This document shows, one piece after another, positions 1-64,000 of a stretch of 64,000 nt of DNA. Below the pieces are notes generated by a model. It did not search any database. It saw nothing but the letters and a program-made list of their open reading frames with translations, and was not told where the DNA came from. The translations under genes and the position numbers were made by a program. The DNA lies in the NCBI RefSeq assembly GCF_026210795.1, contig NC_089431.1:682001-746000 (forward strand), given 5' to 3'. How positions within the stretch are numbered: the stretch's first letter is position 1; every line of letters starts with the position of its first letter. This DNA is from Rhizophagus irregularis. Lineage: Eukaryota.

Positions 1-1131
1 TTTTCCACATTAATAATTCTTTTTGATCATTAATTAAATGACGTTCTGAAGAACATGGAGCATCAACTAAAATTTTATCATAACAATAATTCTCCATAGG
101 AGAATTCTTTACTAATTTAATTTGATACTGATGATATTTAAATGGAATATAAGACTTAATTACTTGTAAAAGCCTATGAAATCTTTTATTATTAATTTCA
201 TTAGCAATTAACATTCCTCTTCCTTCATTTTTATTGTTGATTTGTTCATTATTATTTAAGAGATGTTGTAAAATAGCCAAAGATTTTCCACCAGGAGCAG
301 CACATAAATCCAATACAATATCATTAGGTTGAATATCCAAAGCTTTTGTAACTATTAAAGAAGCCAAATCAATATGATAAACATTTAATAAATTACTATG
401 TTCATCCTTTTTTGGTAAAGAAAATTTTGAATTACTAATATAACATAATATATCTAAATAATCAACTTTTCTTATATTATTATTATTTTTAAAAGAATTT
501 TCAATAAATTCAATTTTACTATTATTTGAAATAAATTTATTTATCATTGTACAATAATTTTTATCCTCATTTTTTAATGAATTTAATAAATTATACCAAC
601 GTTCTTTACCATATTGTTTAATATAAAAATCATCAAATGAATTTTTTATATTAAATAATTTTTTTTGTTGAATTCTTTCTTTCTTATTTTTTTTATTATT
701 AATATCATTTTTTTTATCCTTCTTTTTAGTATCATTATATTTATTATTATTTCCATCATAATTATTATTATCATAATTATTATTATCATAATTATTATTA
801 TTATCATTATTATTATTCTTATCATCATTATTTTTATTATCATTATTATGATTTATATAATTTATATTATTTGTATCATTTGTATCATTATTTGATTCAT
901 TAAAAATGATTTTATTTGAAAATTTTTTGATTGATCTTGAACCTTGAAAAAAAAAAAAATTTTTTTTTTTATTTTATTTTATTTGTTTTTTTTTTATTAA
1001 AAAAATCCTTGCCACGTTCTCTTACCTGAATTCATGATCATCAGATTGTAATAAAATGAAAAGCATTTTTTATTATTAAATAATTGATATTGATTTGGAA
1101 ATTTTAATAATCTACTCGAAAATAACACCAT
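1..1131 (-). CDS. NOL1/NOP2/Sun (NSUN3/NSUN4-like) RNA m5C methyltransferase, 5' part; continues off the left edge
   Basis: Minus-strand translation at about 280-385 gives VYHIDLASLIVTKALDIQPNDIVLDLCAAPGGKSLAIL, the SAM-binding motif of Sun-family enzymes. Exon 1 (1131-1026, MVLFSSRLLKF...) ends at a GTAAG donor and splices in frame at about 942. An Asn/Asp-rich low-complexity tract lies at about 650-900. Confidence 0.85.
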
Positions 1132-1453
1132 TTTTTTTTTTGATTTTAATTTTCTTTGATGAAAATTATAAATTAAAAACAATTCACTGATCATCCATCA
1201 GATCACATGATTTACATATATATATTTTTTAATATAAAAAAAATAAATAAAATAAAAAGGCGAAAAATAAATACAAATATATATATATATAATATGAAAA
1301 AAAAAAATTTCGTTTTCTAGAAAGTGTAACAACAATGTGATCTAACCTGCTAATCTAATTTTTTGATTGTCGCATACGTTATGTATTAATTATTTCTACA
1401 TACATTCATTTATGATAAATAAATACATACATACATATATACATAGACCTACT

Positions 1454-3870
1454 TTATTCCAATATTTCTTTACCATTAAGAATAGTAAAATTTGCACCTT
1501 CAAAATCATTACTAACTTCTTCATATTTACCACCTAAAACCTTTGATAAAAATTTTTCTGTCATAGCATAAAATGATATTCTATTTTGAGGTCTAACAAA
1601 TCCATGACCTTCATCATTAAATAATACGTAACTAACTGGGATCGATTTTGATGTTAATAAAGAAACGATTTGATCCCTAAAAAAAAAAAAGAAAGAAAGA
1701 AAATTTTTAAGATTTTCTTTATTCGATAATCTTTAGAATAAAATTATTCAATTAACTTACGATTCTGCGCGTTTTACTCGCGGATCATTTTGACCTAAAA
1801 AAAAAATAAATAAAATTTATTATTAAATTATTATATATACGTATTCATTTTAATAACAATTAATACCTTGACAAATTAATAATGGTTTGTTAATATTATC
1901 AGCAAAAGTTAATGGGCTACGACTTGTCAAAAATTTAACACCTTCTTCGGTTTCAGGATTTCCACCAATACGTTGTATTAATTCACTAATCCGTGATTTC
2001 CAATATGATGGGACCGAACTATTAAAAGATTCATATTATTTAATAAGAGGGATAAATAAAATTTTATAAACGATTAAGTTTCAAAACTTACTTGAGTAAA
2101 GAAACTAAAAATTTTGTAATATAAAATAAAAATTAATAAACGTAAAAATAATTTTTCTAAAAAAAAAAGCGAAATGATAAGTTACCAAGATTCGAAGGAC
2201 CAACAATATCAACACCAACAGCGAATACATTAGGTGTAAATGTCAATCCTGCTAAAACAGCATAGCCTCCATAACTACCGCCATAAATAGCAATTTTATC
2301 TTTCTCAGCAATCTTTTCATCAATCGCCCAATTAACAGCATCTTTGTAGAAATAGAATAAAATTATATACTGTATGTTATATATCAATAAAAAAATCATT
2401 TTAAGGTTTAACGATAAAACTTACCAATTAAATCATCATGAGCTTTTGCGCCCCATTCACCATTACCAGCACGAAGCAAAGATTTACCCAAACCAGTTGA
2501 ACTTCTAAAATTTACGCTTAAAACAGCATATCCACGATTGGCAAAGAATTGATGATCTGTTCTTAAAGGAACGAAACTATCTCTCGCCCAAGGACCACCA
2601 TGAACATTAAGCACCATAGGTAAAGGATGAGTAGGTTTATAATCACTATAAGGATCATATTTATTTAATGGTAAAGTTAAATAACTAACTAAATCTAATC
2701 CATCTCTAGATTTGATAACAATAGGATTTAATTTAGCCAAACAATAATTTTCCAAATTTGGATTTGAATTAAACAGTAAATTTATACACTTATCATTACT
2801 TCTATCAAATAAATAATACTTTGCAGTTTGAGTATCATTCTCAAAACAAACAATCCAAATAGTATTATCGAGAGTTTGAGATAAAATAGTGAAATCACCA
2901 CCATCTACACTTTTTAAAAATTCTAAATCTGATGAAATTTCAGAAGAAATAGGATTCCATGATGTACGTAAATAATTCACTGAATAAGCTAACGGAACAT
3001 GTGTATTGGGATCAGTTAAAACGTTGTTAATATCTGCTTCCTGATTATCTGGTTCAGCTACTATATGAAGTTTCTTTTCAGGATCATTTAAATTAATTTT
3101 ATATATTGCACTATATTCTCTATCACGTGAATCGATCAAATAAATCAATTCCTCATTATCCTCTTTTACGATTGAGAATATTTCAGAAGAATGTACATCA
3201 TCAATTCCATAAGAGATCATCAATTCCCACTCATTATTAACTTTTCTATAAACATTTTTCCCAGCTTCATCAGTTAATTTACTAGCAAAGCAAACTTCTA
3301 AATCATCATTTAAAAAATAACTATCAAATGATTGAGTATTCTCTTCAATTAAATTAATCTCACCAGTTTTTAAATCACAACGATATAATGAAAAAACTGT
3401 GGGATCAGGTTTATTTATTGAAATAATGACTTCATTAGGATAATTTGGAGAAAATTTAACAGGTTCAGAAGTTGTTCCATCAAATGGAGTTAATGTAACT
3501 TTTTCACCAGTGTTTAAGTCAATCGAATATAATTTAAAATCTAAAAAATTAATAATATTTTTAGTAAAAACCGATGAAATAATAATAATAATGATTTGAT
3601 TAGAATTTTACCTTCGTCACCCTCCTTATCTTGTGGATAAACAATCTGATGATCAAAACTCCACCAAAAATTTCTGATACCCCTAACTTTATCATTGGTA
3701 ATTGCTTTCGCAGATGACAAATCTTTAGGATTATCGGTAAGATATATATTTAAAACATCATCTTTTGGTGCGATATATGCCAAATATTTTCCATCCGGTG
3801 AAATTTTTGGTAAAACATTTGAAGGATTACCAAAAAGGATTTTACGTGGTATAATTGGAATTGGAGGCAT
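1454..3870 (-). CDS. S9 family prolyl oligopeptidase / dipeptidyl aminopeptidase-like peptidase, 7 exons
   Basis: Motifs VHGGPW, GGSYGGY (nucleophile Ser), QGQNDPRV (Asp) and DEGHGF (His), plus an N-terminal propeller start [10 protein letters not shown]. Six GT-AG introns join the pieces, including a 13-nt microexon at 2104-2092. Stop TAA at 1456-1454. Confidence 0.92.
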
Positions 3871-6366
3871 TATTTTTTTTTATTATAAAAAGATGAAGAA
3901 TTTAAAGTATCAAATATTAATAAAGTTAAACAAAATTTAATTAAAAAAATAAAAAGGAGAAGTGAGCGAAGGAGAAATTTTCTTGTGATATCTTACAAAT
4001 CAAATAACTCCAAAAACTCCGATAATAGAAGTTTTCCAATATTTTGAATAGGTAATTATATCCTATTTTTGGTATTTTAATGAGGGATTATAGAGATAGA
4101 TTTATTTTTTTCTTATTTAAAGTTAACAAATTAGGTAAAAAAAAACAAAAAAAAAAAATTTGTATCTGTATAGATTTTTGTATCACGTTAATTGGGTTAA
4201 GTCAAACTTGATAAGCAAGATGATGATTTTAAACTTTTAAATCAATTTCGTGTAACGTTGTAAAATTGCGTTTTTAAATCATTATTCAACCAATTAACAG
4301 ATGGATACTTATTACTTAACATGTATAAATAACGATAAAAAAAATATAAATAATAACAATACAAAGATGTTAATATACACATCTTTTACAATTAAATTGG
4401 CAATGAACGATAGTGAGATCTCCAATGCGAATAGGGCAATGATAACATAAGTGAGTGAATGACCGTGACCGGAAGTAACAGACCTTTTTTTGGTAATTAT
4501 TTGACATATTTGCAATATCTTTCCTTTCTTCTTTCTTTATACTCATAATTTTGGATTTATGTACCAAAAAATGAAACAAAAATATGACAGTAACAAGTTG
4601 GAGTACTGAAACATTTAACAGTTAATTAAAAAAGATATTTAAATATATTTTAACTAAAAACATTATATTTTAGGATGAATATAATACAATACTTTAATCT
4701 CAAGTTCTTGTTTGTTTGTTACTTTGTTCCCTGCAGAATTTCTTCTAGGTAAAATTTAAGGTGGCATAACATAGTAAATGGTGGTAATGGGGTTGAACGA
4801 GACAAATAAGGAAATGGATGAAGAAATCCACGTTGTTTTTAATTGGTTCAAATTTAGTTAGCATATTTGGTAAAATAATTTTTTTCTTTAATTAATGTTT
4901 TTAAAATCTAAACCCTAAAAAGAAAAAAGGAATATTATTAGTTTTAAATTTTGGTAAGCGATAATCAAACTGCTAACATATGGACATTTATTTACTATAA
5001 TGAAAAAATATATGATTGGATCGGGTTTCTGACAACCGCATTATGCAAGATGTTTCAGAGTTGTAAATAAACAATAGTAAAAGATGGTAATCGCCGTTAT
5101 ACTGAAACACTTGAGTAAAAAAAGTATGTTATACGAGAAAATATGTACGATTAATTTTTTCTTTTATTGAACTTTAACCGAAAACAAAAAACCGATAATT
5201 AATTGTTACGTCGGCTACGTAACGGCCTTGATTTTTATTTTTAATAAAATTAATAAATATTTATTATTTTATACGTCACATCAACACGAAGAGGCTTATG
5301 ATTGACTCGATGGCTTTTATAGAGCCAAGCCGTTTGTTTAAAGAACACTACGCCATATTTATTTTTAAAAGTTAGTAGGATAATCCGCACAATGTTCCTT
5401 TTCTTACATGATTCAAATATAAAATATGATCGTCATTTACACAAAATCAAGTACCATTTCCATGCTTATCCGAATTTTTTTTTGTTTACTATTACAGTAA
5501 AATGTTATATATATATAATCTCTGGCTCCTCAGCCCTATTATATAACCCCTTATTTTTCAGTACGATTTATTTTTTTAATTGTTATAAATTGTACAAAAT
5601 ACAATTGTGTAAAGAAAAAAAAATTATATTTTATTTCTTCAACCCCTATTTCTTTTTTTTAAATTATTAACCCGAGTTTTTTTGAGCATAAAAAAGGTAA
5701 AAAAGAACAAAAAAAAAATTTTTTCAATTTAAAAAAAAAAAGAATTTTTTTTCCGATTTTTTATAAAGCTTTTCCCGCCTTTTTTTTCCTTTCCCTTTTC
5801 TTTCTTTTGTATTTTTATATCGTTTATAGAAGAAATCGAAGGCTCCGGTAGCCTTTAAATTTAATTAATAAAATATTTTTTTTATTTTTTAGTTATTTTT
5901 TTTTCTTTTGGATTATTCTTTTATGTTTTTCCGATTAAGAAAAGGGAAATTTATTAGGTTCATCCTTTGATAGAAAATCGAAAGATAACACAAGAGCACA
6001 AACAAAAAGGAAAAATTTTTAGGGGGGAAATTATCAATTAAATTAAAATTTTTAATTGATTTATTTTTGTTCTACGACCTTTCGTAACAAAGAACAACAA
6101 ACTTTATTTCCTTTTTTTTTTGTGTAAAACCGAAAGAAAAAATTATATTTTTTTCTTTCTTCAACTTTTTACTCTCATTCTCCCGCTCACGTATTAATCG
6201 CCAAATATATTCTTCCTTTATTTTTTTAACGATTAAATGTAAATAAAATTGATTTCATTTTTTTTTTCTTAGTAATTATACTCGTAAAAAAAGGATATTT
6301 GTAACTTTTATTAATGAAATATTCATAATTATATCAGTTTTAGAAATATTTAAATAATAATAAAAT

Positions 6367-8670
6367 ATGGCTTCAAATGAAACAGCCAGTGCCAATGGAA
6401 TATCATTGAATCAAAATGATCCTGTATTTAAATCTGTTGGTTTAATTCTGGCGATAACCAGCGGTAAGTTCAATTATACCTTTTTTTATATTTATAATTA
6501 CATGCTATTAAAGCATTATACACTAATTCAGAATTCTTTAAAAAAAAAAGAGCGCAAATATATCAAATATATCATCTAATTATTTTTATGAAATTATAAA
6601 TTTTTTTTTATTTTTTTTTATAAAAAAAAAATAGGTGTATTCATTGGATCATCTTTTGTATTTAAGAAAAAAGGTCTTCTTCAGTCTCAAAAACAAGGTT
6701 AGTAATTAGTGATTTTAGTAATTTTTATCTTGAATGTTATCTTTTTTTTATATTAAATTTCCTTTTTTGGAATTAGCCGGATCTGAGGCGGGTCAAGGTC
6801 ATAGTTATCTTTCAAATGGGTTATGGTGGTCAGGAATGATACTGAGTAAGGTTTTTTTAACTTTATAAATAATTCATTTTACTTGCAAGAAGAAATTTAT
6901 CTAAAGATTTCAAATTTTTTTTTTTTTTTTACAGTGATTATCGGCGAAATATGCAACTTTGTAGCATACGCTTTTACACAAGCTATCCTAGTTACTCCTT
7001 TAGGTGCGCTCAGTGTGGTCATTAGGTAATTATTGAGATCTTACTGTTTTTTATTTACAAAATTTAATTAAATTTTATTATTTTTTACATTATATAGTGC
7101 CATCTTATCATCAATATTTTTAAAAGAGAGATTAAATAATCTGGGTAAAATAGGCTGCGCACAATGTATTATTGGAGCGACTGTAATTGTTTTACACGCT
7201 CCTAATCAACATATTGCGTCAGATATTGAAGAATTTAAAAAAATGTTCTTCGCTCCTGGTATTTATAAAAAATATTTTTTACTTCACTTTTGTAATCAAA
7301 TTTTTTTTTTACTAAATCATATTTATTTTTCTTAAAAAAAAATAGTTTTCTTGACGTACGCAATTGTTTCAATATTGGGATCATTATTAATAATTTGGAA
7401 AGTAGCACCAAAATATGGAACAAAATATATGCAAGTATATATTGGAATATGTTCATTAATTGGGTCATTATCGGTTGTAACAACTCAAGGTCTTGGTACC
7501 GCTATTGTAAAAACAATTCAGGGGGATAATCAATTTACACATTGGTTTCTTTACGTACTCATAGCGTTTGTAGTAATAACATTATTGACAGAAGTTAATT
7601 ATTTAAATAAGGCTTTAAATTTATTTAATACGGCAATGGTAACACCCGTATATTATGTTACATTCACAAGTTTAACAATAATAAGTTCAGCAATATTATC
7701 ACAAGGTTTTGAAGCTCCACCAAAAAGTGTTGTTACAGTTGTGATGGGATTTCTCGTAATTTGTAGTGGTATAATTTTATTACAATATTCAAAAGTATCA
7801 GGAATAGATACTTCTGGAACATTGGTTACTTCAACAACTGAAACGATTGGTAGGGATAATAGATTAAGCGGAAGTGAATATGAACCTGATATATCAGCAA
7901 TTAGAGCTAGTTTTGGTAGTATTCGTAGATATTCTATGAATACGGGTAAAACTTATCCGACATTACCACACACAATGCCCCCTTCTAATAAAGAATCTGG
8001 TAATTATTTACATAGGAGGAGTCAAAGTCTTAATTATGGTATGTTTAGGAAAGATAGTATACGTAGTGATGGTGGATTACCTACAATTAATGAATCTGAT
8101 AGAAGTATTGATCGTAAAGCTACAACAAAATCTTTAACAAATCCTCATATTGAACCGATTGAACCTATTGATATAAAAGTTCAACAGAGACCTTCTGTTA
8201 AATTTTCTTCTCCACAAACATCTTCCTCATCATCATCATCTACAATAACTTCAATAGACGACAATCTAAAGAATATTAATGATACACAAAGAAAGACTCC
8301 GATCATCCATACTACTTCTTCATCAATTTCTTCTACAACTATTACTGCCTCCCCTAAGGAATCTCAACTGGAGGAATATTTTAATTATAAACCATTAAAC
8401 ATAAATCCACCATCACCACTTCAACATCCAATTGCTTATATAAAACAACACTTATCCCCAACTGCTTCAATTTTTTCGGAAAATGGTACTATCAATAGTG
8501 AAATTTATAGTGGTAATCCTAATTTAAAAAGAGATAGTAGTAGCAGTTCAAACAGAAGATCTCAAAATTCCATGGGCATTGTTGATAAATTGAAATTGGG
8601 TAGAAGTGCTAGTAGTGGAAGTGATGTTGATCATGATGATGATGAAGTTTTGGTGAAAACTATAGAATAA
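6367..8670 (+). CDS. NIPA-family magnesium transporter with a long Ser-rich C-terminal tail, 6 exons
   Basis: Spliced motifs GLILAITSGVFIGSSFVFKKKGL, LWWSGMIL..IGEICNFVAYAF.QAILVTPLGALSVVISAILSS.FLKE and NYLNKALNLFNTAMVTPVYYVTFT. Canonical GT-AG introns. Confidence 0.93.
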
Positions 8671-9883
8671 AAGTATAAGACTAATTTAATGTACAACTAA
8701 TGTACATTATTACATGGATAGTAAATAATAAAATTTTAGTCACTATTTAATGTAATATAATAAATATGGGATGGTTTCTTTTGATTTAGTATTACCTTTT
8801 TTTTAAAAGTTTATTTATTATTATTTATGAAAAATTTTTTTTCCGAAAAAAAAAAACTTTTTTTAAACCTTTGTAAATATAACAAAAAAATGAGAAAAGT
8901 GATGGAAAAAAGAGAATTTTTCATACATCTGAAGAAAAAATATATATATTAATTTAATATTAATTAATAATAAATAAATATAAAATTTTCTTTTTTTTGT
9001 GTATTTTTTTTTTGTATTTTTTAAAAAAAATAAAAACTATAATATATTAGTAAATAAATATAAATAATAAATAAAAACTCCTATTTTACAAATTATTATT
9101 GAGTCTTGTTCGTTAATTATTATTTTTGAGCGAGGGGGCTTTCATCATCTCATCACAATGATCTAATACAATTGATCTAATAACTTTAATAATTTCAAAA
9201 AATTTATTATTATACCTTAATCGGTTTCGCCTATCATGTTCAACGACGTACGTGTCTAACAAGGAAATTTCTTTGTGTTTTAAATATAGATTTTTTCTTT
9301 TCAGTTTTCGTTATTGAAGTTCTAAATAATGCATGATGATGTGTGATGTCGATCTTTTTTAAGAATTTTGATCAATTCTTTAATATTTGTGGCTGTGACC
9401 CATCGAAGCAGCTTTATTTATGAACCCGGGTTAGCTTCCCCCGAAATTTCAACCTCGGCTCAAAAGTTCTATCCACTTAATTCCATGATAATGTTAATAC
9501 TTAAACAACATGTTCTTAGCCTATGCTGTAATACTACAGAATTTAAAGAAGCACGACATAAAAATCGTAATTAAACATATGTTCGAAATAAAGTGAATGA
9601 AATAATGTCAATATTATAAAAATATTTCATATTTGTAACATCACAGAACTAAAAAAAGCACGACATAAAAAAAATCAACAATCAAAAACATACTCTCAAA
9701 TGAAACCATATCCATTTAATCCTAAATTAGAATTGTACCATGCATGGTTTTTTTTGTGGCACGCAATAATTTTTGCCTCATTACGTATAACATACTGTAT
9801 ATATAGAGATGGTAGTAGGAAAGAATACCGCCCAAATATCATATCATACATTTTATTCTCTCAAACTAATTGATTGATTATAC

Positions 9884-10751
9884 ATGGCCGAAAAATTGGA
9901 TAAGAAGGCAGCTATCAAAACTGCCGGAAAATTGGATAAGAAATCAGTTAACAAAACTTCCGGAAAATCGGATAATAAAGGATCTAATAACAAAATTACG
10001 AAGGGAGTTATCACTACTGATAAATTAGATAAAGCTGAAATTAAAAGGGTAATTATTTATTAAAATAACTTTATTTTTAAAAAATGTTATTCAAGGATAT
10101 TGACTTTTTCATTTTCATAGATTTTTGATGTCTTTGATTATAATGGTAACGGTATCTTGTCCCTTGCTGAAATCGATAAAGCTGTTATCGAAATTTATCC
10201 ACATCTTGCAGAAGATAAACCTGCCATAATGCGAGCCTATAAAGCTGCCGATACTTCACAGGTTTCGTCTAGTAGATCTCTTATAGTTCCTTATATTATT
10301 TATATTGAAATCTTAACATTCCTCCTAATACGCAAAAAATTTGATAGGATGGTTTTATTGACTTCAAAGAATTCGGACGCCTCATCGATCTTCTTCATTA
10401 TTACAACAATCTATTTCAAATATTTAAGAAACTTGATATAGACAATGATAGACGTATTAATTTTAATGAATTTAAGAAGGGATATGAACTTATGGGAATA
10501 AATGTAAATTCACCTAAAGAACTTAAATCAAAATTTGATGAGATTGATACAAACCGTGGAGGTTATATTCTTTTTGATGAGGTAAAATGAAATTTCTATT
10601 ATTCTTAAGTTAATAAGGTTTTCAAGAGATAATTGAAACTAATTCTTTAATGTAATAATTATAGTTTTGTACTCATGCTGCAAAGGTAAAATTGATATCC
10701 GAAATACCTCAAGATGCAAAGGAAGCTCAAGAAACTCTAGAAAATAATTAG
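9884..10751 (+). CDS. EF-hand calcium-binding protein (flagellar calcium-binding protein/calflagin-like), 4 exons
   Basis: EF loops DYNGNGILSLAE, DTSQDGFIDFKE, DIDNDRRINFNE and DTNRGGYILFDE, joined by GT-AG introns. ATG at 9884, TAG at 10749-10751. Confidence 0.85.
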
Positions 10752-11126
10752 ACAATAAGAATTTAGTTATACTGTAACATTTGAATAAATTATCGTTATA
10801 CCCTTTTTTTTACCTTTTATAATTCAAAATAGTCACGTGATTTACGGGACAAGATTTACTGGGTCTAATCGAAGTTTTTTAGTTTTACACTTTTACTAAT
10901 TTAGTTATCTGTTATATAATTTTAATAAAAAACTTACCCATTTCATTATATTTCAACAAATTCGTATTACAAATATCACGTGATTTTTTTTTGATTTGTT
11001 GTCTCTGCCGATTACTAATTTTTGTGCGCGTCACTCGCGTTTCAGGAGTACGATTGGAATTTTTGTTTTTAATGTTTAATTCATCTTTCTCTATACAGTA
11101 GTTTAAGACTTTAAGCCACATTTACC

Positions 11127-12677
11127 ATGGCGACATCCATTCCTTACGAACCCAAAACAGTTGCTCTGTTAGTCATTGATAGCACGTCTGAAATGTGTGT
11201 CAGGTTGACGGCGCAGTGTGGCGCAGTAATTTCAAAAAAAATAAGTTAAAGATTTTCTTTTTAATGTAATAATTTCAAATTTACACATTAGATGTATTTT
11301 CATCTGTTTTACAAAATTCACTTATAAATGGAAGGAGGTTTTGGAAGTAGATTTTGACTTTAGTATATAACAACTGATTTTATCGTCTTTGCCGATCATT
11401 TCCAAAATTGGATTTGTCGAAAAAACAGTTTTTGTTAAATAACTCGAAAATGGCCTTCTAAACCACCCGTATATTCTTTAAGTAAATTTGCAGAGCGGAC
11501 GAAAATACATCTAGTGTAGTAATTTAAAGGTTTTATTTTAAATAAAAAAAATTGCAATTTAATTTTTTTGGAAAAAATCGCTGCGCCACACTGCGCCGTC
11601 AACCTGACACACATTTCAGACGTGCTCATTGATATGCAAGTGAGTAATAGTAAATATTCTAAATTCTTTATTTAAAAAATTATTCAAATAACCTTTTAAA
11701 TCTTTTTCTTGATAGGAATCACTTCGTAAAGAGGTTATCGATATTATTCCAAACGTAAAATCGATTGTTAAAACTTGTCACGAAAAAGACATTCCCGTTT
11801 TTTGGACCCAACACGGTCACAGAAATCTCAAGTTTGATGGAGGTGCTGTGGGACGATGGGTATGTGACTTATCGTTTCTTCGTTTTAATTAATTACTTGG
11901 AATAACAATTCATCTTTTAAGTGGGGAGATGGTAGTATCAAATGGGGCTCTGACGAATGGAAAATTTTGAGAGAATTACAACCTATCATTTCGGTTAGTG
12001 CTTAATTTTTTTAAAAATTACAATATCCTATCTTCAAATAGGTAACCTCCTGGTAAAATTTTAATAATTGACATTAATTCTTTTATTAGCGGTCTTCAAC
12101 CTCAATTGATGTTCTTGACTTCGTTATCAAAAACAAGACACGCTATGATGCTTTTTATCGTACCGAACTTGGTTCCATACTCACTTCTCTTGGTATTGAA
12201 ACACTCATCATTTCTGGTGCAGAAACAAATTTGTGTTGTGAAGCAACTGCCAGAAGTGAGTATATTGTAATGAAATTGTATAAGGAGATTAACTCATTAT
12301 GTGCAAATTAATATCGAGCTTAGGATGATCATGAGTATTGTTATATATCATTCAAGAAATTCAGTTAGCTATGTATATAATTATCAAAGCGAAAGACGAA
12401 AATTTATTTGATCATATCATTCATATCAATATTCTACAAATTTTTATAGGTGGCTTTGATCAGGATTATAACATTGTTTTCCTTAAAGATGCAACTGTCA
12501 CAGAGAATGAAGAGATGCACAAGGTAGAACTTAAAATTATCATTCTTTACTAAGTTCAATGGATTATTAATAAATTTCTTACTAAAAAAGGCAACCTTGC
12601 TGAACTTGGAATATGGAGTGGCTAAAATCGCTACTGTTACCGAGGTTATTGAATGGCTTGACAAACGTGTTAATTAA
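11127..12677 (+). pseudogene. Isochorismatase-like cysteine hydrolase, multi-exon, with exon 1 interrupted by a MITE
   Basis: Removing 11182-11634 restores ALLVIDMQ (catalytic Asp motif). Downstream exons give FWTQHGH, KTRYDAFYRTEL and IISGAETNLCCEATAR (catalytic Cys). Stop TAA at 12675-12677. Confidence 0.85.
11182..11625. mobile_element. 444-bp MITE, probably Mutator/MULE-type (9-bp TSD)
   Basis: A perfect TIR of about 45 bp (GCACGTCTGAAATGTGTGTCAGGTTGACGGCGCAGTGTGGCGCAG) continues imperfectly inward. Direct repeat TCATTGATA at 11173-11181 and 11626-11634. Confidence 0.93.
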
Positions 12678-12969
12678 AAAATCCTGGATTGAAATCAATT
12701 TATTACGGGAAATTCAAACATTTATCGAATTAAACTATAGAGCTTGATTCGACATATAGTGAGTTGTATTTATATTAATTATACGTATACACATATATTT
12801 TTGTATACTAGGAAAGAATTTATTTATGACTATGTTAAGTTTACTATCATAAACAAATAAACACAATCAGAAATTCAGCAAAATTAATATATTAATGTTA
12901 TACATAACTTACAGGTTACATGTTCATTCCTCCGAGACTTTGTAAACTTAACAATTTGTAACACATGAT

Positions 12970-14320
12970 TTAATTTTCGTCGGGTAGTATAAAATCGAAT
13001 TGACGCGTACTGTAATCTTTAGAAGAAAAATAGGAAATTAAATTACACGTAAAACAATTGTTTTTAAATGCATAATTCCAAAAACATACTATTGGCAATA
13101 GGAATAGTTGGTAAAAGGCGACTAGTATAAATGGCTGATTTGTGAACTGATTGTGAATTTTCTCGTACGGGATTAACTGAATTAAATTCGTCAGCGGTTT
13201 TAAATTGATTCGAAATGTTCTCATTTGAACCTTCGAACCAGCCTTGCAACGTATTTGCTATGTATTCTGCTGTAGGACGTTTTTTTGGATCAGAATTCCA
13301 ACATTGTTGCATTAGTTCTATATAGCAGGGCGGTGTTCCCTCAATAGGCTTTGGGCGTAAACCATCACAAATACTAAATGCTAAATCAATATCACGTGAA
13401 CGTTCGTAAAATGGCAATTGAAAAGAGGTGAATTCCCACATGATCATTCCAAAACTGTATATATCTGCGGCTTTAGTGTATGGTCGTATACATAATACTT
13501 CGGGAGCAACGTACGGCATCACACCGTTCACTTCGGTAGAAGTTTGTAAAGTACTGACATCCTGAGACTGCCCCAAGTCAGAAATGCATGTGATAGTATC
13601 AACAAGCACTGGAGATCTTTGTGTACAAGGTCGGCGTTATGGATATTTCGGAGATCCCGAGCAAGTTGCAAAAGCATATCCAGCTTCTTTGACCAATTAA
13701 GATTACGAGCATGACAACGAAAATAGTGGCGCAAATCACCTTTTCTATAATAATCAGTAACAATAAAATATTTGTGGGTATGGGATCTTGTGTAACTCCA
13801 TAACATTCAAACCCGTTAGGATTGAATTTCATATATTGGTGAAGTATTTTTAACTAAGAATTATTTAGAACTCATGAATGATATAATTATATGTTCATAA
13901 TAATCATATATATATATGTCCATAGTTATAATGATTGCTTACCTCATGCATAAAATCGCTAAAACCCTCATAAAGACATTTTAAAGCAACAAGTTCAGTT
14001 CCCCAACGTGCCCACTTCTTTTCTTTAGGCATCCATTTTATGATACATCCTTTCTTCCATTTTGATTTATAAATAATTCCGTAGCCGCCTCTTCCAACCT
14101 CCTCGACTTCAGTAATATTTGTATAAGGAATCCACTCAAATACTTCTTGCCAACACCTTACAGTGAGCTGTGTTTCTCTAAGAAACTTGTCGAGTTCTTC
14201 ATTACTACTTGTCCAACTTGAGAATTCGGCTTCCAAGCGTTTGGCGTTGCAGCTTCGACACCATTTTAAGCCTGTGTTTTTCTCCTTACACTCTTTGCAG
14301 TATCCGAAATTTTTATTCAT
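12970..14320 (-). pseudogene. Tyrosine-kinase-like (TKL) protein kinase of the expanded Glomeromycotina type, frameshifted
   Basis: N-terminal CKEC..WCRSC and WTSSNEELDKFL, then GRGGYG, VALK, CYGVTQDP, HKDL, ISDLG, GVMPYVAPE and DIYSFGMIMWE. The domain is spread over several frames, with shifts near 13780 and 13610; the second removes the (S)GN part of the catalytic loop. Confidence 0.85.
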
Positions 14321-15258
14321 TCGTGTGTGTTTTGAAAAGAGTGTAAAGTGTATTTAAGAAAAAGAAAATAAATTATCGGATTTTCCTCAATTTATGGTAA
14401 CAAAGTAAGTAATAAAGAAGCAATCAAAAAAATCAAACGTAACATATACAGTTACACGTAATAAAAAGTTTTCAAACCAAGAAAGCACTAAAAGGAGTAA
14501 GCATCATGTGATGTACAGATAAAGATGGTCAACTGTTGAGCATTAATAAAACCGATTTAATACTGTACTTTCTTTCCCATTAAAATTCACAATTTTACCA
14601 GCCACTTTGGTGAGTGTCATTTATAAACAACAGTAATATTATGTGACTTCAAAACTTTTATAAAAAGAAGTTAAACCGATAAAATGATAGAGCAATTGTG
14701 CTACACATTCCTATCGGTTCATTTTATAAAGTTTTTTAATAAGAATTTGAGGTAATATTAATGGATTAAAAAAAAGCGAAATTTAATAATTTTGATAAAT
14801 GGAAATAATAAAATATGAAATTTCGGATGGATTCTACAAAAATTCCGTGTAATATAACAAAAAAATTCTGCCGCTTGTGTCTCAAGCGTTATTCAAACGC
14901 AACGAACTAAGACTCTACTTTAGAAAGGTTTGTCACAAGAATTCCTATCAATTTATTTAGAAAGTTGATCACATTTCAAAGATTTTCATAATAAAAACCA
15001 TCGTTTATTCAAAAATTTTTATAGAGAATATTCTATAGAATTTTAAATTTTTCTATCAGGATGTAGGCCTATAAATTATAAGTTTCGTCTATATAGTAAA
15101 ATTTCAATAAGTAAATAAATGGCTTGTAAGTAAATTAAATATCATATTTCAATTAAATTTCAACATATGATATGCATTATACACACATTTAAATTTAATA
15201 AAAATTTATTTGGAATTTATACATTATAAATTAATCAAATAAATTTAAGATCATAAAA

Positions 15259-15295
15259 CTAGAATATGCGATTTGCTGGGGGACTTCGTCCCCCA
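15259..15295 (-). mobile_element. Probable Helitron 3' terminus (GC hairpin plus CTAG)
   Basis: The minus strand reads TGGGGGAC-GAA-GTCCCCCA (8-bp stem, 15295-15277), then 14 nt, then CTAG followed by T, the canonical Helitron 3' signature. The 5' end was not identified. Confidence 0.6.
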
Positions 15296-15796
15296 AATAT
15301 AACATTTATAATTAAAAAAATTCTTTGATATAAATAAATTGAATTGTTACCGAATAATAAAATTTTATTATAATTAGACCCTATAAAAAATCATGTTTTA
15401 ATAAGATTTATACAATTTTTTCTTAAAAATAATGTATCTAAACTATATATAAGGATATAGGAAAATGCACAATTCCATATCACAAAAATGCACCATTTGT
15501 ATGATTGACCATAATTTATACTGAATTTATATTGATTTGATCAAAGAAATTACATAATTTGAGCATAAAATTTACAAGAATTGGTCAATGAATTTACTGC
15601 TTAAATTATAATTATTAATATTAGTTGCATTTATATGAATTTAATTTTAAATAATAATATTTTATTAAATTATTAAATCAAATATCATGTGATTATAATT
15701 AGCCAATAATATAAATTAATTTTTATAATTTAAAATAATGACATAAGCTGTAATAAGTGTTCTAAAGTTAATACAGCTACAAAAAAATGAAATCTT

Positions 15797-17952
15797 ATGA
15801 AAACTAATATTCAAGTAGTTTCAACCTGCCTGAACAACTTTCAATTAATAAATAAAGTTGATTTCATTTGCCCAAAGTGGAAATATTACGCTTTAAATTA
15901 AAAAACAGAAAAGAGAGTTAATATCATCAAGAAAAATGCAATTTTCTCTAAGCACTACACCTACATTCATGAAAATTAATATTCAAGTAGTTTCAACCTG
16001 CCTGAACAACCTTCAATTAATAAATAAAGTTGATTTCATTTGTCTAAAGTGAAAATATTACGCTCTAAATTAAAACACAAAAAAGAGAGTTAATATCATT
16101 AAGAAAAATGCAATTTTCTCTAAGCACCACACCTACATTCATGAAAATTAATATTCAAGTTGTTTTAACCTGCCTGAACAACTTTCAATTAATAAATAAA
16201 GTTGATTTCATTTGTCTAAAGTGGAAATATTACGCTCTAAATTAAAAAAAACAGAAAAGAGAGTTAATATCATCAAGAAAAATGCAATTTTCTCTAAGCA
16301 CTACACCTACATTCATGAAAATTAATATTCAAATAGTTTCAACCTGCCTGAACAACTTTCAATTAATAAATAAAGTTGATTTCATTTGCCCAAAGTGGAA
16401 ATATTACGCTCTAAGTTAAAAAAACAGAAAAGAGAGTTAATATCATCAAGAAAAATGCAATTTTCTCTAAGCACTACACCTACATTCATGAAAATTAATA
16501 TTGAAGTTGTTTCAATCTACCTGAACAACTTTCAATTAATAAATAAAGTTGATTTCATTTGCCTAAAGTGGAAATATTATGCTCTAAATTAAAAAACAGA
16601 AAAGAGAGTTAATATCATCAAGAAAAATGCAATTTTCTCTGAGCACTACACCTACATTCATGAAAATTAATATTCAAGTGGTTTCAACCTGCCTGAACAA
16701 CTTTCATTTAATAAATAAAGTTGATTTTATTTGCCCAAAGTGGAAATATTACGCTATAAATTAAAAAACAGAAAAGAGAGTTAATATCATCAAGAAAAAT
16801 GCAATTTTCTCTAAGCACTACACCTACATTCATGAAAATTAATATTCAAGTGGTTTCAACCTGCCTGAACAACTTTCAATTAATAAATAAAGTTGATTTC
16901 ATTTGTCTAAAGTGGAAATATTACGCTCTAAATTAAAAAACAGAAAAGAGAGTTAATATCATCAAGAAAAATGCAATTTTCTCTAAGCACTACACCTACA
17001 TTCATGAAAATTAATATTCAAGTTGTTTTAACCTGCCTGAATAACTTTCAATTAATAAATAAAGTTGATTTCATTTGTCTAAAGTGGAAATATTACGCTC
17101 TAAATTAAAAAAACAGAAAAGAGAGTTAATATCATCAAGAAAAATGCAATTTTCTCTAAGCACTACACCTACATTCATGAAAATTAATATTCAAATGGTT
17201 TCAACCTGCCTGAACAACTTTCAATTAATAAATAAAGTTGATTTCATTTGTCTAAAGTGGAAATATTACGCTCTAAGTTAAAAAACAGAAAAGAAAGTTA
17301 ATATCATCAAGAAAAATGCAATTTTCTCTGAACACTACACCTACATCCATGAAAATTAATATTCAAGTAGTTTCAACCTGCCTGAACAACTTTCAATTAA
17401 TAAATAAAGTTGATTTCATTTGTCTAGAGTGGAAATATTACGCTCTAAATTAAAACACAAAAAAGAGAGTTAATATCATCAAGAAAAATGCAATTTTCTC
17501 TAAGCACTACACCTACATTCATGAAAATTAATATTCAAATGGTTTCAACCTGCCTGAACAACTTTCAATTAATAAATAAAGTTGATTTCATTTGTCTAAA
17601 GTGGAAATATTACGCTCTAAGTTAAAAAACAGAAAAGAGAGTTAATATCATCAAGAAAAATGCAATTTTCTATGAGCACTACACCTACATTCATGAAAAT
17701 TAATATTTAAGTAGTTTCAACCTGCCTGAACAACTTTCATTTAATAAATAAAGTTGATTTCATTTGCCCAAAGTGGAAATATTACGCTCTAAATTAAAAA
17801 ACAGAAAAGAGAGTTAATATTATCAAGAAATGCAATTTTCTCTAAGCACTATACCTATATTCATGAAAATTAATATTCAAGTGGTTTCAACATGCCTGAA
17901 CAACTTTTAATTAATAAATGAAGTTGATTTCATTTGGCCAAAGTGGATATTA
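15797..17952. repeat. Tandem array of about 12.5 copies of a 172-173 bp unit
   Basis: Units start ATGAAAATTAATATTCAAG at 15797, 15969, 16141 ... 17863. Copies are highly similar and there are no unique spacers. Confidence 0.97.
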
Positions 17953-20441
17953 TAGTATATTTGGAAAAAGAAGTTTAATTTAAAAAAATTTTATATAAAA
18001 AATAAATGTAATATGAAAATTAAGAACTGAGATGATAAAAATTTGAAAATGACCTGACATAAATTTTTAATTAATTTTTTCATTAATTATAAATTCAAGT
18101 AGTTTAAAAATAAAAATAGTAAGAAAAAATATTTTTTATGAAATATCACATTATTTTCTAAAAAAAATATACTTAAATACACTTATAAATTTAATTTGTG
18201 ATTATGTAATATCCAAATATTTAATCTTACAAATAGAAAAAAATGTAAAAAAATTTATAAAAAAAGAAAAAATTTTGAAAAAAATTTTCGTCTAACACTT
18301 TTTTATTTTGATTATCACAAGATCTACATGATCATCTACACGTTTCAATTTTTTTAACGAAAAAGAAATATATTTGAATCTATTTTTATTGAAAATCAAT
18401 AAAGATCAACAAAATCAAATACAAATATAAAACTTATTGTTTGATGCCTCAAGTTAATATGTAGCGAAAGTGGCACAAAAATGAATATTTTGTAATTTTA
18501 TTCTAATGATATCAAAGAAGCAATATTGCAATAACAACGTCTATAGCTATATAGCTATTGCAATTGCAATTAGCAATATATATAGCTATATAAAATTGAA
18601 TCAAAAAAGTTCACATTGAGCATTTCCGAAATTATGAAAAAATGCATGTAGATCGTATGACAAACTACAAATTAAGCGAAAAAGTGAATAAATTTGGAAG
18701 ATGATCATCAGAAATTTATCATCCAAAAGCATACTATCGCTAATTTAAAATAAATTTTACCATTTCAATCTATAATTAAATTTAATGGAGATTTCATTGA
18801 GATCACCAAATGTATCAGCTATTTATGGGTGATAAACTTTATGCAAATCATACCATTTCGACCAGTGTATGCACCAGATCCAAGGCCTTCCAGAAATTCT
18901 CAGAGTTTCTAATAGTCTAATACTAATATTTACTTTTTCTGTATTATGATTTACTTTAAATACAGTATTCTTCTAGAATTGGATCAAAGCGTTAATTCAT
19001 TATACCTTATTATTATTTACAGATTTTTTCCTCGTTTGTTTGATTGATAATTTTAAGTATGAAATTTATTGTTTAATGATGCTTTCGTTTGATTTCGTAG
19101 AGTGGATAAAGATATACGATGATTAAAATCTAGTATTGGAATCGCAAGAATGATAAATCTGGATGACTGGGATCACGAATTCACAGGCTACTTAACATAT
19201 GGGCCAGTATTTGTGTAAAAGTTCTAATTCGTGATGTGGATAATTTTATAGGAATTATTTTTTGTCTCATAGATGTATGAAATCAAGGCGAACTAACAAT
19301 TACAGGTGTTTTCATAATTTATGGATTTGCAGGAAATTTATTTTATTTTATTATTGCCTTTTATATTGCTAAAAATAATGAGAAAATTTTTGTTTCTGAG
19401 TGTTGACGGGTTATTGGCAAATTGAAAAAAAAATAGCAATAATTAGTGCATCATATTTTAGCGTAAACTTTATAAATTACATATATAGTGTATATACTTC
19501 AACCTTTTACCCCTCTAATATTATCATGGCTAAATCAAAAATGTGGAATATTAGGTAAGCGACCTCTGCAGACAAAATTCGTCATATCTATGTACAGACT
19601 ATTTTGAATTGAATTGAATTATAATGCTTTTTATATAAGGAGCCCCAGTTGGAGAGGTACCGCCTGCCTATTCTGATTAGACGCACGGTACTTATCGCAT
19701 GCTGGAGAAGACAACGATTCCTAGAACGAAATACACTATACTGAATGCGAACAAAGCCTGCATGTTGAACTATAGATACAACTTCTCTTATCGGCCAAAA
19801 CTTGAACCAAATGAAGCACTTAGTGCTGTTGCATCTAAATCATACTCGCATATGAGCTTCATGTATGGTAGGCATTCTAAAAAGGTGTAAAAATTCAATG
19901 AGAAGGTTTTTAGGGGTGACAAATTAGACGAAGGAGAAGTTGGAGGTAATAGATAGCCGGGTCATATTGTTAAACTTTGGAGAGAATTTTTTTGATGTTG
20001 TCAAATAAAATCACTAGAGGTATGCACGTAATTTGAGTTGAGTAACACTAACCTTATAAGATCTGAAGTCACAATTTGCACAGCTTCTGAAGTGGAATTC
20101 CTATAATAAATTTTCAGAAAATGATCATGTGTCTGAGATTCTTGAATAAAAAACTCATTTATCCATTTATCTGAGGCTCTGAGTTTTTTCTAGAATTTTT
20201 TTTTTATAGGGGATATTATTAGCTGTCAATAAAAAATGATTTATAAGCTGCCAATCAAAGGTGATTTACAATTAATTATAAAAAATGACTCATTTGAAAT
20301 TACAGTCTCGTGACTTTTTTGTTTGCCAATAATTTTCTACACATGATTTTTAATGCATTTATTTTGACACGTATCGCTGTTAGGTTTACAGTTTGTTTGG
20401 GTCACTTTTCTCTCCTCGTCTTTTGTGGTCAAATTTTCTTA

Positions 20442-21286
20442 ATGTCTCACATCTCAGGAAAAGATAAAAGTGAGCCTTTTTTGTGAATTTTCTATTACTT
20501 TGCCAAGGTATTTATATATACTTATGGTTTATCCTCACAGAGCTAGATATTGGCGATATTTACAGAGATTCCCTAAAAGCATCTGAAGAATATGAAGCTT
20601 GTTTAACTACTACTATATATGGTGATACGTATTTGGACCCAGAAAAATGTAAAGCTAGAGGTTTTGATCCAATCAAGTAAGTGGTTTATTAACTTTATTT
20701 CTTTGATCTCTTTTCTAATATGTCTCTTACTACAGAGCACTTGAAGAAGAGGAAGAAAGAACTGATTTGTCTGGGGAATGGATTGAAAGAACAGCGGATA
20801 AGAAAGGATTTAACGCTATGTTTCAAGAATTTATTGATAAAGCGTAAGTTGGCATCTATTGCTCTTAATTGTAAAACGAAGTCACAAGTAGAAATTAATA
20901 ATATCTCTTTTTCATAGTCCGCCAGAATATGTAAATAAAGATCTGAAATTTTCGGTTTGCTTTGATGACTTCCCAAAGAAAAAAAATAAGGGAAATAAGA
21001 GTTATAAAAAGCTACCAATAGAGGTATTTATTTTAATTTATTTATGAGTAATTGATATTTAATGAAGATGTTATTGACTCTTTCTTAAATTCAGAAAAAT
21101 CGTTCTTTACTGGACAAAGCTTCATATCTTCTTAACCGTAAAATCAAACTTGAAGATGGATTCCATGTCAAAGTTGTTAGCGTAAAGATGAGCAATGACG
21201 GTATTTTTTTGGAGGTGGAGGAAAAAGTGGGAGATAAATTGGAATATTACGAAATTATGTATCAGCAAGATATGGTTGGGGTATAA
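20442..21286 (+). CDS. Hypothetical protein, 5 exons, intact
   Basis: ATG at 20442. Four GT-AG introns (GTGAGC, GTAAGT, GTAAGT, GTATTT) join in frame to give MSHISGKDKKLDIGDIYRDSLK...YEIMYQQDMVGV*. No family recognised. Confidence 0.7.
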
Positions 21287-22021
21287 TTTTTTTATTTTTC
21301 ATTTAAGTAACATTCTCATTTACTTTTGCAAATGATATTTTCATTTAAGAAAAAATTTTGATCTGTAAATGACATTCATTTAATGTAATAATTATTATAT
21401 GCAATAAGCATCATACTGCAAATAAAAAGTGCCAAATTCTGAGAACAACTTTTGCAAAAAATAATTTTCAATACATTTTTATTTTCCAATGTATATAAAG
21501 TTAAAAAATACTAGAGAAGTAAAAGAAATATAATGCCATTAAAGAGGGAGTGAGTACTTGGATCCTAAACCATAAATGGGAATCCCAGCATTAAAGTTAT
21601 TTCTTTAGGCAAACTTGGCTTGGTAACCTTTATCTTTATTAAATTTATACAAGAATTCAAAATGAACAAGAGAATGTGTGAAGTTCTATAATAAACACAC
21701 TAAAAATAAAAGCCAAACAGTCTCCTAAAAATACAAATAAAAGAAAGCTAAACTAAAAAGTGATATATACCCAAGTCATAACTGTGTTTACATTGTATCT
21801 CTAGATTCTTCCCTAAAATCTATTTCAAAATTAGTAAAAGCAACTGTGCTAAAAGACCTACTCTCCAAATAACCTTTACTAGAAACGCAACTCAGGGTTG
21901 AACAACTGGTGAATCTTTAGTGCCATTAGACTGATTAGCTAACGAAGCAAACTTTGTTAGATAACTTATTAAGAATGGTTCGTTAGGCAAACTCTATGTT
22001 TCATGATTATTATAGATGTTC

Positions 22022-22201
22022 TATACATGCTGCCCAAATTATTTTGGGATGCCATAATTATAATTTGGGATGTCATAATTCATTCAGTTTATATATAATT
22101 TACTATGTAAAGTGCCAAAATAATTTGGGATGCCATAATTGAATTTGGAATTTTACTTATAATTACTACGGCAGTCCAAAATAATTTGGATGGCATGTAT
22201 A
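22022..22201. mobile_element. 180-bp MITE, hAT-like (8-bp TSD)
   Basis: Termini TATACATGC...GCATGTATA with further inverted CCAAATTATTTTGG/CCAAAATAATTTGG. AGATGTTC is duplicated at 22014-22021 and 22202-22209. Confidence 0.8.
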
Positions 22202-22456
22202 AGATGTTCCCATAAATCTTCACTTAAGAATTTGATTTGTAAAAAGACATGCATGTGCAGTCTTCAATTCCAGACCTCAACTAGGAAAAGTATGACTATT
22301 GTTGGGATGATTCTAAGAGTAAGGTTATAATAATAAAGATAATTTTCCCTATTTGACTATATTACAAAATTATTTCTTTACTTTCTCACACATTTTACAA
22401 GATTCTTTCCTCTCTTTCTTTTATTACAATAGGTTTCAGAAATAAATTATTCTACC

Positions 22457-23774
22457 AGGACCCCGGAAAATGCTTATATATGTAAGGTACCAAGGTGCTT
22501 AGCCAACATAGAAAAATTTTATGATGTAAGAATTTTATAATGCTTAATTTTAAGAAAATTTTATACTATGTAAGATAATTAAATTGCATATTTTTGGTAT
22601 TATTTTAAAATACTAAGAGTTTCTAGTTGCTTATTTTTCATATTTATAGAACTTTTTAAATTATTATATATAGAATTTATAATTAATTTTTATTTATTTT
22701 CACTAACGGTAAGTGTTAATTTTGTACTACATTTCACGATTTTATATAAATACATAAACAAAAATTTTTTTTGATGGAATTTCAGTTTTTTTTTTCAATG
22801 TTTTATTAATTATCTTTCAATAGTATCTTTTTAATTTTTATTAAACTCAGTGTATTATTTTTAATATAAAATTACTATATTATACATGTTTATTTTGTTA
22901 AATAAAGTTACTGTAAATATATTTTACTTTAAAATATAATTTCACTACTTACCACTTTGGTTATATCAAATTATCTTTTATGCTTAAGTAAGGTTATTCA
23001 GCAAGTTAAATCTACTTGTATTTTAATTTTCATAAGGCTAAGTATGATATTTATATAGAAAAGCATATTTTTTTTAACGGTAATAACTTTTAAATTTTTC
23101 ACTTTTTCGTTTATAACTTCAGAGCGTAATTACACCACTTCAGTCAAATGAAATCGACTTTCTAAATTAATTGAAAGTTGTTCAGCAAGGTCGAAACTAC
23201 TTATATATTAATTTTTATGAGTGTGGGTATAATACTTATGTAGAAAAGTGCATTTTTCATAACGGTACTAACTTCCGAATTTTTCATTTATCCGTTTACA
23301 ACTTCAGAGCGTAATTACACCCCTTTGGTCAAATGAAATCGACTTTCTAAATTAATTGAAAATTGTTCAGCAAGGTCGAAACTACCTACATATTAATTTT
23401 TATGGGTGTAAGTATAATACTTATGGAGAAATTTACATTTTTTGTAATAGTATTAATTTCGAATTTTTCTCTTACTATTTATTAACTTTATTAATTGAAT
23501 ATTATTAATCTACTTGTATATTATGTTTAGTTTAGCTTCACAACATATTTAAAATTGGATTTAATAAAATATATTAATTAATAAATATATTTTATAAATT
23601 ATATGTGTTATAATAAAAATTTAATTAGGTTAGAAGATTGATTTGCTTATTTTTATATAATTTTTAAGGTTAGATATCAACAATGCTTAGCGATCATAGT
23701 AAAAACCTGTGCTTAGAGCTACTAATAAAAAATATTTTTGGGACCTTACCTATATAAGTATTTTCCGGGGTCCT
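22457..23774. mobile_element. Non-autonomous TIR DNA transposon (about 1.3 kb) with internal repeats of about 185 bp
   Basis: TIR of about 32 bp, AGGACCCCGGAAAATGCTTATATATGTAAGGT, inverted at the right end. ATTCTACC is duplicated at 22449-22456 and 23775-23782. Internal repeat starts GTT(A/G)TTCAGCAAG near 22993, 23178 and 23363. Confidence 0.85.
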
Positions 23775-24609
23775 ATTCTACCCATATTTACAAAATTTTT
23801 GTTTATATATCTCTTTCAAATATATATATTATATAAGATATAAAAAATTTTGATTCTATATGAGGAATTTTTAATATTAGTAATGTGAACTGATATATTC
23901 ATTTTTATAACATTCCATTCTGCCAGAAATTGCTGATATGATACTGCACAAAGTTTCAAGAATTCAGCATGCATTTGATATATTTGACATATTATGCTAA
24001 ACTTTTGCTATTAATAATTTTCTCAGTAAAAATCAAAATGCTGATATATAGGAATGTGATCCAGTCCTCAGTTTTAAACTGAACTGATAGGACTGTCAGT
24101 TCTATATAAGAAATTTTTTAACTAAAATTCATAGTGCCAGCCCAAATTATAGTAATATAACAGTATTCCATACGAATTAAATTTCTCCTCTAAAATTCAA
24201 TTCGATTCAGACTCAATTCAGACTTAATTCAACCTCCAAAAATTGTTATCTTAGGATCTAGTAATTCAATTTCAATGATCTTTTTTTTTTTTAATTGATA
24301 GGCCTTATTGCTCTGATTAAAATAAAAAAAGATCATTAAAATCGGACTGCTAAATCAAAAGTTATTCGCAAAATACATTTTTATTATTTGGGAGCAATTA
24401 GAGTCACACCATGTCATGAATCGATTTATGCGAAACACTATATTATACTATTTAAAAAAAGAAAATTTTATTTTTGTGAAAATTAAAATTTATTAGGTAA
24501 ATCTTACCAGTCAAGGAAAAACCCATTTCTATAAAAAAAGTAATAAAAAGAAATATTAGAATTGTTTCTAACATAATAAGAAGCCTACTTTGCTGAAATT
24601 TGGAGTTTA

Positions 24610-25490
24610 CAATCGATATTGATTAGATATTGCAATGATATCATTACGATATCATTACGATATTTTGATAAAAAATAGATTCGACGTCGTTAAGTTAGTC
24701 GTAACTATATTTATTCGACATTGATTAGTTCGATATCTCTGCGATATCGCAGCGATCATTATGCGATGTAAATATTATCACGTAATCACATCGTAGTGAT
24801 GTCGTATTAACATTGAATTAATATTACAAAAATATTTGACATTTATTTGATATCGTAACCATGTCGTATTAACATTGAATTAATATTACAAAATATTTGA
24901 CATTTTATTTGATATCGTAACCACATCGTAGTGATGTCGTATTAACATTGAATTAATATTACAAAATATTTGACATTTTATTTGATATCGTAATCACATC
25001 GTATTGATATCATATTAACATCGAATTAATATTCAAAAATATTTTATCTATTTGATATCGTAACCACATCGTAGTGATGTCGTATTAATATTGAATTAAT
25101 ATTACAAAATATTTGACATTTTATTTGATATCGTAACCACATCGTAGTGATATCATATTAACATCGAATTAATATTGCAAAATATTTGACATTTTATTTG
25201 ATATTGTAACCACATTGTAGCCATATCGTAGTGATATCATATTAACATCAAATTAATATTGCAAAAATATTAAAAATATTTTACATCTATTTGATATCGT
25301 AGCCACATCGTAGTGATGTCGTATTAACATTGAATTAATATTACAATTTTATTTGATATCGTAACTACATCATAATAATATCATATTAATATCGAATTAA
25401 TATTACAAAAAATGTTTTACATTTATTTAATATCGTAACTACATCGTAATGATATTATATTAACACCGAATTAACATCACAAAAATATTT
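24610..25490. repeat. Tandem array with a 60-75 bp unit, probably subterminal repeats of a DNA transposon
   Basis: About ten copies of GATATCGTAACCACATCGTAGTGATGTCGTATTAACATTGAATTAATATTACAAAA, lying 3' of the minus-strand transposase at 26710. Confidence 0.8.
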
Positions 25491-26709
25491 TTATTGTAAT
25501 ATATGTTTATTATTTATTATACATTAATAATAATAATTTTTTATTAGTGGATTATTATGGGTGAGTGGAGTACATTTCTTTTCTTCCTTTTTTTTTATTC
25601 TTTTCTTCTCTTTTTTATTCTTTTCTTCTCGTATGTGAGTGGATGGATACGTCATTTTCAATTTTAAAATATATATATATATATATATAAAAAATAAAAA
25701 AAACAATCATGATTAATAAAATGTACTCTTTGTAAAATATATTTAAAATTTAATACATAACCTTGGGATAATAGTTAGAGCAGGTAATTCCGGGATTTTG
25801 TAAAGAATAATAAAAATGATAATATTTTTAAGTTAGTTCTTTCTTTAAATTTTTTTAAAAGTGTTTTGTTTCTTAAAATCATAATATTGTAAAAAAATGC
25901 TGGTTGCTACGACTGACGGACAACGACAAATTGTCAGGCTACCCCCAGACAAAGTAATTGGAAGGCGGAAAATGCCATAAATATCCAGCCCTATTTTACA
26001 ACATTTTCTTCCAGGCTAAAGCAAATATTACAAAAGAAATTGCAAATATATTTAACAAGCAATTGATACATGGCCGTTGAAAAATATATTCACATTTATA
26101 CCACAGTCTAACAAAAAAATACTCAAACCACAACATATTGTAAAAAAAATATGAAAAATACGCGTATATCCTATTTTCATACCTTGCTTAACAGCTCCAC
26201 TATTTATTTAAAAAACGGCTTTTTTCTCTTTTATATGTGGGTAGGTGGGTACATTTTTCCTTTCTTTTATTCTTTTCTTTCGTATGTGAGTGGCGGGTAC
26301 ATTTTCTTTTCTTTATTCTTGCTTTTATTCTTGCTTTTCGTATGTGGGTGTCTTACTATGTTGAATATATAAACTAAAGTGTCCCAAAGTATTGTTAATA
26401 TTGTAAAAAGATAATTAAAGTATACTTTAAAAAGAAAAAAGAAGAGACGAACTAAAATACCGTAAAGTATTAATATAAAAGACAAGAGAAAAGCGTATTT
26501 TTGAAAATAAACAAAAAAAATCTCATTAATAAACGCGAATTTTAGCTATTTTTAGATATCACATGCATGATATCACATGCATGTAATTAAAGTGATTTTA
26601 ATTGGTTAATTTTAATTTATTATTACATCATGCATATGATTTTATTGGTTAAAATTTTATACGATACAAATTAAAATAATTATTTTATTATATTTATATA
26701 ATAATATAA

Positions 26710-28978
26710 TTATATGGCTGTAAAATAAAAATTATTTTTTATCCAAATTCTATTTGTAGTATCATGATTTGGTAGTTGGCACCTTTCTGAATTACAATTA
26801 TGAATAAAATGTACTTTTTGAACATTATCTATTACAGTAATTGGAAAAATACGTCTCCATTTATCTCCTGTTGCTTGGAGACGGTAAAGTGGATATTTTA
26901 ATACTGAATGTTCAACCATAGTATCTTCAAACCAATCTACAACAATAAATGCATAATATTTGTTATTGTTACCCTTATGTTGAAAGATACCTTTGATTAT
27001 TGCATAAGATTCTTCATGATCTTCTTCATAAATTGTGATAAAATCATCGAGATGTAGGTGAACTTTTGAAAGGATACCATTTTCTTTTTCAATCATATAT
27101 GATGCAAATTTGTACCAACTAATTGAAGAGTTTATAAGTGCCGCCTCAAACTTCATATCCACATAAGATAAAAACAATTCAGTTTTAAAATTATGTAAAG
27201 TTAAAAGAAGTTTATCACGTTCCTGCTTTGGCATTCTTTCATCAGGAAATTTGTTTAGGCGTAATTTAGTGTAATATTTCGAAGGTGGTGTAAAATTTCG
27301 AAATATTACACTAAAAACGTAATATTACAAAAGTTTACGCTTTTAAATTTGAATAATTATAGTAATTTAAGAATATCTCGCTATCTACTAATCCAATCAA
27401 GACGATCTATAGCTCATTGGAATCAGCTCATCAAGACGAATCGAATGGTAGTAAAATCGTATCTTTACGTTTGATAGATGACTTTCTATTAATTTAAAAC
27501 TTTACTGTATACTATAGAGCGTTCTATCAACTGTAGAAATGCGATTTTACTACCATTCGATCCGTCTTGATGAGCTGATTCCAATGAGCTATAGATCGTC
27601 TTGATTGGATTAGTAGATAGCGAGATATTCTTAAATTACTATAATTATTCAAATTTAAAAGCGTAAACTTTTGTAATATTACGTTTTTAGTGTAATATTT
27701 CGAAATTTTACACCACCTTCGAAATATTACACTAAATTACGCCTAAACAAATTTCCTGATGTTTTTTTAATGAAATATTGGAAATAAAGTTTACTGGAGA
27801 TATAACTAAATTAAAAGATTAGTAAATATAAATATCAAACATGTACTATTATATGCAATAAAATACTTACTTTTTGTATCATCATCATAGTCTTGAACTT
27901 GTTCAGTTGCTTCAGTTGAATATTTATCTTCTGTAACATACCAATTTAAAAATAATTGTCCAAAATTTGAATTTGTAAATCCAGTACAAGATCTATTAAA
28001 TCTTGGATCAATACCACTATCTGCTAAATGTCGAATTGCAAATAAAGTATTGTAACGCTTTAATAAATCTAAATCTATGTTTTTGCAATTAGTTTTTGGT
28101 ACCATCCCCTTAAAAATACGATGGACCATTTCTTTTATACCAACTTGGGTATTAATAAGTGTTCCAAAGGTTTTAGCATGCATCAAAAGATGCATATTAA
28201 CGTGTATGTTTGGTAAATTAACAAAATTTACAAAAACCTATAAAAAGTAAAATATTGTTAATTATTTGAAATTATTCCACATTTCAATATCAAATTTGTA
28301 ACTATACCTTTGGAAGGATTGAAAACTCTTCTTCAAGACATTGTTGCAATTCCTCATAGCTATCTGATGTAAATTTCTTGTTAAAAACCGCTTTCATAGT
28401 TTTTGCAACATGTATCCAACAAGATATAATAATTTTTGGAACTGAACTAACTCGAAATGCATCAATTCTTTGTTGAATCATGGCTGTTTCATTACGTTTG
28501 ATACTTGATTCTTTTAAAAAACTGGTTTAACAAAAATGGCATAATCATAGCTAATCTAAGTAAATCCGACATCATAAAACTATTGTAGTGAGTAATCGGA
28601 TTTGGTAAGCGAGACCATCTTTTTGGAATTTCAAAATTTTTCCAAATTTCGATAAAATTATCTTCTCCTTCTCATGAAAATAATTCACAAGTTAATTTTA
28701 GTAGCCGCCCAATCTTTCCTGCAGTCGCATGATAAACATCCTGCGGCGTCTGTAAATGTCTTTCCCTTTTTAATTTATCTAAAATACTAGGTAATGATCG
28801 TAAACCATATTCCGTACAAAGTTGATCTCTTCTTGACATTATAGTCTCATGAGAAATTTTTAAGATTTCTTCGTCTGTAATATGATGATAACGTAATGTT
28901 GTTACGATATCCTGATTGTGAGCACTCAATGATTCTTTAGTAGTTTTACAAGTACAACAACCCTTATTTGCATTATGT
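26710..28978 (-). pseudogene. Degenerate DNA-transposon transposase (Plavaka/CACTA-like), 3' exons only
   Basis: Motifs TPQDVYHATAG, NLPNIHVNMHL...GTLINTQVGIKEMVHRIFK and a C-terminal VHFIHNC...NHD..NRIWIKNNFYF. In-frame TGA at 28674-28672, a frameshift near 28530, and a foldback insertion at 27240-27761. The upstream intron is interrupted at 29009. Confidence 0.7.
27240..27761. mobile_element. 522-bp foldback element with very long TIRs and a probable 2-bp TSD
   Basis: 27240 to about 27460 is the near-perfect reverse complement of about 27540-27761, with termini CATCAGG...CCTGATG. Excising it with one AA copy restores the host frame ISNISLKK-RMPKQER. Confidence 0.9.
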
Positions 28979-29347
28979 CTAAATTTATTTTTTAAACAAT
29001 TTTAATAGCCCTGTAAAAAATACATTCCAGAATATTTCCGTTATATATCCATAATTATGCTCGTAAATCCGTAAATGTTCAGTGTGCCGCAACTGTTGAG
29101 AAAATAATCCGTGATTTTATTTGTAGAAATGGATTTTAAACGGATCCAAAATTTCATTATTAAATAACTAAAAATTTATCAAGCAATTTTTTACATAATT
29201 AATGAAAAATGGAATTTAAACGGATTTAAGATTACATATTATTAAATAACTGTCAACCTACTTATTACAAATATATATTGAAAATATGTAAATTACAAAC
29301 ATATATATTATTACAAACACAATAAAATATGCAAATTTCATAAAAAA

Positions 29348-30243
29348 TTATCGAAATTTAATCTGATATTCTCGGTCAATAATGTAAAACTCATTGTTTG
29401 ACATCTTAAGAAATCCGACATTTCTACAAATTGCACTTACATTAATTACTTCAAAAGCACCATGATCTTGAAACTTTAATGGCCCATGTCCAGAAGGATG
29501 AGGATTTCGTATCCATTGCACATATGCTAGCATAGACCAGTCACTGTTGTATTGATGCGAAAAAAAATATTGTACTTCTCCAAAGAATTCACGCTCTTCC
29601 AAAATAACAGGTGCATTTGGGCGATGTGCATTTCGGTCAACTAGAAGCTTCGCCTAAATAAAGAAAATTAGTAATATTAAAATATTAAAAGTATTAAAAA
29701 TGATGATATATATACACATACAGCAATGCAGTAATTTGTGCGTGCCACATCACCCTTGCGATTTGACAATTTTGAATTAATTGTTAAATCATTTTTGGTT
29801 TGAAGTTTTCCATATTTTTGAATGGAATTTGTAATTAACTTAAATGAAATATATTAGAAGATTAAAGGTTTTTTTAGAATAAAATTTAAACAGTAGGAAA
29901 TGTGCTTACTGAAAGTTGATTTGCATTTCTGTTTAATGCTGTCACATAATAGGCTCTTAAGCGCTGGATCTCAGTTCTATTCATGCAATATTTGCGTGAT
30001 AGTGAATATAGCACTTCTTCAGCACCGTCAGTAGTAAAATAATTGTTTTCTGAGTAATTTAATGTTTTTTTTGAATTTTTACTAATGAGCCTTTGATATA
30101 TATTAGGTTTATATTGAAGATGTGAAAACTGGGTCCACATTGTAATTTGATTTTGGAGGTTTGTATAAGGATGTTGTGTAGAACGAACCAAAGGCAATAG
30201 CATTCCACATAGCCTTTCCATGGGATACTGCCAGGTTGCCCAT
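29348..30243 (-). pseudogene. CACTA Tnp2-family transposase, 3' exons
   Basis: ATWQYPMERLCG continues directly from GPAW across the LTR insertion. C-terminal FFGEVQYFF...LAYVQW. Confidence 0.85.
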
Positions 30244-30930
30244 TGTCACCCACGTCTGCCACCCGTGGATAAACACATCTTTCTCATTTAACTATTTTTC
30301 TCGTTACTTTGCTTGGTTTAGATTTTACTTTTCTTTTAACTTCTCGCTTTCCTTCTCATACATCCGTAGTATTTATTCTCAATACTACCACTCATTCATA
30401 ATATTCTCACAATATTATGCTGCCTGTAATATTTATTCTTTCAAATATTACCATCTTATTTCTTATAAACTGCGAGAGTTCTCCTAACTTCTTACATTTC
30501 ATACAATAAAACGAGAATAACTCCTTTTACTTTACTTTTCTGGACTTAATAATAATATTAATTAATTCTCAAGCGTACAATGAGCATATTCAAGATAACT
30601 TTTAATAATTAATATTTATTTTATTAAATTTGAGTCAAAACTGACTGCGGAATTCCTAACGAATCCCACCTATATTTATACATTTTTAAGAAAACTATTT
30701 CTACCATTTCTAACTTTTCTACTAATAAAAATTTAAGAACAATAAGAAAATAAAGATGTATTATCATATGACTATCTCGTGACTAAACTAAACTAAACTA
30801 TAAATATTATTTTATCGGTTAATTATTTATCCTTCGGTTAATTATTTATCCGTCGGTTAATCATTTATCCGTGTTCCATTCGGTCTTTTATTCATCCGCT
30901 CACGTGATTATCTGCATTTCTCGGGTTACA
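30244..30930 (-). repeat. 3' LTR (687 bp)
   Basis: Direct repeat of 41124-41791, TGTCACCC...GGGTTACA on the plus strand. Confidence 0.95.
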
Positions 30931-30961
30931 GCTATCCTCCCCAAGGAAAATTTGAGTCCCT

Positions 30962-32149
30962 TCAAATTCTAATTATAACTTCAAAACTCGACCTGTCAAT
31001 ATATTCCTTTAATAATTCTCCATTTACTGGCGTTTTCTGTATTCTTCCCTCCATAGTTTTAATTTTATAAGATCCTTTAGAAATTATTTCATGTATATAA
31101 TACGGTCCTTTCCATTTTTCTTCTAGTTTTCCAGACCATTGTTTTTCTTTTGCTGCATCATAATATAGTACTTTATCTCCTATTTGAAAATTCTTTTTCG
31201 TCCTGTATTTCCTATCGTGGTATTTCTTCTGTTTTTCTTGAGATTTCTCTATATTTTCTTTAGCTTGGTTTCTAATGTTCGGTAGATCTTCCATCAAACT
31301 ATTAACTCTTTGTGTTATCGTAACATTTTCATCTTCTAAATTTAATAACGTCTTCATTTCTCTTCCGTATATTAGATATCCTGGTTTTAACTTGGTCGAA
31401 TCATTCTTCTTTGTTCTATATGCAAATAAAACTCCTGGTACTTTTAAATCCCAATCTTTAACGTTATTCAATTTTGCTAATGATTCACATAGTGTCTTGT
31501 TGAACCTTTCTATTAATCCATTCGTCTTCGGGTGGTAAGGTGTCGAAAAATTGTGTTTTATCTGAAATTCCTTCATTAATAGTTCTACTAGTTTATTATT
31601 AAAATGACTTCCCCTATCACTTAATATCTTCTTTGGGCATCCATGTCTACATATTATATCTTCATAAATAAATCTTGCAATTTCCTTAGCGTCTGCTGTT
31701 CCTAGAGCTCTAGCTTCTGGCCATTTCGTAAAATAATCCATTGCCGTAACTATGTATCTATTATTTCTTTCTGTTATTGGTAACGGTCCCACAACATCTA
31801 TTCCAATCTGATAAAATGGTTCTTTAACTTTTATTACATTTAATTCGTGTTTTCCAATCGGTTTTCCTCTTCTTTGGCAGCTATTACACGATTTAATATA
31901 TATTTCTATATCTTGTTTCATTCCATTCCAATAATATTTCTCTCTAATCCTTTCATATGTTGCATCTATTCCAAAATGTCCAGATAATTCATGGTCATGT
32001 GCAATATACATTAATCCTTCAAACTCATATTTTCTTATTACTCTCAATTCTCTCTTATCCTTTATTCTATATAACAAACCATCTTTTATTCTATAATGTT
32101 GTTCATTATCTATATTTTTGATTATCTCATTATATTTATCTTCTTCCAT
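30962..32149 (-). CDS. Ty3/Gypsy integrase as a separate ORF
   Basis: HHCC (AHDHELSGH...CNSC), GIDVVGP, SDRGSHF, NGLIERFN and a GPY motif. Confidence 0.95.
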   Translation of the reverse strand: MEEDKYNEIIKNIDNEQHYRIKDGLLYRIKDKRELRVIRKYEFEGLMYIAHDHELSGHFGIDATYERIREKYYWNGMKQDIEIYIKSCNSCQRRGKPIGKHELNVIKVKEPFYQIGIDVVGPLPITERNNRYIVTAMDYFTKWPEARALGTADAKEIARFIYEDIICRHGCPKKILSDRGSHFNNKLVELLMKEFQIKHNFSTPYHPKTNGLIERFNKTLCESLAKLNNVKDWDLKVPGVLFAYRTKKNDSTKLKPGYLIYGREMKTLLNLEDENVTITQRVNSLMEDLPNIRNQAKENIEKSQEKQKKYHDRKYRTKKNFQIGDKVLYYDAAKEKQWSGKLEEKWKGPYYIHEIISKGSYKIKTMEGRIQKTPVNGELLKEYIDRSSFEVIIRI

Positions 32150-32290
32150 TAATCAGTATATCTTCTATTTCTTCTTCAAAAGGTAAAATAAACCTAATAT
32201 TTTTATCTTCAAATAACACGCAATGATAATTTGTATTCCTATGTATAATGTAAATGTATATTCCTATTCCAATATTTTCAGTAGTCATTT

Positions 32291-34612
32291 TTATTTTTCC
32301 AATAGCTTTTTGGCTTGTTTATATACTTTTTTCCAACTTTTATCATCATTTTTAATTTTAATTCTCTTATATTTCCCTTTATTCTCATAAATATTCTGAT
32401 GCTCTTTAAACATTTTCACCATATCCGTATATTCTTCTTCATTCAACGTTTCATATGATGTTTTATGTCCTTCATTACTTTTCTTAGTTTCTCTTCCAAT
32501 ATAGTTATTCCAACATTCTTTATTCTCTAAGAAAATTATTACTGCATTATCTATAATATCTTTATATTTAAATATCTCCTTCTCCATTTTATGGTTTCCA
32601 TATGGAGTAATATATTCTCTGTCGAAACTTTTGGTCTTTTGGTAAAAGTATTCACAATATGGTGACTTGTCCAATATTATAATGTCTTCATCTGTAAATC
32701 CAACCATTCTCTTATTAATTTCTTCCACGACTTGTTTCCTGAATAACCATTCATATTCTTTCGAAGGTTCCTCAAATCTCTTATCATCATTTCTTCTTCT
32801 TTTAAACTTATTAAATATTATTTTTAAATCATCCTTTTCTTTTAATCGCTTAATCATATTTTCTACTACGGTGGATTTCCCTACACCATCAACTCCATCA
32901 ACAATAATAATTTGTGGTTTATTCTTCCTTCCTAATTTCTTTAATAACTCTTTTTCTGTCTTTTCTTCTAAATCCAATAATATTGCTTCTTTATCATAAA
33001 AATATTTCACGTCGTCCCATTTTCCTTTAAATCTTCTAGCGTCAAACCATTCATTTCCTGATCTAACATATCTCAGCTTTTTCTCTTTATTATGCTCCAT
33101 TTTCATTATTTCTTGATCTAAGCCTTCAAGGTCCCTTTTTATAACTTTTTCTTCAAACTCTAATCTTGATAGCGCATCTGCATTCTTATTTTCTTTACCA
33201 CTTCTATGTATTACTTCAAAATCATACTGTTGTAACTCCATTACCCATCTTGCTCTTCTTCCTGTAGGTACTTTAGCATTCATTAATCCTTTTAACGCAG
33301 CATGATCTGTTATAACCGTAAATTTTCTTCCTGCTAAGAACTTATGGAAATACTTGATCCCCCAGAATATCGCTAAACATTCTAATTCTGTTATTGCATA
33401 ATTCTTTTCTGCTCCCACTAAACTTCTACTAGCATAAGCGATAACAAATTCTTTATTTTCTTCATTCTTCTGAGATAATACTGCTCCTAACCCTTCTCCT
33501 GATGCGTCTGTAATCAATATAAATTCCTTTTCAAAATTAGGGTGATCTAATACTGGTTTCTCCATTAATCTTATTTTTAATTCTTCAAATGCTTCCTGCT
33601 GTTTCTCTGTCCATTCAAATGGTACATCTTTTTTAACTAAGTGATATAAAGGCTTTGCTATTTTCGCAAAATTCTTTATAAATCTTCTATAATATGAGCA
33701 CAATCCTAAAAATGACCTCACTTGTGTAACAGTTTCTGGTATCTTTATTTCTTTAATCTTCTCCACTTTCTTTGCATCTGGTTTCAAACCATCTCTTCCA
33801 ACTATATGTCCTAAAAATTCTATATTTCGTTCACCAAACTTACATTTCTTTAACTTTGCAATCAGATTATTTTCTCTTAATTTATTTAACACTTTATCAA
33901 TATGTTCCACATGTTCTTCAAAATTTTTCGAATAAATCATTATATCATCTAAATATACTATTACGAATTCTCCAATATATTCTCTTAATATCTCGTCCAT
34001 TAATCTCTGAAATGTTCCTGGTGCATTCTTTAAACCAAATGGCATAACATTATATTCATATAATCCTTGTGAGCATATAAATGCTGTCTTTTCTTTATCT
34101 TCTTCTACCATTTCCACTTGATGATACCCTGCCGCTAGATCCAAACTCGTAAACCATCTTGCCGTTCTATATTTTTCTAATAATTCATCTATTCTTGGTA
34201 ATGGGTATGCATCTGACTTAGTTACATTATTCAATTTCCTATAATCAATGCAAAATCTATAATTTCCTGTTTTCTTTCCTGCTAGTGTTACTGGAGATGC
34301 CCATGGGCTCCATGATTTTCTAATTTTTCCCATTTTTAATAACTGTTCAATTTCTTTCTTTATAAACTTTCCTTTTTCTTCAGTCTCCTTATATCTCTTC
34401 TGTGCTATTGGTTCTTGACCTTCTTTAATTTCTATTTTATGTTTAACAGTGTTTACTTTTCCTAATTTTTCTTCATCATATTCAAATATCTCTTCATAAC
34501 TTTTGATTAGCTTTATTATACCATCCTTTCTTTTATCTGTTATTTCTCCCAAGTTTATCTTTTTATCGAACTTTTCCCATTTAGTTTCACTTTTATCATT
34601 TTCATTTATCAT
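32291..34612 (-). CDS. pol: Reverse transcriptase-RNase H fused to a C-terminal P-loop nucleoside/nucleotide kinase-like domain
   Basis: RFCIDYRKLN, MPFGLKNAP, YLDD, TDAS, ELE, TDH and NADALSR, followed by IIIVDGVDGVGKST (Walker A) and IIILDKSPYCEYFY. Confidence 0.93.
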   Translation of the reverse strand: MINENDKSETKWEKFDKKINLGEITDKRKDGIIKLIKSYEEIFEYDEEKLGKVNTVKHKIEIKEGQEPIAQKRYKETEEKGKFIKKEIEQLLKMGKIRKSWSPWASPVTLAGKKTGNYRFCIDYRKLNNVTKSDAYPLPRIDELLEKYRTARWFTSLDLAAGYHQVEMVEEDKEKTAFICSQGLYEYNVMPFGLKNAPGTFQRLMDEILREYIGEFVIVYLDDIMIYSKNFEEHVEHIDKVLNKLRENNLIAKLKKCKFGERNIEFLGHIVGRDGLKPDAKKVEKIKEIKIPETVTQVRSFLGLCSYYRRFIKNFAKIAKPLYHLVKKDVPFEWTEKQQEAFEELKIRLMEKPVLDHPNFEKEFILITDASGEGLGAVLSQKNEENKEFVIAYASRSLVGAEKNYAITELECLAIFWGIKYFHKFLAGRKFTVITDHAALKGLMNAKVPTGRRARWVMELQQYDFEVIHRSGKENKNADALSRLEFEEKVIKRDLEGLDQEIMKMEHNKEKKLRYVRSGNEWFDARRFKGKWDDVKYFYDKEAILLDLEEKTEKELLKKLGRKNKPQIIIVDGVDGVGKSTVVENMIKRLKEKDDLKIIFNKFKRRRNDDKRFEEPSKEYEWLFRKQVVEEINKRMVGFTDEDIIILDKSPYCEYFYQKTKSFDREYITPYGNHKMEKEIFKYKDIIDNAVIIFLENKECWNNYIGRETKKSNEGHKTSYETLNEEEYTDMVKMFKEHQNIYENKGKYKRIKIKNDDKSWKKVYKQAKKLLEK

Positions 34613-34700
34613 TTTAAAATCTCTTTATTTATTATTTATTTATTATTATTCTTAACAATTTTTACACATTCTGGAATAATTTGATCCTTTTTATATGATT

Positions 34701-35336
34701 TTAATCCTCATTCTCACTAGACATTTCGCTATCATTAGACGGGCTTTCTTCACTTGAACTTTCACTATCTTCTTGAGACTCATTTTCTTCTACTACTTCC
34801 TTTTCTTTTATTACTTCTTTTACTGTGTATAATTTCTTTCCTTCTTCTTGTTCATAATCAGATTCTTCTGATTCACTTTCATAGTCAGATTCTTCTGACT
34901 CTTCTACTTGTTTAATATACCACACAGGTATATCTATTATTTCTTCGTCATTTTCCAATTCTAATACCTTTTCTTTATAATTAATATTCGCATTCCATTT
35001 ATCTAATAAGTCATTTCCTATAATCATTTCTTTTTGCTTTGAATCTATTACATCTAATGTTACTGGTAATATTAATTCCTTATAAACTTTTATTTCTGTA
35101 TTCACTTTTCCTAATGAAGCAATCTTTCCTCCGTCTGCTAATGTACACGTAATATTACTTTTTCCTTTTATTGGTATATCTAACTCTTTTCTTAATTTCT
35201 CTGTTATTACACTTATTGCCGCTCCTGAATCTATTACAACTTCGATTTCCTTATCATTTATTATAAACTGTGTCTTCATTGCCGTTGTAACTTCTTTTTC
35301 TCCACTTATTCCAGTCTTTTTCACCTCCGAGTGTAG
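34701..35336 (-). CDS. Retropepsin aspartic protease, in frame with gag after a single UGA
   Basis: VVIDSGAAISVI and MIIGNDLL. The gag stop TGA (35339-35337) is followed in frame by CTA CAC TCG GAG GTG. Confidence 0.88.
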   Translation of the reverse strand, partial: LHSEVKKTGISGEKEVTTAMKTQFIINDKEIEVVIDSGAAISVITEKLRKELDIPIKGKSNITCTLADGGKIASLGKVNTEIKVYKELILPVTLDVIDSKQKEMIIGNDLLDKWNANINYKEKVLELENDEEIIDIPVWYIKQVEESEESDYESESEESDYEQEEGKKLYTVKEVIKEKEVVEENESQEDSESSSEESPSNDSEMSSENED

Positions 35337-38300
35337 TCACTCTATTTTATCTCCTTTTCTTATCATTTTTTTTATCATTCTTCCTTGTTGTTCCACAATA
35401 TTAAGTAGGTTTTCATAATCTACTGGATCTTTTGATTTCACTCCTATAATTTTATCTTCTCTTGGTCTACGTTTTCCTCCTGCTTCTTTCCATCTATTTA
35501 TTCCTTCCATTGTGTCGTAATATTCTCCTCTCTTTTTACTCCATTTATATCTTTTTGGAATATTCGTATTATTTGGTCCTATTGGTCTATCGTACATTGG
35601 TTGTTCATCTCCCACATCTTCTTCCATTGGAACTTCTCTTCTATTTCTATATTTATATTCTTCTTTCCCTCTTTCCTCAATTTCTTTGTCTAAATTTGGC
35701 TTTCCAAAATTTTTCCATCCTTGTTTAGGATTTATTCTATTACTTCTTCTTCTTTCTTGTACTGGATTATCTTTTTCATACAAATCGCGATCATAATTAT
35801 ACAATTGTGAATTATTATATTCATTATTTTCATGGTCGTAATCATCATCTGATTCTTCATTTTCGTAGTCATAATCTTCTTCATATTCTTCTATATCCAT
35901 TAAATTAACTCTTCTCTCATTTCTTCTAATATTATTTCCTAATGGACATCTAGTCGCAAAATGACCTCTTCTATTACACCTAAAACAAGTTATTTCATCA
36001 TAATTAATCGGTGCTCTATTATTTCTTCTCTGGTTCCATTGGTCTCTATTCCCATTATTATTTAACTCTCTTTCCATATTTTGTACTTGTTTTTCTAGCT
36101 TGGCAATTCTCATTTTCTCAAATTTTTCCGCTAATTCATCTTCATAATTCTCGTTTAATGGTTTATTATGTCTGACATTTGTTCCAACATTTTGTTCTTC
36201 AACATATCCTTTTCCAATCTCCGGATAAACTCTATCTGGTATATTTCCTGCTTTTCTAAATAATTCATTTCTTGCTTCTTCTTCCCTTCTTGCTAAATTT
36301 ATTGCATCATTTAAATTTGCTGGGTTCTGTCTTCTAACTTGGTACCCTACTGTTGCTTCTAGTCCTTCAATATAAAAATCTACTTGATATTCGTCAGCTA
36401 ATGCATGACCTCTTGTCGCTAATCTTAATACTTGTCTAAATCTCCTCGTATAATCATCGACATTTTCATTTATTCCTTGTTTAGTTTTTCTCAATTCCAA
36501 CATTTTTCTTCTTCTAACATCTTCTCTGGTAAATCTTCTTTTAATTCTATGTTTTAAATCATTATCATTATCTGCATCTGCCCAATTCACTAAATGGCCC
36601 GCATTCGCTTCTCTCATTTCATGATACCATTGTGCTGCTGCTCCTCTTAAATGTGCTGCTGCGAATGTCGCTTGTCTTCCACCGTCAGGTCCTGCTGCTT
36701 TTCCAATTGCTGCGAATGCTACTTCAAATTGTCTAATCCAATCACTAACATCCTCTTCTTCTTTTCCATAAAATAATGGTATATTAATTATTCCTCCAGC
36801 TTCATTTCCTGCATTTTCAATCCTATCTATTAAGTGTGCTCCTACCCCTACTACTCCATCCAAAGTATTAGCTGGATATCCTAAAGCATTCTCCATTAAT
36901 CTTTTTATTTGAATTTCAGTCGCCATGTTCAACAATATATTCTCTTCACTTTCTGTATCAGAATTTTCAATATCAGAATCCTTAATATTTAATGAATTAT
37001 TCGAATCTGAATTTTGACTTAAGCCAAAACCTTCTGTATTTATAATATTTTCATTTTTACTCTCAAATTTATTCTCATTAAAACTTTCAGTATTTTCTTC
37101 CCAAATCTCATGTTCTTCTGGATCTAACATTTCTCCAATCTTTTCTGATTCATCTGTATTATCTTCCTCTGATTCTTCATTATCACTTTTTTCATCACTA
37201 TCCACTATTCCTACCTGTTCTTTTAACAACTTATCTAACTTTTTCTTCAGCTCTTTTTCTGACTCATTCTTATTTTCTTGAAAGATTTCGATAAATTCTT
37301 TATCTAAAATTTCTCCATCTGTATACCCCATACTAATCAATCTTAATAATTCTCCATCAGAAACTTCCATTTTCATAACTTTGATTAGATTTTTTAACTG
37401 TTCTAATCTTTTCTCTATTTCTGTTTCATCATCTAATTCATTCTCATCTTTTACATTTTCTTCTTCGTTGTTTTCCTCTGTCTCTATTTGTTCTTTTAAA
37501 TATTTATCTAATATTTCTTTTATGACTCCCTCCAATTCATTCTTATTTTCTTGGAATAACTTTATAAACTTCCAATTCAAGATTTCTCCATCTGTATAAC
37601 CCATATTTATCATTCGTAATATTTCTCCTTCTGTTACTCCAACTTCTACTCCTTCGCATACTTTCTGTATCTTCTTTGCTCTTAGTTCTGCTTCACTAAC
37701 ATCATTCTTCTCTTTCTCAGAACAACTTTTACATATTTCTCCTGTAAATTCTTTATCATATTTTACCGCTTCTTTCTTCAGTGTCATTTTGTTACATATC
37801 GGACATTCTATCGTATACATATAATGCCATATTCTTAACTCTTCTTTTATTCCTTTGTCGTCTAGTTCTTCAATGGTTTTGTAAAAACTCATAAACTCTT
37901 TAGTTTTTATTATTTCATATTCTACTCTAAAATTTATTATTCGTCTTATTTCTTCAATATCGATTTCATAATCATTCTCTAACCAATAATTTCTGTATAT
38001 TCTTTCTATATGTTCATCTCCTTCATTTGAACTTGATTCTCCCAAATCATCTGACATTTCTAGTTCTCCTGCATCACTTTGTTCTTCAACAAAACCTTTT
38101 GTTTCTACAATTTTCTCTATTATCTTATCTGTTAACTTATCGTTCATCCATGGTTTTGGGTATTTATTTCTATCCCACCATTGATATGTTATACTTTTCT
38201 GAAACTTCCTGATTTTCCCTCTATTTTCTTCTTCTACTATATTTTCCTCTAAATGCAATATTTCTTTGAAATATCTCATAGTACCGTATCCTTTGTTTTT

Positions 38301-38867
38301 AATAGTTATTGATTCCTTTTCTTCTAACCATCCTTCAAATTTTGCAAATCTTATATCCAGTTCGTCATCTTCTATAATATACTTATATGTTAACAATTCT
38401 CTATTTCCTAATAGATTCTCTTCTGCTCGATCGTCTAATATAAACTCATTATCTTCACTCAATATGTAATGTTCACAGATCACTTTCATCACTGATATAA
38501 TTCCTATTTTTCTGTAGTCCGGTTTATTTCTGTACCTTATTGATCTTATGACTACATCCAACAGTTTTTCTCCTTCTTTTCTCATTCTCTCTAATTCTTT
38601 ATTTCTTTTCTTTTTACTAGATGGATAACTTTCTTCCCCATCCTTTCTTGTTAGTCTTATGTACTCCATTAATTTTGTATGTGTATTCCTGTTATAACTC
38701 ATTGCTTCTAATATTACCTTTTGGAAAATCTTCCAAAACTTTTTAAACCAATCTTCTATCTCTATTCCGTCGGTACTATAACATTTTAGGCATGAAGGAT
38801 CTATTTGATACTCTTCTCTCGATTCATTATGTTTTTCTATTTCGTGTCTATTTTTAATCTCTTCCAA
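35337..38867 (-). CDS. gag: Gag polyprotein with an N-terminal extension of about 640 aa, capsid domain and CCHC zinc knuckle
   Basis: Capsid motifs (IPLFYG, LRGAAAQW, KQGINENVDDY, YIEGL) and CFRCNRRGHFATRC. The start codon is uncertain because the ORF opens at TTG. Confidence 0.88.
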   Translation of the reverse strand: MEEIKNRHEIEKHNESREEYQIDPSCLKCYSTDGIEIEDWFKKFWKIFQKVILEAMSYNRNTHTKLMEYIRLTRKDGEESYPSSKKKRNKELERMRKEGEKLLDVVIRSIRYRNKPDYRKIGIISVMKVICEHYILSEDNEFILDDRAEENLLGNRELLTYKYIIEDDELDIRFAKFEGWLEEKESITIKNKGYGTMRYFKEILHLEENIVEEENRGKIRKFQKSITYQWWDRNKYPKPWMNDKLTDKIIEKIVETKGFVEEQSDAGELEMSDDLGESSSNEGDEHIERIYRNYWLENDYEIDIEEIRRIINFRVEYEIIKTKEFMSFYKTIEELDDKGIKEELRIWHYMYTIECPICNKMTLKKEAVKYDKEFTGEICKSCSEKEKNDVSEAELRAKKIQKVCEGVEVGVTEGEILRMINMGYTDGEILNWKFIKLFQENKNELEGVIKEILDKYLKEQIETEENNEEENVKDENELDDETEIEKRLEQLKNLIKVMKMEVSDGELLRLISMGYTDGEILDKEFIEIFQENKNESEKELKKKLDKLLKEQVGIVDSDEKSDNEESEEDNTDESEKIGEMLDPEEHEIWEENTESFNENKFESKNENIINTEGFGLSQNSDSNNSLNIKDSDIENSDTESEENILLNMATEIQIKRLMENALGYPANTLDGVVGVGAHLIDRIENAGNEAGGIINIPLFYGKEEEDVSDWIRQFEVAFAAIGKAAGPDGGRQATFAAAHLRGAAAQWYHEMREANAGHLVNWADADNDNDLKHRIKRRFTREDVRRRKMLELRKTKQGINENVDDYTRRFRQVLRLATRGHALADEYQVDFYIEGLEATVGYQVRRQNPANLNDAINLARREEEARNELFRKAGNIPDRVYPEIGKGYVEEQNVGTNVRHNKPLNENYEDELAEKFEKMRIAKLEKQVQNMERELNNNGNRDQWNQRRNNRAPINYDEITCFRCNRRGHFATRCPLGNNIRRNERRVNLMDIEEYEEDYDYENEESDDDYDHENNEYNNSQLYNYDRDLYEKDNPVQERRRSNRINPKQGWKNFGKPNLDKEIEERGKEEYKYRNRREVPMEEDVGDEQPMYDRPIGPNNTNIPKRYKWSKKRGEYYDTMEGINRWKEAGGKRRPREDKIIGVKSKDPVDYENLLNIVEQQGRMIKKMIRKGDKIE

Positions 38868-39371
38868 TTCATCATATATCAGACATCTTGGTTTATTTTA
38901 TTTACCTATTCACTTGCAAAATGATTTCATTTCATATTTCCATTTTATTTATATATATTTTTTTTTTTTTTTTTTTACTCGTATAGTAGTTATTCATTTA
39001 TCATTTCAATCTTTATTTCTTTTATATTTCCGTGTTTACAACTTTCTACTACATTTCTTTATTACCTCTTTTATTCCATTACTCGTAACTTAATATTCTT
39101 CTAACTTCATTAATTCCTAATTAGTTTAACGTCTTTCCGGACAATTATTTGTCCCTAAATTCTTATTATCTACATATTTCCTGTATTTCCATCTCAACCG
39201 CTTAATTTCATTACACTTATTATTCTTCTTATGGTATCCTTTTATTCCACCCATTATCTTCTAACGTCTTTTCGTATATTTATTTCATCCCTTAATATTC
39301 ACAATTTCTTATTTATTATTATTTTATTTCGTCATTATTCATTTTCTTTTACTTCTATAATAATCGATTAC

Positions 39372-39632
39372 TCAGCTTCTATTATCACTTGAATATCTAT
39401 CAATTATTCTAAATTTTAAATTCAACCATTTGATCTCATTTTTATCCCAATCTGCAATACACATTCCTTCATTTTCAAACCATTGTAGCGCATTTCCTAA
39501 TAAATGTGTCTTCGCAATCTTAAATATTCTTTTATCGTCCTCAATTCCTATCTTTGACAGATATTTTTCTACTTGATTCGTCCATTCTTTTGGATTTTCT
39601 CCTATTACGCCATAAAATATTGGTATCTCCAT
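39372..39632 (-). CDS. Stand-alone Gag capsid N-terminal-domain-like ORF (86 aa)
   Basis: EIPIFYG..GENPKEWTNQVE...AKTHLLGNALQWF...LKFRIIDRY aligns by eye with the element's own gag, NIPLFYGKEEEDVSDWIRQFE...AAAHLRGAAAQWY...LKHRIKRRF. Confidence 0.75.
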   Translation of the reverse strand: MEIPIFYGVIGENPKEWTNQVEKYLSKIGIEDDKRIFKIAKTHLLGNALQWFENEGMCIADWDKNEIKWLNLKFRIIDRYSSDNRS

Positions 39633-41102
39633 TTTAATGCCTTATTTTTATTTTCAAAATATAATTACACTTTTATCCTTTTTACAATATCAATCCGTAC
39701 TTTTTATAACTTATCCCAAATATTTTATTTCTTCATTTATCAATACTTTTCTTATTTATTACATGTACTTCTCATACTTCTTTTAATTTCATTTCATCTA
39801 CTGTGCCCTATCATGTGACTTATATTTTCTTCTATTTTCCTTCATTTTCTTTCTCTTAACACGTGATCTGTGTTACTCCAAAAATTATAAATACACCCCT
39901 TTTTCCTTTTAAATTTCAATTTTTCGCATTTCTTATTCTTATTCTACTGCATCAAGGTATGTATTATTTTATTCTTTTCGTCACTTTACTGCGCTTTGTG
40001 TAACCTACTTTATTTTTCTGAAAATAATCTAAGTCCACAATCTCCTCAGACCGGGGAGGTCTATATGTATTTTACTGCGCCTCATCACGTGACTTATACT
40101 TTCTCTTATTCCTTTTCTTATTCATTTATATATTTCTTATTAATCAGTCGTCCCTGCCCAGGGGCAACTATATATATACTCTTAATTTGCTATTTTCATA
40201 TTATAATTGGATAGCCACGGATTTTTAAGCGATCAACGTACTAAAATTTCTGTTGACAAACGCCCCTGGTGACACAACTATTTCTTTTCTATTATTCTCT
40301 TACTTGACCAGCAAGTTTCTTCAAAAATAAATTAATATGAGGGTTTAACACCGCTTTACCCACAACGTACAATAACAATAATGGGGGTTTCTTACAGTTT
40401 AACCCGCAACTTACAATCTAGAGGGTTTATTACAGCTTAACCCACAACTTACAATCTTATAGTGTTTTAAAGGTTCCCACATAACCACTAGTGTTTTTCT
40501 TGTAAGGTTCCCACGCAACCTCTTGGGTTTATAGTTCACCCGCAACTTTTCATTATTTCTTTTATTAGATTTACTTTCTTACCGTGAAATCTCAATACGG
40601 TCTTATTTTCTTCTATAGTCAATTATCGTGACTAACTTAGCTCCAATAATTCTTATAGAATTATCTCCTTTTACTTCCAGTAACCTATACTAGGCTTACC
40701 TCTACCTTCACATTGAAGTATGGTAGTTTCTAGGTTTGTCATTAACAACTTCTATTTCTTATTTATCAGGCTTATACATCGTTTAGTGTATTTTCTTTTA
40801 TTTCATGTTAGTCCTTTTTCATATACTTCTTGTTAGTCCTTTTTCATACTAACATATACTTCTTTCAACTTCTTATAATAAACTTCATAATTTCCTGATA
40901 AATCTCCTAATCACAAGCAATACACGCTTTGATTATCCTTCATTACTTGTACTTCTTTTATTTCTCATTGTACACTTAATAACTTTTTCTTTCTTTTATA
41001 CTCAAGTCCAGATCCTCCAGGAATACCACGCAGGTACCTAACTATATGAAGATAGTCAGAATGATCATATTCCATTTCTTTTATTCATTGATCATTTCCT
41101 TT

Positions 41103-41120
41103 CTCGAAAGCATTGCACCA
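41103..41120 (-). promoter_or_regulatory. Primer-binding site of the LTR element
   Basis: TGGTGCAATGCTTTCGAG begins 3 nt after the 5' LTR, and TGG complements tRNA CCA. The tRNA identity was not determined. Confidence 0.8.
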
Positions 41121-41123
41121 AAT

Positions 41124-41791
41124 TGTCACCCACGTCTGCCACCCGTGGATAAACACATCTTTCTCATTTAACTATTTTTCTCGTTACTTTGCTTGGTTTA
41201 GATTTTACTTTTCTTTTAACTTTTCGCTTTCCTTCTCATACATCCATAGTATTTATTCTCAATACTACCACTCATTCATAATATTCTCACAATATTATGC
41301 TGCCTGTAATATTTATTCTTTCAAATATTACCATCTTATTTCTTATAAACTGCGAGAGTTCTCCTAACTTCTTACATTTCATACAATAAAACGAGAATAA
41401 CTCCTTTTACTTTACTTTTCTGGATTTAATAATAATATTAATTAATTCTCAAGCGTACAATGAGCATATTCAAGATAACTTTTAATAATTAATATTTATT
41501 TTATTAAATTTGAGTCAAAACTGACTGCGGAATTCCTAACGAATCCCACCTATATTTATACATTTTTAAGAAAACTATTTCTACCATTTCTAACTTTTCT
41601 ACTAATAAAAATTTAAGAACAATAAGAAAATAAAGATGTATTATCATATGACTATCTCGTGACTAAACTAAACTAAACTATAAATATTATTTTATCGGTT
41701 AATTATTTATCCTTCGGTTAATCATTTATCCGTGTTCCATTCGGTCTTTTATTCATCCGCTCACGTGATTATCTGCATTTCTCGGGTTACA
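41124..41791 (-). repeat. 5' LTR (668 bp)
   Basis: Direct repeat of 30244-30930. By eye it differs at about 3 transitions and one 19-bp indel. Confidence 0.95.
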
Positions 41792-44053
41792 CCATGCAGG
41801 CCCAGTATTATATATTGAATCAGCAATATGTAATAGATAATGGTAGGAAATGAGCGCTGCTGGAAGTTGTGCAGAATTATTCTGAATATATTCTCTATTA
41901 AATGTTAAATATATAATTTAATGTCAAAGTTACGGATAAATGGATATGAAAGCATACAGTACTTTTCATAATACGTGATAAATTCACAAAATAACCTTCT
42001 AATTTCTGTTAATTCTTCCATACTGATAATATGTTTAAGGCAAAGCTTTGTTGCATGTACGAATTTTGCCCATCCATTTAAATGCCTAAATAAATTTAGC
42101 AAAATCTATCTATTAAATAACATCAAAAAATAATGTGCTTTTATCACTTACAAATTAAAACATTACCTTTCTGGAAGATAGCTTTGTAAAAGTGGAAGTG
42201 AATATAATACCACCCAATTCATCCAGTCTTCTGCCTTAAATCCAGCTGAATGTTGCTGAATATTAATAGGTGGACGACCAAAATCAAATGGCATATTTTT
42301 TCGATTTTTTTCCATTGTTTTTCCTATTTCTGTCCAATCTTTATTAGGAATGATATAATTAGAATCAAAGTCTTGATCATCTTTGAAAAAAATGCCAGAC
42401 CAATGCCGAAGCATTGCTGGTGCAACATTTTCAAACAACCCATGCATAATATCAACAGGAAAAGATACAGGAAATCTAATTGAGTTTAATTCAAATAAGA
42501 TGCTGCGGCCATTTACCCCTGTAAATATAAACAAGTAAGAATTGTTTATATGAATTTGCTAAATGTATTTAAAATAAATGTACCTCGATCTTGTATTTTA
42601 CGTTTACGTGATGATCCAGATGCATTTTTTACAACAGTAACATCACGTATATAATCTTCATGTGTTCTCAGCGGAAGGTTTTCAGAATTATACTGACATC
42701 CTGACATATTCATTGGAGGTTTAAGTGGAAAATATACATGTCGATTTCCTTGACAATATATTCCACGAATAGAGCAAAATCGGCATGCTTTATATGAATT
42801 ATGTCCTGTTGTATACATTACTTTGGAAAGTGCTGGGATATCACCAGAAATACTTAAAATGTGTGCATGGAGTGTAAAGGTATTTTCTGTTAAACCATCA
42901 ATACATTGAATACCTTCTGTATTGTTATTATGAAATAAAAATTAATATATTATATTAAATACATTATAATAAAAATAAGTATGCAAAACCTTGCAACTGC
43001 TTTAATTCATCGATTAGTGGCTGTAGAAAAGAGTTAAAGTTTTTTGGTGCTTTTGGTCCTGGAATAAGTGCAGAAACCATTAAATTTTCTCGCTTAACAC
43101 GTATATTAGGTGGTAAGTTTGCATTTATAAAGAGTATAACCCAACAATCATCTCTTTTTTGACGAAAAATTTGATATCCATCAATTGATGCCATTAGAGC
43201 TATATCCCGACAGTCTGAAAAGAAACCAGATGTGGCTAAAGTTTTGTATTGAAGGCCATCAAATACATCACCTATCTGATTACCAAGAGTATATTCATAA
43301 GTAGAAGTATAATTATATCTGTAACGAAGAATTTCTGCACGAGTTTTATCTTTATATTGGGTCTGAAATGAATCAATAAGTGACCAATAAGCAGCTTTTT
43401 TTCGAGATATTTGAGATTCTTCATCAACTTTATAACGTGGCTCTTTACATTCTGGACAAATATTTTTGTTAATAAGCTCGCCTGTGAACGCCACACATGA
43501 ATTTATACAACAATCTACAAGAGTTGGTTTTAATAACATAAAATTTCCAAGAAACTTTCGAAGTTTGTAAAGTGTAATTCCAGGAATTTCAAAAACTTTA
43601 AGAATTTCGTTAAATGCAGCTTCTGAAATATTGTGTTTATCTTTAATTTGAAGAAGCTGTAAACCTTTAATTAAGTTTTCTGAATAATTATTAGAATTTA
43701 TGCAAAATTTAAAATAAATTCATAATGTTTATTTACTGTAGCCTACCAAAATCTTCACATTCAATATTTTCATTTCCTTCCCTATTATTATTATATTCTT
43801 CATCTTCATCTTCATTTTCGCCATTATTGTATTCATCAGTTTCACTATCATAAATGTGTTCTTCTTCAATATTATTATCATTCTCTTCTTCACTATCCAC
43901 TATTTCAATCTGCTGATCATTTATATTATTCTCTTCATTGCTATAATCTTGATCTTCTAGAATATTATTATTAGGTGATAATGTCATTGGAATAGTTTGA
44001 GAAATAGAAGTAGCTAGGCATCGCTGAGTAGTATGAAAATGCCGGTTCTGGCT
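41792..44053 (-). pseudogene. CACTA Tnp2-family transposase, 5' exons
   Basis: DCCINSCVAF..CPECKEPRY, ASIDGYQIF, NANLPPNIR, IPGPKAPKNFNSFLQPLIDEL, SGDIPALSK..GHNSYKACRFC, PVDIMHGLFEN, GFKAEDW and YHYLLHIADSIYNTGPAW, separated by short introns. Confidence 0.88.
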
Positions 44054-44250
44054 CACCTACTTATCTCATAATCTAACCGTTTATTAATATTTTCACCTAC
44101 TTATATGCTACATATTTTATAACCTAAATCACCTTTTTTTATATTTTTACCTACTTATATCCTACTTATCTCATAATCTAAACCGTTTATTAATATTTTC
44201 ACCTACTTATTTCATAATCTAAATCATTTATTAATATTTTCACCTACTTA
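44054..44250. repeat. About five degenerate 40-bp tandem repeats at the left end of the Polinton-like element
   Basis: CACCTACTTAT(C/T)TCATAATCTAA..GTTTATTAATATTTT recurs near 44054, 44094, 44150-44161, 44200 and 44241. Confidence 0.85.
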
Positions 44251-44431
44251 CCCCCAACCGAACAAGAAATAGGATTTCAAAGCCAACGGAGCCAAAAAAG
44301 GTAAGGAAATATTAACCCATCCAGGAAACCAGCCATAGGGTCAATAGAGCGGAATAGCAAGGCAAGCAATTACCCTTATACCGAGAAAAAATGTAATTGA
44401 ATAAAAGGTTCACATATAAAAGACTTACAAG

Positions 44432-45115
44432 ATGTCACAATACAGACCATCACTAAGACGTATACTAGGTCAGTTTGAACTCAACATAGAAGAATGGGTA
44501 AAGGAAATAATGTGGTATTTAGATATAGCATATTTAAAAGCTTTAGATTCCGAATTTAGCAAAGAAAGTATGTTAGTATCTGGATTAGAAGAGCTAGTAG
44601 AAATATTTGATGAGATGTTAGAAGGTGATGATATATGGATACATCCATCACTTTTATCACGAATAAGATATTCTATTCTACCAGATGAGATGGCAATATA
44701 TGAAAGATTTTCAGATATCATTAAGAACTTCTCAGAGGATAAAGAATTAGCATATGCATTATTAGATTTAATAGAAATATTATCAAAAAAGAAACCTACA
44801 ACATTCAACATTATAGATTACAATATACAAAGAATATTCACGAATCCTAATGATGAATATAGAAATGAATTCAGCATCTACCATATTAAAGGAGATGAAG
44901 ATATGGACGAAGACACAGATGAAGACACAGATGAAGATATAGATGAAGTAGAGCAGAATGAATTCAATGAATACTATCAGAATCTTGCACCGACCACTGA
45001 GAGTCAGCTGGATAGACTAAAAAATGAGTTGGCTATAACTCTATGTGACGAATGTCTTATACCAACAAGAAGCCAGGAATGTGATTGCTGGATTTTACAA
45101 ATAGAGGGTTTCTAG
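44432..45115 (+). CDS. Hypothetical acidic protein (227 aa) with a C-terminal Cys cluster
   Basis: Intact intronless ORF with a DEDTDED tract and CDEC...ECDC. No family recognised. Confidence 0.65.
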   Translation: MSQYRPSLRRILGQFELNIEEWVKEIMWYLDIAYLKALDSEFSKESMLVSGLEELVEIFDEMLEGDDIWIHPSLLSRIRYSILPDEMAIYERFSDIIKNFSEDKELAYALLDLIEILSKKKPTTFNIIDYNIQRIFTNPNDEYRNEFSIYHIKGDEDMDEDTDEDTDEDIDEVEQNEFNEYYQNLAPTTESQLDRLKNELAITLCDECLIPTRSQECDCWILQIEGF

Positions 45116-45134
45116 TTCCCAGTGAAACCATTTT

Positions 45135-45926
45135 TTACCTCTCACAATCTGGAATAGGTACATCACAAATAAAAACCCCAAAATCATTCGGATTAGAAAA
45201 CAACTTCTGTAAGAACTTATAAATCATATCAGCAGCCAATTCAGTCTTAGTGCCAAATATATTAACCTTACCAGATTTAGGCCAGATGTGTACCCGAATT
45301 TTTGATGTGAAGACTATAACAATTTTAGAATGAATATCACCTGCATCATTCTTAATATACTTTATCGGAAAGGGGAGAATCTCACGAATACCATCTACAG
45401 ATTCTAAAGCATATGCTAAGGTAGAAAGATGAATAAACTTATTACTTCCGATATTAATCACAAATTTGTAATTACACAGGAGAGCCTTATTTCCACCTAC
45501 AAGTTCTACAGAAGAAAACTCAGGTAGGGAACATTCAGAAAGGTAACGTAAGAAGATAGCAACAGGATCAAAAGACCCGAAAACTTGTATACTACCAGAT
45601 CTAGGAAAATAACGAATGGTATGTACAGAATCAGCTAAAATGATAACAAACTCAATGCAAGCATTAAAAGTGCTACCATCCCCTGTACGTCACCGTCTAT
45701 TTAATGGATTGTCAGGTGTACTTCTTCTGCATCGTCTCTCACCTTTTGGTTTAGACAAGTACTGTTCATAACCCTCAAAAGCTTTATGAATAAAGTTGCT
45801 ATTAATGGCAATAACATCCTTAGTAGGTTCAAGCTTATGACCAAGCACGGTGTAATCAAGCCCTTCAACATTGATCTTAAATTCAGTAACAGTAAGAGAT
45901 GGAGTAAGTTCACTAAAAGTAAGCAT
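45135..45926 (-). pseudogene. Viral TATA-binding-protein-like gene (asfarvirus B263R-like), one in-frame TGA
   Basis: ORFs 45690-45926 and 45135-45461 are one frame: IAINSNF.H..EGYE...RR*RTGDGSTFNACIEF...RYFPRSGSIQVFG...CNYKFVIN...PFPIKYIK...IWPKSGKVNIFG...IYKFL...DVPIPD. The two-fold F/W-P-x-SG-x-I/V-x-x-FG repeat is TBP-like. Total length is 263 codons plus stop. Confidence 0.8.
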
Positions 45927-46030
45927 GTCTGGTTTTTTCTATTGATAGAAAAGAAATGTTCAAATTATTTTATCCTAAGAAAAAATCTAATTAAATAAAA
46001 CTTCTTCATCAATATCTCATATGAGATACC

Positions 46031-46543
46031 ATGACAAACAATAGCTTACCTTTCGAACTTTTAGAAAAGATATTCAAAACTTCATATGAAGGTACTTACT
46101 CCCGTTGGTATTGTCTTTGCAATTATGCATTAGTGTGTCGAAAATGGGCTGTAGTAGCAAACTCTCTCCTATGGGGTGAAACAGACCTTTATAACCGCTA
46201 TAATATTAAGGAGTTCCAAATGTACAAACATCTCACAAAACCAGGGACAGTATGTGGAAAATATATCAGAAAGCTTAATATGGATGAGGTAAAATTATGG
46301 CCCATTTGTATTGTAAAAATGCTACAAGCTTGTCCCAATATCCAGGAACTTAGCATAATAGATTATCAATACTATGGTGGAAAAGGTGACGTTAGAGATT
46401 TGCTAAGTGAAATTCTGCATATATTACCAAACCTTCGAATGATAGATATCAGATATAGTCGATATTTTAAAAATAAAAATGCCATTGAAAAACTCATAGA
46501 AACCCGTAAAGACCTAGAAATCAGAGTAACATGGCAAATGTAA
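46031..46543 (+). CDS. F-box protein with short LRR-like repeats
   Basis: SLPFELLEKIF...ALVCRKWAVVANSLLW (F-box), LQACPNIQELSI and LPNLRMIDI. Intronless. Confidence 0.82.
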   Translation: MTNNSLPFELLEKIFKTSYEGTYSRWYCLCNYALVCRKWAVVANSLLWGETDLYNRYNIKEFQMYKHLTKPGTVCGKYIRKLNMDEVKLWPICIVKMLQACPNIQELSIIDYQYYGGKGDVRDLLSEILHILPNLRMIDIRYSRYFKNKNAIEKLIETRKDLEIRVTWQM

Positions 46544-46559
46544 TATTTGTAAAGGCTAA

Positions 46560-46700
46560 TCACTGCCAAAAAATTTGGGCACTGCCCTGTTACTGCCCGT
46601 CACTGCCGAAAAAATTTGGGCACTATTCTGTTACTGCCCGTCACTGCTGAAAAAATTTGGGCACTGCCCTGTCACTGCCCACCACTGCCCATCATCGCTG
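46560..46700. repeat. Three 41-bp tandem repeats between the convergent F-box and Gag-protease genes
   Basis: CACTGCC(G)AAAAAATTTGGGCACTGCCCTGTTACTGCCCGT repeated three times. Confidence 0.85.
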
Positions 46701-46790
46701 CAGAAGTTTGGGAAACACATGGATTTTTCCTAGCAAGATGACGCTTTAACTTAGAGGGAAAGTCAAAACTTGCTCCACATAGATGACAGG

Positions 46791-49700
46791 TTAATCTTCC
46801 TCGAGAGTGTGAATTTTTTTTAAGTCGATAGTATCCATCTGCAAGGAAGTCACGTTAGTTTTCCGTTTATGTAGAGAAATTGGAATGGTAATTTTTTTAC
46901 GTGATGATAGAGGGATGGTCAGTTGCCGATTTTGGAAATCTAGAATGACATTAGCACGATCAATCCAAGGTACACCTAGCAATAAAAAGTCCTTATCACT
47001 CTTAACAACCATGAAGTCATCTTCAATTTTTTTAGAGTTCTCCCCATCATATACAAGAATACCAAGACCATATACTGTCCCAATAGTATCAGATTTTGTC
47101 GCAACACCACTAAGGTTAGGAGCATTACTTCTATCAACATCAAGATTTAGGCGCTTTACAATATTGTTAGATATCAGAGAACTATCAGAACCAGTATCGA
47201 AAATTGTCGTAGGAATAACTAAAGATTTTTCACTCTCAGGTGCGACTACTTTGGTCTTAATAGTGACTACATCACTAGCAGACTTGCGGTTAACAATTCC
47301 AATACCTGCTATAGAAGACCATAAGTCATTATTACATATAACATCATCATTTTTACGGATTAAATTTGCAGCCATACTATTAGTTACAACCGAAATCATA
47401 GGATGAAGGATAGATGTGAAAAGGTCCTTAACATTATCCCAAACTTTTTCACGTGTTTTTATTGAGGGTTCTCCTTTAAGCTGACTGAGTACTGGTTCTT
47501 TATAATTAATGAATTCAGCATTCAGAGCATTGTAAGCAGATATAACAGTCTCTTTTGGTACAGCATTAACGAAGGATTGAACCAGAAGCTTGAAGAGTTG
47601 TATAAAAACCTCAAAGATAATACGCTGCCTTTCAAGTTGTGATTTTTTCTTATCAGTAGGCTTTTTATCTATACGTTTCCTTTCTGTAGGCTTTTTTTTT
47701 AATCCATAGCAGGCATGTCCAGAGTCTGAATCACTATCAGAGGAGTCAGAGGAGTCAGAGGCGTCAGAAGAGTTAGAGGAATCAGAGGAGTCATGTGCAT
47801 AATTTGTTTTCCTCTTTCCCTTCTTAGATTTTGGACAGGAACTCTTAGTATGACCAGATTTTCCACAACTTGAGCATTTCTTTGATTTCTTTGGTTTGCG
47901 TGTACCTGAACTTATACCAAATACCTGATTACCACGGTAAATATGATCAGATGGTAAATTTTTATTAAGTTCTGTATCAATAAATATTTCAAGATCACTA
48001 AGGGTTACTTTACTTATATCGATATCTCTTGGAAGACCTAATTTATATGCTAAAGCAAGTAATCTCTGAAATGATGTATCATTTTGAGGACTTGAAAATG
48101 GACTAGAAGATGGTACTGGTACTGCAGATGATCTAGCTGTAGTCATAGGAATTTTAGAATTTATAAGATTCTCAATATCCGCTAAAGTTGGACCCTGATA
48201 TGTAACTATAGGAGTAGGTGGCATATCTGTCCTGTATTTTTCAACTTCTTCCAATTTATTCAGAATAGATGCAACTGAATTTTCTAAACCAATACGTCGC
48301 GCATCCAACTTATTTTCACTGGAAAGACCATTTAAGAACTGTTGCCATACTAATTCATTCTGATTTACCTCTGGAAGAGTTGGATATGCAAGTCTAACCA
48401 TTCTTCGTAATTTAGAATAGAATCGGCTTACAGTATCACTACCCTGAACAATAGCATTAAATGCAAGCTTAGACTTTTCAGATGTTACAGTAGGGAAGTA
48501 ATGCTTAAAACGATATATTAATTGTCCAATGCGTATTCCAGGAGCCACAATTGTACCTCCATTATTAGCATTAGGATTATTAACAGCTATATCAGTAGGA
48601 CGACCCTCGACTATTGACCAATCTTCATCCCATACAGTATGATCAGGTATAAAACTAGCACCAGTAATAGTATTAACTGCAGCTGCTTGTCCATGTAATA
48701 CACCAGCCCCTCCACGAAATTGATTCGCCGCTACAGCCTGTATAGCGGCATTATTCAAAGCATTAAAAGCAGCAAGATTGGCCACACCAGTATTATCCAG
48801 AAGATTTACACATTCCCAATTTTTTCCTTTGATATGTGTTTCATACCAATCTCTAGCATCATCTTCAAGTAAAGTTTCAAAGATCCCATGAATCCTAACA
48901 CGAGTCCTAGCATTAGCAGCAGGATCAAGTCCAGCAGACTCACACCATTGCCTGAATTCTTGAAGCCAAAGTTCTGGATCTTCACCAGATGCTCCTCTAA
49001 ATTTTTTAGGTGCATATCCTGCCATTATAGGTTGTTGTATTACCGGAGGGTTATTTTGTAATGCTAGAATCTGTTGATTCAAATTATTGACCTGATTTTG
49101 CAAATTTTGGCCATGATTGCGACAGTTTAAAAATTGCCCTCTCCATGCTCGAGCTTGCTGAATGATACCATTAGCCCGCCTTCTACTTCGCTCTGTTTCA
49201 GTATTATAGCGCTGTAATAATCTATGAGCATTTCTTCTACTCTCATCACGTTCTCTCTGGACATTAGCTAGTTGGATTTGACTGTTAGCAAATTGAGCCT
49301 GGATGTTAGCCAATTGGATCTGAGTATTTTGTGTAAGGGCTTCCCAATGTTGGCGATGACGCACTTCATTTGCATATGCATCCTCATAAGTACGTCTTGT
49401 TCTCAGTATAGTAGCACGTGTATTATTAAGTTCTTGTCTAAGATATTCTTCACGGTTATGTGCATCATCTAACAAACCTTCAAGTCTATCCTCCATATTA
49501 TCTTGATCTTCTATAATATTTCGCAACTCATTAGCATATCGGATAATGGCATCAAGACTATCATTTGCAGTGTTAAATAAATGATTTATATGAGGGTTTG
49601 CTGCAATAGTTGTACGATCAAGGTGAATACGAATACCAGCTACACTATTTGCTATAGTTGTCCGATTATTTAAGATTTCTGTAATAGGGTCAGGAGGAAT

Positions 49701-50012
49701 TGCTGCCATGTTTTTCCGTTGTCTATTAGCAAGTTCTTTTATTCGATCTTTAAGTTGAATATTTAGAGTATCAACTTCAATCAGCTGACGTTCTAATGCT
49801 TGAAGCCCTTCCTCCTTTAGTGATGCCGTTTCTAATGCTTTCTTAAGCTTTGCACGCAACTCAGCATTTTTTTGCCTAAGTTCTTCTATCTCGGATTCAT
49901 GACCCTCGATTACACCATACAGGTATTTTATATATTGCTCTTGTGATTGCAATGTATGTGCAAGCTTTGTAATCTGTGTCTTTAACGATGTATCTTCCAT
50001 TGCCAGTTCCAC
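46791..50012 (-). CDS. Gag-like polyprotein: coiled coil, Ty3/Gypsy-type capsid, CCHC knuckle and retropepsin; no RT
   Basis: PKKFRGASGEDPELWLQEF...LLEDDARDWY, IVQGSDTVSRFYSKL...QFLNGL, CSSCGKSGHTKSSC and IFDTGSDSSLIS...LLLGVPWI. Intact 1073-aa ORF with the first ATG at 50000. Confidence 0.88.
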   Translation of the reverse strand: MELAMEDTSLKTQITKLAHTLQSQEQYIKYLYGVIEGHESEIEELRQKNAELRAKLKKALETASLKEEGLQALERQLIEVDTLNIQLKDRIKELANRQRKNMAAIPPDPITEILNNRTTIANSVAGIRIHLDRTTIAANPHINHLFNTANDSLDAIIRYANELRNIIEDQDNMEDRLEGLLDDAHNREEYLRQELNNTRATILRTRRTYEDAYANEVRHRQHWEALTQNTQIQLANIQAQFANSQIQLANVQRERDESRRNAHRLLQRYNTETERSRRRANGIIQQARAWRGQFLNCRNHGQNLQNQVNNLNQQILALQNNPPVIQQPIMAGYAPKKFRGASGEDPELWLQEFRQWCESAGLDPAANARTRVRIHGIFETLLEDDARDWYETHIKGKNWECVNLLDNTGVANLAAFNALNNAAIQAVAANQFRGGAGVLHGQAAAVNTITGASFIPDHTVWDEDWSIVEGRPTDIAVNNPNANNGGTIVAPGIRIGQLIYRFKHYFPTVTSEKSKLAFNAIVQGSDTVSRFYSKLRRMVRLAYPTLPEVNQNELVWQQFLNGLSSENKLDARRIGLENSVASILNKLEEVEKYRTDMPPTPIVTYQGPTLADIENLINSKIPMTTARSSAVPVPSSSPFSSPQNDTSFQRLLALAYKLGLPRDIDISKVTLSDLEIFIDTELNKNLPSDHIYRGNQVFGISSGTRKPKKSKKCSSCGKSGHTKSSCPKSKKGKRKTNYAHDSSDSSNSSDASDSSDSSDSDSDSGHACYGLKKKPTERKRIDKKPTDKKKSQLERQRIIFEVFIQLFKLLVQSFVNAVPKETVISAYNALNAEFINYKEPVLSQLKGEPSIKTREKVWDNVKDLFTSILHPMISVVTNSMAANLIRKNDDVICNNDLWSSIAGIGIVNRKSASDVVTIKTKVVAPESEKSLVIPTTIFDTGSDSSLISNNIVKRLNLDVDRSNAPNLSGVATKSDTIGTVYGLGILVYDGENSKKIEDDFMVVKSDKDFLLLGVPWIDRANVILDFQNRQLTIPLSSRKKITIPISLHKRKTNVTSLQMDTIDLKKIHTLEED

Positions 50013-51046
50013 AGATTTTTATAGACCCTACATTTAATAAACAAATCGAACAAAATTATATCCTTCAACAAATCTATTACCATCCATGTGGATATTATCG
50101 TATTCCTGAAAAACTTTGGGCTAAAGTGCAAGCTGAGGGCCATGATTTTAACATATCTGATATTACAGAGTGGTTGCATAAACAGGCTATATGGCAAATA
50201 CACTCACCTGTACCCAAGTATGTTCCACAGGTTTCTTTTAATAAGATCACACGACCAAATATGTATCATCAAGCGGATATCTTATATATGCCCTATGATA
50301 CTGTAGATAGAAAGCTGTATAAATACTGTTTGAATATTGTAGATGTTGCCAGCCGATATAAAGCTTCAGTACCTCTAGAAGATCGCAGCTCTGCACGTGT
50401 TGCTAAGGCATTTAAAAAGATTTATAGTAAAGCAGACTGCCCGCTTATTTGGCCAAGAGTTTTACAAGTAGATGGGGGATCAGAATTTAAGGATGAAGTT
50501 ATCCGATTAATGGATGAAAAAGGTGTACGTATTCGGGTGGGTACTACTCATAAGAGTCAGGCTATTGTTGAACGGTATAATCGAACTTTAGCAGAAAGGC
50601 TATTTAAAATACAGGATGCAAAAGAACTCCTTACAGAAGGTGTGAATACTGCCTGGGTTAAGAACCTTCCTGATATTGTGAATGAGTTAAACAATTCTAA
50701 TACTCGATTGCTGGGTATGTCTCCAGTTGAGGCAATCCAGAAAGATCAAGTGTATGCACTACCTTCAAAGATTCAGAATGATAGACCTGTAGGTGCAGAA
50801 GAAATACGTTTACCGGCAGATTCTCTTGTGAGATACTTACTTGATAGCTCAGATTACCGAGGTAGGAGACGTGCAACTGATCCAATATGGTCTACTAAAG
50901 TTTATACAATTGAATCTTCCACAGTTGTTGATGGGCAGCCGGTTATATATAGGTTATCTGATGAACCTAAAAAAATATTTACTCGAGAAGAATTATTAGT
51001 TGTGCCATCTGATACTATGCTGCCTCCTACTCATATATTATATTAA
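49988..51046 (+). CDS. rve-family DDE integrase of the Polinton/adintovirus type
   Basis: QIYYHPCGY, HQADILYM, NIVDVASRY, LQVDGGSEF, QAIVERYNRTL and RRRATDPIWS. No HHCC or GPY motif as in the Gypsy integrase. Confidence 0.88.
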   Translation: MYLPLPVPQIFIDPTFNKQIEQNYILQQIYYHPCGYYRIPEKLWAKVQAEGHDFNISDITEWLHKQAIWQIHSPVPKYVPQVSFNKITRPNMYHQADILYMPYDTVDRKLYKYCLNIVDVASRYKASVPLEDRSSARVAKAFKKIYSKADCPLIWPRVLQVDGGSEFKDEVIRLMDEKGVRIRVGTTHKSQAIVERYNRTLAERLFKIQDAKELLTEGVNTAWVKNLPDIVNELNNSNTRLLGMSPVEAIQKDQVYALPSKIQNDRPVGAEEIRLPADSLVRYLLDSSDYRGRRRATDPIWSTKVYTIESSTVVDGQPVIYRLSDEPKKIFTREELLVVPSDTMLPPTHILY

Positions 51047-53502
51047 TTTTCAAGTTGTGGTATCCTATAGTCACCATGTGCATACATTGTGATATTATCT
51101 TGTGCAATCCATTTTTTATCATCCATAGGAGATAACCCAACCTTCGACATTTCTATAACATTTATGGCATGTCTGTCAGATCGGATTGCTCTAAAGGTAA
51201 CTGTATCATTATGTTTAGGATCGAAGAGTGCCTTATTATACCGCTCGTGGTGGAATTCTTTTTTAACTACCTTTGAGGGAACACCCTTAGCCTTACGGAT
51301 ACCATGTTTTGGATTAGTAGTTTCATCTCCTACCTTAAGAATGGAATACATTTTGGGACGAAGGCCAATAAATTCTGCTATAACTGCTCCATTACATTCA
51401 TCCTTAAATTTTCCTGGGATTTTCATGTTTATGTCAGCCTTGTCACCTAATGCTTCTCGTACAGGGTGATCCTTAGGATAATCACTAAAGTCGAATTGGT
51501 CTGCCATATCTATAAGGTCTGCATTAATATCCTCAGTTTGGATTTGTACGAGGAGTGAGTCTGTGTCTGTATAACATAACTGGATTTTTTCACCATAACG
51601 TACCTTAAGAGTATCATAGTAGAATTGATACATACAGAGCTTTGAGAGGTCAAGTACACTCATACCCACATATGTTGGACGGTTAAGCATTACCTCCACT
51701 TTTCGTCGGTGGATTGCAACAAGATTTTCTGAGAATATTTTACGACCTTTGAATGCAGGATCTGAGGTAAGCTTTTTATATTTCTTGGGATGGGTTTGGG
51801 GTTGTACTACTGAGACACGTACACGTTTCCTGAGATTTTCCATAGTTTTACCAAATACACTATTATTCATGAGTTTATAGAAGTCCTTCTCAAAATCGTT
51901 TTTAGCCTTAGCACGTTCGGCGGTGTTAAATTCTATGTATGGTTTCATCCATGGAGCCTGCTCGAATTTTATAGCTTCATAGACCTTCTTGATTACTAAG
52001 CCTTGGCTAACATAATACTGGAGATTTCTGTAATGAACTACATATTCATCCTTATCGAATAGGTTGGGAATGAGCTTATCCGTGGGTGTGTATCGTTGTC
52101 CTGAGCGTGCTATTATTTCCTGCTGCTTTTTACTAAGCCATTCCTTCTTAACCTTCATTCGTTCTGGTGCAAGGGGGTAATCTGTATGTTGTGAATGAAG
52201 AGCTTGGGGGTACTCCAGTTTGACTTTGAGAATATATCCCTCAGAAGAATCGTCTGGTATTTCGTTATTTTCTATTTGCCTTTGAATGTTAGATAACTCG
52301 TTCTCCTCCTTTACCCAGTGAAAGTTACCTGTAGGTAAGTATTGCAACATGGCCCATCCATATAGGTTATTTGCATCTAAGTATAGGATAGATAACTTGG
52401 GCTTTTCTGCGGTCCATTTACCTTCTCCCATATCTGGGTTATTTGCACGAGCATATCGTTTACTTACCATAGAGATTCCACCACGTAATCCTTGTTCTAC
52501 CATCATGTACATATCCTGGTCAGTTATAAGATCCAATCTTCGCCCTGTCATGAAGAATAGTGCATCCCATGCAAAGCCTGGTGTTGAATAATACCAGAGA
52601 GGATCTAACCCATATTTTTTCAAGGCCATTTCTCGGAAATTCTGAAATATATCGGCTAGTAGAAGGACGTCAGTTTTGAGATAAATGTCATGATAATCTT
52701 GCATTGTTTTACATCCTGCTTTTTCCCATACATACTGTGCATATTCGTATTCTTTATCACTAATGTGGGTTTCATTAAGTTTGCTATAGAATGCTCCTTT
52801 AAGTGGTAAACTAGTTTTCTCGAACTTTTTCCAGTCATCCATATATTCATACGGGTAGACACCTTTCTTAAGATAAATCTCGAGTAATTCAGGTGGTATT
52901 TGACTTCGTGTTATCTTAAAGTTTTCGGGATGTGCAAAGCATCTACCTGCATCAATTCGCCATAAGTGTTGTGGATTACTACATTCTTGTGCTCTACATT
53001 TTTCTGCGCCTAGGTTGGATGCTAATTTGTCGAGACTTGATTTCATGAATTGTAGGCTGTCTATAAATCAGAGGGAACCTAACTTGAATGCCATATACTT
53101 TTCCATGTTATAAGGGATAGGATCAATATCATCCTCACATTCCATTGCACCAATTCCTTGCATAATTATGTGTCCATCATATCCTGATAAATTGTGAAAG
53201 ATTACTGGGATATGCATTTCACGAGGTTTTATGGATAAGTCAAGATTACATCTTCTATGTGCTGCACCTCGATACCTTCCTGTAATATGGCAGTGGTCTC
53301 TTACTTTATTTCCATCTAAGGGGTTGCGACATATCCAGCAGTTTATTGCATTATCATAACTTACTTGCTCTTGGGTTGTTAATGGCATCATTTCCATTGG
53401 GTTTCTGAATTCATTACGGATTGCTTCAGCCTCATTTAGCATTTCGATTACAAATTTCTGTGCTGCATTTTCTCCTGTAAATATCTTCTGTGATTCACTT
53501 AC
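51043..53502 (-). pseudogene. polB: Family B DNA polymerase of the Polinton (protein-primed) type, 5'-truncated, one in-frame TGA
   Basis: CWIC..KVRDHCHITGRYRGAAH..CN, FHNLSGYDGH, L*FIDSLQFM (TGA at 53070-53068), KGVYPYEY, YLKTDVLLL, YLDANNLYGWAM, KLMNNSVFGK, YTDTDS and KAKGV. Confidence 0.92.
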
Positions 53503-54310
53503 CACACGTCAAATAAGTAAAAATCAGTCAAATATCGGACTGCCGATTTTTGGCTGTATTTGTCCGATTCATGGCTTTATTCAGCCGATTTTATGGCGTG
53601 AATTGCTAAAAATAGAAATTCCTCTTTTTAATGACAAAAAATAGGAATGCCGCATTTTAAACCATCATGCCGATTCAAACAATAATCGGACTGCCGATTT
53701 GTAAATAAATTTACAAAATATCATCACAATCAGACTGCCGGCATGAAAATAAACATGCTGATTCATAACATATAGAAGTGCCGATTTTTAAATCAGAACA
53801 ACAAACATTTTATATTACCTGCCGATTCTTCAATAATCTTCCAAATCGGACTGCCTATTGTACCGATTCGTATAATAATTTTTCAAAAAATAAGTGCCGA
53901 TTTATAAATTGGCACAACAGACTTATACTACCATGCAGATTCATGCAGTAATCATCCAAAATCGTACTGCAATAATCATGCCATTCTCACAAATAGAAAT
54001 GCCGATATATAGATCAGTAAGAACAATACTTAAAATAACATATGCCTGTTTTTATTTCGATCACAAATAGTTTTGAAAAGGAATGCCGATTCATAGATCG
54101 GTAAGAGCAATACTTAAAATAACATATGCCTGTTTTTATTTCGATCACAAATAGTTTTGAATAGAAATGCCGATTCATAGATCAGTAAGAACAATACTTA
54201 AAATAACATATGCCTGTTTTTATTTCGATCACAAATAGTTTTGAATAGAAATGCCGATTCATAGATCAGTAAGAGCAATACTTAAAATAATCTATGCCTG
54301 TTTTTATTTC
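53503..54310. mobile_element. Terminus and subterminal repeats of a CACTA/CMC-like element inserted in polB
   Basis: Starts CACACGTCAAAT exactly where polB homology stops. Many short (C)TGCCGATT repeats, then four 85-bp tandem units at about 53990-54310. Confidence 0.75.
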
Positions 54311-54539
54311 GAGTAAGCCAGAATCTTTCTATTTTTGATTTTTTCGTAATTCATCATTACCCGTTTTTTTCTATTATTGACCGATTTTATTTTATATGAA
54401 CACATTGTAATATACGTTTTTTTATTTTGCAGTTTATGATATATTTATTATTATATTCTTGCTATATTTATTATTACTATGTGCTATAATCATCTTACTA
54501 TTTTCTTTCACTTTTTAAAAGAGAACGTTTTTTAGTAGT

Positions 54540-56732
54540 TGATCTCCTAATAATTTCTTTTGGAACCACTAGTCGAAATGGATCATCCTTTTCATCGCTG
54601 TCATCGATAAAAATATAATCATTATTATCGGTTTTCTTATTGTCATCATTCTTATCGTCATCATTCTTATCGTTATTATCATCGTTAACGTTATTGTCGT
54701 TTTTATCGTTACTAGCATTGTTTTTATCTTTGTCGTTATTGTCGTCATTGTTATCGTCATTGTTATCGTCGTTACTATTATCCTCTTCATCACCATCTTT
54801 GTCGGATTCTTGTGCAACCCAGCTTGACGAAATCCACCAACTGGGAATGTTCTCCTTTGGTTTGCTTTTTTTGTCAAAATTTTCATCTGAGCGGTAACGT
54901 GGACGACTTAAACCAGATCCGATGCTAATACCAATTTCTTCCGATCGATGTAGAATTTTTTGAATCTAATAAAAATTTATAATTTATTAAGCATAAATGT
55001 TATATTCATTAATAACATCACGACTTCGCATACTCCCGACGACCGCCACTTCTTGTCGTAAATCTTTATTACTGAATTATTGTTAATTAATCGACCTGAT
55101 CTTGTATTTTTACTGCGTTCTTTGTTTGCTAATTCCTCGTCTTCTGTGGACCATTCGTCCGAGTGTATGTCTGAAGTATTAGTCGCCTTTATACAATCTT
55201 TGATAAATTCTTCCCATTTTAAGTTACGATGTTGGCATTCAGTCAAAAGTTTGTCTCGTGTCGATATCATGTGCTGCAATCCTCTTCTGCGCCGGGACAT
55301 CTTCTATTGAAGAGTAAATTAAAAAATTAATTAATTGTATATGTTTTTATTATTAAATAATGAATTTTATACCTGATCCCTTCTGGATATCATGTGTTGT
55401 CTTTTGGTATGTTCCGGCATTTTACCCTCTTTTTTGCAGTTTCCAAATCTCTCGGCGAGATTTATGCAATTGTTTTATGATTCTTACTATCTCTATATCA
55501 TATGCTACAATAGAAGGATTCATGGCCGATTTTACTGCTGGCAAAAGTTTTCTTTCTATTGTTTTTTTTGTTCACTGTACGTCTTTGATAGGTCGAATTG
55601 AAGCGACTGATTAAGATTATTGAGAATATGGACTACTTCATCCTATTTAATAAAACAGTCATTAAATGATCAAATATTTAATTTAATAAAGATAAATTTT
55701 AATAAAAATGTATATTTACGTGAAGTGTCTTCTTATAATTACTTGACATGAGTGGCAGCTCACGTTTCTGTTCTCTAATAAGAATAGGCGATAAGCTTCT
55801 ATTGGGACGATTAACTAAAGGTTCTTCATGACTAGCATTTTTTTCGGTTAGGTTATTTAAGCGTTGTGTGAGATTTAAGATTACATTTCTTAATTCTTGA
55901 ATTTCTTGGTTTTCAACGCCACCTATTATAAGTCAGTATTTAATATAATTCATTTTGAAAATTTTTTTTTTACATGTAAGTCAGAATAGGAGCGTGAGGG
56001 AAATAATACCGCTATTTAGAGCCGGAGTAATTGAAGAGGAAGGTTGATTTTGCAATATCGAAGATTGATTTGTAAGTGTTCCTATAATAATTATGTTAAA
56101 TCGGTATATGTTTTGAAATGTAATTAAAACTAATTTAAATAATATTACTTTTTGTTAATGATCTCCCTCTATTTTGTGGTGATGAATCTTTGGATGAGAG
56201 AGTGGTAAATTGATCATTAGAATCAGATACTTCATAATAGGATCGATGATGGTTAGAACTGTGGGATCTAGATTGTGATTTATGTGATCGATGATGTTGA
56301 CGTGAACGGATAGGGGAACTAGAATGGGATGGAGAGATATGTTGTTGTCGTAATCGGTGACTACGAGATTGGGAACGACTATGACTACGACTACGAGATT
56401 GGGAACGACTACGACTACGAGATTGGGAATAACTACGACTACGAGATTGGGAATGACTACGACTACGAGGTTGGGAACGATAATGGGAACGACGTGAATG
56501 AGAACGACGATGTGAACGACGTGAGTGAGAACGACGTGAGTGGGATCGTTGATGAGAACGACGTGAGTGAGAACGACGATGGGAACGACGTGAATGGGAT
56601 CGTTGATGAGAACGACGTGAGTGAGAACGACGATGGGAACAACGTGAATGGGATCGTTGATGAGAACGATGTGAGTGAAGAACGGGAATCTGATTCTTTT
56701 TGTTGAGATCTAGTATTGAGGTTCCTATGCAT
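54540..56732 (-). pseudogene. Multi-exon transposon accessory gene: Ser/Arg/His-rich N-terminus, conserved core, Asp/Asn-rich tail; frameshifted
   Basis: Core MNPSIVAYDIEIVRIIKQLHKSRREIW...QHMISRRDQ and GLQHMI...SDIHSDEWS.EDE is paralogous to 62225-64000. SHSRR and SRSQSR repeats at about 56340-56690. Confidence 0.65.
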
Positions 56733-57049
56733 CCCGAGAAATTTGTAAAAATTTAAATCTTTTCATTATGGTATTTATTATTAAAGATCGGACAAGAGAT
56801 AAAAAGGCACTTTATATACATATTTTGAATCATCCTATCATTTAACGCGTAATTGCCTAATCAAAATAAACATAAAATAAATTATTAACTTCGTTATCAC
56901 ATATCAATAAATTTATACTACATCGCTATCCATCAATTAAATATATTAATAATCAATTAATATCATTAAACTTAATTAAATTAATTACTTACGGAAGTTT
57001 GTTTTTCCGGTAGGAAATCTGTGACGCGACGAAATAGCGATACGTGACG

Positions 57050-57215
57050 AAAAAGCAATAGGAAATATTTTTGAAACCGTGATGTGAACGCAAAAAGCGA
57101 TAGAAAATATTTTCGAAACTGTGATGTGAACGAAAAGAGAGAGGAAATATTTTCGAACTGTGATGTGAACGAAAAGAGAGAAATATTTCGAACTGTGATG
57201 TGAACGAAAAAAAGC
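57050..57215. repeat. Four 34-37 bp tandem repeats
   Basis: GAAATATTTTCGAA(A)CTGTGATGTGAACGAAAA repeated; possibly subterminal repeats of a nested element. Confidence 0.75.
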
Positions 57216-57992
57216 GATATAAATATCGTCGAAGAAAGCGTGGTAAACATACACAAATATATCATGATCGGCACCTCCGATTTTGTAGGATTTATGCATC
57301 TGGCGCGTGACACTTATGCGTCATCCAGTCACGTGTAGTAACAAACTGCGCCCAAGGCAGAAAATTAGTACTTATTGGGCAATAAAAGAATAACTTTTTA
57401 TACTTTTATACGTGATTTTGATATTTTGATTAAAAATAACTCAATCAATTAATTTTTAATAAAAAATAATATAAAATCTTTCAACTAGATAACATACAAA
57501 ATCGCCAAAATTTTTTTTTTTCATTCTTTATGAAACTTGATTAAAAAAACAGCGCATAAATTTAACCACTAATAACATCGTTGATGTAATAAAGTTCTGA
57601 GTTCCATTCTGCCTGCGTACATGAATAACATCTACAGGGAGATGTTCCCCATGTCGATAGGGAGGATGATCCCCATACTAGACTGACTTTTTGTTTAAAT
57701 TATAGTTCATATGTATTACTACTAAAATGATAGATGCAAGTTTATCACGATCATTCGGCGCTGATGGACAAATCGTTCGTTGAGATACTTGTTACATGCA
57801 GTATGATGATTAATTACTATTAGATTTATACAAAATTTATGACATTTTAAATCGATTTTAAAGGTATTAATATTATCTTATCTTATATTATGAAAAAGAA
57901 GCTGGTTTAATAGCCAAAAAAAAACATCATATTTACAAAATATAAAGGAATTTTCAAATTAAAAAATGAAAAAATGAAATATAATTGATTAA

Positions 57993-58398
57993 TCATGACT
58001 TGTGAAATTTGAAGTATTCTGATAAGCTGCTAAATGTAGGTGATTGCGATTGTTGTTGCGATTGTTGTTGCGATTGTTGTTGCGGCTGCGTTTGTTGATG
58101 TTGTTGCGAAAAATATAATCGTAAATTTAAATCATAAATTTCTTTTTCATAGTCTTTTATTTTTTCGTCGTATATTTTTAACCACTCCACCAAATTATTG
58201 TTTTCACGGGAACTTTTCTCCAACTTATTAAGTAATTTCTCTCCCGAATCGTACACAACTTTTTTAAAGTCCAGCAACTGGACTTGCAAATCGGAAACTT
58301 CCTTATCCTACCCCTTTAATTCCTTTAGCATTCGCTCTCTTCTATTTTTTTTTGCGATTTCGCGAGGATTTGCGAGAATTCAACGATGGTTTGCCCAT
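57993..58398 (-). pseudogene. Small basic-region/coiled-coil (bZIP-like) ORF with a Gln-rich tail and one in-frame TAG
   Basis: MGKPSLNSRKSSRNRKKNRRERMLKELKG*DKEVSDLQVQLLDFK...QQQSQQQSQ. Confidence 0.5.
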
Positions 58399-58797
58399 TT
58401 TTGCGAAAATAATCTTTCTGGCTAATCTCGGAATTTATAATTCGATGAATAAAGCATGTATTATTGCTAAAAATGGCTAATAACATTCATTATGCTATAT
58501 TTTAGGGGGTGGGAGAGGCGCAAAAGTGCCTGTCAGGTGGTATTTTCCAATCATATATATATAAATTGGTTAAAATCCTGAAAGATTTTGAGTAAATATT
58601 TGTAATATTATAATTAATACAAATTAAAAAAATGTGGCTGATTGTTTCACTTTAATAAGTATCTAGCGGCTTTTTGTGAATCAGAAATTAACCTTTAATA
58701 TTAATTCAGGATCTCAAAAAATTTCCTAGATAAAAAAATTTTTCAAAAAAATTTCCTATATAAAAAAAAATTTTCAAAAAATTTTCTAGATAAAAAA

Positions 58798-61700
58798 ATG
58801 TCTAACCCTCGAGCTGTTGCCAAATCTAATAGAACAAGAATAAGAACTAAAGTATACTGCTTTTGTAAAGAATGTAATGGCAAGTTAGTGGACCCAAGAA
58901 CGAAAACTAAACATGGGTTAAAATATAATATATCTTATGCGAATAATAATTTTAGTAACAATTATCAAGAAGCTGAGCCTTCTAATGCTAATCCATCTAA
59001 TAATTTTGGTGATGATTATCGAGAGGCTGGGCCTTCTGATGTTGGACAATATACTGACGATAATAATGCAATGGAATGCGAACCTTTACTCGAGATGATA
59101 CCTATACATGAATCGGCAAAACATAAATTCACAAAGAAAGGGAAAATATCTGATCACGTTCTTGAAAATTTATTACCGGATAACGGAAGAGATATGAATG
59201 ATGATCAAGATAGAGATTTTGAAGACTATGACGACGAAAATAGAGATTCTGAAAGTTTTGAAGATGATGACGAAGATGGTGTTTCTAGCGATTTTAAAGA
59301 TGATGACGAAGACAGTAATTTTGGAGATTTTGAAAGCGATGAAGAATATAGAGACTCTGAAGATTTTGAAGATGATGATGAGGAAGAAGTCAATTTTGCG
59401 TCAAAAGATTTTGACGATGGTGAACCAAAACTTCCTAATATCAACAATGATAATTATACCTGGATTATCTTATGGATATTACAATATCAACAAAGATATA
59501 AGCTTCCTAATGTTTCAATAGATTCTTTATTTAAATTTCTAAGGTTTTTTCTTTTAACGGTAGATGAAAATAAATTTTCATCTTTTCCTTCCTCCCTGTA
59601 CGTAGCCAAAAAAATATTGGGAATATCAATGAATATTATCAAATATGCCGCATGTAATAAATGTCACAAATTGTATGACATAAATGAAATATCAAACACA
59701 ACCGAAGTACCAACATGTAGTTTTATAAACTACCCGAATCATAGCATAGAAAGATTTCGACAAAAATGTAATAACCCTCTAGTCAAAAAAATAGACAGTA
59801 ATAAAGATGGTGGAAATAATCCAATTATCCGTCTGATAATGACATTTCCATTAGTTAACATTAGGCGCCAACTAACCCTATTTTTCAGTCGCAAAGATTT
59901 TGAGGTGACATGTCGAAAGTGGGCAGAAAGGGAAAACGAAACTGAAGCCTTATTTGACATTTATGATGGGAGGATTTGGATGAGTTTTGAAGATGGCAAA
60001 GGAGAACCATTCTTCAAAAAAGAATACGCCGAAACTCATATCGGATTAATGCTAAACATGGATTGGTTTCAACCCTATATAAATTCCCAATATTCTGTCG
60101 GTGTAATATATGCCGTTATTTGTAACTTACCCCGAAGCGAACGTTTCAAGCCCTACAATATTCTCACACTAGCAGTTATACCCGGTCCTAAAGAGCCAAA
60201 GAAACATGAAATCAACAATTACTTATACCCCATCATAAATCAGCTGAATCGGTTATGGGAAGGGTATCATATAAAAACCTACGAATATAACAACGGTCGT
60301 TTTATCCGTGGCGCGATAATAGGTTGTGCTAGTGACGTTCCTGCGACTCGAAAATTATGTGGTTTTATATCAGCTCGAATCGCATGTTATCGATGCTATA
60401 AATCAGCAAACTTGGTAAATAATCAACCCAATTTTGGTGGGTTTGAAGACATTGACGACTGGTTTGTTGAGAGAGATATTAATTTAATAAGGGAGAAGGC
60501 ACGTGAATGGAAGAAATGTGCAACCGAAGAATCGCGTAAGGCTCATGTCTCACAGTATCATGTTCGTTGGTCGGAAGTATACCAATTACCTTATTTTAAT
60601 TCTGTGCGCTTTTGCGTAGTTGATCCCATGCACTGCCTCTTTCTCGGGGTAGCAAAGTGGATTGTAATGAAGCTCTGGATCGACGAAGGTATATTAAATA
60701 ATGAAAAGCTCAAAATAATGCAAGAGCGAGCCGACTTGATAAAATTTCCAAGTGACCTCGGTCGCCGTCCCGTTAGAATAGCCACTGGCGACGGCTTTTC
60801 AAATTTTACGGCGGACATGTGGAAGACGTTTGTTCTAATTTTTGCAATACCTATCACATGGAATCTCTTGGGAGAGATCGATCGAAAAATTCTTGCTTAT
60901 TTCGTACGTTCCTGTAAAATTTTAACAAATCGGGAACTACAAAAAAGTGATCTAAACGAAGCATTTACAAAACTACTCGAAATGAATAAATTAATTGAAA
61001 AAAAATACGGACAAAAAAAAATAAGCCCAAATCTTCATTTATGCCTTCACATATGTGAATGCGCTTTAGATTATGGACCTTTATCCTCATTTTGGTGTTT
61101 TAGCTTCGAACGAATGAACGGAATTCTAGGTATGATATATTAATTTCGCCGATTTGAAAATCGTATTGTTTTTTTTAATTTATACAGATTGACCAATTTA
61201 TTTCTTAAGAACATAGGATCGTATAAAAATAGCAAACGTAACATTGAACCAGAGCTATTAAAAATAATGGTTGAAAGTTCCTTTTTAAACTATTACCTCA
61301 CAAATTGCGATAGCAATATATTAAACACCACTTTGGACATTATAAAGCCTAGAAAATCTGCAGGAAGCTTGGCTGCACTTGACGATTTTACAAGTGATGA
61401 GTATCAAAATTTTCTGAGGCTTTCACTTATCGAAAATGAATCGGCTTATGGAACAGAACGTTTTCCCGGGTTGTTAATGAAACCGCGCCAAGAAACATGT
61501 CTTCCAAACCGCGTCTTGGACTTACTGGTTGAGTTTTATAATAGTTTGTATGAAGAACATTTCGTCCCCATTTATTCTATAACGGGTCCAAATAACGATA
61601 TTGTTGTAATTTCCAAAATTATACAATACGGTAGAATAAGAATTGGGGCGGATATATTTGGTTCCATTCAGGCAGCTCGTCATGAGAAATCATCATACAT

Positions 61701-62061
61701 ATTAGCTCGTTTTGAGCAGGAAGATGGAACTATAGACACATACCCCGGTCAAGTTCAATTTTATTTTGAACATACTATTTATTTAAAAAATTCATCATCA
61801 TTAACTCATTCGCTAGCACTAGTTAAATGGTACAGGCCGGCCCAAGATCATAGGACAAGATATTTTTGTCAAGTAGACGATGACATAAAATCATGTAATA
61901 TAGAATTATGGACAAATGGGTTTTATGATATGAGTCGAGATAGTATTATACCGGTACATCATATATTAGGAAAATTTATAAAATGTGATTTTAATATTGG
62001 AACGAGAAAGATAAAAGAATATATGGCCATGATTCCTTTAAATAAAAAAATTTCATTTTAA
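58798..62061 (+). CDS. CACTA/EnSpm Tnp2-family transposase, apparently intact, 2 exons
   Basis: DIYDGRIW, LMLNMDWFQP, ICNLPRSER, IPGPKEP, ASDVPATRKLCGF, VVDPMHCLFLG and PNLHLCLHI..DYGPLSSFWCFSFERMNG. The intron 61130-61216 (GTATGA...ATAG) joins the two ORFs in frame. Confidence 0.93.
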
Positions 62062-62224
62062 AAAACAAATGAATCTTATATAAAATTGTTTATATGTAAA
62101 TCGGAATGACGAATTTGAATTATATAACATTTGTATTTGATTAAATTATAACTAATTTTTTTTATTAAAGGATATATCATATTTTTATTATATTATTATT
62201 ATATTATTGTTACATATATTATAT

Positions 62225-64000
62225 TTATAAAACTACTAAAGGGTTATTATCGTTGTTGTTGTTGTTGTTGTCATCGAATTCGTTGTTATTATTATTGCCA
62301 CTATTGTTATTATTGTCATCCTCATCATTATTGTCATCATTATTATTATTGTCATCATTATTATTATTGTCATCATTATTATTATTGTCATCATTATTAT
62401 TATTGTCATCATTATTATCGCCACCTTCATTATGACTTTCATTGCTGTCTTCGCTGTCTTCGCTGTCTTCGCTAACTGGCGCCCAGGTGGAAGAAATCCA
62501 CCAGTCTGGCATTATTTCTGTCGGTCTACTTTTATTATCGATGACATTATCTAAACGATGACGCATACGGATTAGACCAGTTCCAATACTCTCCCCGATT
62601 TCATCCGCCCTACTTAGAATTCTCCTAATCTAATTAAAAAAAAAATATTATTTATAAATGTTATATTGATAAAGAAATAACTTTACATACTCTCGTAGAT
62701 TTCCATTTTTTTTCATGTATTTTGATTACAGAATTCGATTTATCTAAACGTTCTGGTCTTTTCTCTAGATTTTTTTTCATTGTTGGCAAGATTTTCATCT
62801 TCCGATGACCACTCATCGGAATGAAGTTCCGAGATCACTACAATTTTTTCACAATCTTTCATGTACTCGTCCCAGGTAATTTCTTGAGGTTTGCAGTCAT
62901 TTAAAACCTTGTCTTTTGTGTTAATCATGTGTTGTAAACCGCGTTTACGTCACGTCATTTTCTGTTAAAAAGTTAATTAATAGTTAATTAATAATGTTAA
63001 TTGATTGCATAGACAATTAGAAATAATTGACAAATTTTGCATTTTATTAAATTTCGTACTTGGTCTCGCCGAGAAGTCATATGTTGACGTCTACTGTGCG
63101 TATCTAATTTGCCATCCTGGGTTATTTTCCAGATATCTCGGCGAGACTTATGAAGCTGTTTGATTACATTAACAATCTCGGTATCGTATACTTCAATCGA
63201 TGGATTCATTGCCGCTTTTACCGCTGGTAAAAGTTTTTTGTTTATTGATTTCTTCTGGTCACTAAACGTTTGTGAAACATCAAACGAAATTCTGGAACCT
63301 AAATTATTAATGATTTGAACAACTTCATCCTATTTAAAATAATAATGAATATGATTAAAGATTATAAAAGATAAATATTTTATAATAGAGGTGTAACTTA
63401 CACGAAGTGTTTTTTTAAAGCCTGGAGTCATTGGTGATAGTTTTTTTCCTTTATTTCTGCTTATTACGGGTGATAGACTTCGATTAACACTTGTTGTTAT
63501 ACTCGCGATCGTCTTATCACTGGAATGGCTGGAGTTACTGCCTGTCAAAGCCTCCAGTCGACTAGACAATTGTGATACCGCGCTTTTTAGTTCTTGAATT
63601 TCTTGATTTAATAATTTTATAATAGGAAAAACAGTTATGCAAAGAAGCGCGAAGTTGATGAAGCGATGATATGAATGGGTCCTCACCTAAAGATTGCGAA
63701 GATTGCTCTTCTTGATGATGTTGCTGTTGTCCACCTATCAGAAGTTAATAAAATATTATAAATTTATTATATTTTTAATTGATTTGATAATAATATATAT
63801 ATATAACCACCTTCCGATAAATCCGGCAAATTTCCTATTATTTTACAAGTAATTAGTACAGGTCATATTAAATATAATTTCAATAAAAATATAAATAATA
63901 ATACTTTTTGTTAACGATCTCCCCCTAGAGGGGAGAGAGGATTGTTGAGAATGAGAATTGGAAGAACGAGAATGATAATGATGTCGACGTCGACGAGAGT
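62225..64000 (-). pseudogene. Second copy of the multi-exon transposon accessory gene, convergent with the transposase; 5' end off the window
   Basis: MNPSIEVYDTEIVNVIKQLHKSRRDIW...QHMTSRRDQ, KMT*RKRGLQHMI, SELHSDEWSSEDE, PDWWISS and a D/N-rich tail. In-frame TGA at 62952-62950. Confidence 0.65.

Follow-up and report, generated by a model that had tools for sequence, protein, structure and literature searches.

The 64,000-nucleotide stretch of Rhizophagus irregularis DNA analyzed in this study, hereafter called the window, includes an 11.5-kb Ty3/Gypsy element on its minus strand in which the RNase H domain is followed by a P-loop kinase domain of the deoxynucleoside kinase/thymidylate kinase (dNK/TMK) superfamily. 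The kinase is a real cargo enzyme under selection, apparently not described before, of an unusually organized Gypsy lineage. We consider the chances about even that it phosphorylates deoxynucleoside monophosphates and in this way raises the DNA precursors available for the element's own reverse transcription.

The element is bounded by two direct LTRs with TG...CA ends that differ from each other by 3 substitutions and one 19-nt indel (Table 1). Because the LTRs are nearly alike and a CCAT target-site duplication is present, the insertion is young. It splits a Tnp2-type (CACTA) transposase region, which includes Transposase_21 at 42967-43719 and has reading frames on both flanks. Along the sense strand the domains follow the order gag-protease (PR)-reverse transcriptase (RT)-RNase H (RH)-integrase (IN), and RT, RNase H, and integrase have all kept their catalytic motifs. 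ORF1 terminates at an in-frame TGA-CTA, its 5' end is apparently frame-shifted in the window copy, and its amino acids 4-400 had no Atlas match. No tRNA genes, the candidate partners of the TGG-starting putative primer-binding site, were found within the 64-kb window, and the integrase ORF showed no chromodomain match. The whole element has a lysine-rich composition.

Table 1. Features of the Ty3/Gypsy element, in positions of the window.
Feature	Coordinates	Strand	Remarks
5' LTR	41124..41791	-	668 bp, TG...CA
3' LTR	30244..30930	-	687 bp
Target-site duplication CCAT, 4 bp	30240..30243, second copy 41792-41795		
Putative primer-binding site, starts TGG, 3 nt past 5' LTR	41103..41120	-	from sequence
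Polypurine tract, abuts 3' LTR	30931..30942	-	
Short upstream ORF	39372..39632	-	weak Arc-capsid-like match, E 0.0018, below cut-off
ORF1: ~650 aa of no assigned kind, then gag	35337..38897	-	Retrotrans_gag, Ty3_capsid, CCHC knuckle
Aspartic protease frame	34701..35336	-	right behind gag stop, frame shared with gag, acidic tail
Reverse transcriptase, YLDD, own ATG after AT-rich spacer	33536..34612	-	RVT_1 E 4e-42
RNase H	33161..33535	-	catalytic motifs intact
Linker and ~55-aa folded N-terminal subdomain of kinase unit	32921..33160	-	
dNK/TMK-superfamily P-loop kinase domain (209 aa) and stop codon	32291..32920	-	domain proper 32294-32920
Conserved 50-codon ORF	32136..32288	-	homologs in L002, L003, L006, L010
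Integrase, separate ORF	30962..32149	-	HHCC, D-D-E, GPY

Among the solved reverse transcriptases the RT-RNase H portion is closest to that of Ty3 (E 8e-111), followed by entry 8r0s (2e-73) and by foamy-type or other retroviral enzymes (1e-34 or weaker). The element shares with Ty3/Gypsy (Metaviridae) the LTRs, the target-site duplication, a site resembling a primer-binding site, the polypurine tract, a CCHC gag, and the order PR-RT-RH-IN. On the other hand, it differs from them in a pol that is split into PR, RT-RH-kinase, the 50-codon ORF, and integrase, in the in-frame TGA-CTA between gag and PR, in the ~650 extra N-terminal amino acids of ORF1, and in the presence of the kinase after RNase H.

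The ORF that includes the kinase (32291-34612, minus strand, 773 amino acids from its ATG) is open, and continues for 289 amino acids (33160-32294) after the RNase H end motif NADALSRL, as the original prediction had it. A database protein is identical to this ORF and sits in a 28-member cluster whose named members listed are Rhizophagus irregularis. The motifs that had led to the suggestion of a kinase are all present: IIIVDGVDGVGKST (P-loop, pol amino acids 572-581), IIILDKSPYCEYFY (D at amino acid 648), and YIGRE (R at amino acid 707). The earlier statement that the domain sits in the place of the integrase was correct as to the position, which is the usual one of the integrase, but the integrase has been kept as a separate ORF downstream.

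Identification as a thymidylate/deoxynucleoside kinase-like protein was borne out by both profile and structural comparisons. The profile PHROG 761, "thymidylate kinase", covers residues 1-197 of the 209 in the domain (E 2.5e-11) and matches 35 of the 36 aligned family members as well, and the top Atlas match is a mostly phage TMK-like cluster (0.95). The domain alone scored below the cut-offs of Pfam Thymidylate_kin (PF02223; 18.6 bits, cut-off 27), TIGR00041 (18.3 bits, cut-off 83), and Pfam dNK (PF01712; 16.6 bits, cut-off 27), while a few relatives are barely above the Thymidylate_kin cut-off on account of the P-loop. An AlphaFold2 model of the domain, generated with an alignment of 36 sequences, had a pLDDT of 90.4 and a dNK/TMK-type fold, so that the NMP-kinase fold that had been proposed was obtained. 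When the model was compared with 48,161 PDB representatives the best matches were human dGK (Z 16.2, rmsd 3.1, 194 residues aligned), S. aureus TMK, and Giardia dAK (Z 15.2). In a second comparison human dCK, human dGK, and S. aureus TMK tied at Z 16.2-16.3, the two human enzymes with an rmsd of 3.0-3.1 over 194 residues and the S. aureus enzyme (Z 16.2) with an rmsd of 2.9 over 177. Foldseek searches of the PDB and viral libraries also placed dNK/TMK proteins at the top. The model thus aligns to a five-stranded NMP-kinase core with acceptor domain and lid over 177-195 of the 209 residues, with an rmsd of about 3 and Z of 15-16. As judged from this predicted structure, the domain belongs to the dNK/TMK superfamily and, by cut-off, to neither of the two families. 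Since the sequence identity to any solved kinase is 10-18% and dNK and TMK tie, the substrate is not readable from the fold. FtsY-type matches in PDB sequence searches were confined to the P-loop and, like the Pfam AAA/NB-ARC/STAND matches, were dropped in view of the predicted dNK/TMK fold.

The ~55-aa subdomain that precedes the kinase is present in relatives in which the kinase is a separate ORF and missing from short-fusion relatives. A viral fold search that included the N-terminal extension yielded no match for it. The idea that it could be a Nudix remnant found no support: not one of 11 Nudix-side linkers outscored the full set of 100 shuffles, and a control with RNase H did as well.

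Comparison of the kinase with those of its relatives points to purifying selection. The dN/dS values versus the window had a median of 0.098 and a range of 0.069-0.220 for the 12 of 25 pairs that were unsaturated, all of which share the window sequence and are therefore not independent; the values for comparison were 0.173 for integrase (13 of 14 pairs), 0.165 for RT (5 pairs), and 0.095 for RNase H (7 pairs). The expected dN/dS below 1 was thus found, and the domain is not randomly degraded in relatives. The domain could still be a decaying passenger, or it could result from the frame running by chance into captured DNA, in either case without serving the element, and in this respect it is of interest that many database copies of the kinase are truncated and that its expression is barely seen. 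However, a dN/dS of about 0.1 at near-saturated dS largely refutes this explanation, the GC3 of the kinase (0.25) is near that of RT and integrase (0.21-0.22), and the kinase has been retained across four named species and three architectures; we consider a passenger highly improbable.

The searches identified 38 long and 76 short kinase homologs. All named species among them are Glomeraceae (R. irregularis, R. clarus, R. diaphanus, and Glomus cerebriforme), the remainder being metagenome records. RT or RNase H Pfam domains are found in 33 of the 38 long homologs and integrase in 4 more, in a search that was length-limited and hence favors fusions. Among the 25 metagenome loci, the contigs of 20 also carry RT, RNase H, or integrase; another 2 loci are about 1 kb in length, and the remaining 3 are of the distant type. 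Three architectures were observed: fusion of the kinase to RNase H through a long linker (window, L001, L006, and L011), direct fusion (L012 and L013), and a separate kinase ORF (L019, L021, and L022). As far as these sequences indicate, the kinase is a standard gene of one Glomeraceae Ty3/Gypsy lineage. RT and kinase divergence covary (Spearman 0.57, 231 pairs from 22 proteins), and one discordant pair, P0011/P0014, suggests a possible exchange between subfamilies.

A profile run against 1.84 billion representatives yielded 77 matches, with generic TMK and dNK proteins only at E of about 1e-5 or weaker; judging from these scores the kinase forms its own closed family, in which strong matches end before the generic enzymes. 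No close relative was found in phage records (one weak 24-aa match), in viral contigs, or among the matches listed for prokaryote genomes, which include at least 13 weak TMK-like loci. A tree of 120 rows with 8 outgroup kinases, built by a quick method, had long branches and failed to place the family, for which reason we name no donor. Compared with TMK (PF02223, PHROG 761) and dNK (PF01712), including their phage and large DNA virus forms, the window kinase is alike in fold, P-loop, strand-3 acidic motif, and lid Arg, but differs in its 10-20% identity, in having D-K for D/E-R and FKRRR after strand 2, and in scoring below the family cut-offs.

The conservation of the active site was analyzed in 68 non-redundant full kinases out of 110, filtered on the P-loop and the D-K motif, so that these positions are conserved by construction. 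Outside the motif filter the near-invariant residues are K40 (66 of 68), R43 (66), R61 (68), N69 (67), E90 (66), Y93 (68), lid R143 (67), and Y164 (67). The window domain has the thymidylate-kinase P-loop G-x-D-G-x-G-K-S/T, whose second Asp occurs in 66 of the 68 (a filtered position). In hhalign comparisons with six TMK-like sequences (98.4%) DKSPYCEYFYQ is in register with the TMK sequence DRYKYATYAYQ, and a Tyr/Gln is found 9-10 residues past the strand-3 Asp, as in TMK. The F-x-x-x-R motif that forms the thymine pocket of TMK could not be cleanly aligned in the kinase family. Residues K40, R41, R42, R43, R61, K62, R71, and K85 make a conserved basic cluster on the acceptor side, and such additional basic residues would suit a phosphorylated acceptor. 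The catalytic D-R of TMK is D-K in the family, with a Lys that is invariant in the 36-sequence alignment, which speaks against a plain TMK. In dNK a Glu after strand 2 is catalytic. A profile alignment with one dNK placed the family N-K-F opposite F-P-E-Y, where strand 2 ends without a Glu, and the absence of this residue favors a phosphorylated acceptor. Taken as sequence motifs, these features favor a (d)NMP kinase; the replacement of D-R by D-K and the invariant basic cluster leave room for other substrates, including polyphosphate.

The same comparisons bear on the idea that the domain is a deoxynucleoside salvage kinase like dCK/dGK or the insect dNK, which would give the element a salvage route that, to our knowledge, is absent from most fungi. 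The dGK, dCK, Giardia dAK, and Drosophila dNK structures lead or tie the structural lists, the hhalign alignment to a dNK extends over 153 columns, takes in the lid, and pairs D-K-S-x-Y-x-E with D-R-S-x-Y-x-D, and Nudix proteins with Pfam dNK are described as multicopy in Diversisporales in the parts covered of PMC12210691. We nevertheless regard a salvage kinase as quite unlikely because of the missing strand-2 Glu where the aligned dNK has P-E, the invariant F-R at the dNK F-Q position, and the TMK-type P-loop Asp.

Arbuscular mycorrhizal fungi contain a polyphosphate store, and a TMK-fold enzyme repurposed like PPK3 could use it to make nucleotide triphosphates for the element. According to excerpts of PMC12995831, PPK3 is a TMK fold turned polyphosphate kinase in which the dTMP-binding residues are replaced by a basic cleft; TMK and PPK2 require the Arg of the DRX motif, and an inactive PPK3 subunit has another residue in its place. 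In light of this precedent the basic cluster described above is a real rival reading, with which the S. tokodaii PPK3 homolog 2plr (Z 13.2) is also in agreement. Yet 2plr is 3 Z units under dNK/TMK and PPK2 is lower (Z 11.9), an alignment with a tandem TMK-like pair, putatively of PPK3 type, was limited to 50 columns in the P-loop region, and lysine richness is general to the whole element. We consider a polyphosphate enzyme quite unlikely.

The D-K for D-R replacement and the basic cluster could also indicate that the target is a different one (the end of a nucleic acid, a nucleotide that is modified or damaged, or a signal of host defence) or that the domain regulates RT by binding nucleotides and catalyzes little. 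The slot does take other host-manipulating cargo, such as the F-box ORF in L015, and a Nudix form of the kinase is found beside an Mrr-type nuclease in L023 and L024. However, conservation extends to the P-loop Lys, the lid Arg, and the aromatics on the acceptor side, and no polynucleotide kinase is present in the top 50 structural matches, although a nucleic-acid end may still be the target. We consider this group of explanations unlikely.

The pol region of the window and its relatives consists of separate ORFs, with no single PR-RT-RH-IN frame, and no convincing intron joining PR to RT was found in the window or L012. The sequence TGA-CTA, a read-through context, is found behind gag in the window, L012, and L024. 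In the window the kinase stop is followed after 2 nt by the 50-codon ORF, which has a 14-nt overlap with the region that includes the integrase ATG. Of 26 sequences examined, 18 have an intact kinase end, and in 14 of these an ATG opening at least 40 codons is found within -14 to +8 nt of the kinase stop. The corresponding figures are 5 of 153 for stops outside the element and 104 of 877 for stop triplets inside it; the sequences are related and the interval was chosen after a first look at the junctions. The stop/start forms at the kinase end are ATGA, TAATG, and ATG-n-TGA. This abutment of stop and start codons suggests that the kinase and integrase ORFs may be translated by termination-reinitiation. 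Similar AUGA, UAAUG, and AUG-n-UGA arrangements are described in excerpts of PMC5972666 for termination-reinitiation in victoriviruses, the hypovirus CHV1, and the non-LTR element SART1; the case reported here differs in that they chain ORFs inside the pol of an LTR element and are known from sequence. Four raw-read RNA runs of the same species, of which 24-32% was read, gave 153-220 reads each, on both strands and mostly less than 95% alike. In this thin sample the mean depth over the kinase (bin 32464-32857) was 0.3 or lower, and no read joints were found in the pol region.

If the kinase is a (d)NMP kinase, the element would make it together with RT and integrase, the kinase and integrase ORFs being translated by stop-restart from one RNA. 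In the window copy, fusion would deliver the kinase one-to-one with RT. Its activity would raise dNTP precursors where host pools are low, in resting or non-dividing nuclei, and host NDP kinase would complete the conversion of dNDP to dNTP. A viral TK that acts against low dNTP, described in excerpts of PMC7999308, provides an analogy. As counterpoints, a dNMP kinase by itself stops at dNDP, and a TMK of the host's own is presumably available. The original prediction placed this supply inside the particle of the element. That part has to be weakened, since the kinase is a separate ORF in several relatives (L019, L021, and L022), so that its packaging is not guaranteed, and RT does not share a frame with gag-protease in the window.

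The common view is that retroelements depend on dNTPs from the host, and dUTPase is the captured nucleotide enzyme usually cited. Both dUTPase and Nudix cargo in retroelements are already on record. Excerpts of PMC5408684 and PMC6431247 describe dUTPase in LTR retrotransposons and in retroviruses, where it is sometimes located between RT and IN; the word "kinase" is absent from both papers. The two cases are alike in the capture of a nucleotide-metabolism enzyme into pol, but dUTPase removes a harmful nucleotide, whereas the window domain has the fold of a synthetic kinase. Among the titles listed by literature searches outside Repbase, Dfam, GyDB, and subscription journals, none described a nucleotide kinase in an LTR retrotransposon. 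The term "thymidylate" does not occur in the main text of PMC8647823 and PMC11075540, which deal with Rhizophagus transposable elements and whose supplements and repeat libraries may hold the family. Excerpts of PMC8778642 and PMC8679000 served as background only.

A broader view, which we put forward tentatively and with less confidence than the phosphorylation of deoxynucleoside monophosphates itself, is that arbuscular mycorrhizal fungi host a virus-like Gypsy lineage with a polycistronic stop-restart pol and a cargo slot. The kinase would then be the first enzyme of nucleotide synthesis in an LTR retrotransposon, would form a new family marked by its D-K motif and basic acceptor site, and would make the element partly independent of host dNTPs, possibly via polyphosphate. 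If a kinase maintained by selection is indeed used in this way, it would show an LTR element on the way to the kind of metabolic self-supply found in large DNA viruses, and one point mutant would suffice to test directly whether a shortage of dNTPs limits transposition in a host that is not an animal. It would also add a family to the known kinases, one whose active site is unusual, and the members of this family would account for many gene models mis-annotated as "thymidylate kinase" or "NB-ARC" in Rhizophagus. The junctions, in turn, would point to an LTR element in which integrase is translated by stop-restart.

Nudix (MutT-like) proteins are another type of nucleotide-pool enzyme, and the farthest true members of the kinase family (~25-36% identity) are mostly Nudix-kinase fusions with a MutT-like Nudix domain. 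The window ORF showed no NUDIX match. The parts covered of PMC12210691 describe multicopy Nudix+dNK proteins (subfamilies C and F) in Diversisporales and Nudix proteins with retrotransposon domains (subfamily K) in Glomerales, including Rhizophagus retroelements; there, the dNK and retrotransposon domains are in different subfamilies and no link between kinase and retroelement is made. These proteins and the window kinase come from one fungal phylum (Glomeromycota), for which Nudix-kinase fusions and Nudix in Rhizophagus retroelements had already been recorded. The window protein differs from the C and F proteins in being without the Nudix box. The L023 form scored 25.9 bits with Pfam dNK (cut-off 27). 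No pol was seen on the L023 and L024 contigs, where an Mrr-type nuclease, an ORF with a coiled coil, and a gag-like ORF with CCHC come after the Nudix-kinase gene.

The in-frame TGA-CTA 3' of gag is conserved in the window and in loci L012 (metagenome) and L024 (a Nudix-kinase fusion locus, in which the following frame comprises 130 non-protease amino acids). Upstream of the gag start, ORF1 includes about 650 amino acids with CxxC pairs, encoded by a region that has an internal repeat and a homolog in L012. An Atlas search with amino acids 4-400 of ORF1 gave no match. The 5' end of ORF1 looks frame-shifted in the window copy.

A 48-52-codon ORF is conserved between the kinase and integrase genes in the window and in metagenome loci L002, L003, L006 and L010, and its product has an H-C motif and a hydrophobic N-terminal start. 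It has no NCBIfam match, and in gene models it is either absent or spliced in. Other cargo in this interval consists of an F-box ORF (L015) and an ORF of unknown kind of at least 81 codons (L013). In L007 and for proteins P0033 and P0151, a coiled-coil ORF takes the place of RNase H upstream of kinase and integrase, possibly an RT-less derivative or a different element with the same cassette.

At L023, L024 and L025 a Nudix-kinase gene, an Mrr-type nuclease, a coiled-coil ORF and a gag-like CCHC ORF, the last with a tail rich in Arg/Ser, are tightly clustered; no pol was seen on these contigs. The tandem TMK-like gene pairs of prokaryote loci L027 and L037 may be PPK3-type.

Elsewhere in the window, an rve integrase ORF lies between long minus-strand ORFs (1075 and 674 amino acids) in a region that, by Pfam comparison, may be a Maverick/Polinton-like element. 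The window also includes an inverted repeat, a tandem array with a related copy in inverted orientation, and a second Tnp2-type transposase region.

Coordinates of the features, by sequence
Feature	Sequence	Position	Strand
TGA-CTA	window	35337-35339	
TGA-CTA	L012	372	
TGA-CTA	L024	3935	
Pre-gag region, ORF1	window	36929-38897	-
Pre-gag internal repeat	window	37216-37358 / 37489-37631	
Pre-gag homolog	L012	after 5930	
48-52-codon ORF	window	32136-32288	-
F-box ORF	L015	655-1086	
81+-codon ORF	L013	after 1041	
Coiled-coil ORF	L007	3-386	
TMK-like pair	L027	340-1921	
TMK-like pair	L037	near 8001	
Maverick/Polinton-like region (candidate)	window	46794-53067	
rve integrase ORF	window	49973-51043	+
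Inverted repeat (252-nt, arms 95% complementary, 18-nt loop)	window	27240-27761	
Tandem array, ~172-nt units, with its inverted related copy	window	15727-18093; 23009-23378	
Inverted copy of the preceding row	window	~23100	
Tnp2-type region	window	58705-62058

Follow-up and report, generated by a model that had tools for sequence, protein, structure and literature searches.

Can a mobile element that encodes its own DNA polymerase and integrase, and next to them a Gag-protease polyprotein, do without both reverse transcriptase (RT) and the usual virion genes? The question is raised by positions 44027-53502 of the window, the whole 64,000-nt stretch of Rhizophagus irregularis DNA analysed here. 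The definition of Polintons/Mavericks includes a 5-6 bp target-site duplication, and their terminal inverted repeats (TIRs) start with AG. To our knowledge, Gag capsids occur in reverse-transcribing elements and in genes domesticated from them, and Polintons are regarded as jelly-roll viruses or as having lost the virion. With moderate confidence, we propose that the block represents a widespread Polinton/Maverick family of Glomeromycota, the root-symbiotic fungi, that carries a family B DNA polymerase (polB), an integrase and Gag-protease between TIRs, lacks RT and jelly-roll genes, and likely uses Gag particles for the lost virion.

Structure of the damaged copy

The block is a damaged Polinton/Maverick copy. 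An earlier note on this DNA described a compact group of six genes (ORF227, a TBP-like gene, F-box, Gag-protease, integrase and polB), and all six were found at the positions it gave, in agreement with ORF positions and Pfam matches. Its left end at 44054 had to be moved to 44027, 27 nt further out, where contig junctions from read runs place it. The left TIR (44027..44409, + strand) is imperfect and begins 5'-AGTAG. In runs X5 and X11, contigs follow the flank up to 44026 and then continue into an empty site, and one X11 contig has another flank attached at 44027. One X3 contig matches 44027-44057 and 44256-44381 with differing letters in between, and we read it as the probable other TIR of the element. 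Contigs diverge from the window at 44404/44409, the inner edge of the left TIR. Termini of the TG..CA type were ruled out as element ends by the junction at 44027 (5'-AGTAG). The TIR contains three degenerate 41-nt subterminal tandem repeats (44056..44242, family D18), and three 41-nt tandem repeats of family D17 lie between the F-box and Gag stop codons (46568..46690).

On the right, a CACTA-like insertion (53503..64000, with Transposase_21 at 58798-61143), itself outside the element, interrupts polB, and the right end lies beyond the window, as the earlier note had recognised. In other copies the sequence continues past 53502 (loose ends at 53502/53503). The empty site, the second flank and many contigs reveal multiple copies of this TIR-bounded unit, dispersed over different insertion sites. 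The window is rich in nested insertions, among them a true gypsy element at 30242-41791. The window copy is damaged, since TBP (45690-45692) and polB (53068-53070) contain in-frame stops where other copies read through; judged by its reading frames, it is dead for both genes.

The rve integrase (49988..51046, + strand; 352 aa, open) matched PF00665 above the cut-off (E 3e-9), carries the DDE residues D97/D162/E195, and overlaps gag head-to-head by 13 nt. It shares only 25% identity over 105 aa with the integrase of the window gypsy element. Our integrase tree had 52 rows, with five near-identical loci omitted; its outgroups were long-branched and the root unsure, so the order of events was not drawn.

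The polymerase gene (51043..53502, - strand) encodes residues equivalent to 473-1315 of the full-length 1317-aa polB from a metagenome contig (L007), to which it is 74% identical; ~470 N-terminal residues are cut off by the insertion at 53503. We located its putative polB and exonuclease motifs. These, together with one weak PF03175 match among six polB family members (E 0.0015), suggest the Polinton class. No polB match was found in PDB sequences, phages or NCBIfam, and endonuclease VII was the sole match among PHROGs.

Three smaller genes occupy the left part. ORF227 (44432..45115, + strand), an acidic orphan protein whose C-terminus bears a Cys cluster, matched no protein family and is 39% identical to an ORF of L009, one of the two contigs of a sister element described below; its place beside the TIR is conserved there. 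The viral-type TATA-binding-protein (TBP) homologue (45135..45926, - strand; 263 codons) is identical to the intact P0429 at 248 of 263 positions. It was unrecognised by sequence search and identified by fold alone: the intact homologue from L009, modelled with AlphaFold (pLDDT 86), has TBPs as PDB matches (E 3e-7), and the nearest named viral fold is an asfa-like B263R homologue (TMq 0.71). The F-box protein (46031..46543, + strand) matched PF12937 (E 1.5e-6) and is 38% identical to its L009 homologue.

The Gag-protease polyprotein

The Gag-protease frame (46791..50000, - strand) is open, as the earlier note had stated, and encodes 1069 aa from the first ATG, or 1075 stop to stop, rather than the 1073 aa given there. 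An N-terminal helical region of ~320 aa is followed by the capsid (CA) domain, a single CCHC knuckle (residues 709-722), a Ser/Asp tract, an A9 run and retropepsin. The retropepsin DTG motif at D935 is conserved among relatives, and the Pfam aspartic protease match had E 0.004 in the window, 2e-4 in L009 and 1e-7 in the relative P0083. Gag, with its CA, knuckle and protease, is under purifying selection (dN/dS 0.14-0.38 by region; CA 0.23, protease region 0.14).

The CA domain (48216..49022, - strand) was predicted to consist of N- and C-lobes with an insertion of ~100 aa between them (pLDDT 86). In VIA-align, ranks 1-36 were all retroviral, retrotransposon or domesticated CA chains, including the PEG10 CTD (Z 10.3, rmsd 2.4, 85 aligned) and HERV-K Gag (Z 10.3, rmsd 5.5, 163 aligned). 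Foldseek gave a best E of 5.5e-3, with zero matches at ≤1e-3. The model thus predicts that Gag folds like retroviral CA; the Foldseek E-value is weak and Z ≈ 10 modest for a helical protein, but the matches are uniform. RT was found in none of 33 long CA relatives, nor was the Gag donor found among 216 CA relatives, which come without genomic context. Many of the 216 end in a Lys run resembling the first slippery site.

This first site, the A9 run (47692..47700, - strand), lies between the nucleocapsid and protease regions. The frame is continuous across it in the window and L008, shifts to -1 in L010, L030, L043 and L064, and to +1 in L007 and L009, so that part of the pattern reflects A-run length variation or assembly error. 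Behind the protease, a C2H2-like zinc-finger frame missed by the earlier note opens in the -1 frame (46672..46854, - strand; zf-C2H2 E 2e-4); it is common to the window, L007, L009, L010 and L040, and frameshifting at the A8 run 46814-46821 likely appends it to the polyprotein. RNA structure downstream of the slippery sites was no stronger than chance (z -2.0 to +0.8). The -1 frame that follows the protease in L020 encodes zinc finger plus integrase, and in P0083 protease, zinc finger and integrase are fused in a single ORF. This is how retroelements bring integrase into Gag particles.

Of the features of an LTR retrotransposon, Gag with CA and zinc knuckle and the aspartic protease are present, and RT/RNase H and long direct repeats are absent. 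No ORF of at least 70 aa in 44027-53502 matched an RT family, and neither RNase H nor an LTR pair was found there; RT was also absent from all 66 loci, in a search that detected the RT of the window gypsy element (E 4e-42) as positive control. Self-comparison of the block gave short tandem repeats only, and in the gypsy element next to it the same procedure recovered both LTRs. Profile search and self-comparison thus concur with the earlier note, which saw gag without RT, RNase H or LTRs.

The predicted capsid fold also enters a different reading, which we regard as quite improbable: that Arc-like Gag particles carry element mRNAs or proteins between the nuclei of the coenocytic hyphae, leaving the DNA genome unpackaged. 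In its favour, CA resembles the shells of Arc, PEG10 and PNMA, RNA is the usual ligand of CCHC knuckles, and a Gag shell would be small for 11-12 kb of DNA. Nevertheless, with genes on both strands, no one RNA stands for the whole genome, and copies already resident in a target nucleus would be the main beneficiaries of enzymes shipped without a genome.

Recurrence of the arrangement and the missing virion genes

The same gene order is found again in soil metagenomes. A single contig holds gag, integrase and convergent polB in 11 of the 65 loci there (integrase identity 57-97%), which argues that the arrangement is not due to chance. Gag stands head-to-head with integrase in 36 of the 46 informative loci (those with at least 300 nt upstream); the loci are not independent, L005-L010 being one family. 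The remaining ten, including L011, L014 and L048 with close integrases (60-68%), have no head-to-head gag, indicating that relatives lacking gag persist. In a second clade, a small ORF instead of polB follows the integrase in 13 of 28 loci. Gag and integrase similarity co-varied over 23 elements (Spearman 0.72; none of 2000 permutations as high). In R. irregularis assemblies we found at least seven gag/INT or gag/TBP pairs with accession numbers within 3 of each other, most of them on listed contigs equal in length, and public contigs (X3 record 14) bridge gag, integrase and polB. In two runs recorded as RNA, only 8-11% of words were contained.

Gag in this Polinton is therefore confirmed as a family trait and not a nested accident. 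The earlier note had named three observations that would speak against its reading: other copies without gag, a gag left by a deleted LTR element, and a complete standard capsid module with gag in this copy only. Instead, other copies carry gag, LTR remnants are absent, the position of gag is kept in relatives, and the sister element described below leaves no room for such a module. That gag is the remnant of a deleted LTR retrotransposon inside this Polinton copy might be expected in a window full of nested insertions, including gypsy at 30242-41791. The probability of this is negligible: self-comparison shows no LTRs, gag keeps the same position in relatives down to 38-48% integrase identity, it is under purifying selection, and it is only remotely like the window gypsy gag (17.5 bits). 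The metagenome loci, the sister element and the gag position in relatives refute it.

The loci without gag bear on another explanation, to us an unlikely one, in which Gag is an accessory weapon or scaffold and the element moves as a naked DNA transposon. Gag would then poison resident Ty3/gypsy capsids or, as a condensate, shield replication from RNAi. L011 and L014 do have integrase and polB but no adjacent gag, the element has further accessory genes (F-box, TBP), and domesticated CA domains serve as restriction factors, with Drt2 among the CA structure matches. However, the protease site, knuckle and frameshift layout are conserved, and a dominant-negative CA would need none of these. Moreover, the protease-zinc finger-integrase fusion links Gag processing to the element's own integrase.

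A complete sister element was obtained from metagenome contigs L009 and L007, which overlap over 6010 nt at 99.9%. It spans 11,249 nt and ends in a perfect 99-nt inverted repeat. The outer ends of this repeat may be incomplete. Long TIRs were found at the 44027 end, which starts 5'-AG, in the second repeat form and in the 99-nt repeat. The longest stretch outside named ORFs is 348 nt, leaving no room for a double jelly-roll (DJR) capsid or ATPase gene. A search for DJR, A32 and adenain families, as the earlier note had suggested, found none among ORFs of at least 70 aa in the window block and the TIR-bounded sister element. The DJR capsid typical of Polintoviricetes is absent from the sister element, where the beta-rich ORF is TBP. 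An A32/FtsK packaging ATPase is absent from both; the ATPase search detected Pox_A32 in L031 (E 3e-12) as positive control. Penton and adenain/Ulp1 protease gave no Pfam match in a search without positive control. The earlier note spoke of a virion module "swapped or supplemented"; as a standard capsid module would not fit into the sister element, "swapped" fits better and "supplemented" less well. On balance, we favour replacement of the virion module by Gag plus retropepsin.

The element might alternatively be a non-autonomous virus using a jelly-roll virion supplied in trans by a related Polinton or giant virus, with Gag secondary. A second-clade integrase sits behind the A32 ATPase in L031, P_Gi1.2 is listed with an ATPase (PMC4028283), A32 genes are reported from Glomus/Rhizophagus in passages of 10.64898/2026.06.19.733378, and TBP is of giant-virus type. 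Nevertheless, this is very improbable: no MCP is reported for G. intraradices in passages of PMC7805220, and four viral_contigs scans, with gag, the CA alignment, the polB alignment and the L031 ATPase, gave no relative. Of two integrase scans, the one with a single integrase gave nothing and the one with the integrase alignment retrieved one remote locus, L066.

Known systems and the proposed role of Gag

Polinton-1_GI (Maverick Gi1.1) of Glomus intraradices (= Rhizophagus irregularis) has the same host as the window element and is listed at 11,954 bp (PMC4028283), compared to ~11.4 kb estimated for the window family. It has been listed since 2014 as without capsid, with MCP, penton, ATPase and protease all missing in the rows of PMC4028283. 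According to passages of PMC7805220, the MCP of the Glomus Polinton was not yet found, and the element is cited there as an example of capsid loss. Neither those rows nor those passages mention gag. The window element probably belongs to the Polinton-1_GI family, as matched by description and not by sequence.

The window TBP is 94% identical to DAC81703.1. The DAC prefix is presumably that of third-party annotation, the record kind deposited by Starrett et al. The Fig. 5 legend of Starrett et al. 2021, "MELD viruses (and related elements)", names TBP and Gag/retropepsin (PMC8502044), so the element layout has probably been drawn before, and we infer that the window element matches the one in that figure. 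Section 3.4 of the same paper does not discuss a Gag-bearing element, and "gag" occurs once in the main text (PMC8502044). Beyond this legend, we found no text describing a Gag-bearing Polinton in the passages of the literature searched. The element and, probably, its Gag label are thus already in print.

Animal Polintons/adintoviruses (Polintoviricetes) share the pPolB-like polymerase, rve integrase and TIRs with the window element, which, in contrast, has no DJR capsid or A32 ATPase and no recognised penton or adenain, and has Gag-retropepsin, TBP and F-box instead. With Ty3/gypsy (Metaviridae) and Pol-less Gag-protease elements it shares the CA fold, CCHC knuckle, retropepsin and inter-frame slippery sites. 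Unlike Ty3/gypsy, it lacks RT, RNase H and LTRs, has TIRs and its own DNA polymerase, and its integrase is not of gypsy type. Bidnaviridae, in which a Polinton polymerase is joined to the capsid of another virus realm, are a precedent for such joining across realms; unlike the window element, they lack an integrase, and their capsid, a single jelly roll, derives from parvoviruses. This family is mentioned in PMC11161782.

We give an even chance to the fuller proposal that old, diverse Glomeromycota "Gag-Polintons", as a separate lineage of integrating elements that replicate from DNA to DNA, pack DNA genome, integrase and polymerase into retropepsin-matured Gag capsids. As in Polinton biology, the polymerase would copy a linear form of the element from the TIR ends, filling the place held by RT in a retrotransposon, and the integrase would insert it. 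As happens in retroelements, slippage at the two conserved A-runs may determine how much Gag, Gag-Pro and Gag-Pro-zinc finger is made relative to one another. Gag would co-assemble with integrase and polymerase around the nucleic acid of the element, most probably linear DNA or a single-stranded panhandle, and we propose that a packaging ATPase would then be unnecessary. Retropepsin would mature the shell in the role of adenain, the viral TBP may drive element transcription, and the F-box protein may degrade host factors.

Our data indicate that a whole morphogenetic module, capsid plus maturation protease, was replaced by that of another virus realm. If true, the element would be a cross-realm chimera whose Gag capsid never depends on reverse transcription, and a Gag shell loading ~11 kb of DNA, if real, would deserve attention as a delivery particle. 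The expansion of Mavericks in Glomerales (PMC11952901) and their recent activity in R. irregularis (PMC8647823) make the idea testable in a cultured model fungus. The Gag-Polinton reading, if true, would also account for the "missing capsid" of the Glomus Polinton.

Gene block and termini of the window copy

All six genes attributed to the block by the earlier note were found, in the order ORF227 (+), TBP-like gene (−), F-box gene (+), Gag-protease (−), integrase (+) and polB (−), the last convergent to the integrase. The Gag polyprotein was intact, as had been claimed, with an open frame of 1069 aa rather than 1073 aa. The integrase (352 aa) was also open, and its start overlapped that of gag by 13 nt. 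The TBP and polB frames were each interrupted by a single in-frame stop, at a position that is open in other copies. A CACTA-like insertion truncated polB at 53502; contigs of three runs continued polB past this point, so the truncation is specific to the window copy. A conserved polB motif (51863-51894) was the sole stretch common to contigs of three runs that diverged beyond it, pointing to a putative further polB family in the same samples. The nearest named relatives of the window Gag were Rhizophagus irregularis proteins (97-98% identity, 66-member cluster).

Contigs of two runs matched the left flank up to 44026 and then continued as an empty site, whereas another contig joined 44027 to a different flank. 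Because both break there, the element starts at 44027 with AGTAG, and not at 44054 as first proposed. AGTAG-like termini are known for Polintons. A second repeat form shared 44027-44057 and 44256-44381 with the window left end, and contigs departed from the window sequence at 44404-44409, which together indicate an imperfect TIR of ~380 nt. Contigs covered the entire block (~44.1 kb to 53.5 kb), with single contigs spanning gag-integrase-polB.

The neighbouring element (30242-41791) is a separate Ty3/gypsy LTR retrotransposon, its LTR pair 96.8% alike. A P-loop domain resembling thymidylate/nucleoside kinases (32294-33100, minus strand) is fused to its RT-RNase H, and its Gag is extended N-terminally by an acidic stretch of 600 aa. 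Nested Transposase_21 (CACTA-like) elements occupied ~26700-44026 and 53503-64000, and one of them appears to host both the Polinton and the gypsy insertion. The stretches 54638-55735 and 62302-63417 were 64% alike. We also observed a 172-nt tandem array (15727-18093), its inverted relative at ~23 kb (23009-23459) and a 252-nt hairpin (27240-27761) with arms 95% complementary.

Relatives and the complete sister element

Scanning metagenomes with the integrase alignment gave 65 partly non-independent loci, and 66 with the viral locus L066. Of the gene order that the earlier note had proposed to trace in other copies, gag, integrase and convergent polB recurred on a single contig at 11 of the 65. 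A head-to-head gag-family ORF was present at 36 of the 46 loci with at least 300 nt upstream (L066 counted); four of these 36 had served as queries, and those also match the window Gag. Of 28 loci with at least 300 nt downstream of the integrase, 13 had polB in convergent orientation, 13 had a small orphan ORF and 2 had neither of these. In R. irregularis assemblies, gag/integrase or gag/TBP accession numbers were at most 3 apart in at least seven pairs, and the CA family reached R. clarus, Entrophospora and Paraglomus.

That gag might be the remnant of a nested LTR element is extremely improbable. None of the 66 loci matched RT, and no LTR pair was found within the block by a self-comparison that did pick up the pair of the adjacent gypsy retrotransposon; the earlier claims of no RT and no LTR flanking gag were borne out.

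The overlapping contigs L009 and L007 (6010 nt, 99.9%) jointly cover 11,249 nt, bounded by a perfect 99-nt inverted repeat that also terminates locus L005. This sister element has the gene content and order of the window block, and its complete polB (1317 aa) begins ~200 nt from the right repeat. Gaps outside the named ORFs were at most 348 nt, too short to accommodate a jelly-roll capsid gene or one for a packaging ATPase; Pfam, which does detect the A32 ATPase of locus L031, matched neither in the sister element. The sister element shows no counterpart of the jelly-roll genes that, according to the earlier note, could still exist in the right part displaced out of the window. We regard a jelly-roll virion supplied in trans as very unlikely. 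The beta-rich gene is a TBP and was rejected as a jelly-roll candidate on its predicted fold: the PDB matches of the model were TBPs, and the closest named viral fold was an asfarvirus-like B263R homologue.

A second clade (L021-L047 with the R. irregularis protein P0096; 100/100 support, 24 rows of the integrase tree) had gag head-to-head and, on the other side of the integrase, a small orphan ORF that is conserved; in its member L021 the plus strand encoded a different polB. The L031 integrase nests within this gag-bearing clade, with an A32-type packaging ATPase immediately ahead of it (L031:622-1554). L031 is possibly of the P_Gi1.2 type, listed with an ATPase in the available part of PMC4028283.

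Gag conservation and slippery runs

The gag gene is real and maintained. The CA model (pLDDT 86) matched exclusively retroviral, retrotransposon or domesticated capsid chains at VIA-align ranks 1-36, including the PEG10 CTD (Z 10.3, rmsd 2.4, 85 aligned) and HERV-K Gag (Z 10.3, rmsd 5.5, 163 aligned). Foldseek agreed, yet with E 5.5e-3 at best. The Gag knuckle was invariant across the alignment, and all rows extending to the protease had the DTG/DSG motif. Against L009, dN/dS was lowest in the protease region (0.14), followed by CA (0.23) and the N-terminus (0.32). Gag and integrase similarities covaried (r 0.72, 23 elements), which indicates long joint inheritance and not function, because relatedness alone yields it.

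An A8 run (46814-46821) closes the protease, with the frame 0 stop shortly beyond. Past it, the −1 frame encodes a zinc finger in the window, L007, L009, L010 and L040, and in L020 the −1 frame past the protease runs on into the integrase. At the A-run between nucleocapsid and protease (site 1), the window and L008 stay in frame, L007/L009 are +1, and L010, L030, L043 and L064 are −1. From these frames we infer that slippage at the gag A-runs may be programmed; homopolymer error accounts for part of the site 1 pattern, and no stimulatory RNA structure stood out behind the slippery sites. L020 (1-1235) and the protein P0083 represent a lineage with protease, C2H2 zinc finger and Polinton-type integrase co-linear or fused, in P0083 within a single ORF. 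The layout resembles retrotransposon Pol, but without RT.

Earlier descriptions and proposed packaging

DAC81703.1 is a TBP 94% identical to that of the window, with an accession prefix that we take to denote third-party annotation. A window-type element seems to be drawn in Fig. 5 of Starrett et al. (PMC8502044), whose legend names TBP as well as Gag/retropepsin, undiscussed in the accessible text. Polinton-1_GI (P_Gi1.1, 11,954 bp) is listed without MCP, penton, ATPase or protease in the available part of PMC4028283; given our size estimate of ~11.4 kb, the window family is probably this element. PMC7805220, in the part available, states that G. intraradices had so far yielded no MCP. Fungal or Glomerales Mavericks or Polintons are mentioned in general, without gag, in the portions available of PMC11952901, PMC8647823, PMC11296320, PMC11161782, PMC5751038 and 10.64898/2026.06.19.733378; PMC3671162 gave no match. 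We found no paper describing a Gag-Polinton chimera, which subscription papers or supplements might contain.

In the general Polinton model, replication from the TIRs is followed by integration. Apart from a polB of tentative class, the element shows the Polinton transposon features tested; neither the capsid and ATPase of polintoviruses nor the RT and LTRs of LTR elements were found. The most likely reading, held with moderate confidence, is that DNA is copied into DNA starting at the TIRs and that integration proceeds as in other Polintons, with Gag and retropepsin jointly substituting for capsid, ATPase and adenain. No ATPase would be needed, since Gag is proposed to assemble around its cargo, and the integrase fusion of one lineage may offer a route into the particle. 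Particles loading only RNA or protein seem rather unlikely. Against replacement by Gag stand the relatives L011, L014 and L048, with closely related integrases and other small ORFs where gag would be; an accessory role of Gag, in defence or as a scaffold, is a less likely, though still credible, alternative. Overall, the element appears Polinton-like in replication and integration and is probably retrotransposon-like in packaging.

Follow-up and report, generated by a model that had tools for sequence, protein, structure and literature searches.

A B263R-family TATA-binding protein gene kept under selection in a Polinton-like element of Rhizophagus irregularis, perhaps a satellite of an asfarvirus-like giant virus

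The window analyzed here is a stretch of 64,000 nucleotides from Rhizophagus irregularis (contig NC_089431.1, positions 682,001 to 746,000), and positions below are counted from its first letter. At 44256..53502 it holds the surviving 9.25-kb piece of a mobile element, with loose contig ends at 44256 in three of four runs and at 53502 in all four. Within this piece lies a TATA-binding protein (TBP)-like gene of the B263R family (45135..45926, minus strand), whose frame spans 263 codons; a single premature TGA, at codon 79, makes it a pseudogene here. Convergent with it is ORF227 (44432..45115, plus strand), encoding a 227-aa cargo protein of no known family, which had no Pfam or Atlas match and is conserved at 36–49% in three related elements. 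Divergent from the TBP-like gene is an F-box-like cargo gene (46031..46543, plus strand; PF12937, E 1.5e-6). Three 41-bp tandem repeats of family D10 (46568..46690) separate its 3' end from the converging 3' end of the gag-like gene.

The gag-like gene (46791..50000, minus strand) encodes 1069 aa with a coiled coil, a capsid-like domain, a CCHC knuckle and an aspartyl protease, an assignment that draws on Pfam matches below cut-off. Its capsid-like model was of low confidence (pLDDT 57); the top structural rows were mostly retro-capsids, with Z up to 7.3, and a Foldseek search with the model gave nothing at E<=0.001. It is followed by an rve (retroviral-type) integrase (49988..51046, plus strand; PF00665, E 3.1e-9) and a family-B DNA polymerase (PolB; 51043..53502, minus strand), which is interrupted by a stop near 53068 and truncated at 53502. 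We take the polymerase to be of the Polinton/adintovirus type, its motifs having been read from the translation; it had no Pfam PolB or PDB match, contains an EndoVII-like segment (PF02945, E 8e-5), and is 81% identical to the polymerase of a related locus, L008. The pair of Polinton/Maverick PolB and rve integrase is thus present both here and in L008. Neither this truncated piece nor L008 contained a jelly-roll capsid or packaging ATPase, the Gag-like gene being found instead. The virophage (Lavidaviridae) major capsid, ATPase and cysteine protease were likewise absent from the surviving, truncated piece, and the element pieces examined contained no RNA polymerase or TFIIB gene.

Other copies extend past 44256 and 53502, and this copy is therefore a remnant, lying between other transposons. 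Its continuations were not found elsewhere in the window; both element ends are lost in this copy, and no terminal inverted repeats were present in 39000–64000. The left neighbor encodes a Tnp2 (CACTA-type) transposase (PF02992), and the right neighbor appears to be a transposon of the same type. Both flanks (42163–44255 and 53503–63254) carry subterminal repeats, with Tnp2 transposases at 42964–43539 and 58798–61143. We also considered an episomal form, as contig depth over the element versus the left flank was 780 versus 8.45 in run X3 and about 200 versus 27.5 in run X11. We do not claim an episome, because the right-hand transposon is also deep and depth is not copy number.

The preliminary description had read two separately called ORFs as one 263-codon frame broken by a single TGA, and translation through the stop confirmed this. 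With X at the stop, 45135–45926 (minus strand) gave 263 residues and X79 as the sole internal stop. The six motifs named earlier were all present, in the order given: GDGSTFNACIE (82–92), FPRSGSIQVFG (107–117), NYKFVIN (152–158), PFPIKYIK (185–192), GKVNIFG (219–225) and PIPD (257–260). A search of 5.8 billion proteins returned 69 relatives, the best of which (P0002, a cluster of 56) is an intact 263-aa R. irregularis protein, 94% identical over its full length. The frame is not due to chance; this copy is dead and other copies are intact.

The premature TGA (45690..45692, minus strand) stands where intact copies have Arg. It looks private to this copy, since the contigs of other runs have G at 45692: all four DNA-type runs and three of four RNA-type runs, the fourth having no cover of the site. 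The stop may have arisen when the C of a CpG became T, as would be expected from decay of a methylated cytosine. Read-through of the TGA under an alternative code was ruled out by the Arg of intact copies and the G of the other runs. P0003, a gene model of 232 aa from which the stop region is missing, is probably an annotation artefact.

In other copies the gene is both maintained and linked to the same neighbors. The dN/dS ratio was 0.07–0.42 in each of 45 pairs, whose synonymous sites are partly saturated, and at the level of sequence this showed that the TBP gene is under purifying selection in the element. Another element gene accompanied it at 28 of 36 loci (gag/protease at 13, integrase at 2, PolB at 1); many of these loci are near-copies, and the gag link comes from about six lineages including the window. 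L008 keeps the whole gene order, PolB and integrase included, at 55% TBP identity. Four short loci (L021, L024, L030 and L033) had no element neighbor, and three others (L018, L019 and L022) start too near the gene but overlap gag-bearing loci. These comparisons showed the TBP-like gene to be a conserved cargo of a Polinton-like element, bearing out the earlier statement that a mobile element carries it.

The surrounding cargo varies among relatives. A more distant lineage (L018, L019, L022, L012, L015, L016 and L027; TBP identity 43–47%) has, in place of ORF227, a 120-aa ORF, an ankyrin-repeat gene, several F-box-like ORFs and others, with an AT-rich box and TATATA-like upstream motifs before most ORFs. 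All organism-named close homologues of the TBP-like and Gag-like proteins belong to R. irregularis, and the divergent ones come from metagenomes.

The product had been described as a divergent TBP, and its predicted structure bears this out. An AlphaFold2 model built from 49 relatives (pLDDT 89.8, pTM 0.79) has two lobes in which a strand-helix pattern is repeated. In a Foldseek search of the PDB, ranks 1–43 fell at E<=0.001 (best E 3.5e-7), and among the matches listed all were TBP or TBP-containing chains. VIA gave Z 13.7, 13.6 and 13.4 to archaeal, yeast and human TBP over 173–178 residues (rmsd 3.0 over 178 residues for Sulfolobus TBP, at Z 13.7), with the first non-TBP row at Z 7.6. The protein is thus confidently predicted to adopt the two-repeat TBP saddle fold and to belong to the TBP superfamily. 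At the profile level, a wide family profile of 108 rows (A2) reached archaeal TBP at E 1.5e-8; the single protein and the profile A1 found no useful match in the PDB, nor did the protein in Pfam PF00352 (E<=1).

Identity to cellular TBPs was 12–18% in structural alignments, and because of this the protein, judged by its sequence, is not the fungal nuclear TBP. F87 and N152 are invariant in a 17-row alignment; these and similar residues are, we presume, DNA-facing. Position 215 is Trp where TBPs, B263R among them, have Phe, and the TG that ends each last strand in cellular TBPs is FG in the element protein.

The nearest named relatives are viral. In a Foldseek search of BFVD, the best named match, at rank 2, was the B263R homologue of abalone asfa-like virus (E 2.7e-17, TM 0.76); ranks 1, 3 and 4 are unnamed, and named TBPs of mimivirus type were weaker (E >= 1.5e-10). 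The family profile collected 511 representatives, including P0116 at E 1.7e-22, whose cluster contains the same abalone homologue (BBO54027.1). The element protein resembles B263R in predicted fold, length (263 versus 262 aa) and family motifs, with 28% pairwise identity to the abalone homologue over 254 aa, and motifs common to the B263R-like rows were missing from three PF00352 outgroup rows. It is unlike B263R in the Trp at 215 and in lacking about 8 residues after the QxPG motif, a segment that B263R-like rows keep and element TBPs have lost stepwise; it also belongs to a small integrating element, and this copy has a stop. Scans of IMG/VR with the TBP alignment, the integrase, PolB and the abalone homologue gave no matches, nor did tblastn against phages.

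One of the 36 metagenome loci, L036, is a virus. It is a 46.9-kb soil metagenome contig of 58% GC, asfarvirus-like, of which 15.9 kb was examined; its capsid is best matched by African swine fever virus (ASFV) p72 (E 1.6e-160). Its TBP homologue lies on the plus strand between minus-strand genes, as B263R does in the ASFV order B646L...B407L-B175L-B263R-B66L-G1340L (supplement of PMC7163114); in this comparison the capsid and the homologue were identified by search, and the other neighbors by position, size and strand. The contig also encodes a VLTF2-like protein.

Together, the best named structural and profile matches and the homologue in an ASFV-type B263R slot upheld the B263R-like label given in the preliminary description, and showed, as far as sequence and model can, kinship to the asfarvirus B263R family rather than to fungal TBP. 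That description had also set out what would speak against it, namely no TBP fold, grouping with fungal TBP, or no linkage to polB/integrase; we found none of these.

A further claim, that the element took the gene from a giant virus, goes beyond the B263R kinship, and a quick tree points to no particular donor lineage or direction of transfer. In this tree, which comprises 102 of 122 rows after removal of 20 that were redundant or partial (few rows are named and several branches are long), the element proteins formed one clade (97*) on an open fork among B263R-like proteins, nested neither with the abalone virus nor with L036. Such a deep, unresolved branch would also be expected if the B263R family was already present in small Polinton-like ancestors and the element gene is a sister of the giant-virus gene. 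We think shared ancestry of this kind improbable: the long members of the family, probably from giant viruses, show far greater diversity (the 511 representatives), the gene occupies a fixed slot in ASFV-like gene order, and TBP as a regular Polinton gene was not found in the literature passages available.

The preliminary description had proposed scanning element promoters for asfarvirus-like motifs, and the scan revealed an early-type TTGAA box before TBP and other cargo genes. In the window, ATTTGAA occurs at 45959..45965 (minus strand), with TTGAA at -37 from the TBP start, and TTGAA occurs at 44397..44401 (plus strand), at -35 from the ORF227 start; the box of the F-box gene is missing in this copy and present in L002, L004 and L008. 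The usual forms are ATTTGAA or AATTGAA, often with TATA about 13–15 nt later and then a short leader. TTGAA lay at -45..-20 before 10 of 12 TBP lineages (shuffle mean 1.92) and 9 of 20 other cargo genes (shuffle mean 0.86), with 0 of 2000 shuffles as high in either case; the motif, a core of 5 AT-rich letters, was picked by eye and then tested on largely the same promoters, and the orthologous promoters are non-independent. By comparison, it preceded none of four gag/integrase genes, and 4 of 35 ORFs and 6.9% of 2060 ATGs that do not belong to an element, a background in which host promoters are hardly sampled. The reverse complement preceded 1 of 12 TBP and 1 of 20 other cargo genes. In cargo promoters of L018, L019, L022 and L024, a box was seen by eye in 4 of 12.

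The asfarvirus-like orthologue shares this feature. Upstream of it, L036 has ATTTGAAC, with TTGAA at -33 from the second ATG, in a contig of 58% GC. The same contig has AAAATTGA about 35 nt before an extra ORF at 7386. In sequence, the box resembles the giant-virus early promoter core and the UCS of yeast virus-like elements, ATNTGA, which stands 20–40 nt before the start codon (PMC6211774). The ASFV early motif lies about 10 nt before the start and is related to poxvirus and yeast virus-like-element promoters; ASFV initiators are TANA or TATA, and B263R is an early gene (PMC7163114). The TBP upstream region recurs, as a second copy, before a truncated protease fragment at L027:47-153 and L035:18-124, and therefore the promoter was duplicated by rearrangement.

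Transcripts give a partial view of how the element is read. Cover of the element in the RNA-type runs X15–X18 was short or doubtful. Run X16, RNA-type by guess, had three GT..AG joints, one GC..AG and one CT..AC joint across gag/integrase at depth 3–13. These intron-like joints fall within 49620–50373, and one GT..AG joint (49919–50004, plus strand) bridges the start annotated for the integrase, to whose mRNA an upstream segment may be spliced. Because of the intron-like joints over gag/integrase, transcription and splicing of chromosomal copies by the host nucleus is probable, and the joints speak against a life spent wholly in the cytoplasm.

Such host-type splicing would suit an autonomous nuclear element, in which an old asfarvirus-like TBP now serves as a private initiation factor with the fungal RNA polymerase and the TTGAA box is either bound by that TBP or left over from its origin. 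Three points agree with that explanation: the substrate of an rve integrase is DNA in the nucleus, the R. irregularis transposons that have recently expanded and are partly unmethylated include Mavericks (PMC8647823), and the one long giant-virus integrant is restricted to one of five strains (PMC10640383). It accounts less well for a box that stands at the same distance upstream of the viral orthologue and recurs before unrelated cargo genes, and for a protein with so little identity to cellular TBPs and with FG for the strand-end TG. On balance we consider an autonomous element unlikely, while giving it real weight.

The alternative is that a B263R-family TBP is kept under selection in a Polinton-like element that is a satellite of an asfarvirus-like giant virus, a reading we hold to be evenly poised between right and wrong. 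Asfarviridae-related endogenous DNA in Rhizophagus, mentioned in the preliminary description, is documented (PMC10640383, PMC7017919): a 1.5-Mb asfarvirus-related integrant occurs in one of five R. irregularis strains (strain 4401) and 15–33 polB copies per genome (PMC10640383), and asfarvirus-related polymerases were found only in R. irregularis (PMC7017919). In the passages available of these two papers, an asfarvirus-like virus of mycorrhizal fungi is represented by integrated remains only, none having been isolated. The satellite reading is supported by two known systems in which dependence on a helper is marked by a comparable early motif. PgVV, a Polinton-like virus that depends on a helper, carries the early motif of that helper (bioRxiv 2022.07.28.501842), and pacmanvirus and its transpoviron have the early motif AAAATTGA and the late motif TATATA (PMC11788076). 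The virophage-like way of life suggested earlier for the element, a likeness in how it would work rather than membership of Lavidaviridae, thus finds a counterpart in a box that resembles giant-virus early promoters; element and helper have never been seen together, and we put helper dependence at about an even chance.

In the satellite scheme, the TBP gene with its promoter would have been acquired from an asfarvirus-like virus in a shared host cell. The early transcription factor and RNA polymerase of an infecting virus would then read the TTGAA boxes and switch on the cargo genes, that is, TBP, F-box, ORF227 and ankyrin-type genes. The element TBP, if it works as modeled, could join or displace the helper's TBP/TFIIB late machinery and steer post-replicative transcription toward gag/protease and integrase, the genes that lack the box; the helper would probably be slowed. 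B263R, with TFIIB, has been proposed to act on late ASFV promoters (PMC7163114). In full, the scheme makes the element an integrating DNA satellite that is packaged by Gag and belongs to an asfarvirus-like virus infecting mycorrhizal fungi; it would lie silent in the chromosome until woken by the early machinery, and its stolen TBP would take over late transcription. We put this forward tentatively, with somewhat more doubt than belief.

The same early-type box before TBP would also serve a decoy. In that case the virus early machinery would induce a dominant-negative TBP that blocks late transcription without driving element genes, and the fungus together with its resident element copies would be protected. 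The stepwise loss of the post-QxPG segment, which B263R-like rows keep, and the F-box and ankyrin genes among the companion cargo are consistent with such a defense. F87, Q114, N152, G219 and G225, presumed to face the DNA, are conserved, which is what a working factor would show and a competitor might show as well, and we regard a decoy as distinctly unlikely.

The satellite reading can be set against the closest known systems. PgVV (Gezel-14T) and virophages are alike in being small integrating elements with the helper's early promoter core before some genes; they differ in having jelly-roll capsids, Imitervirales helpers and, in the passages available, no TBP noted, whereas the present element has a Gag-like gene and a putative helper. 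The pacmanvirus transpoviron pltv (PMC11788076) is likewise a selfish element of an asfarvirus relative with the early and late motifs given above. It is, unlike the present element, an episome of the 7-kb class with a helicase and, in the passages available, no PolB, integrase, Gag or TBP described; association with a virus is shown for pltv only. The pGKL yeast virus-like elements (PMC6211774) are also fungal and have a poxvirus-early-related ATNTGA at 20–40 nt before the start, but they are unintegrated and come with genes for an RNA polymerase, a helicase and a capping enzyme of their own, whereas the present element has an integrase.

Polintons of R. irregularis were already known (PMC11296320, bioRxiv 2026.06.19.733378, PMC8647823). 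In Starrett et al. 2021 (PMC8502044), the Fig. 5 legend has the entries ‘TBP’ and ‘Matrix/Capsid/NC/Pro’ and the text names a Rhizophagus PolB; P0239, which is intact and falls in the P0002 cluster, is recorded under the protein accession DAC81703.1, from a MELD-related element of that work. The TBP and Gag of the element were thus probably already labeled in that figure, in which, going by the legend and text, one drawn element would carry the TBP, Gag and PolB labels. In the preprint, which contains the string ‘asfar’ 0 times, the legend describes TBP and F-box as ‘homologs of host proteins’. In contrast to the present work, the passages available of that account held no analysis of the TBP or promoters. 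Passages of PMC13533422, PMC5751038 and PMC11071296 had nothing on TBP. In the titles and passages covered, neither the asfarvirus kinship of the element TBP nor the promoter box was found, and these two points appear to be new here; figures and supplements may bear on them.

A multi-copy element has kept an asfarvirus-type TBP and an early-type box under selection across lineages 44–70% apart, and therefore long, repeated co-infection is implied. If the satellite reading is true, the element would be a virophage-like parasite with a general transcription factor of its own and a lasting sign that giant viruses actively infect Glomeromycota. Its induction or amplification could then report such infection, a cheap handle on these viruses. 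Transfer from giant virus to Polinton would be a further path of gene flow, taken here by a general transcription factor, and the element protein offers a compact B263R homologue from a non-pathogen for study of how a divergent TBP works.

Elsewhere in the window, two genes of a Ty3/Gypsy retrotransposon lie on the minus strand. The first (32291–34612) encodes a reverse transcriptase-RNase H with a C-terminal P-loop domain, an unusual fusion for an LTR retrotransposon; this domain gave weak, below-cut-off matches to AAA and thymidylate-kinase families (E about 1e-3). The second (35337–38702) encodes its Gag, in which a long acidic stretch of about 640 aa extends the N-terminus ahead of the capsid domain.
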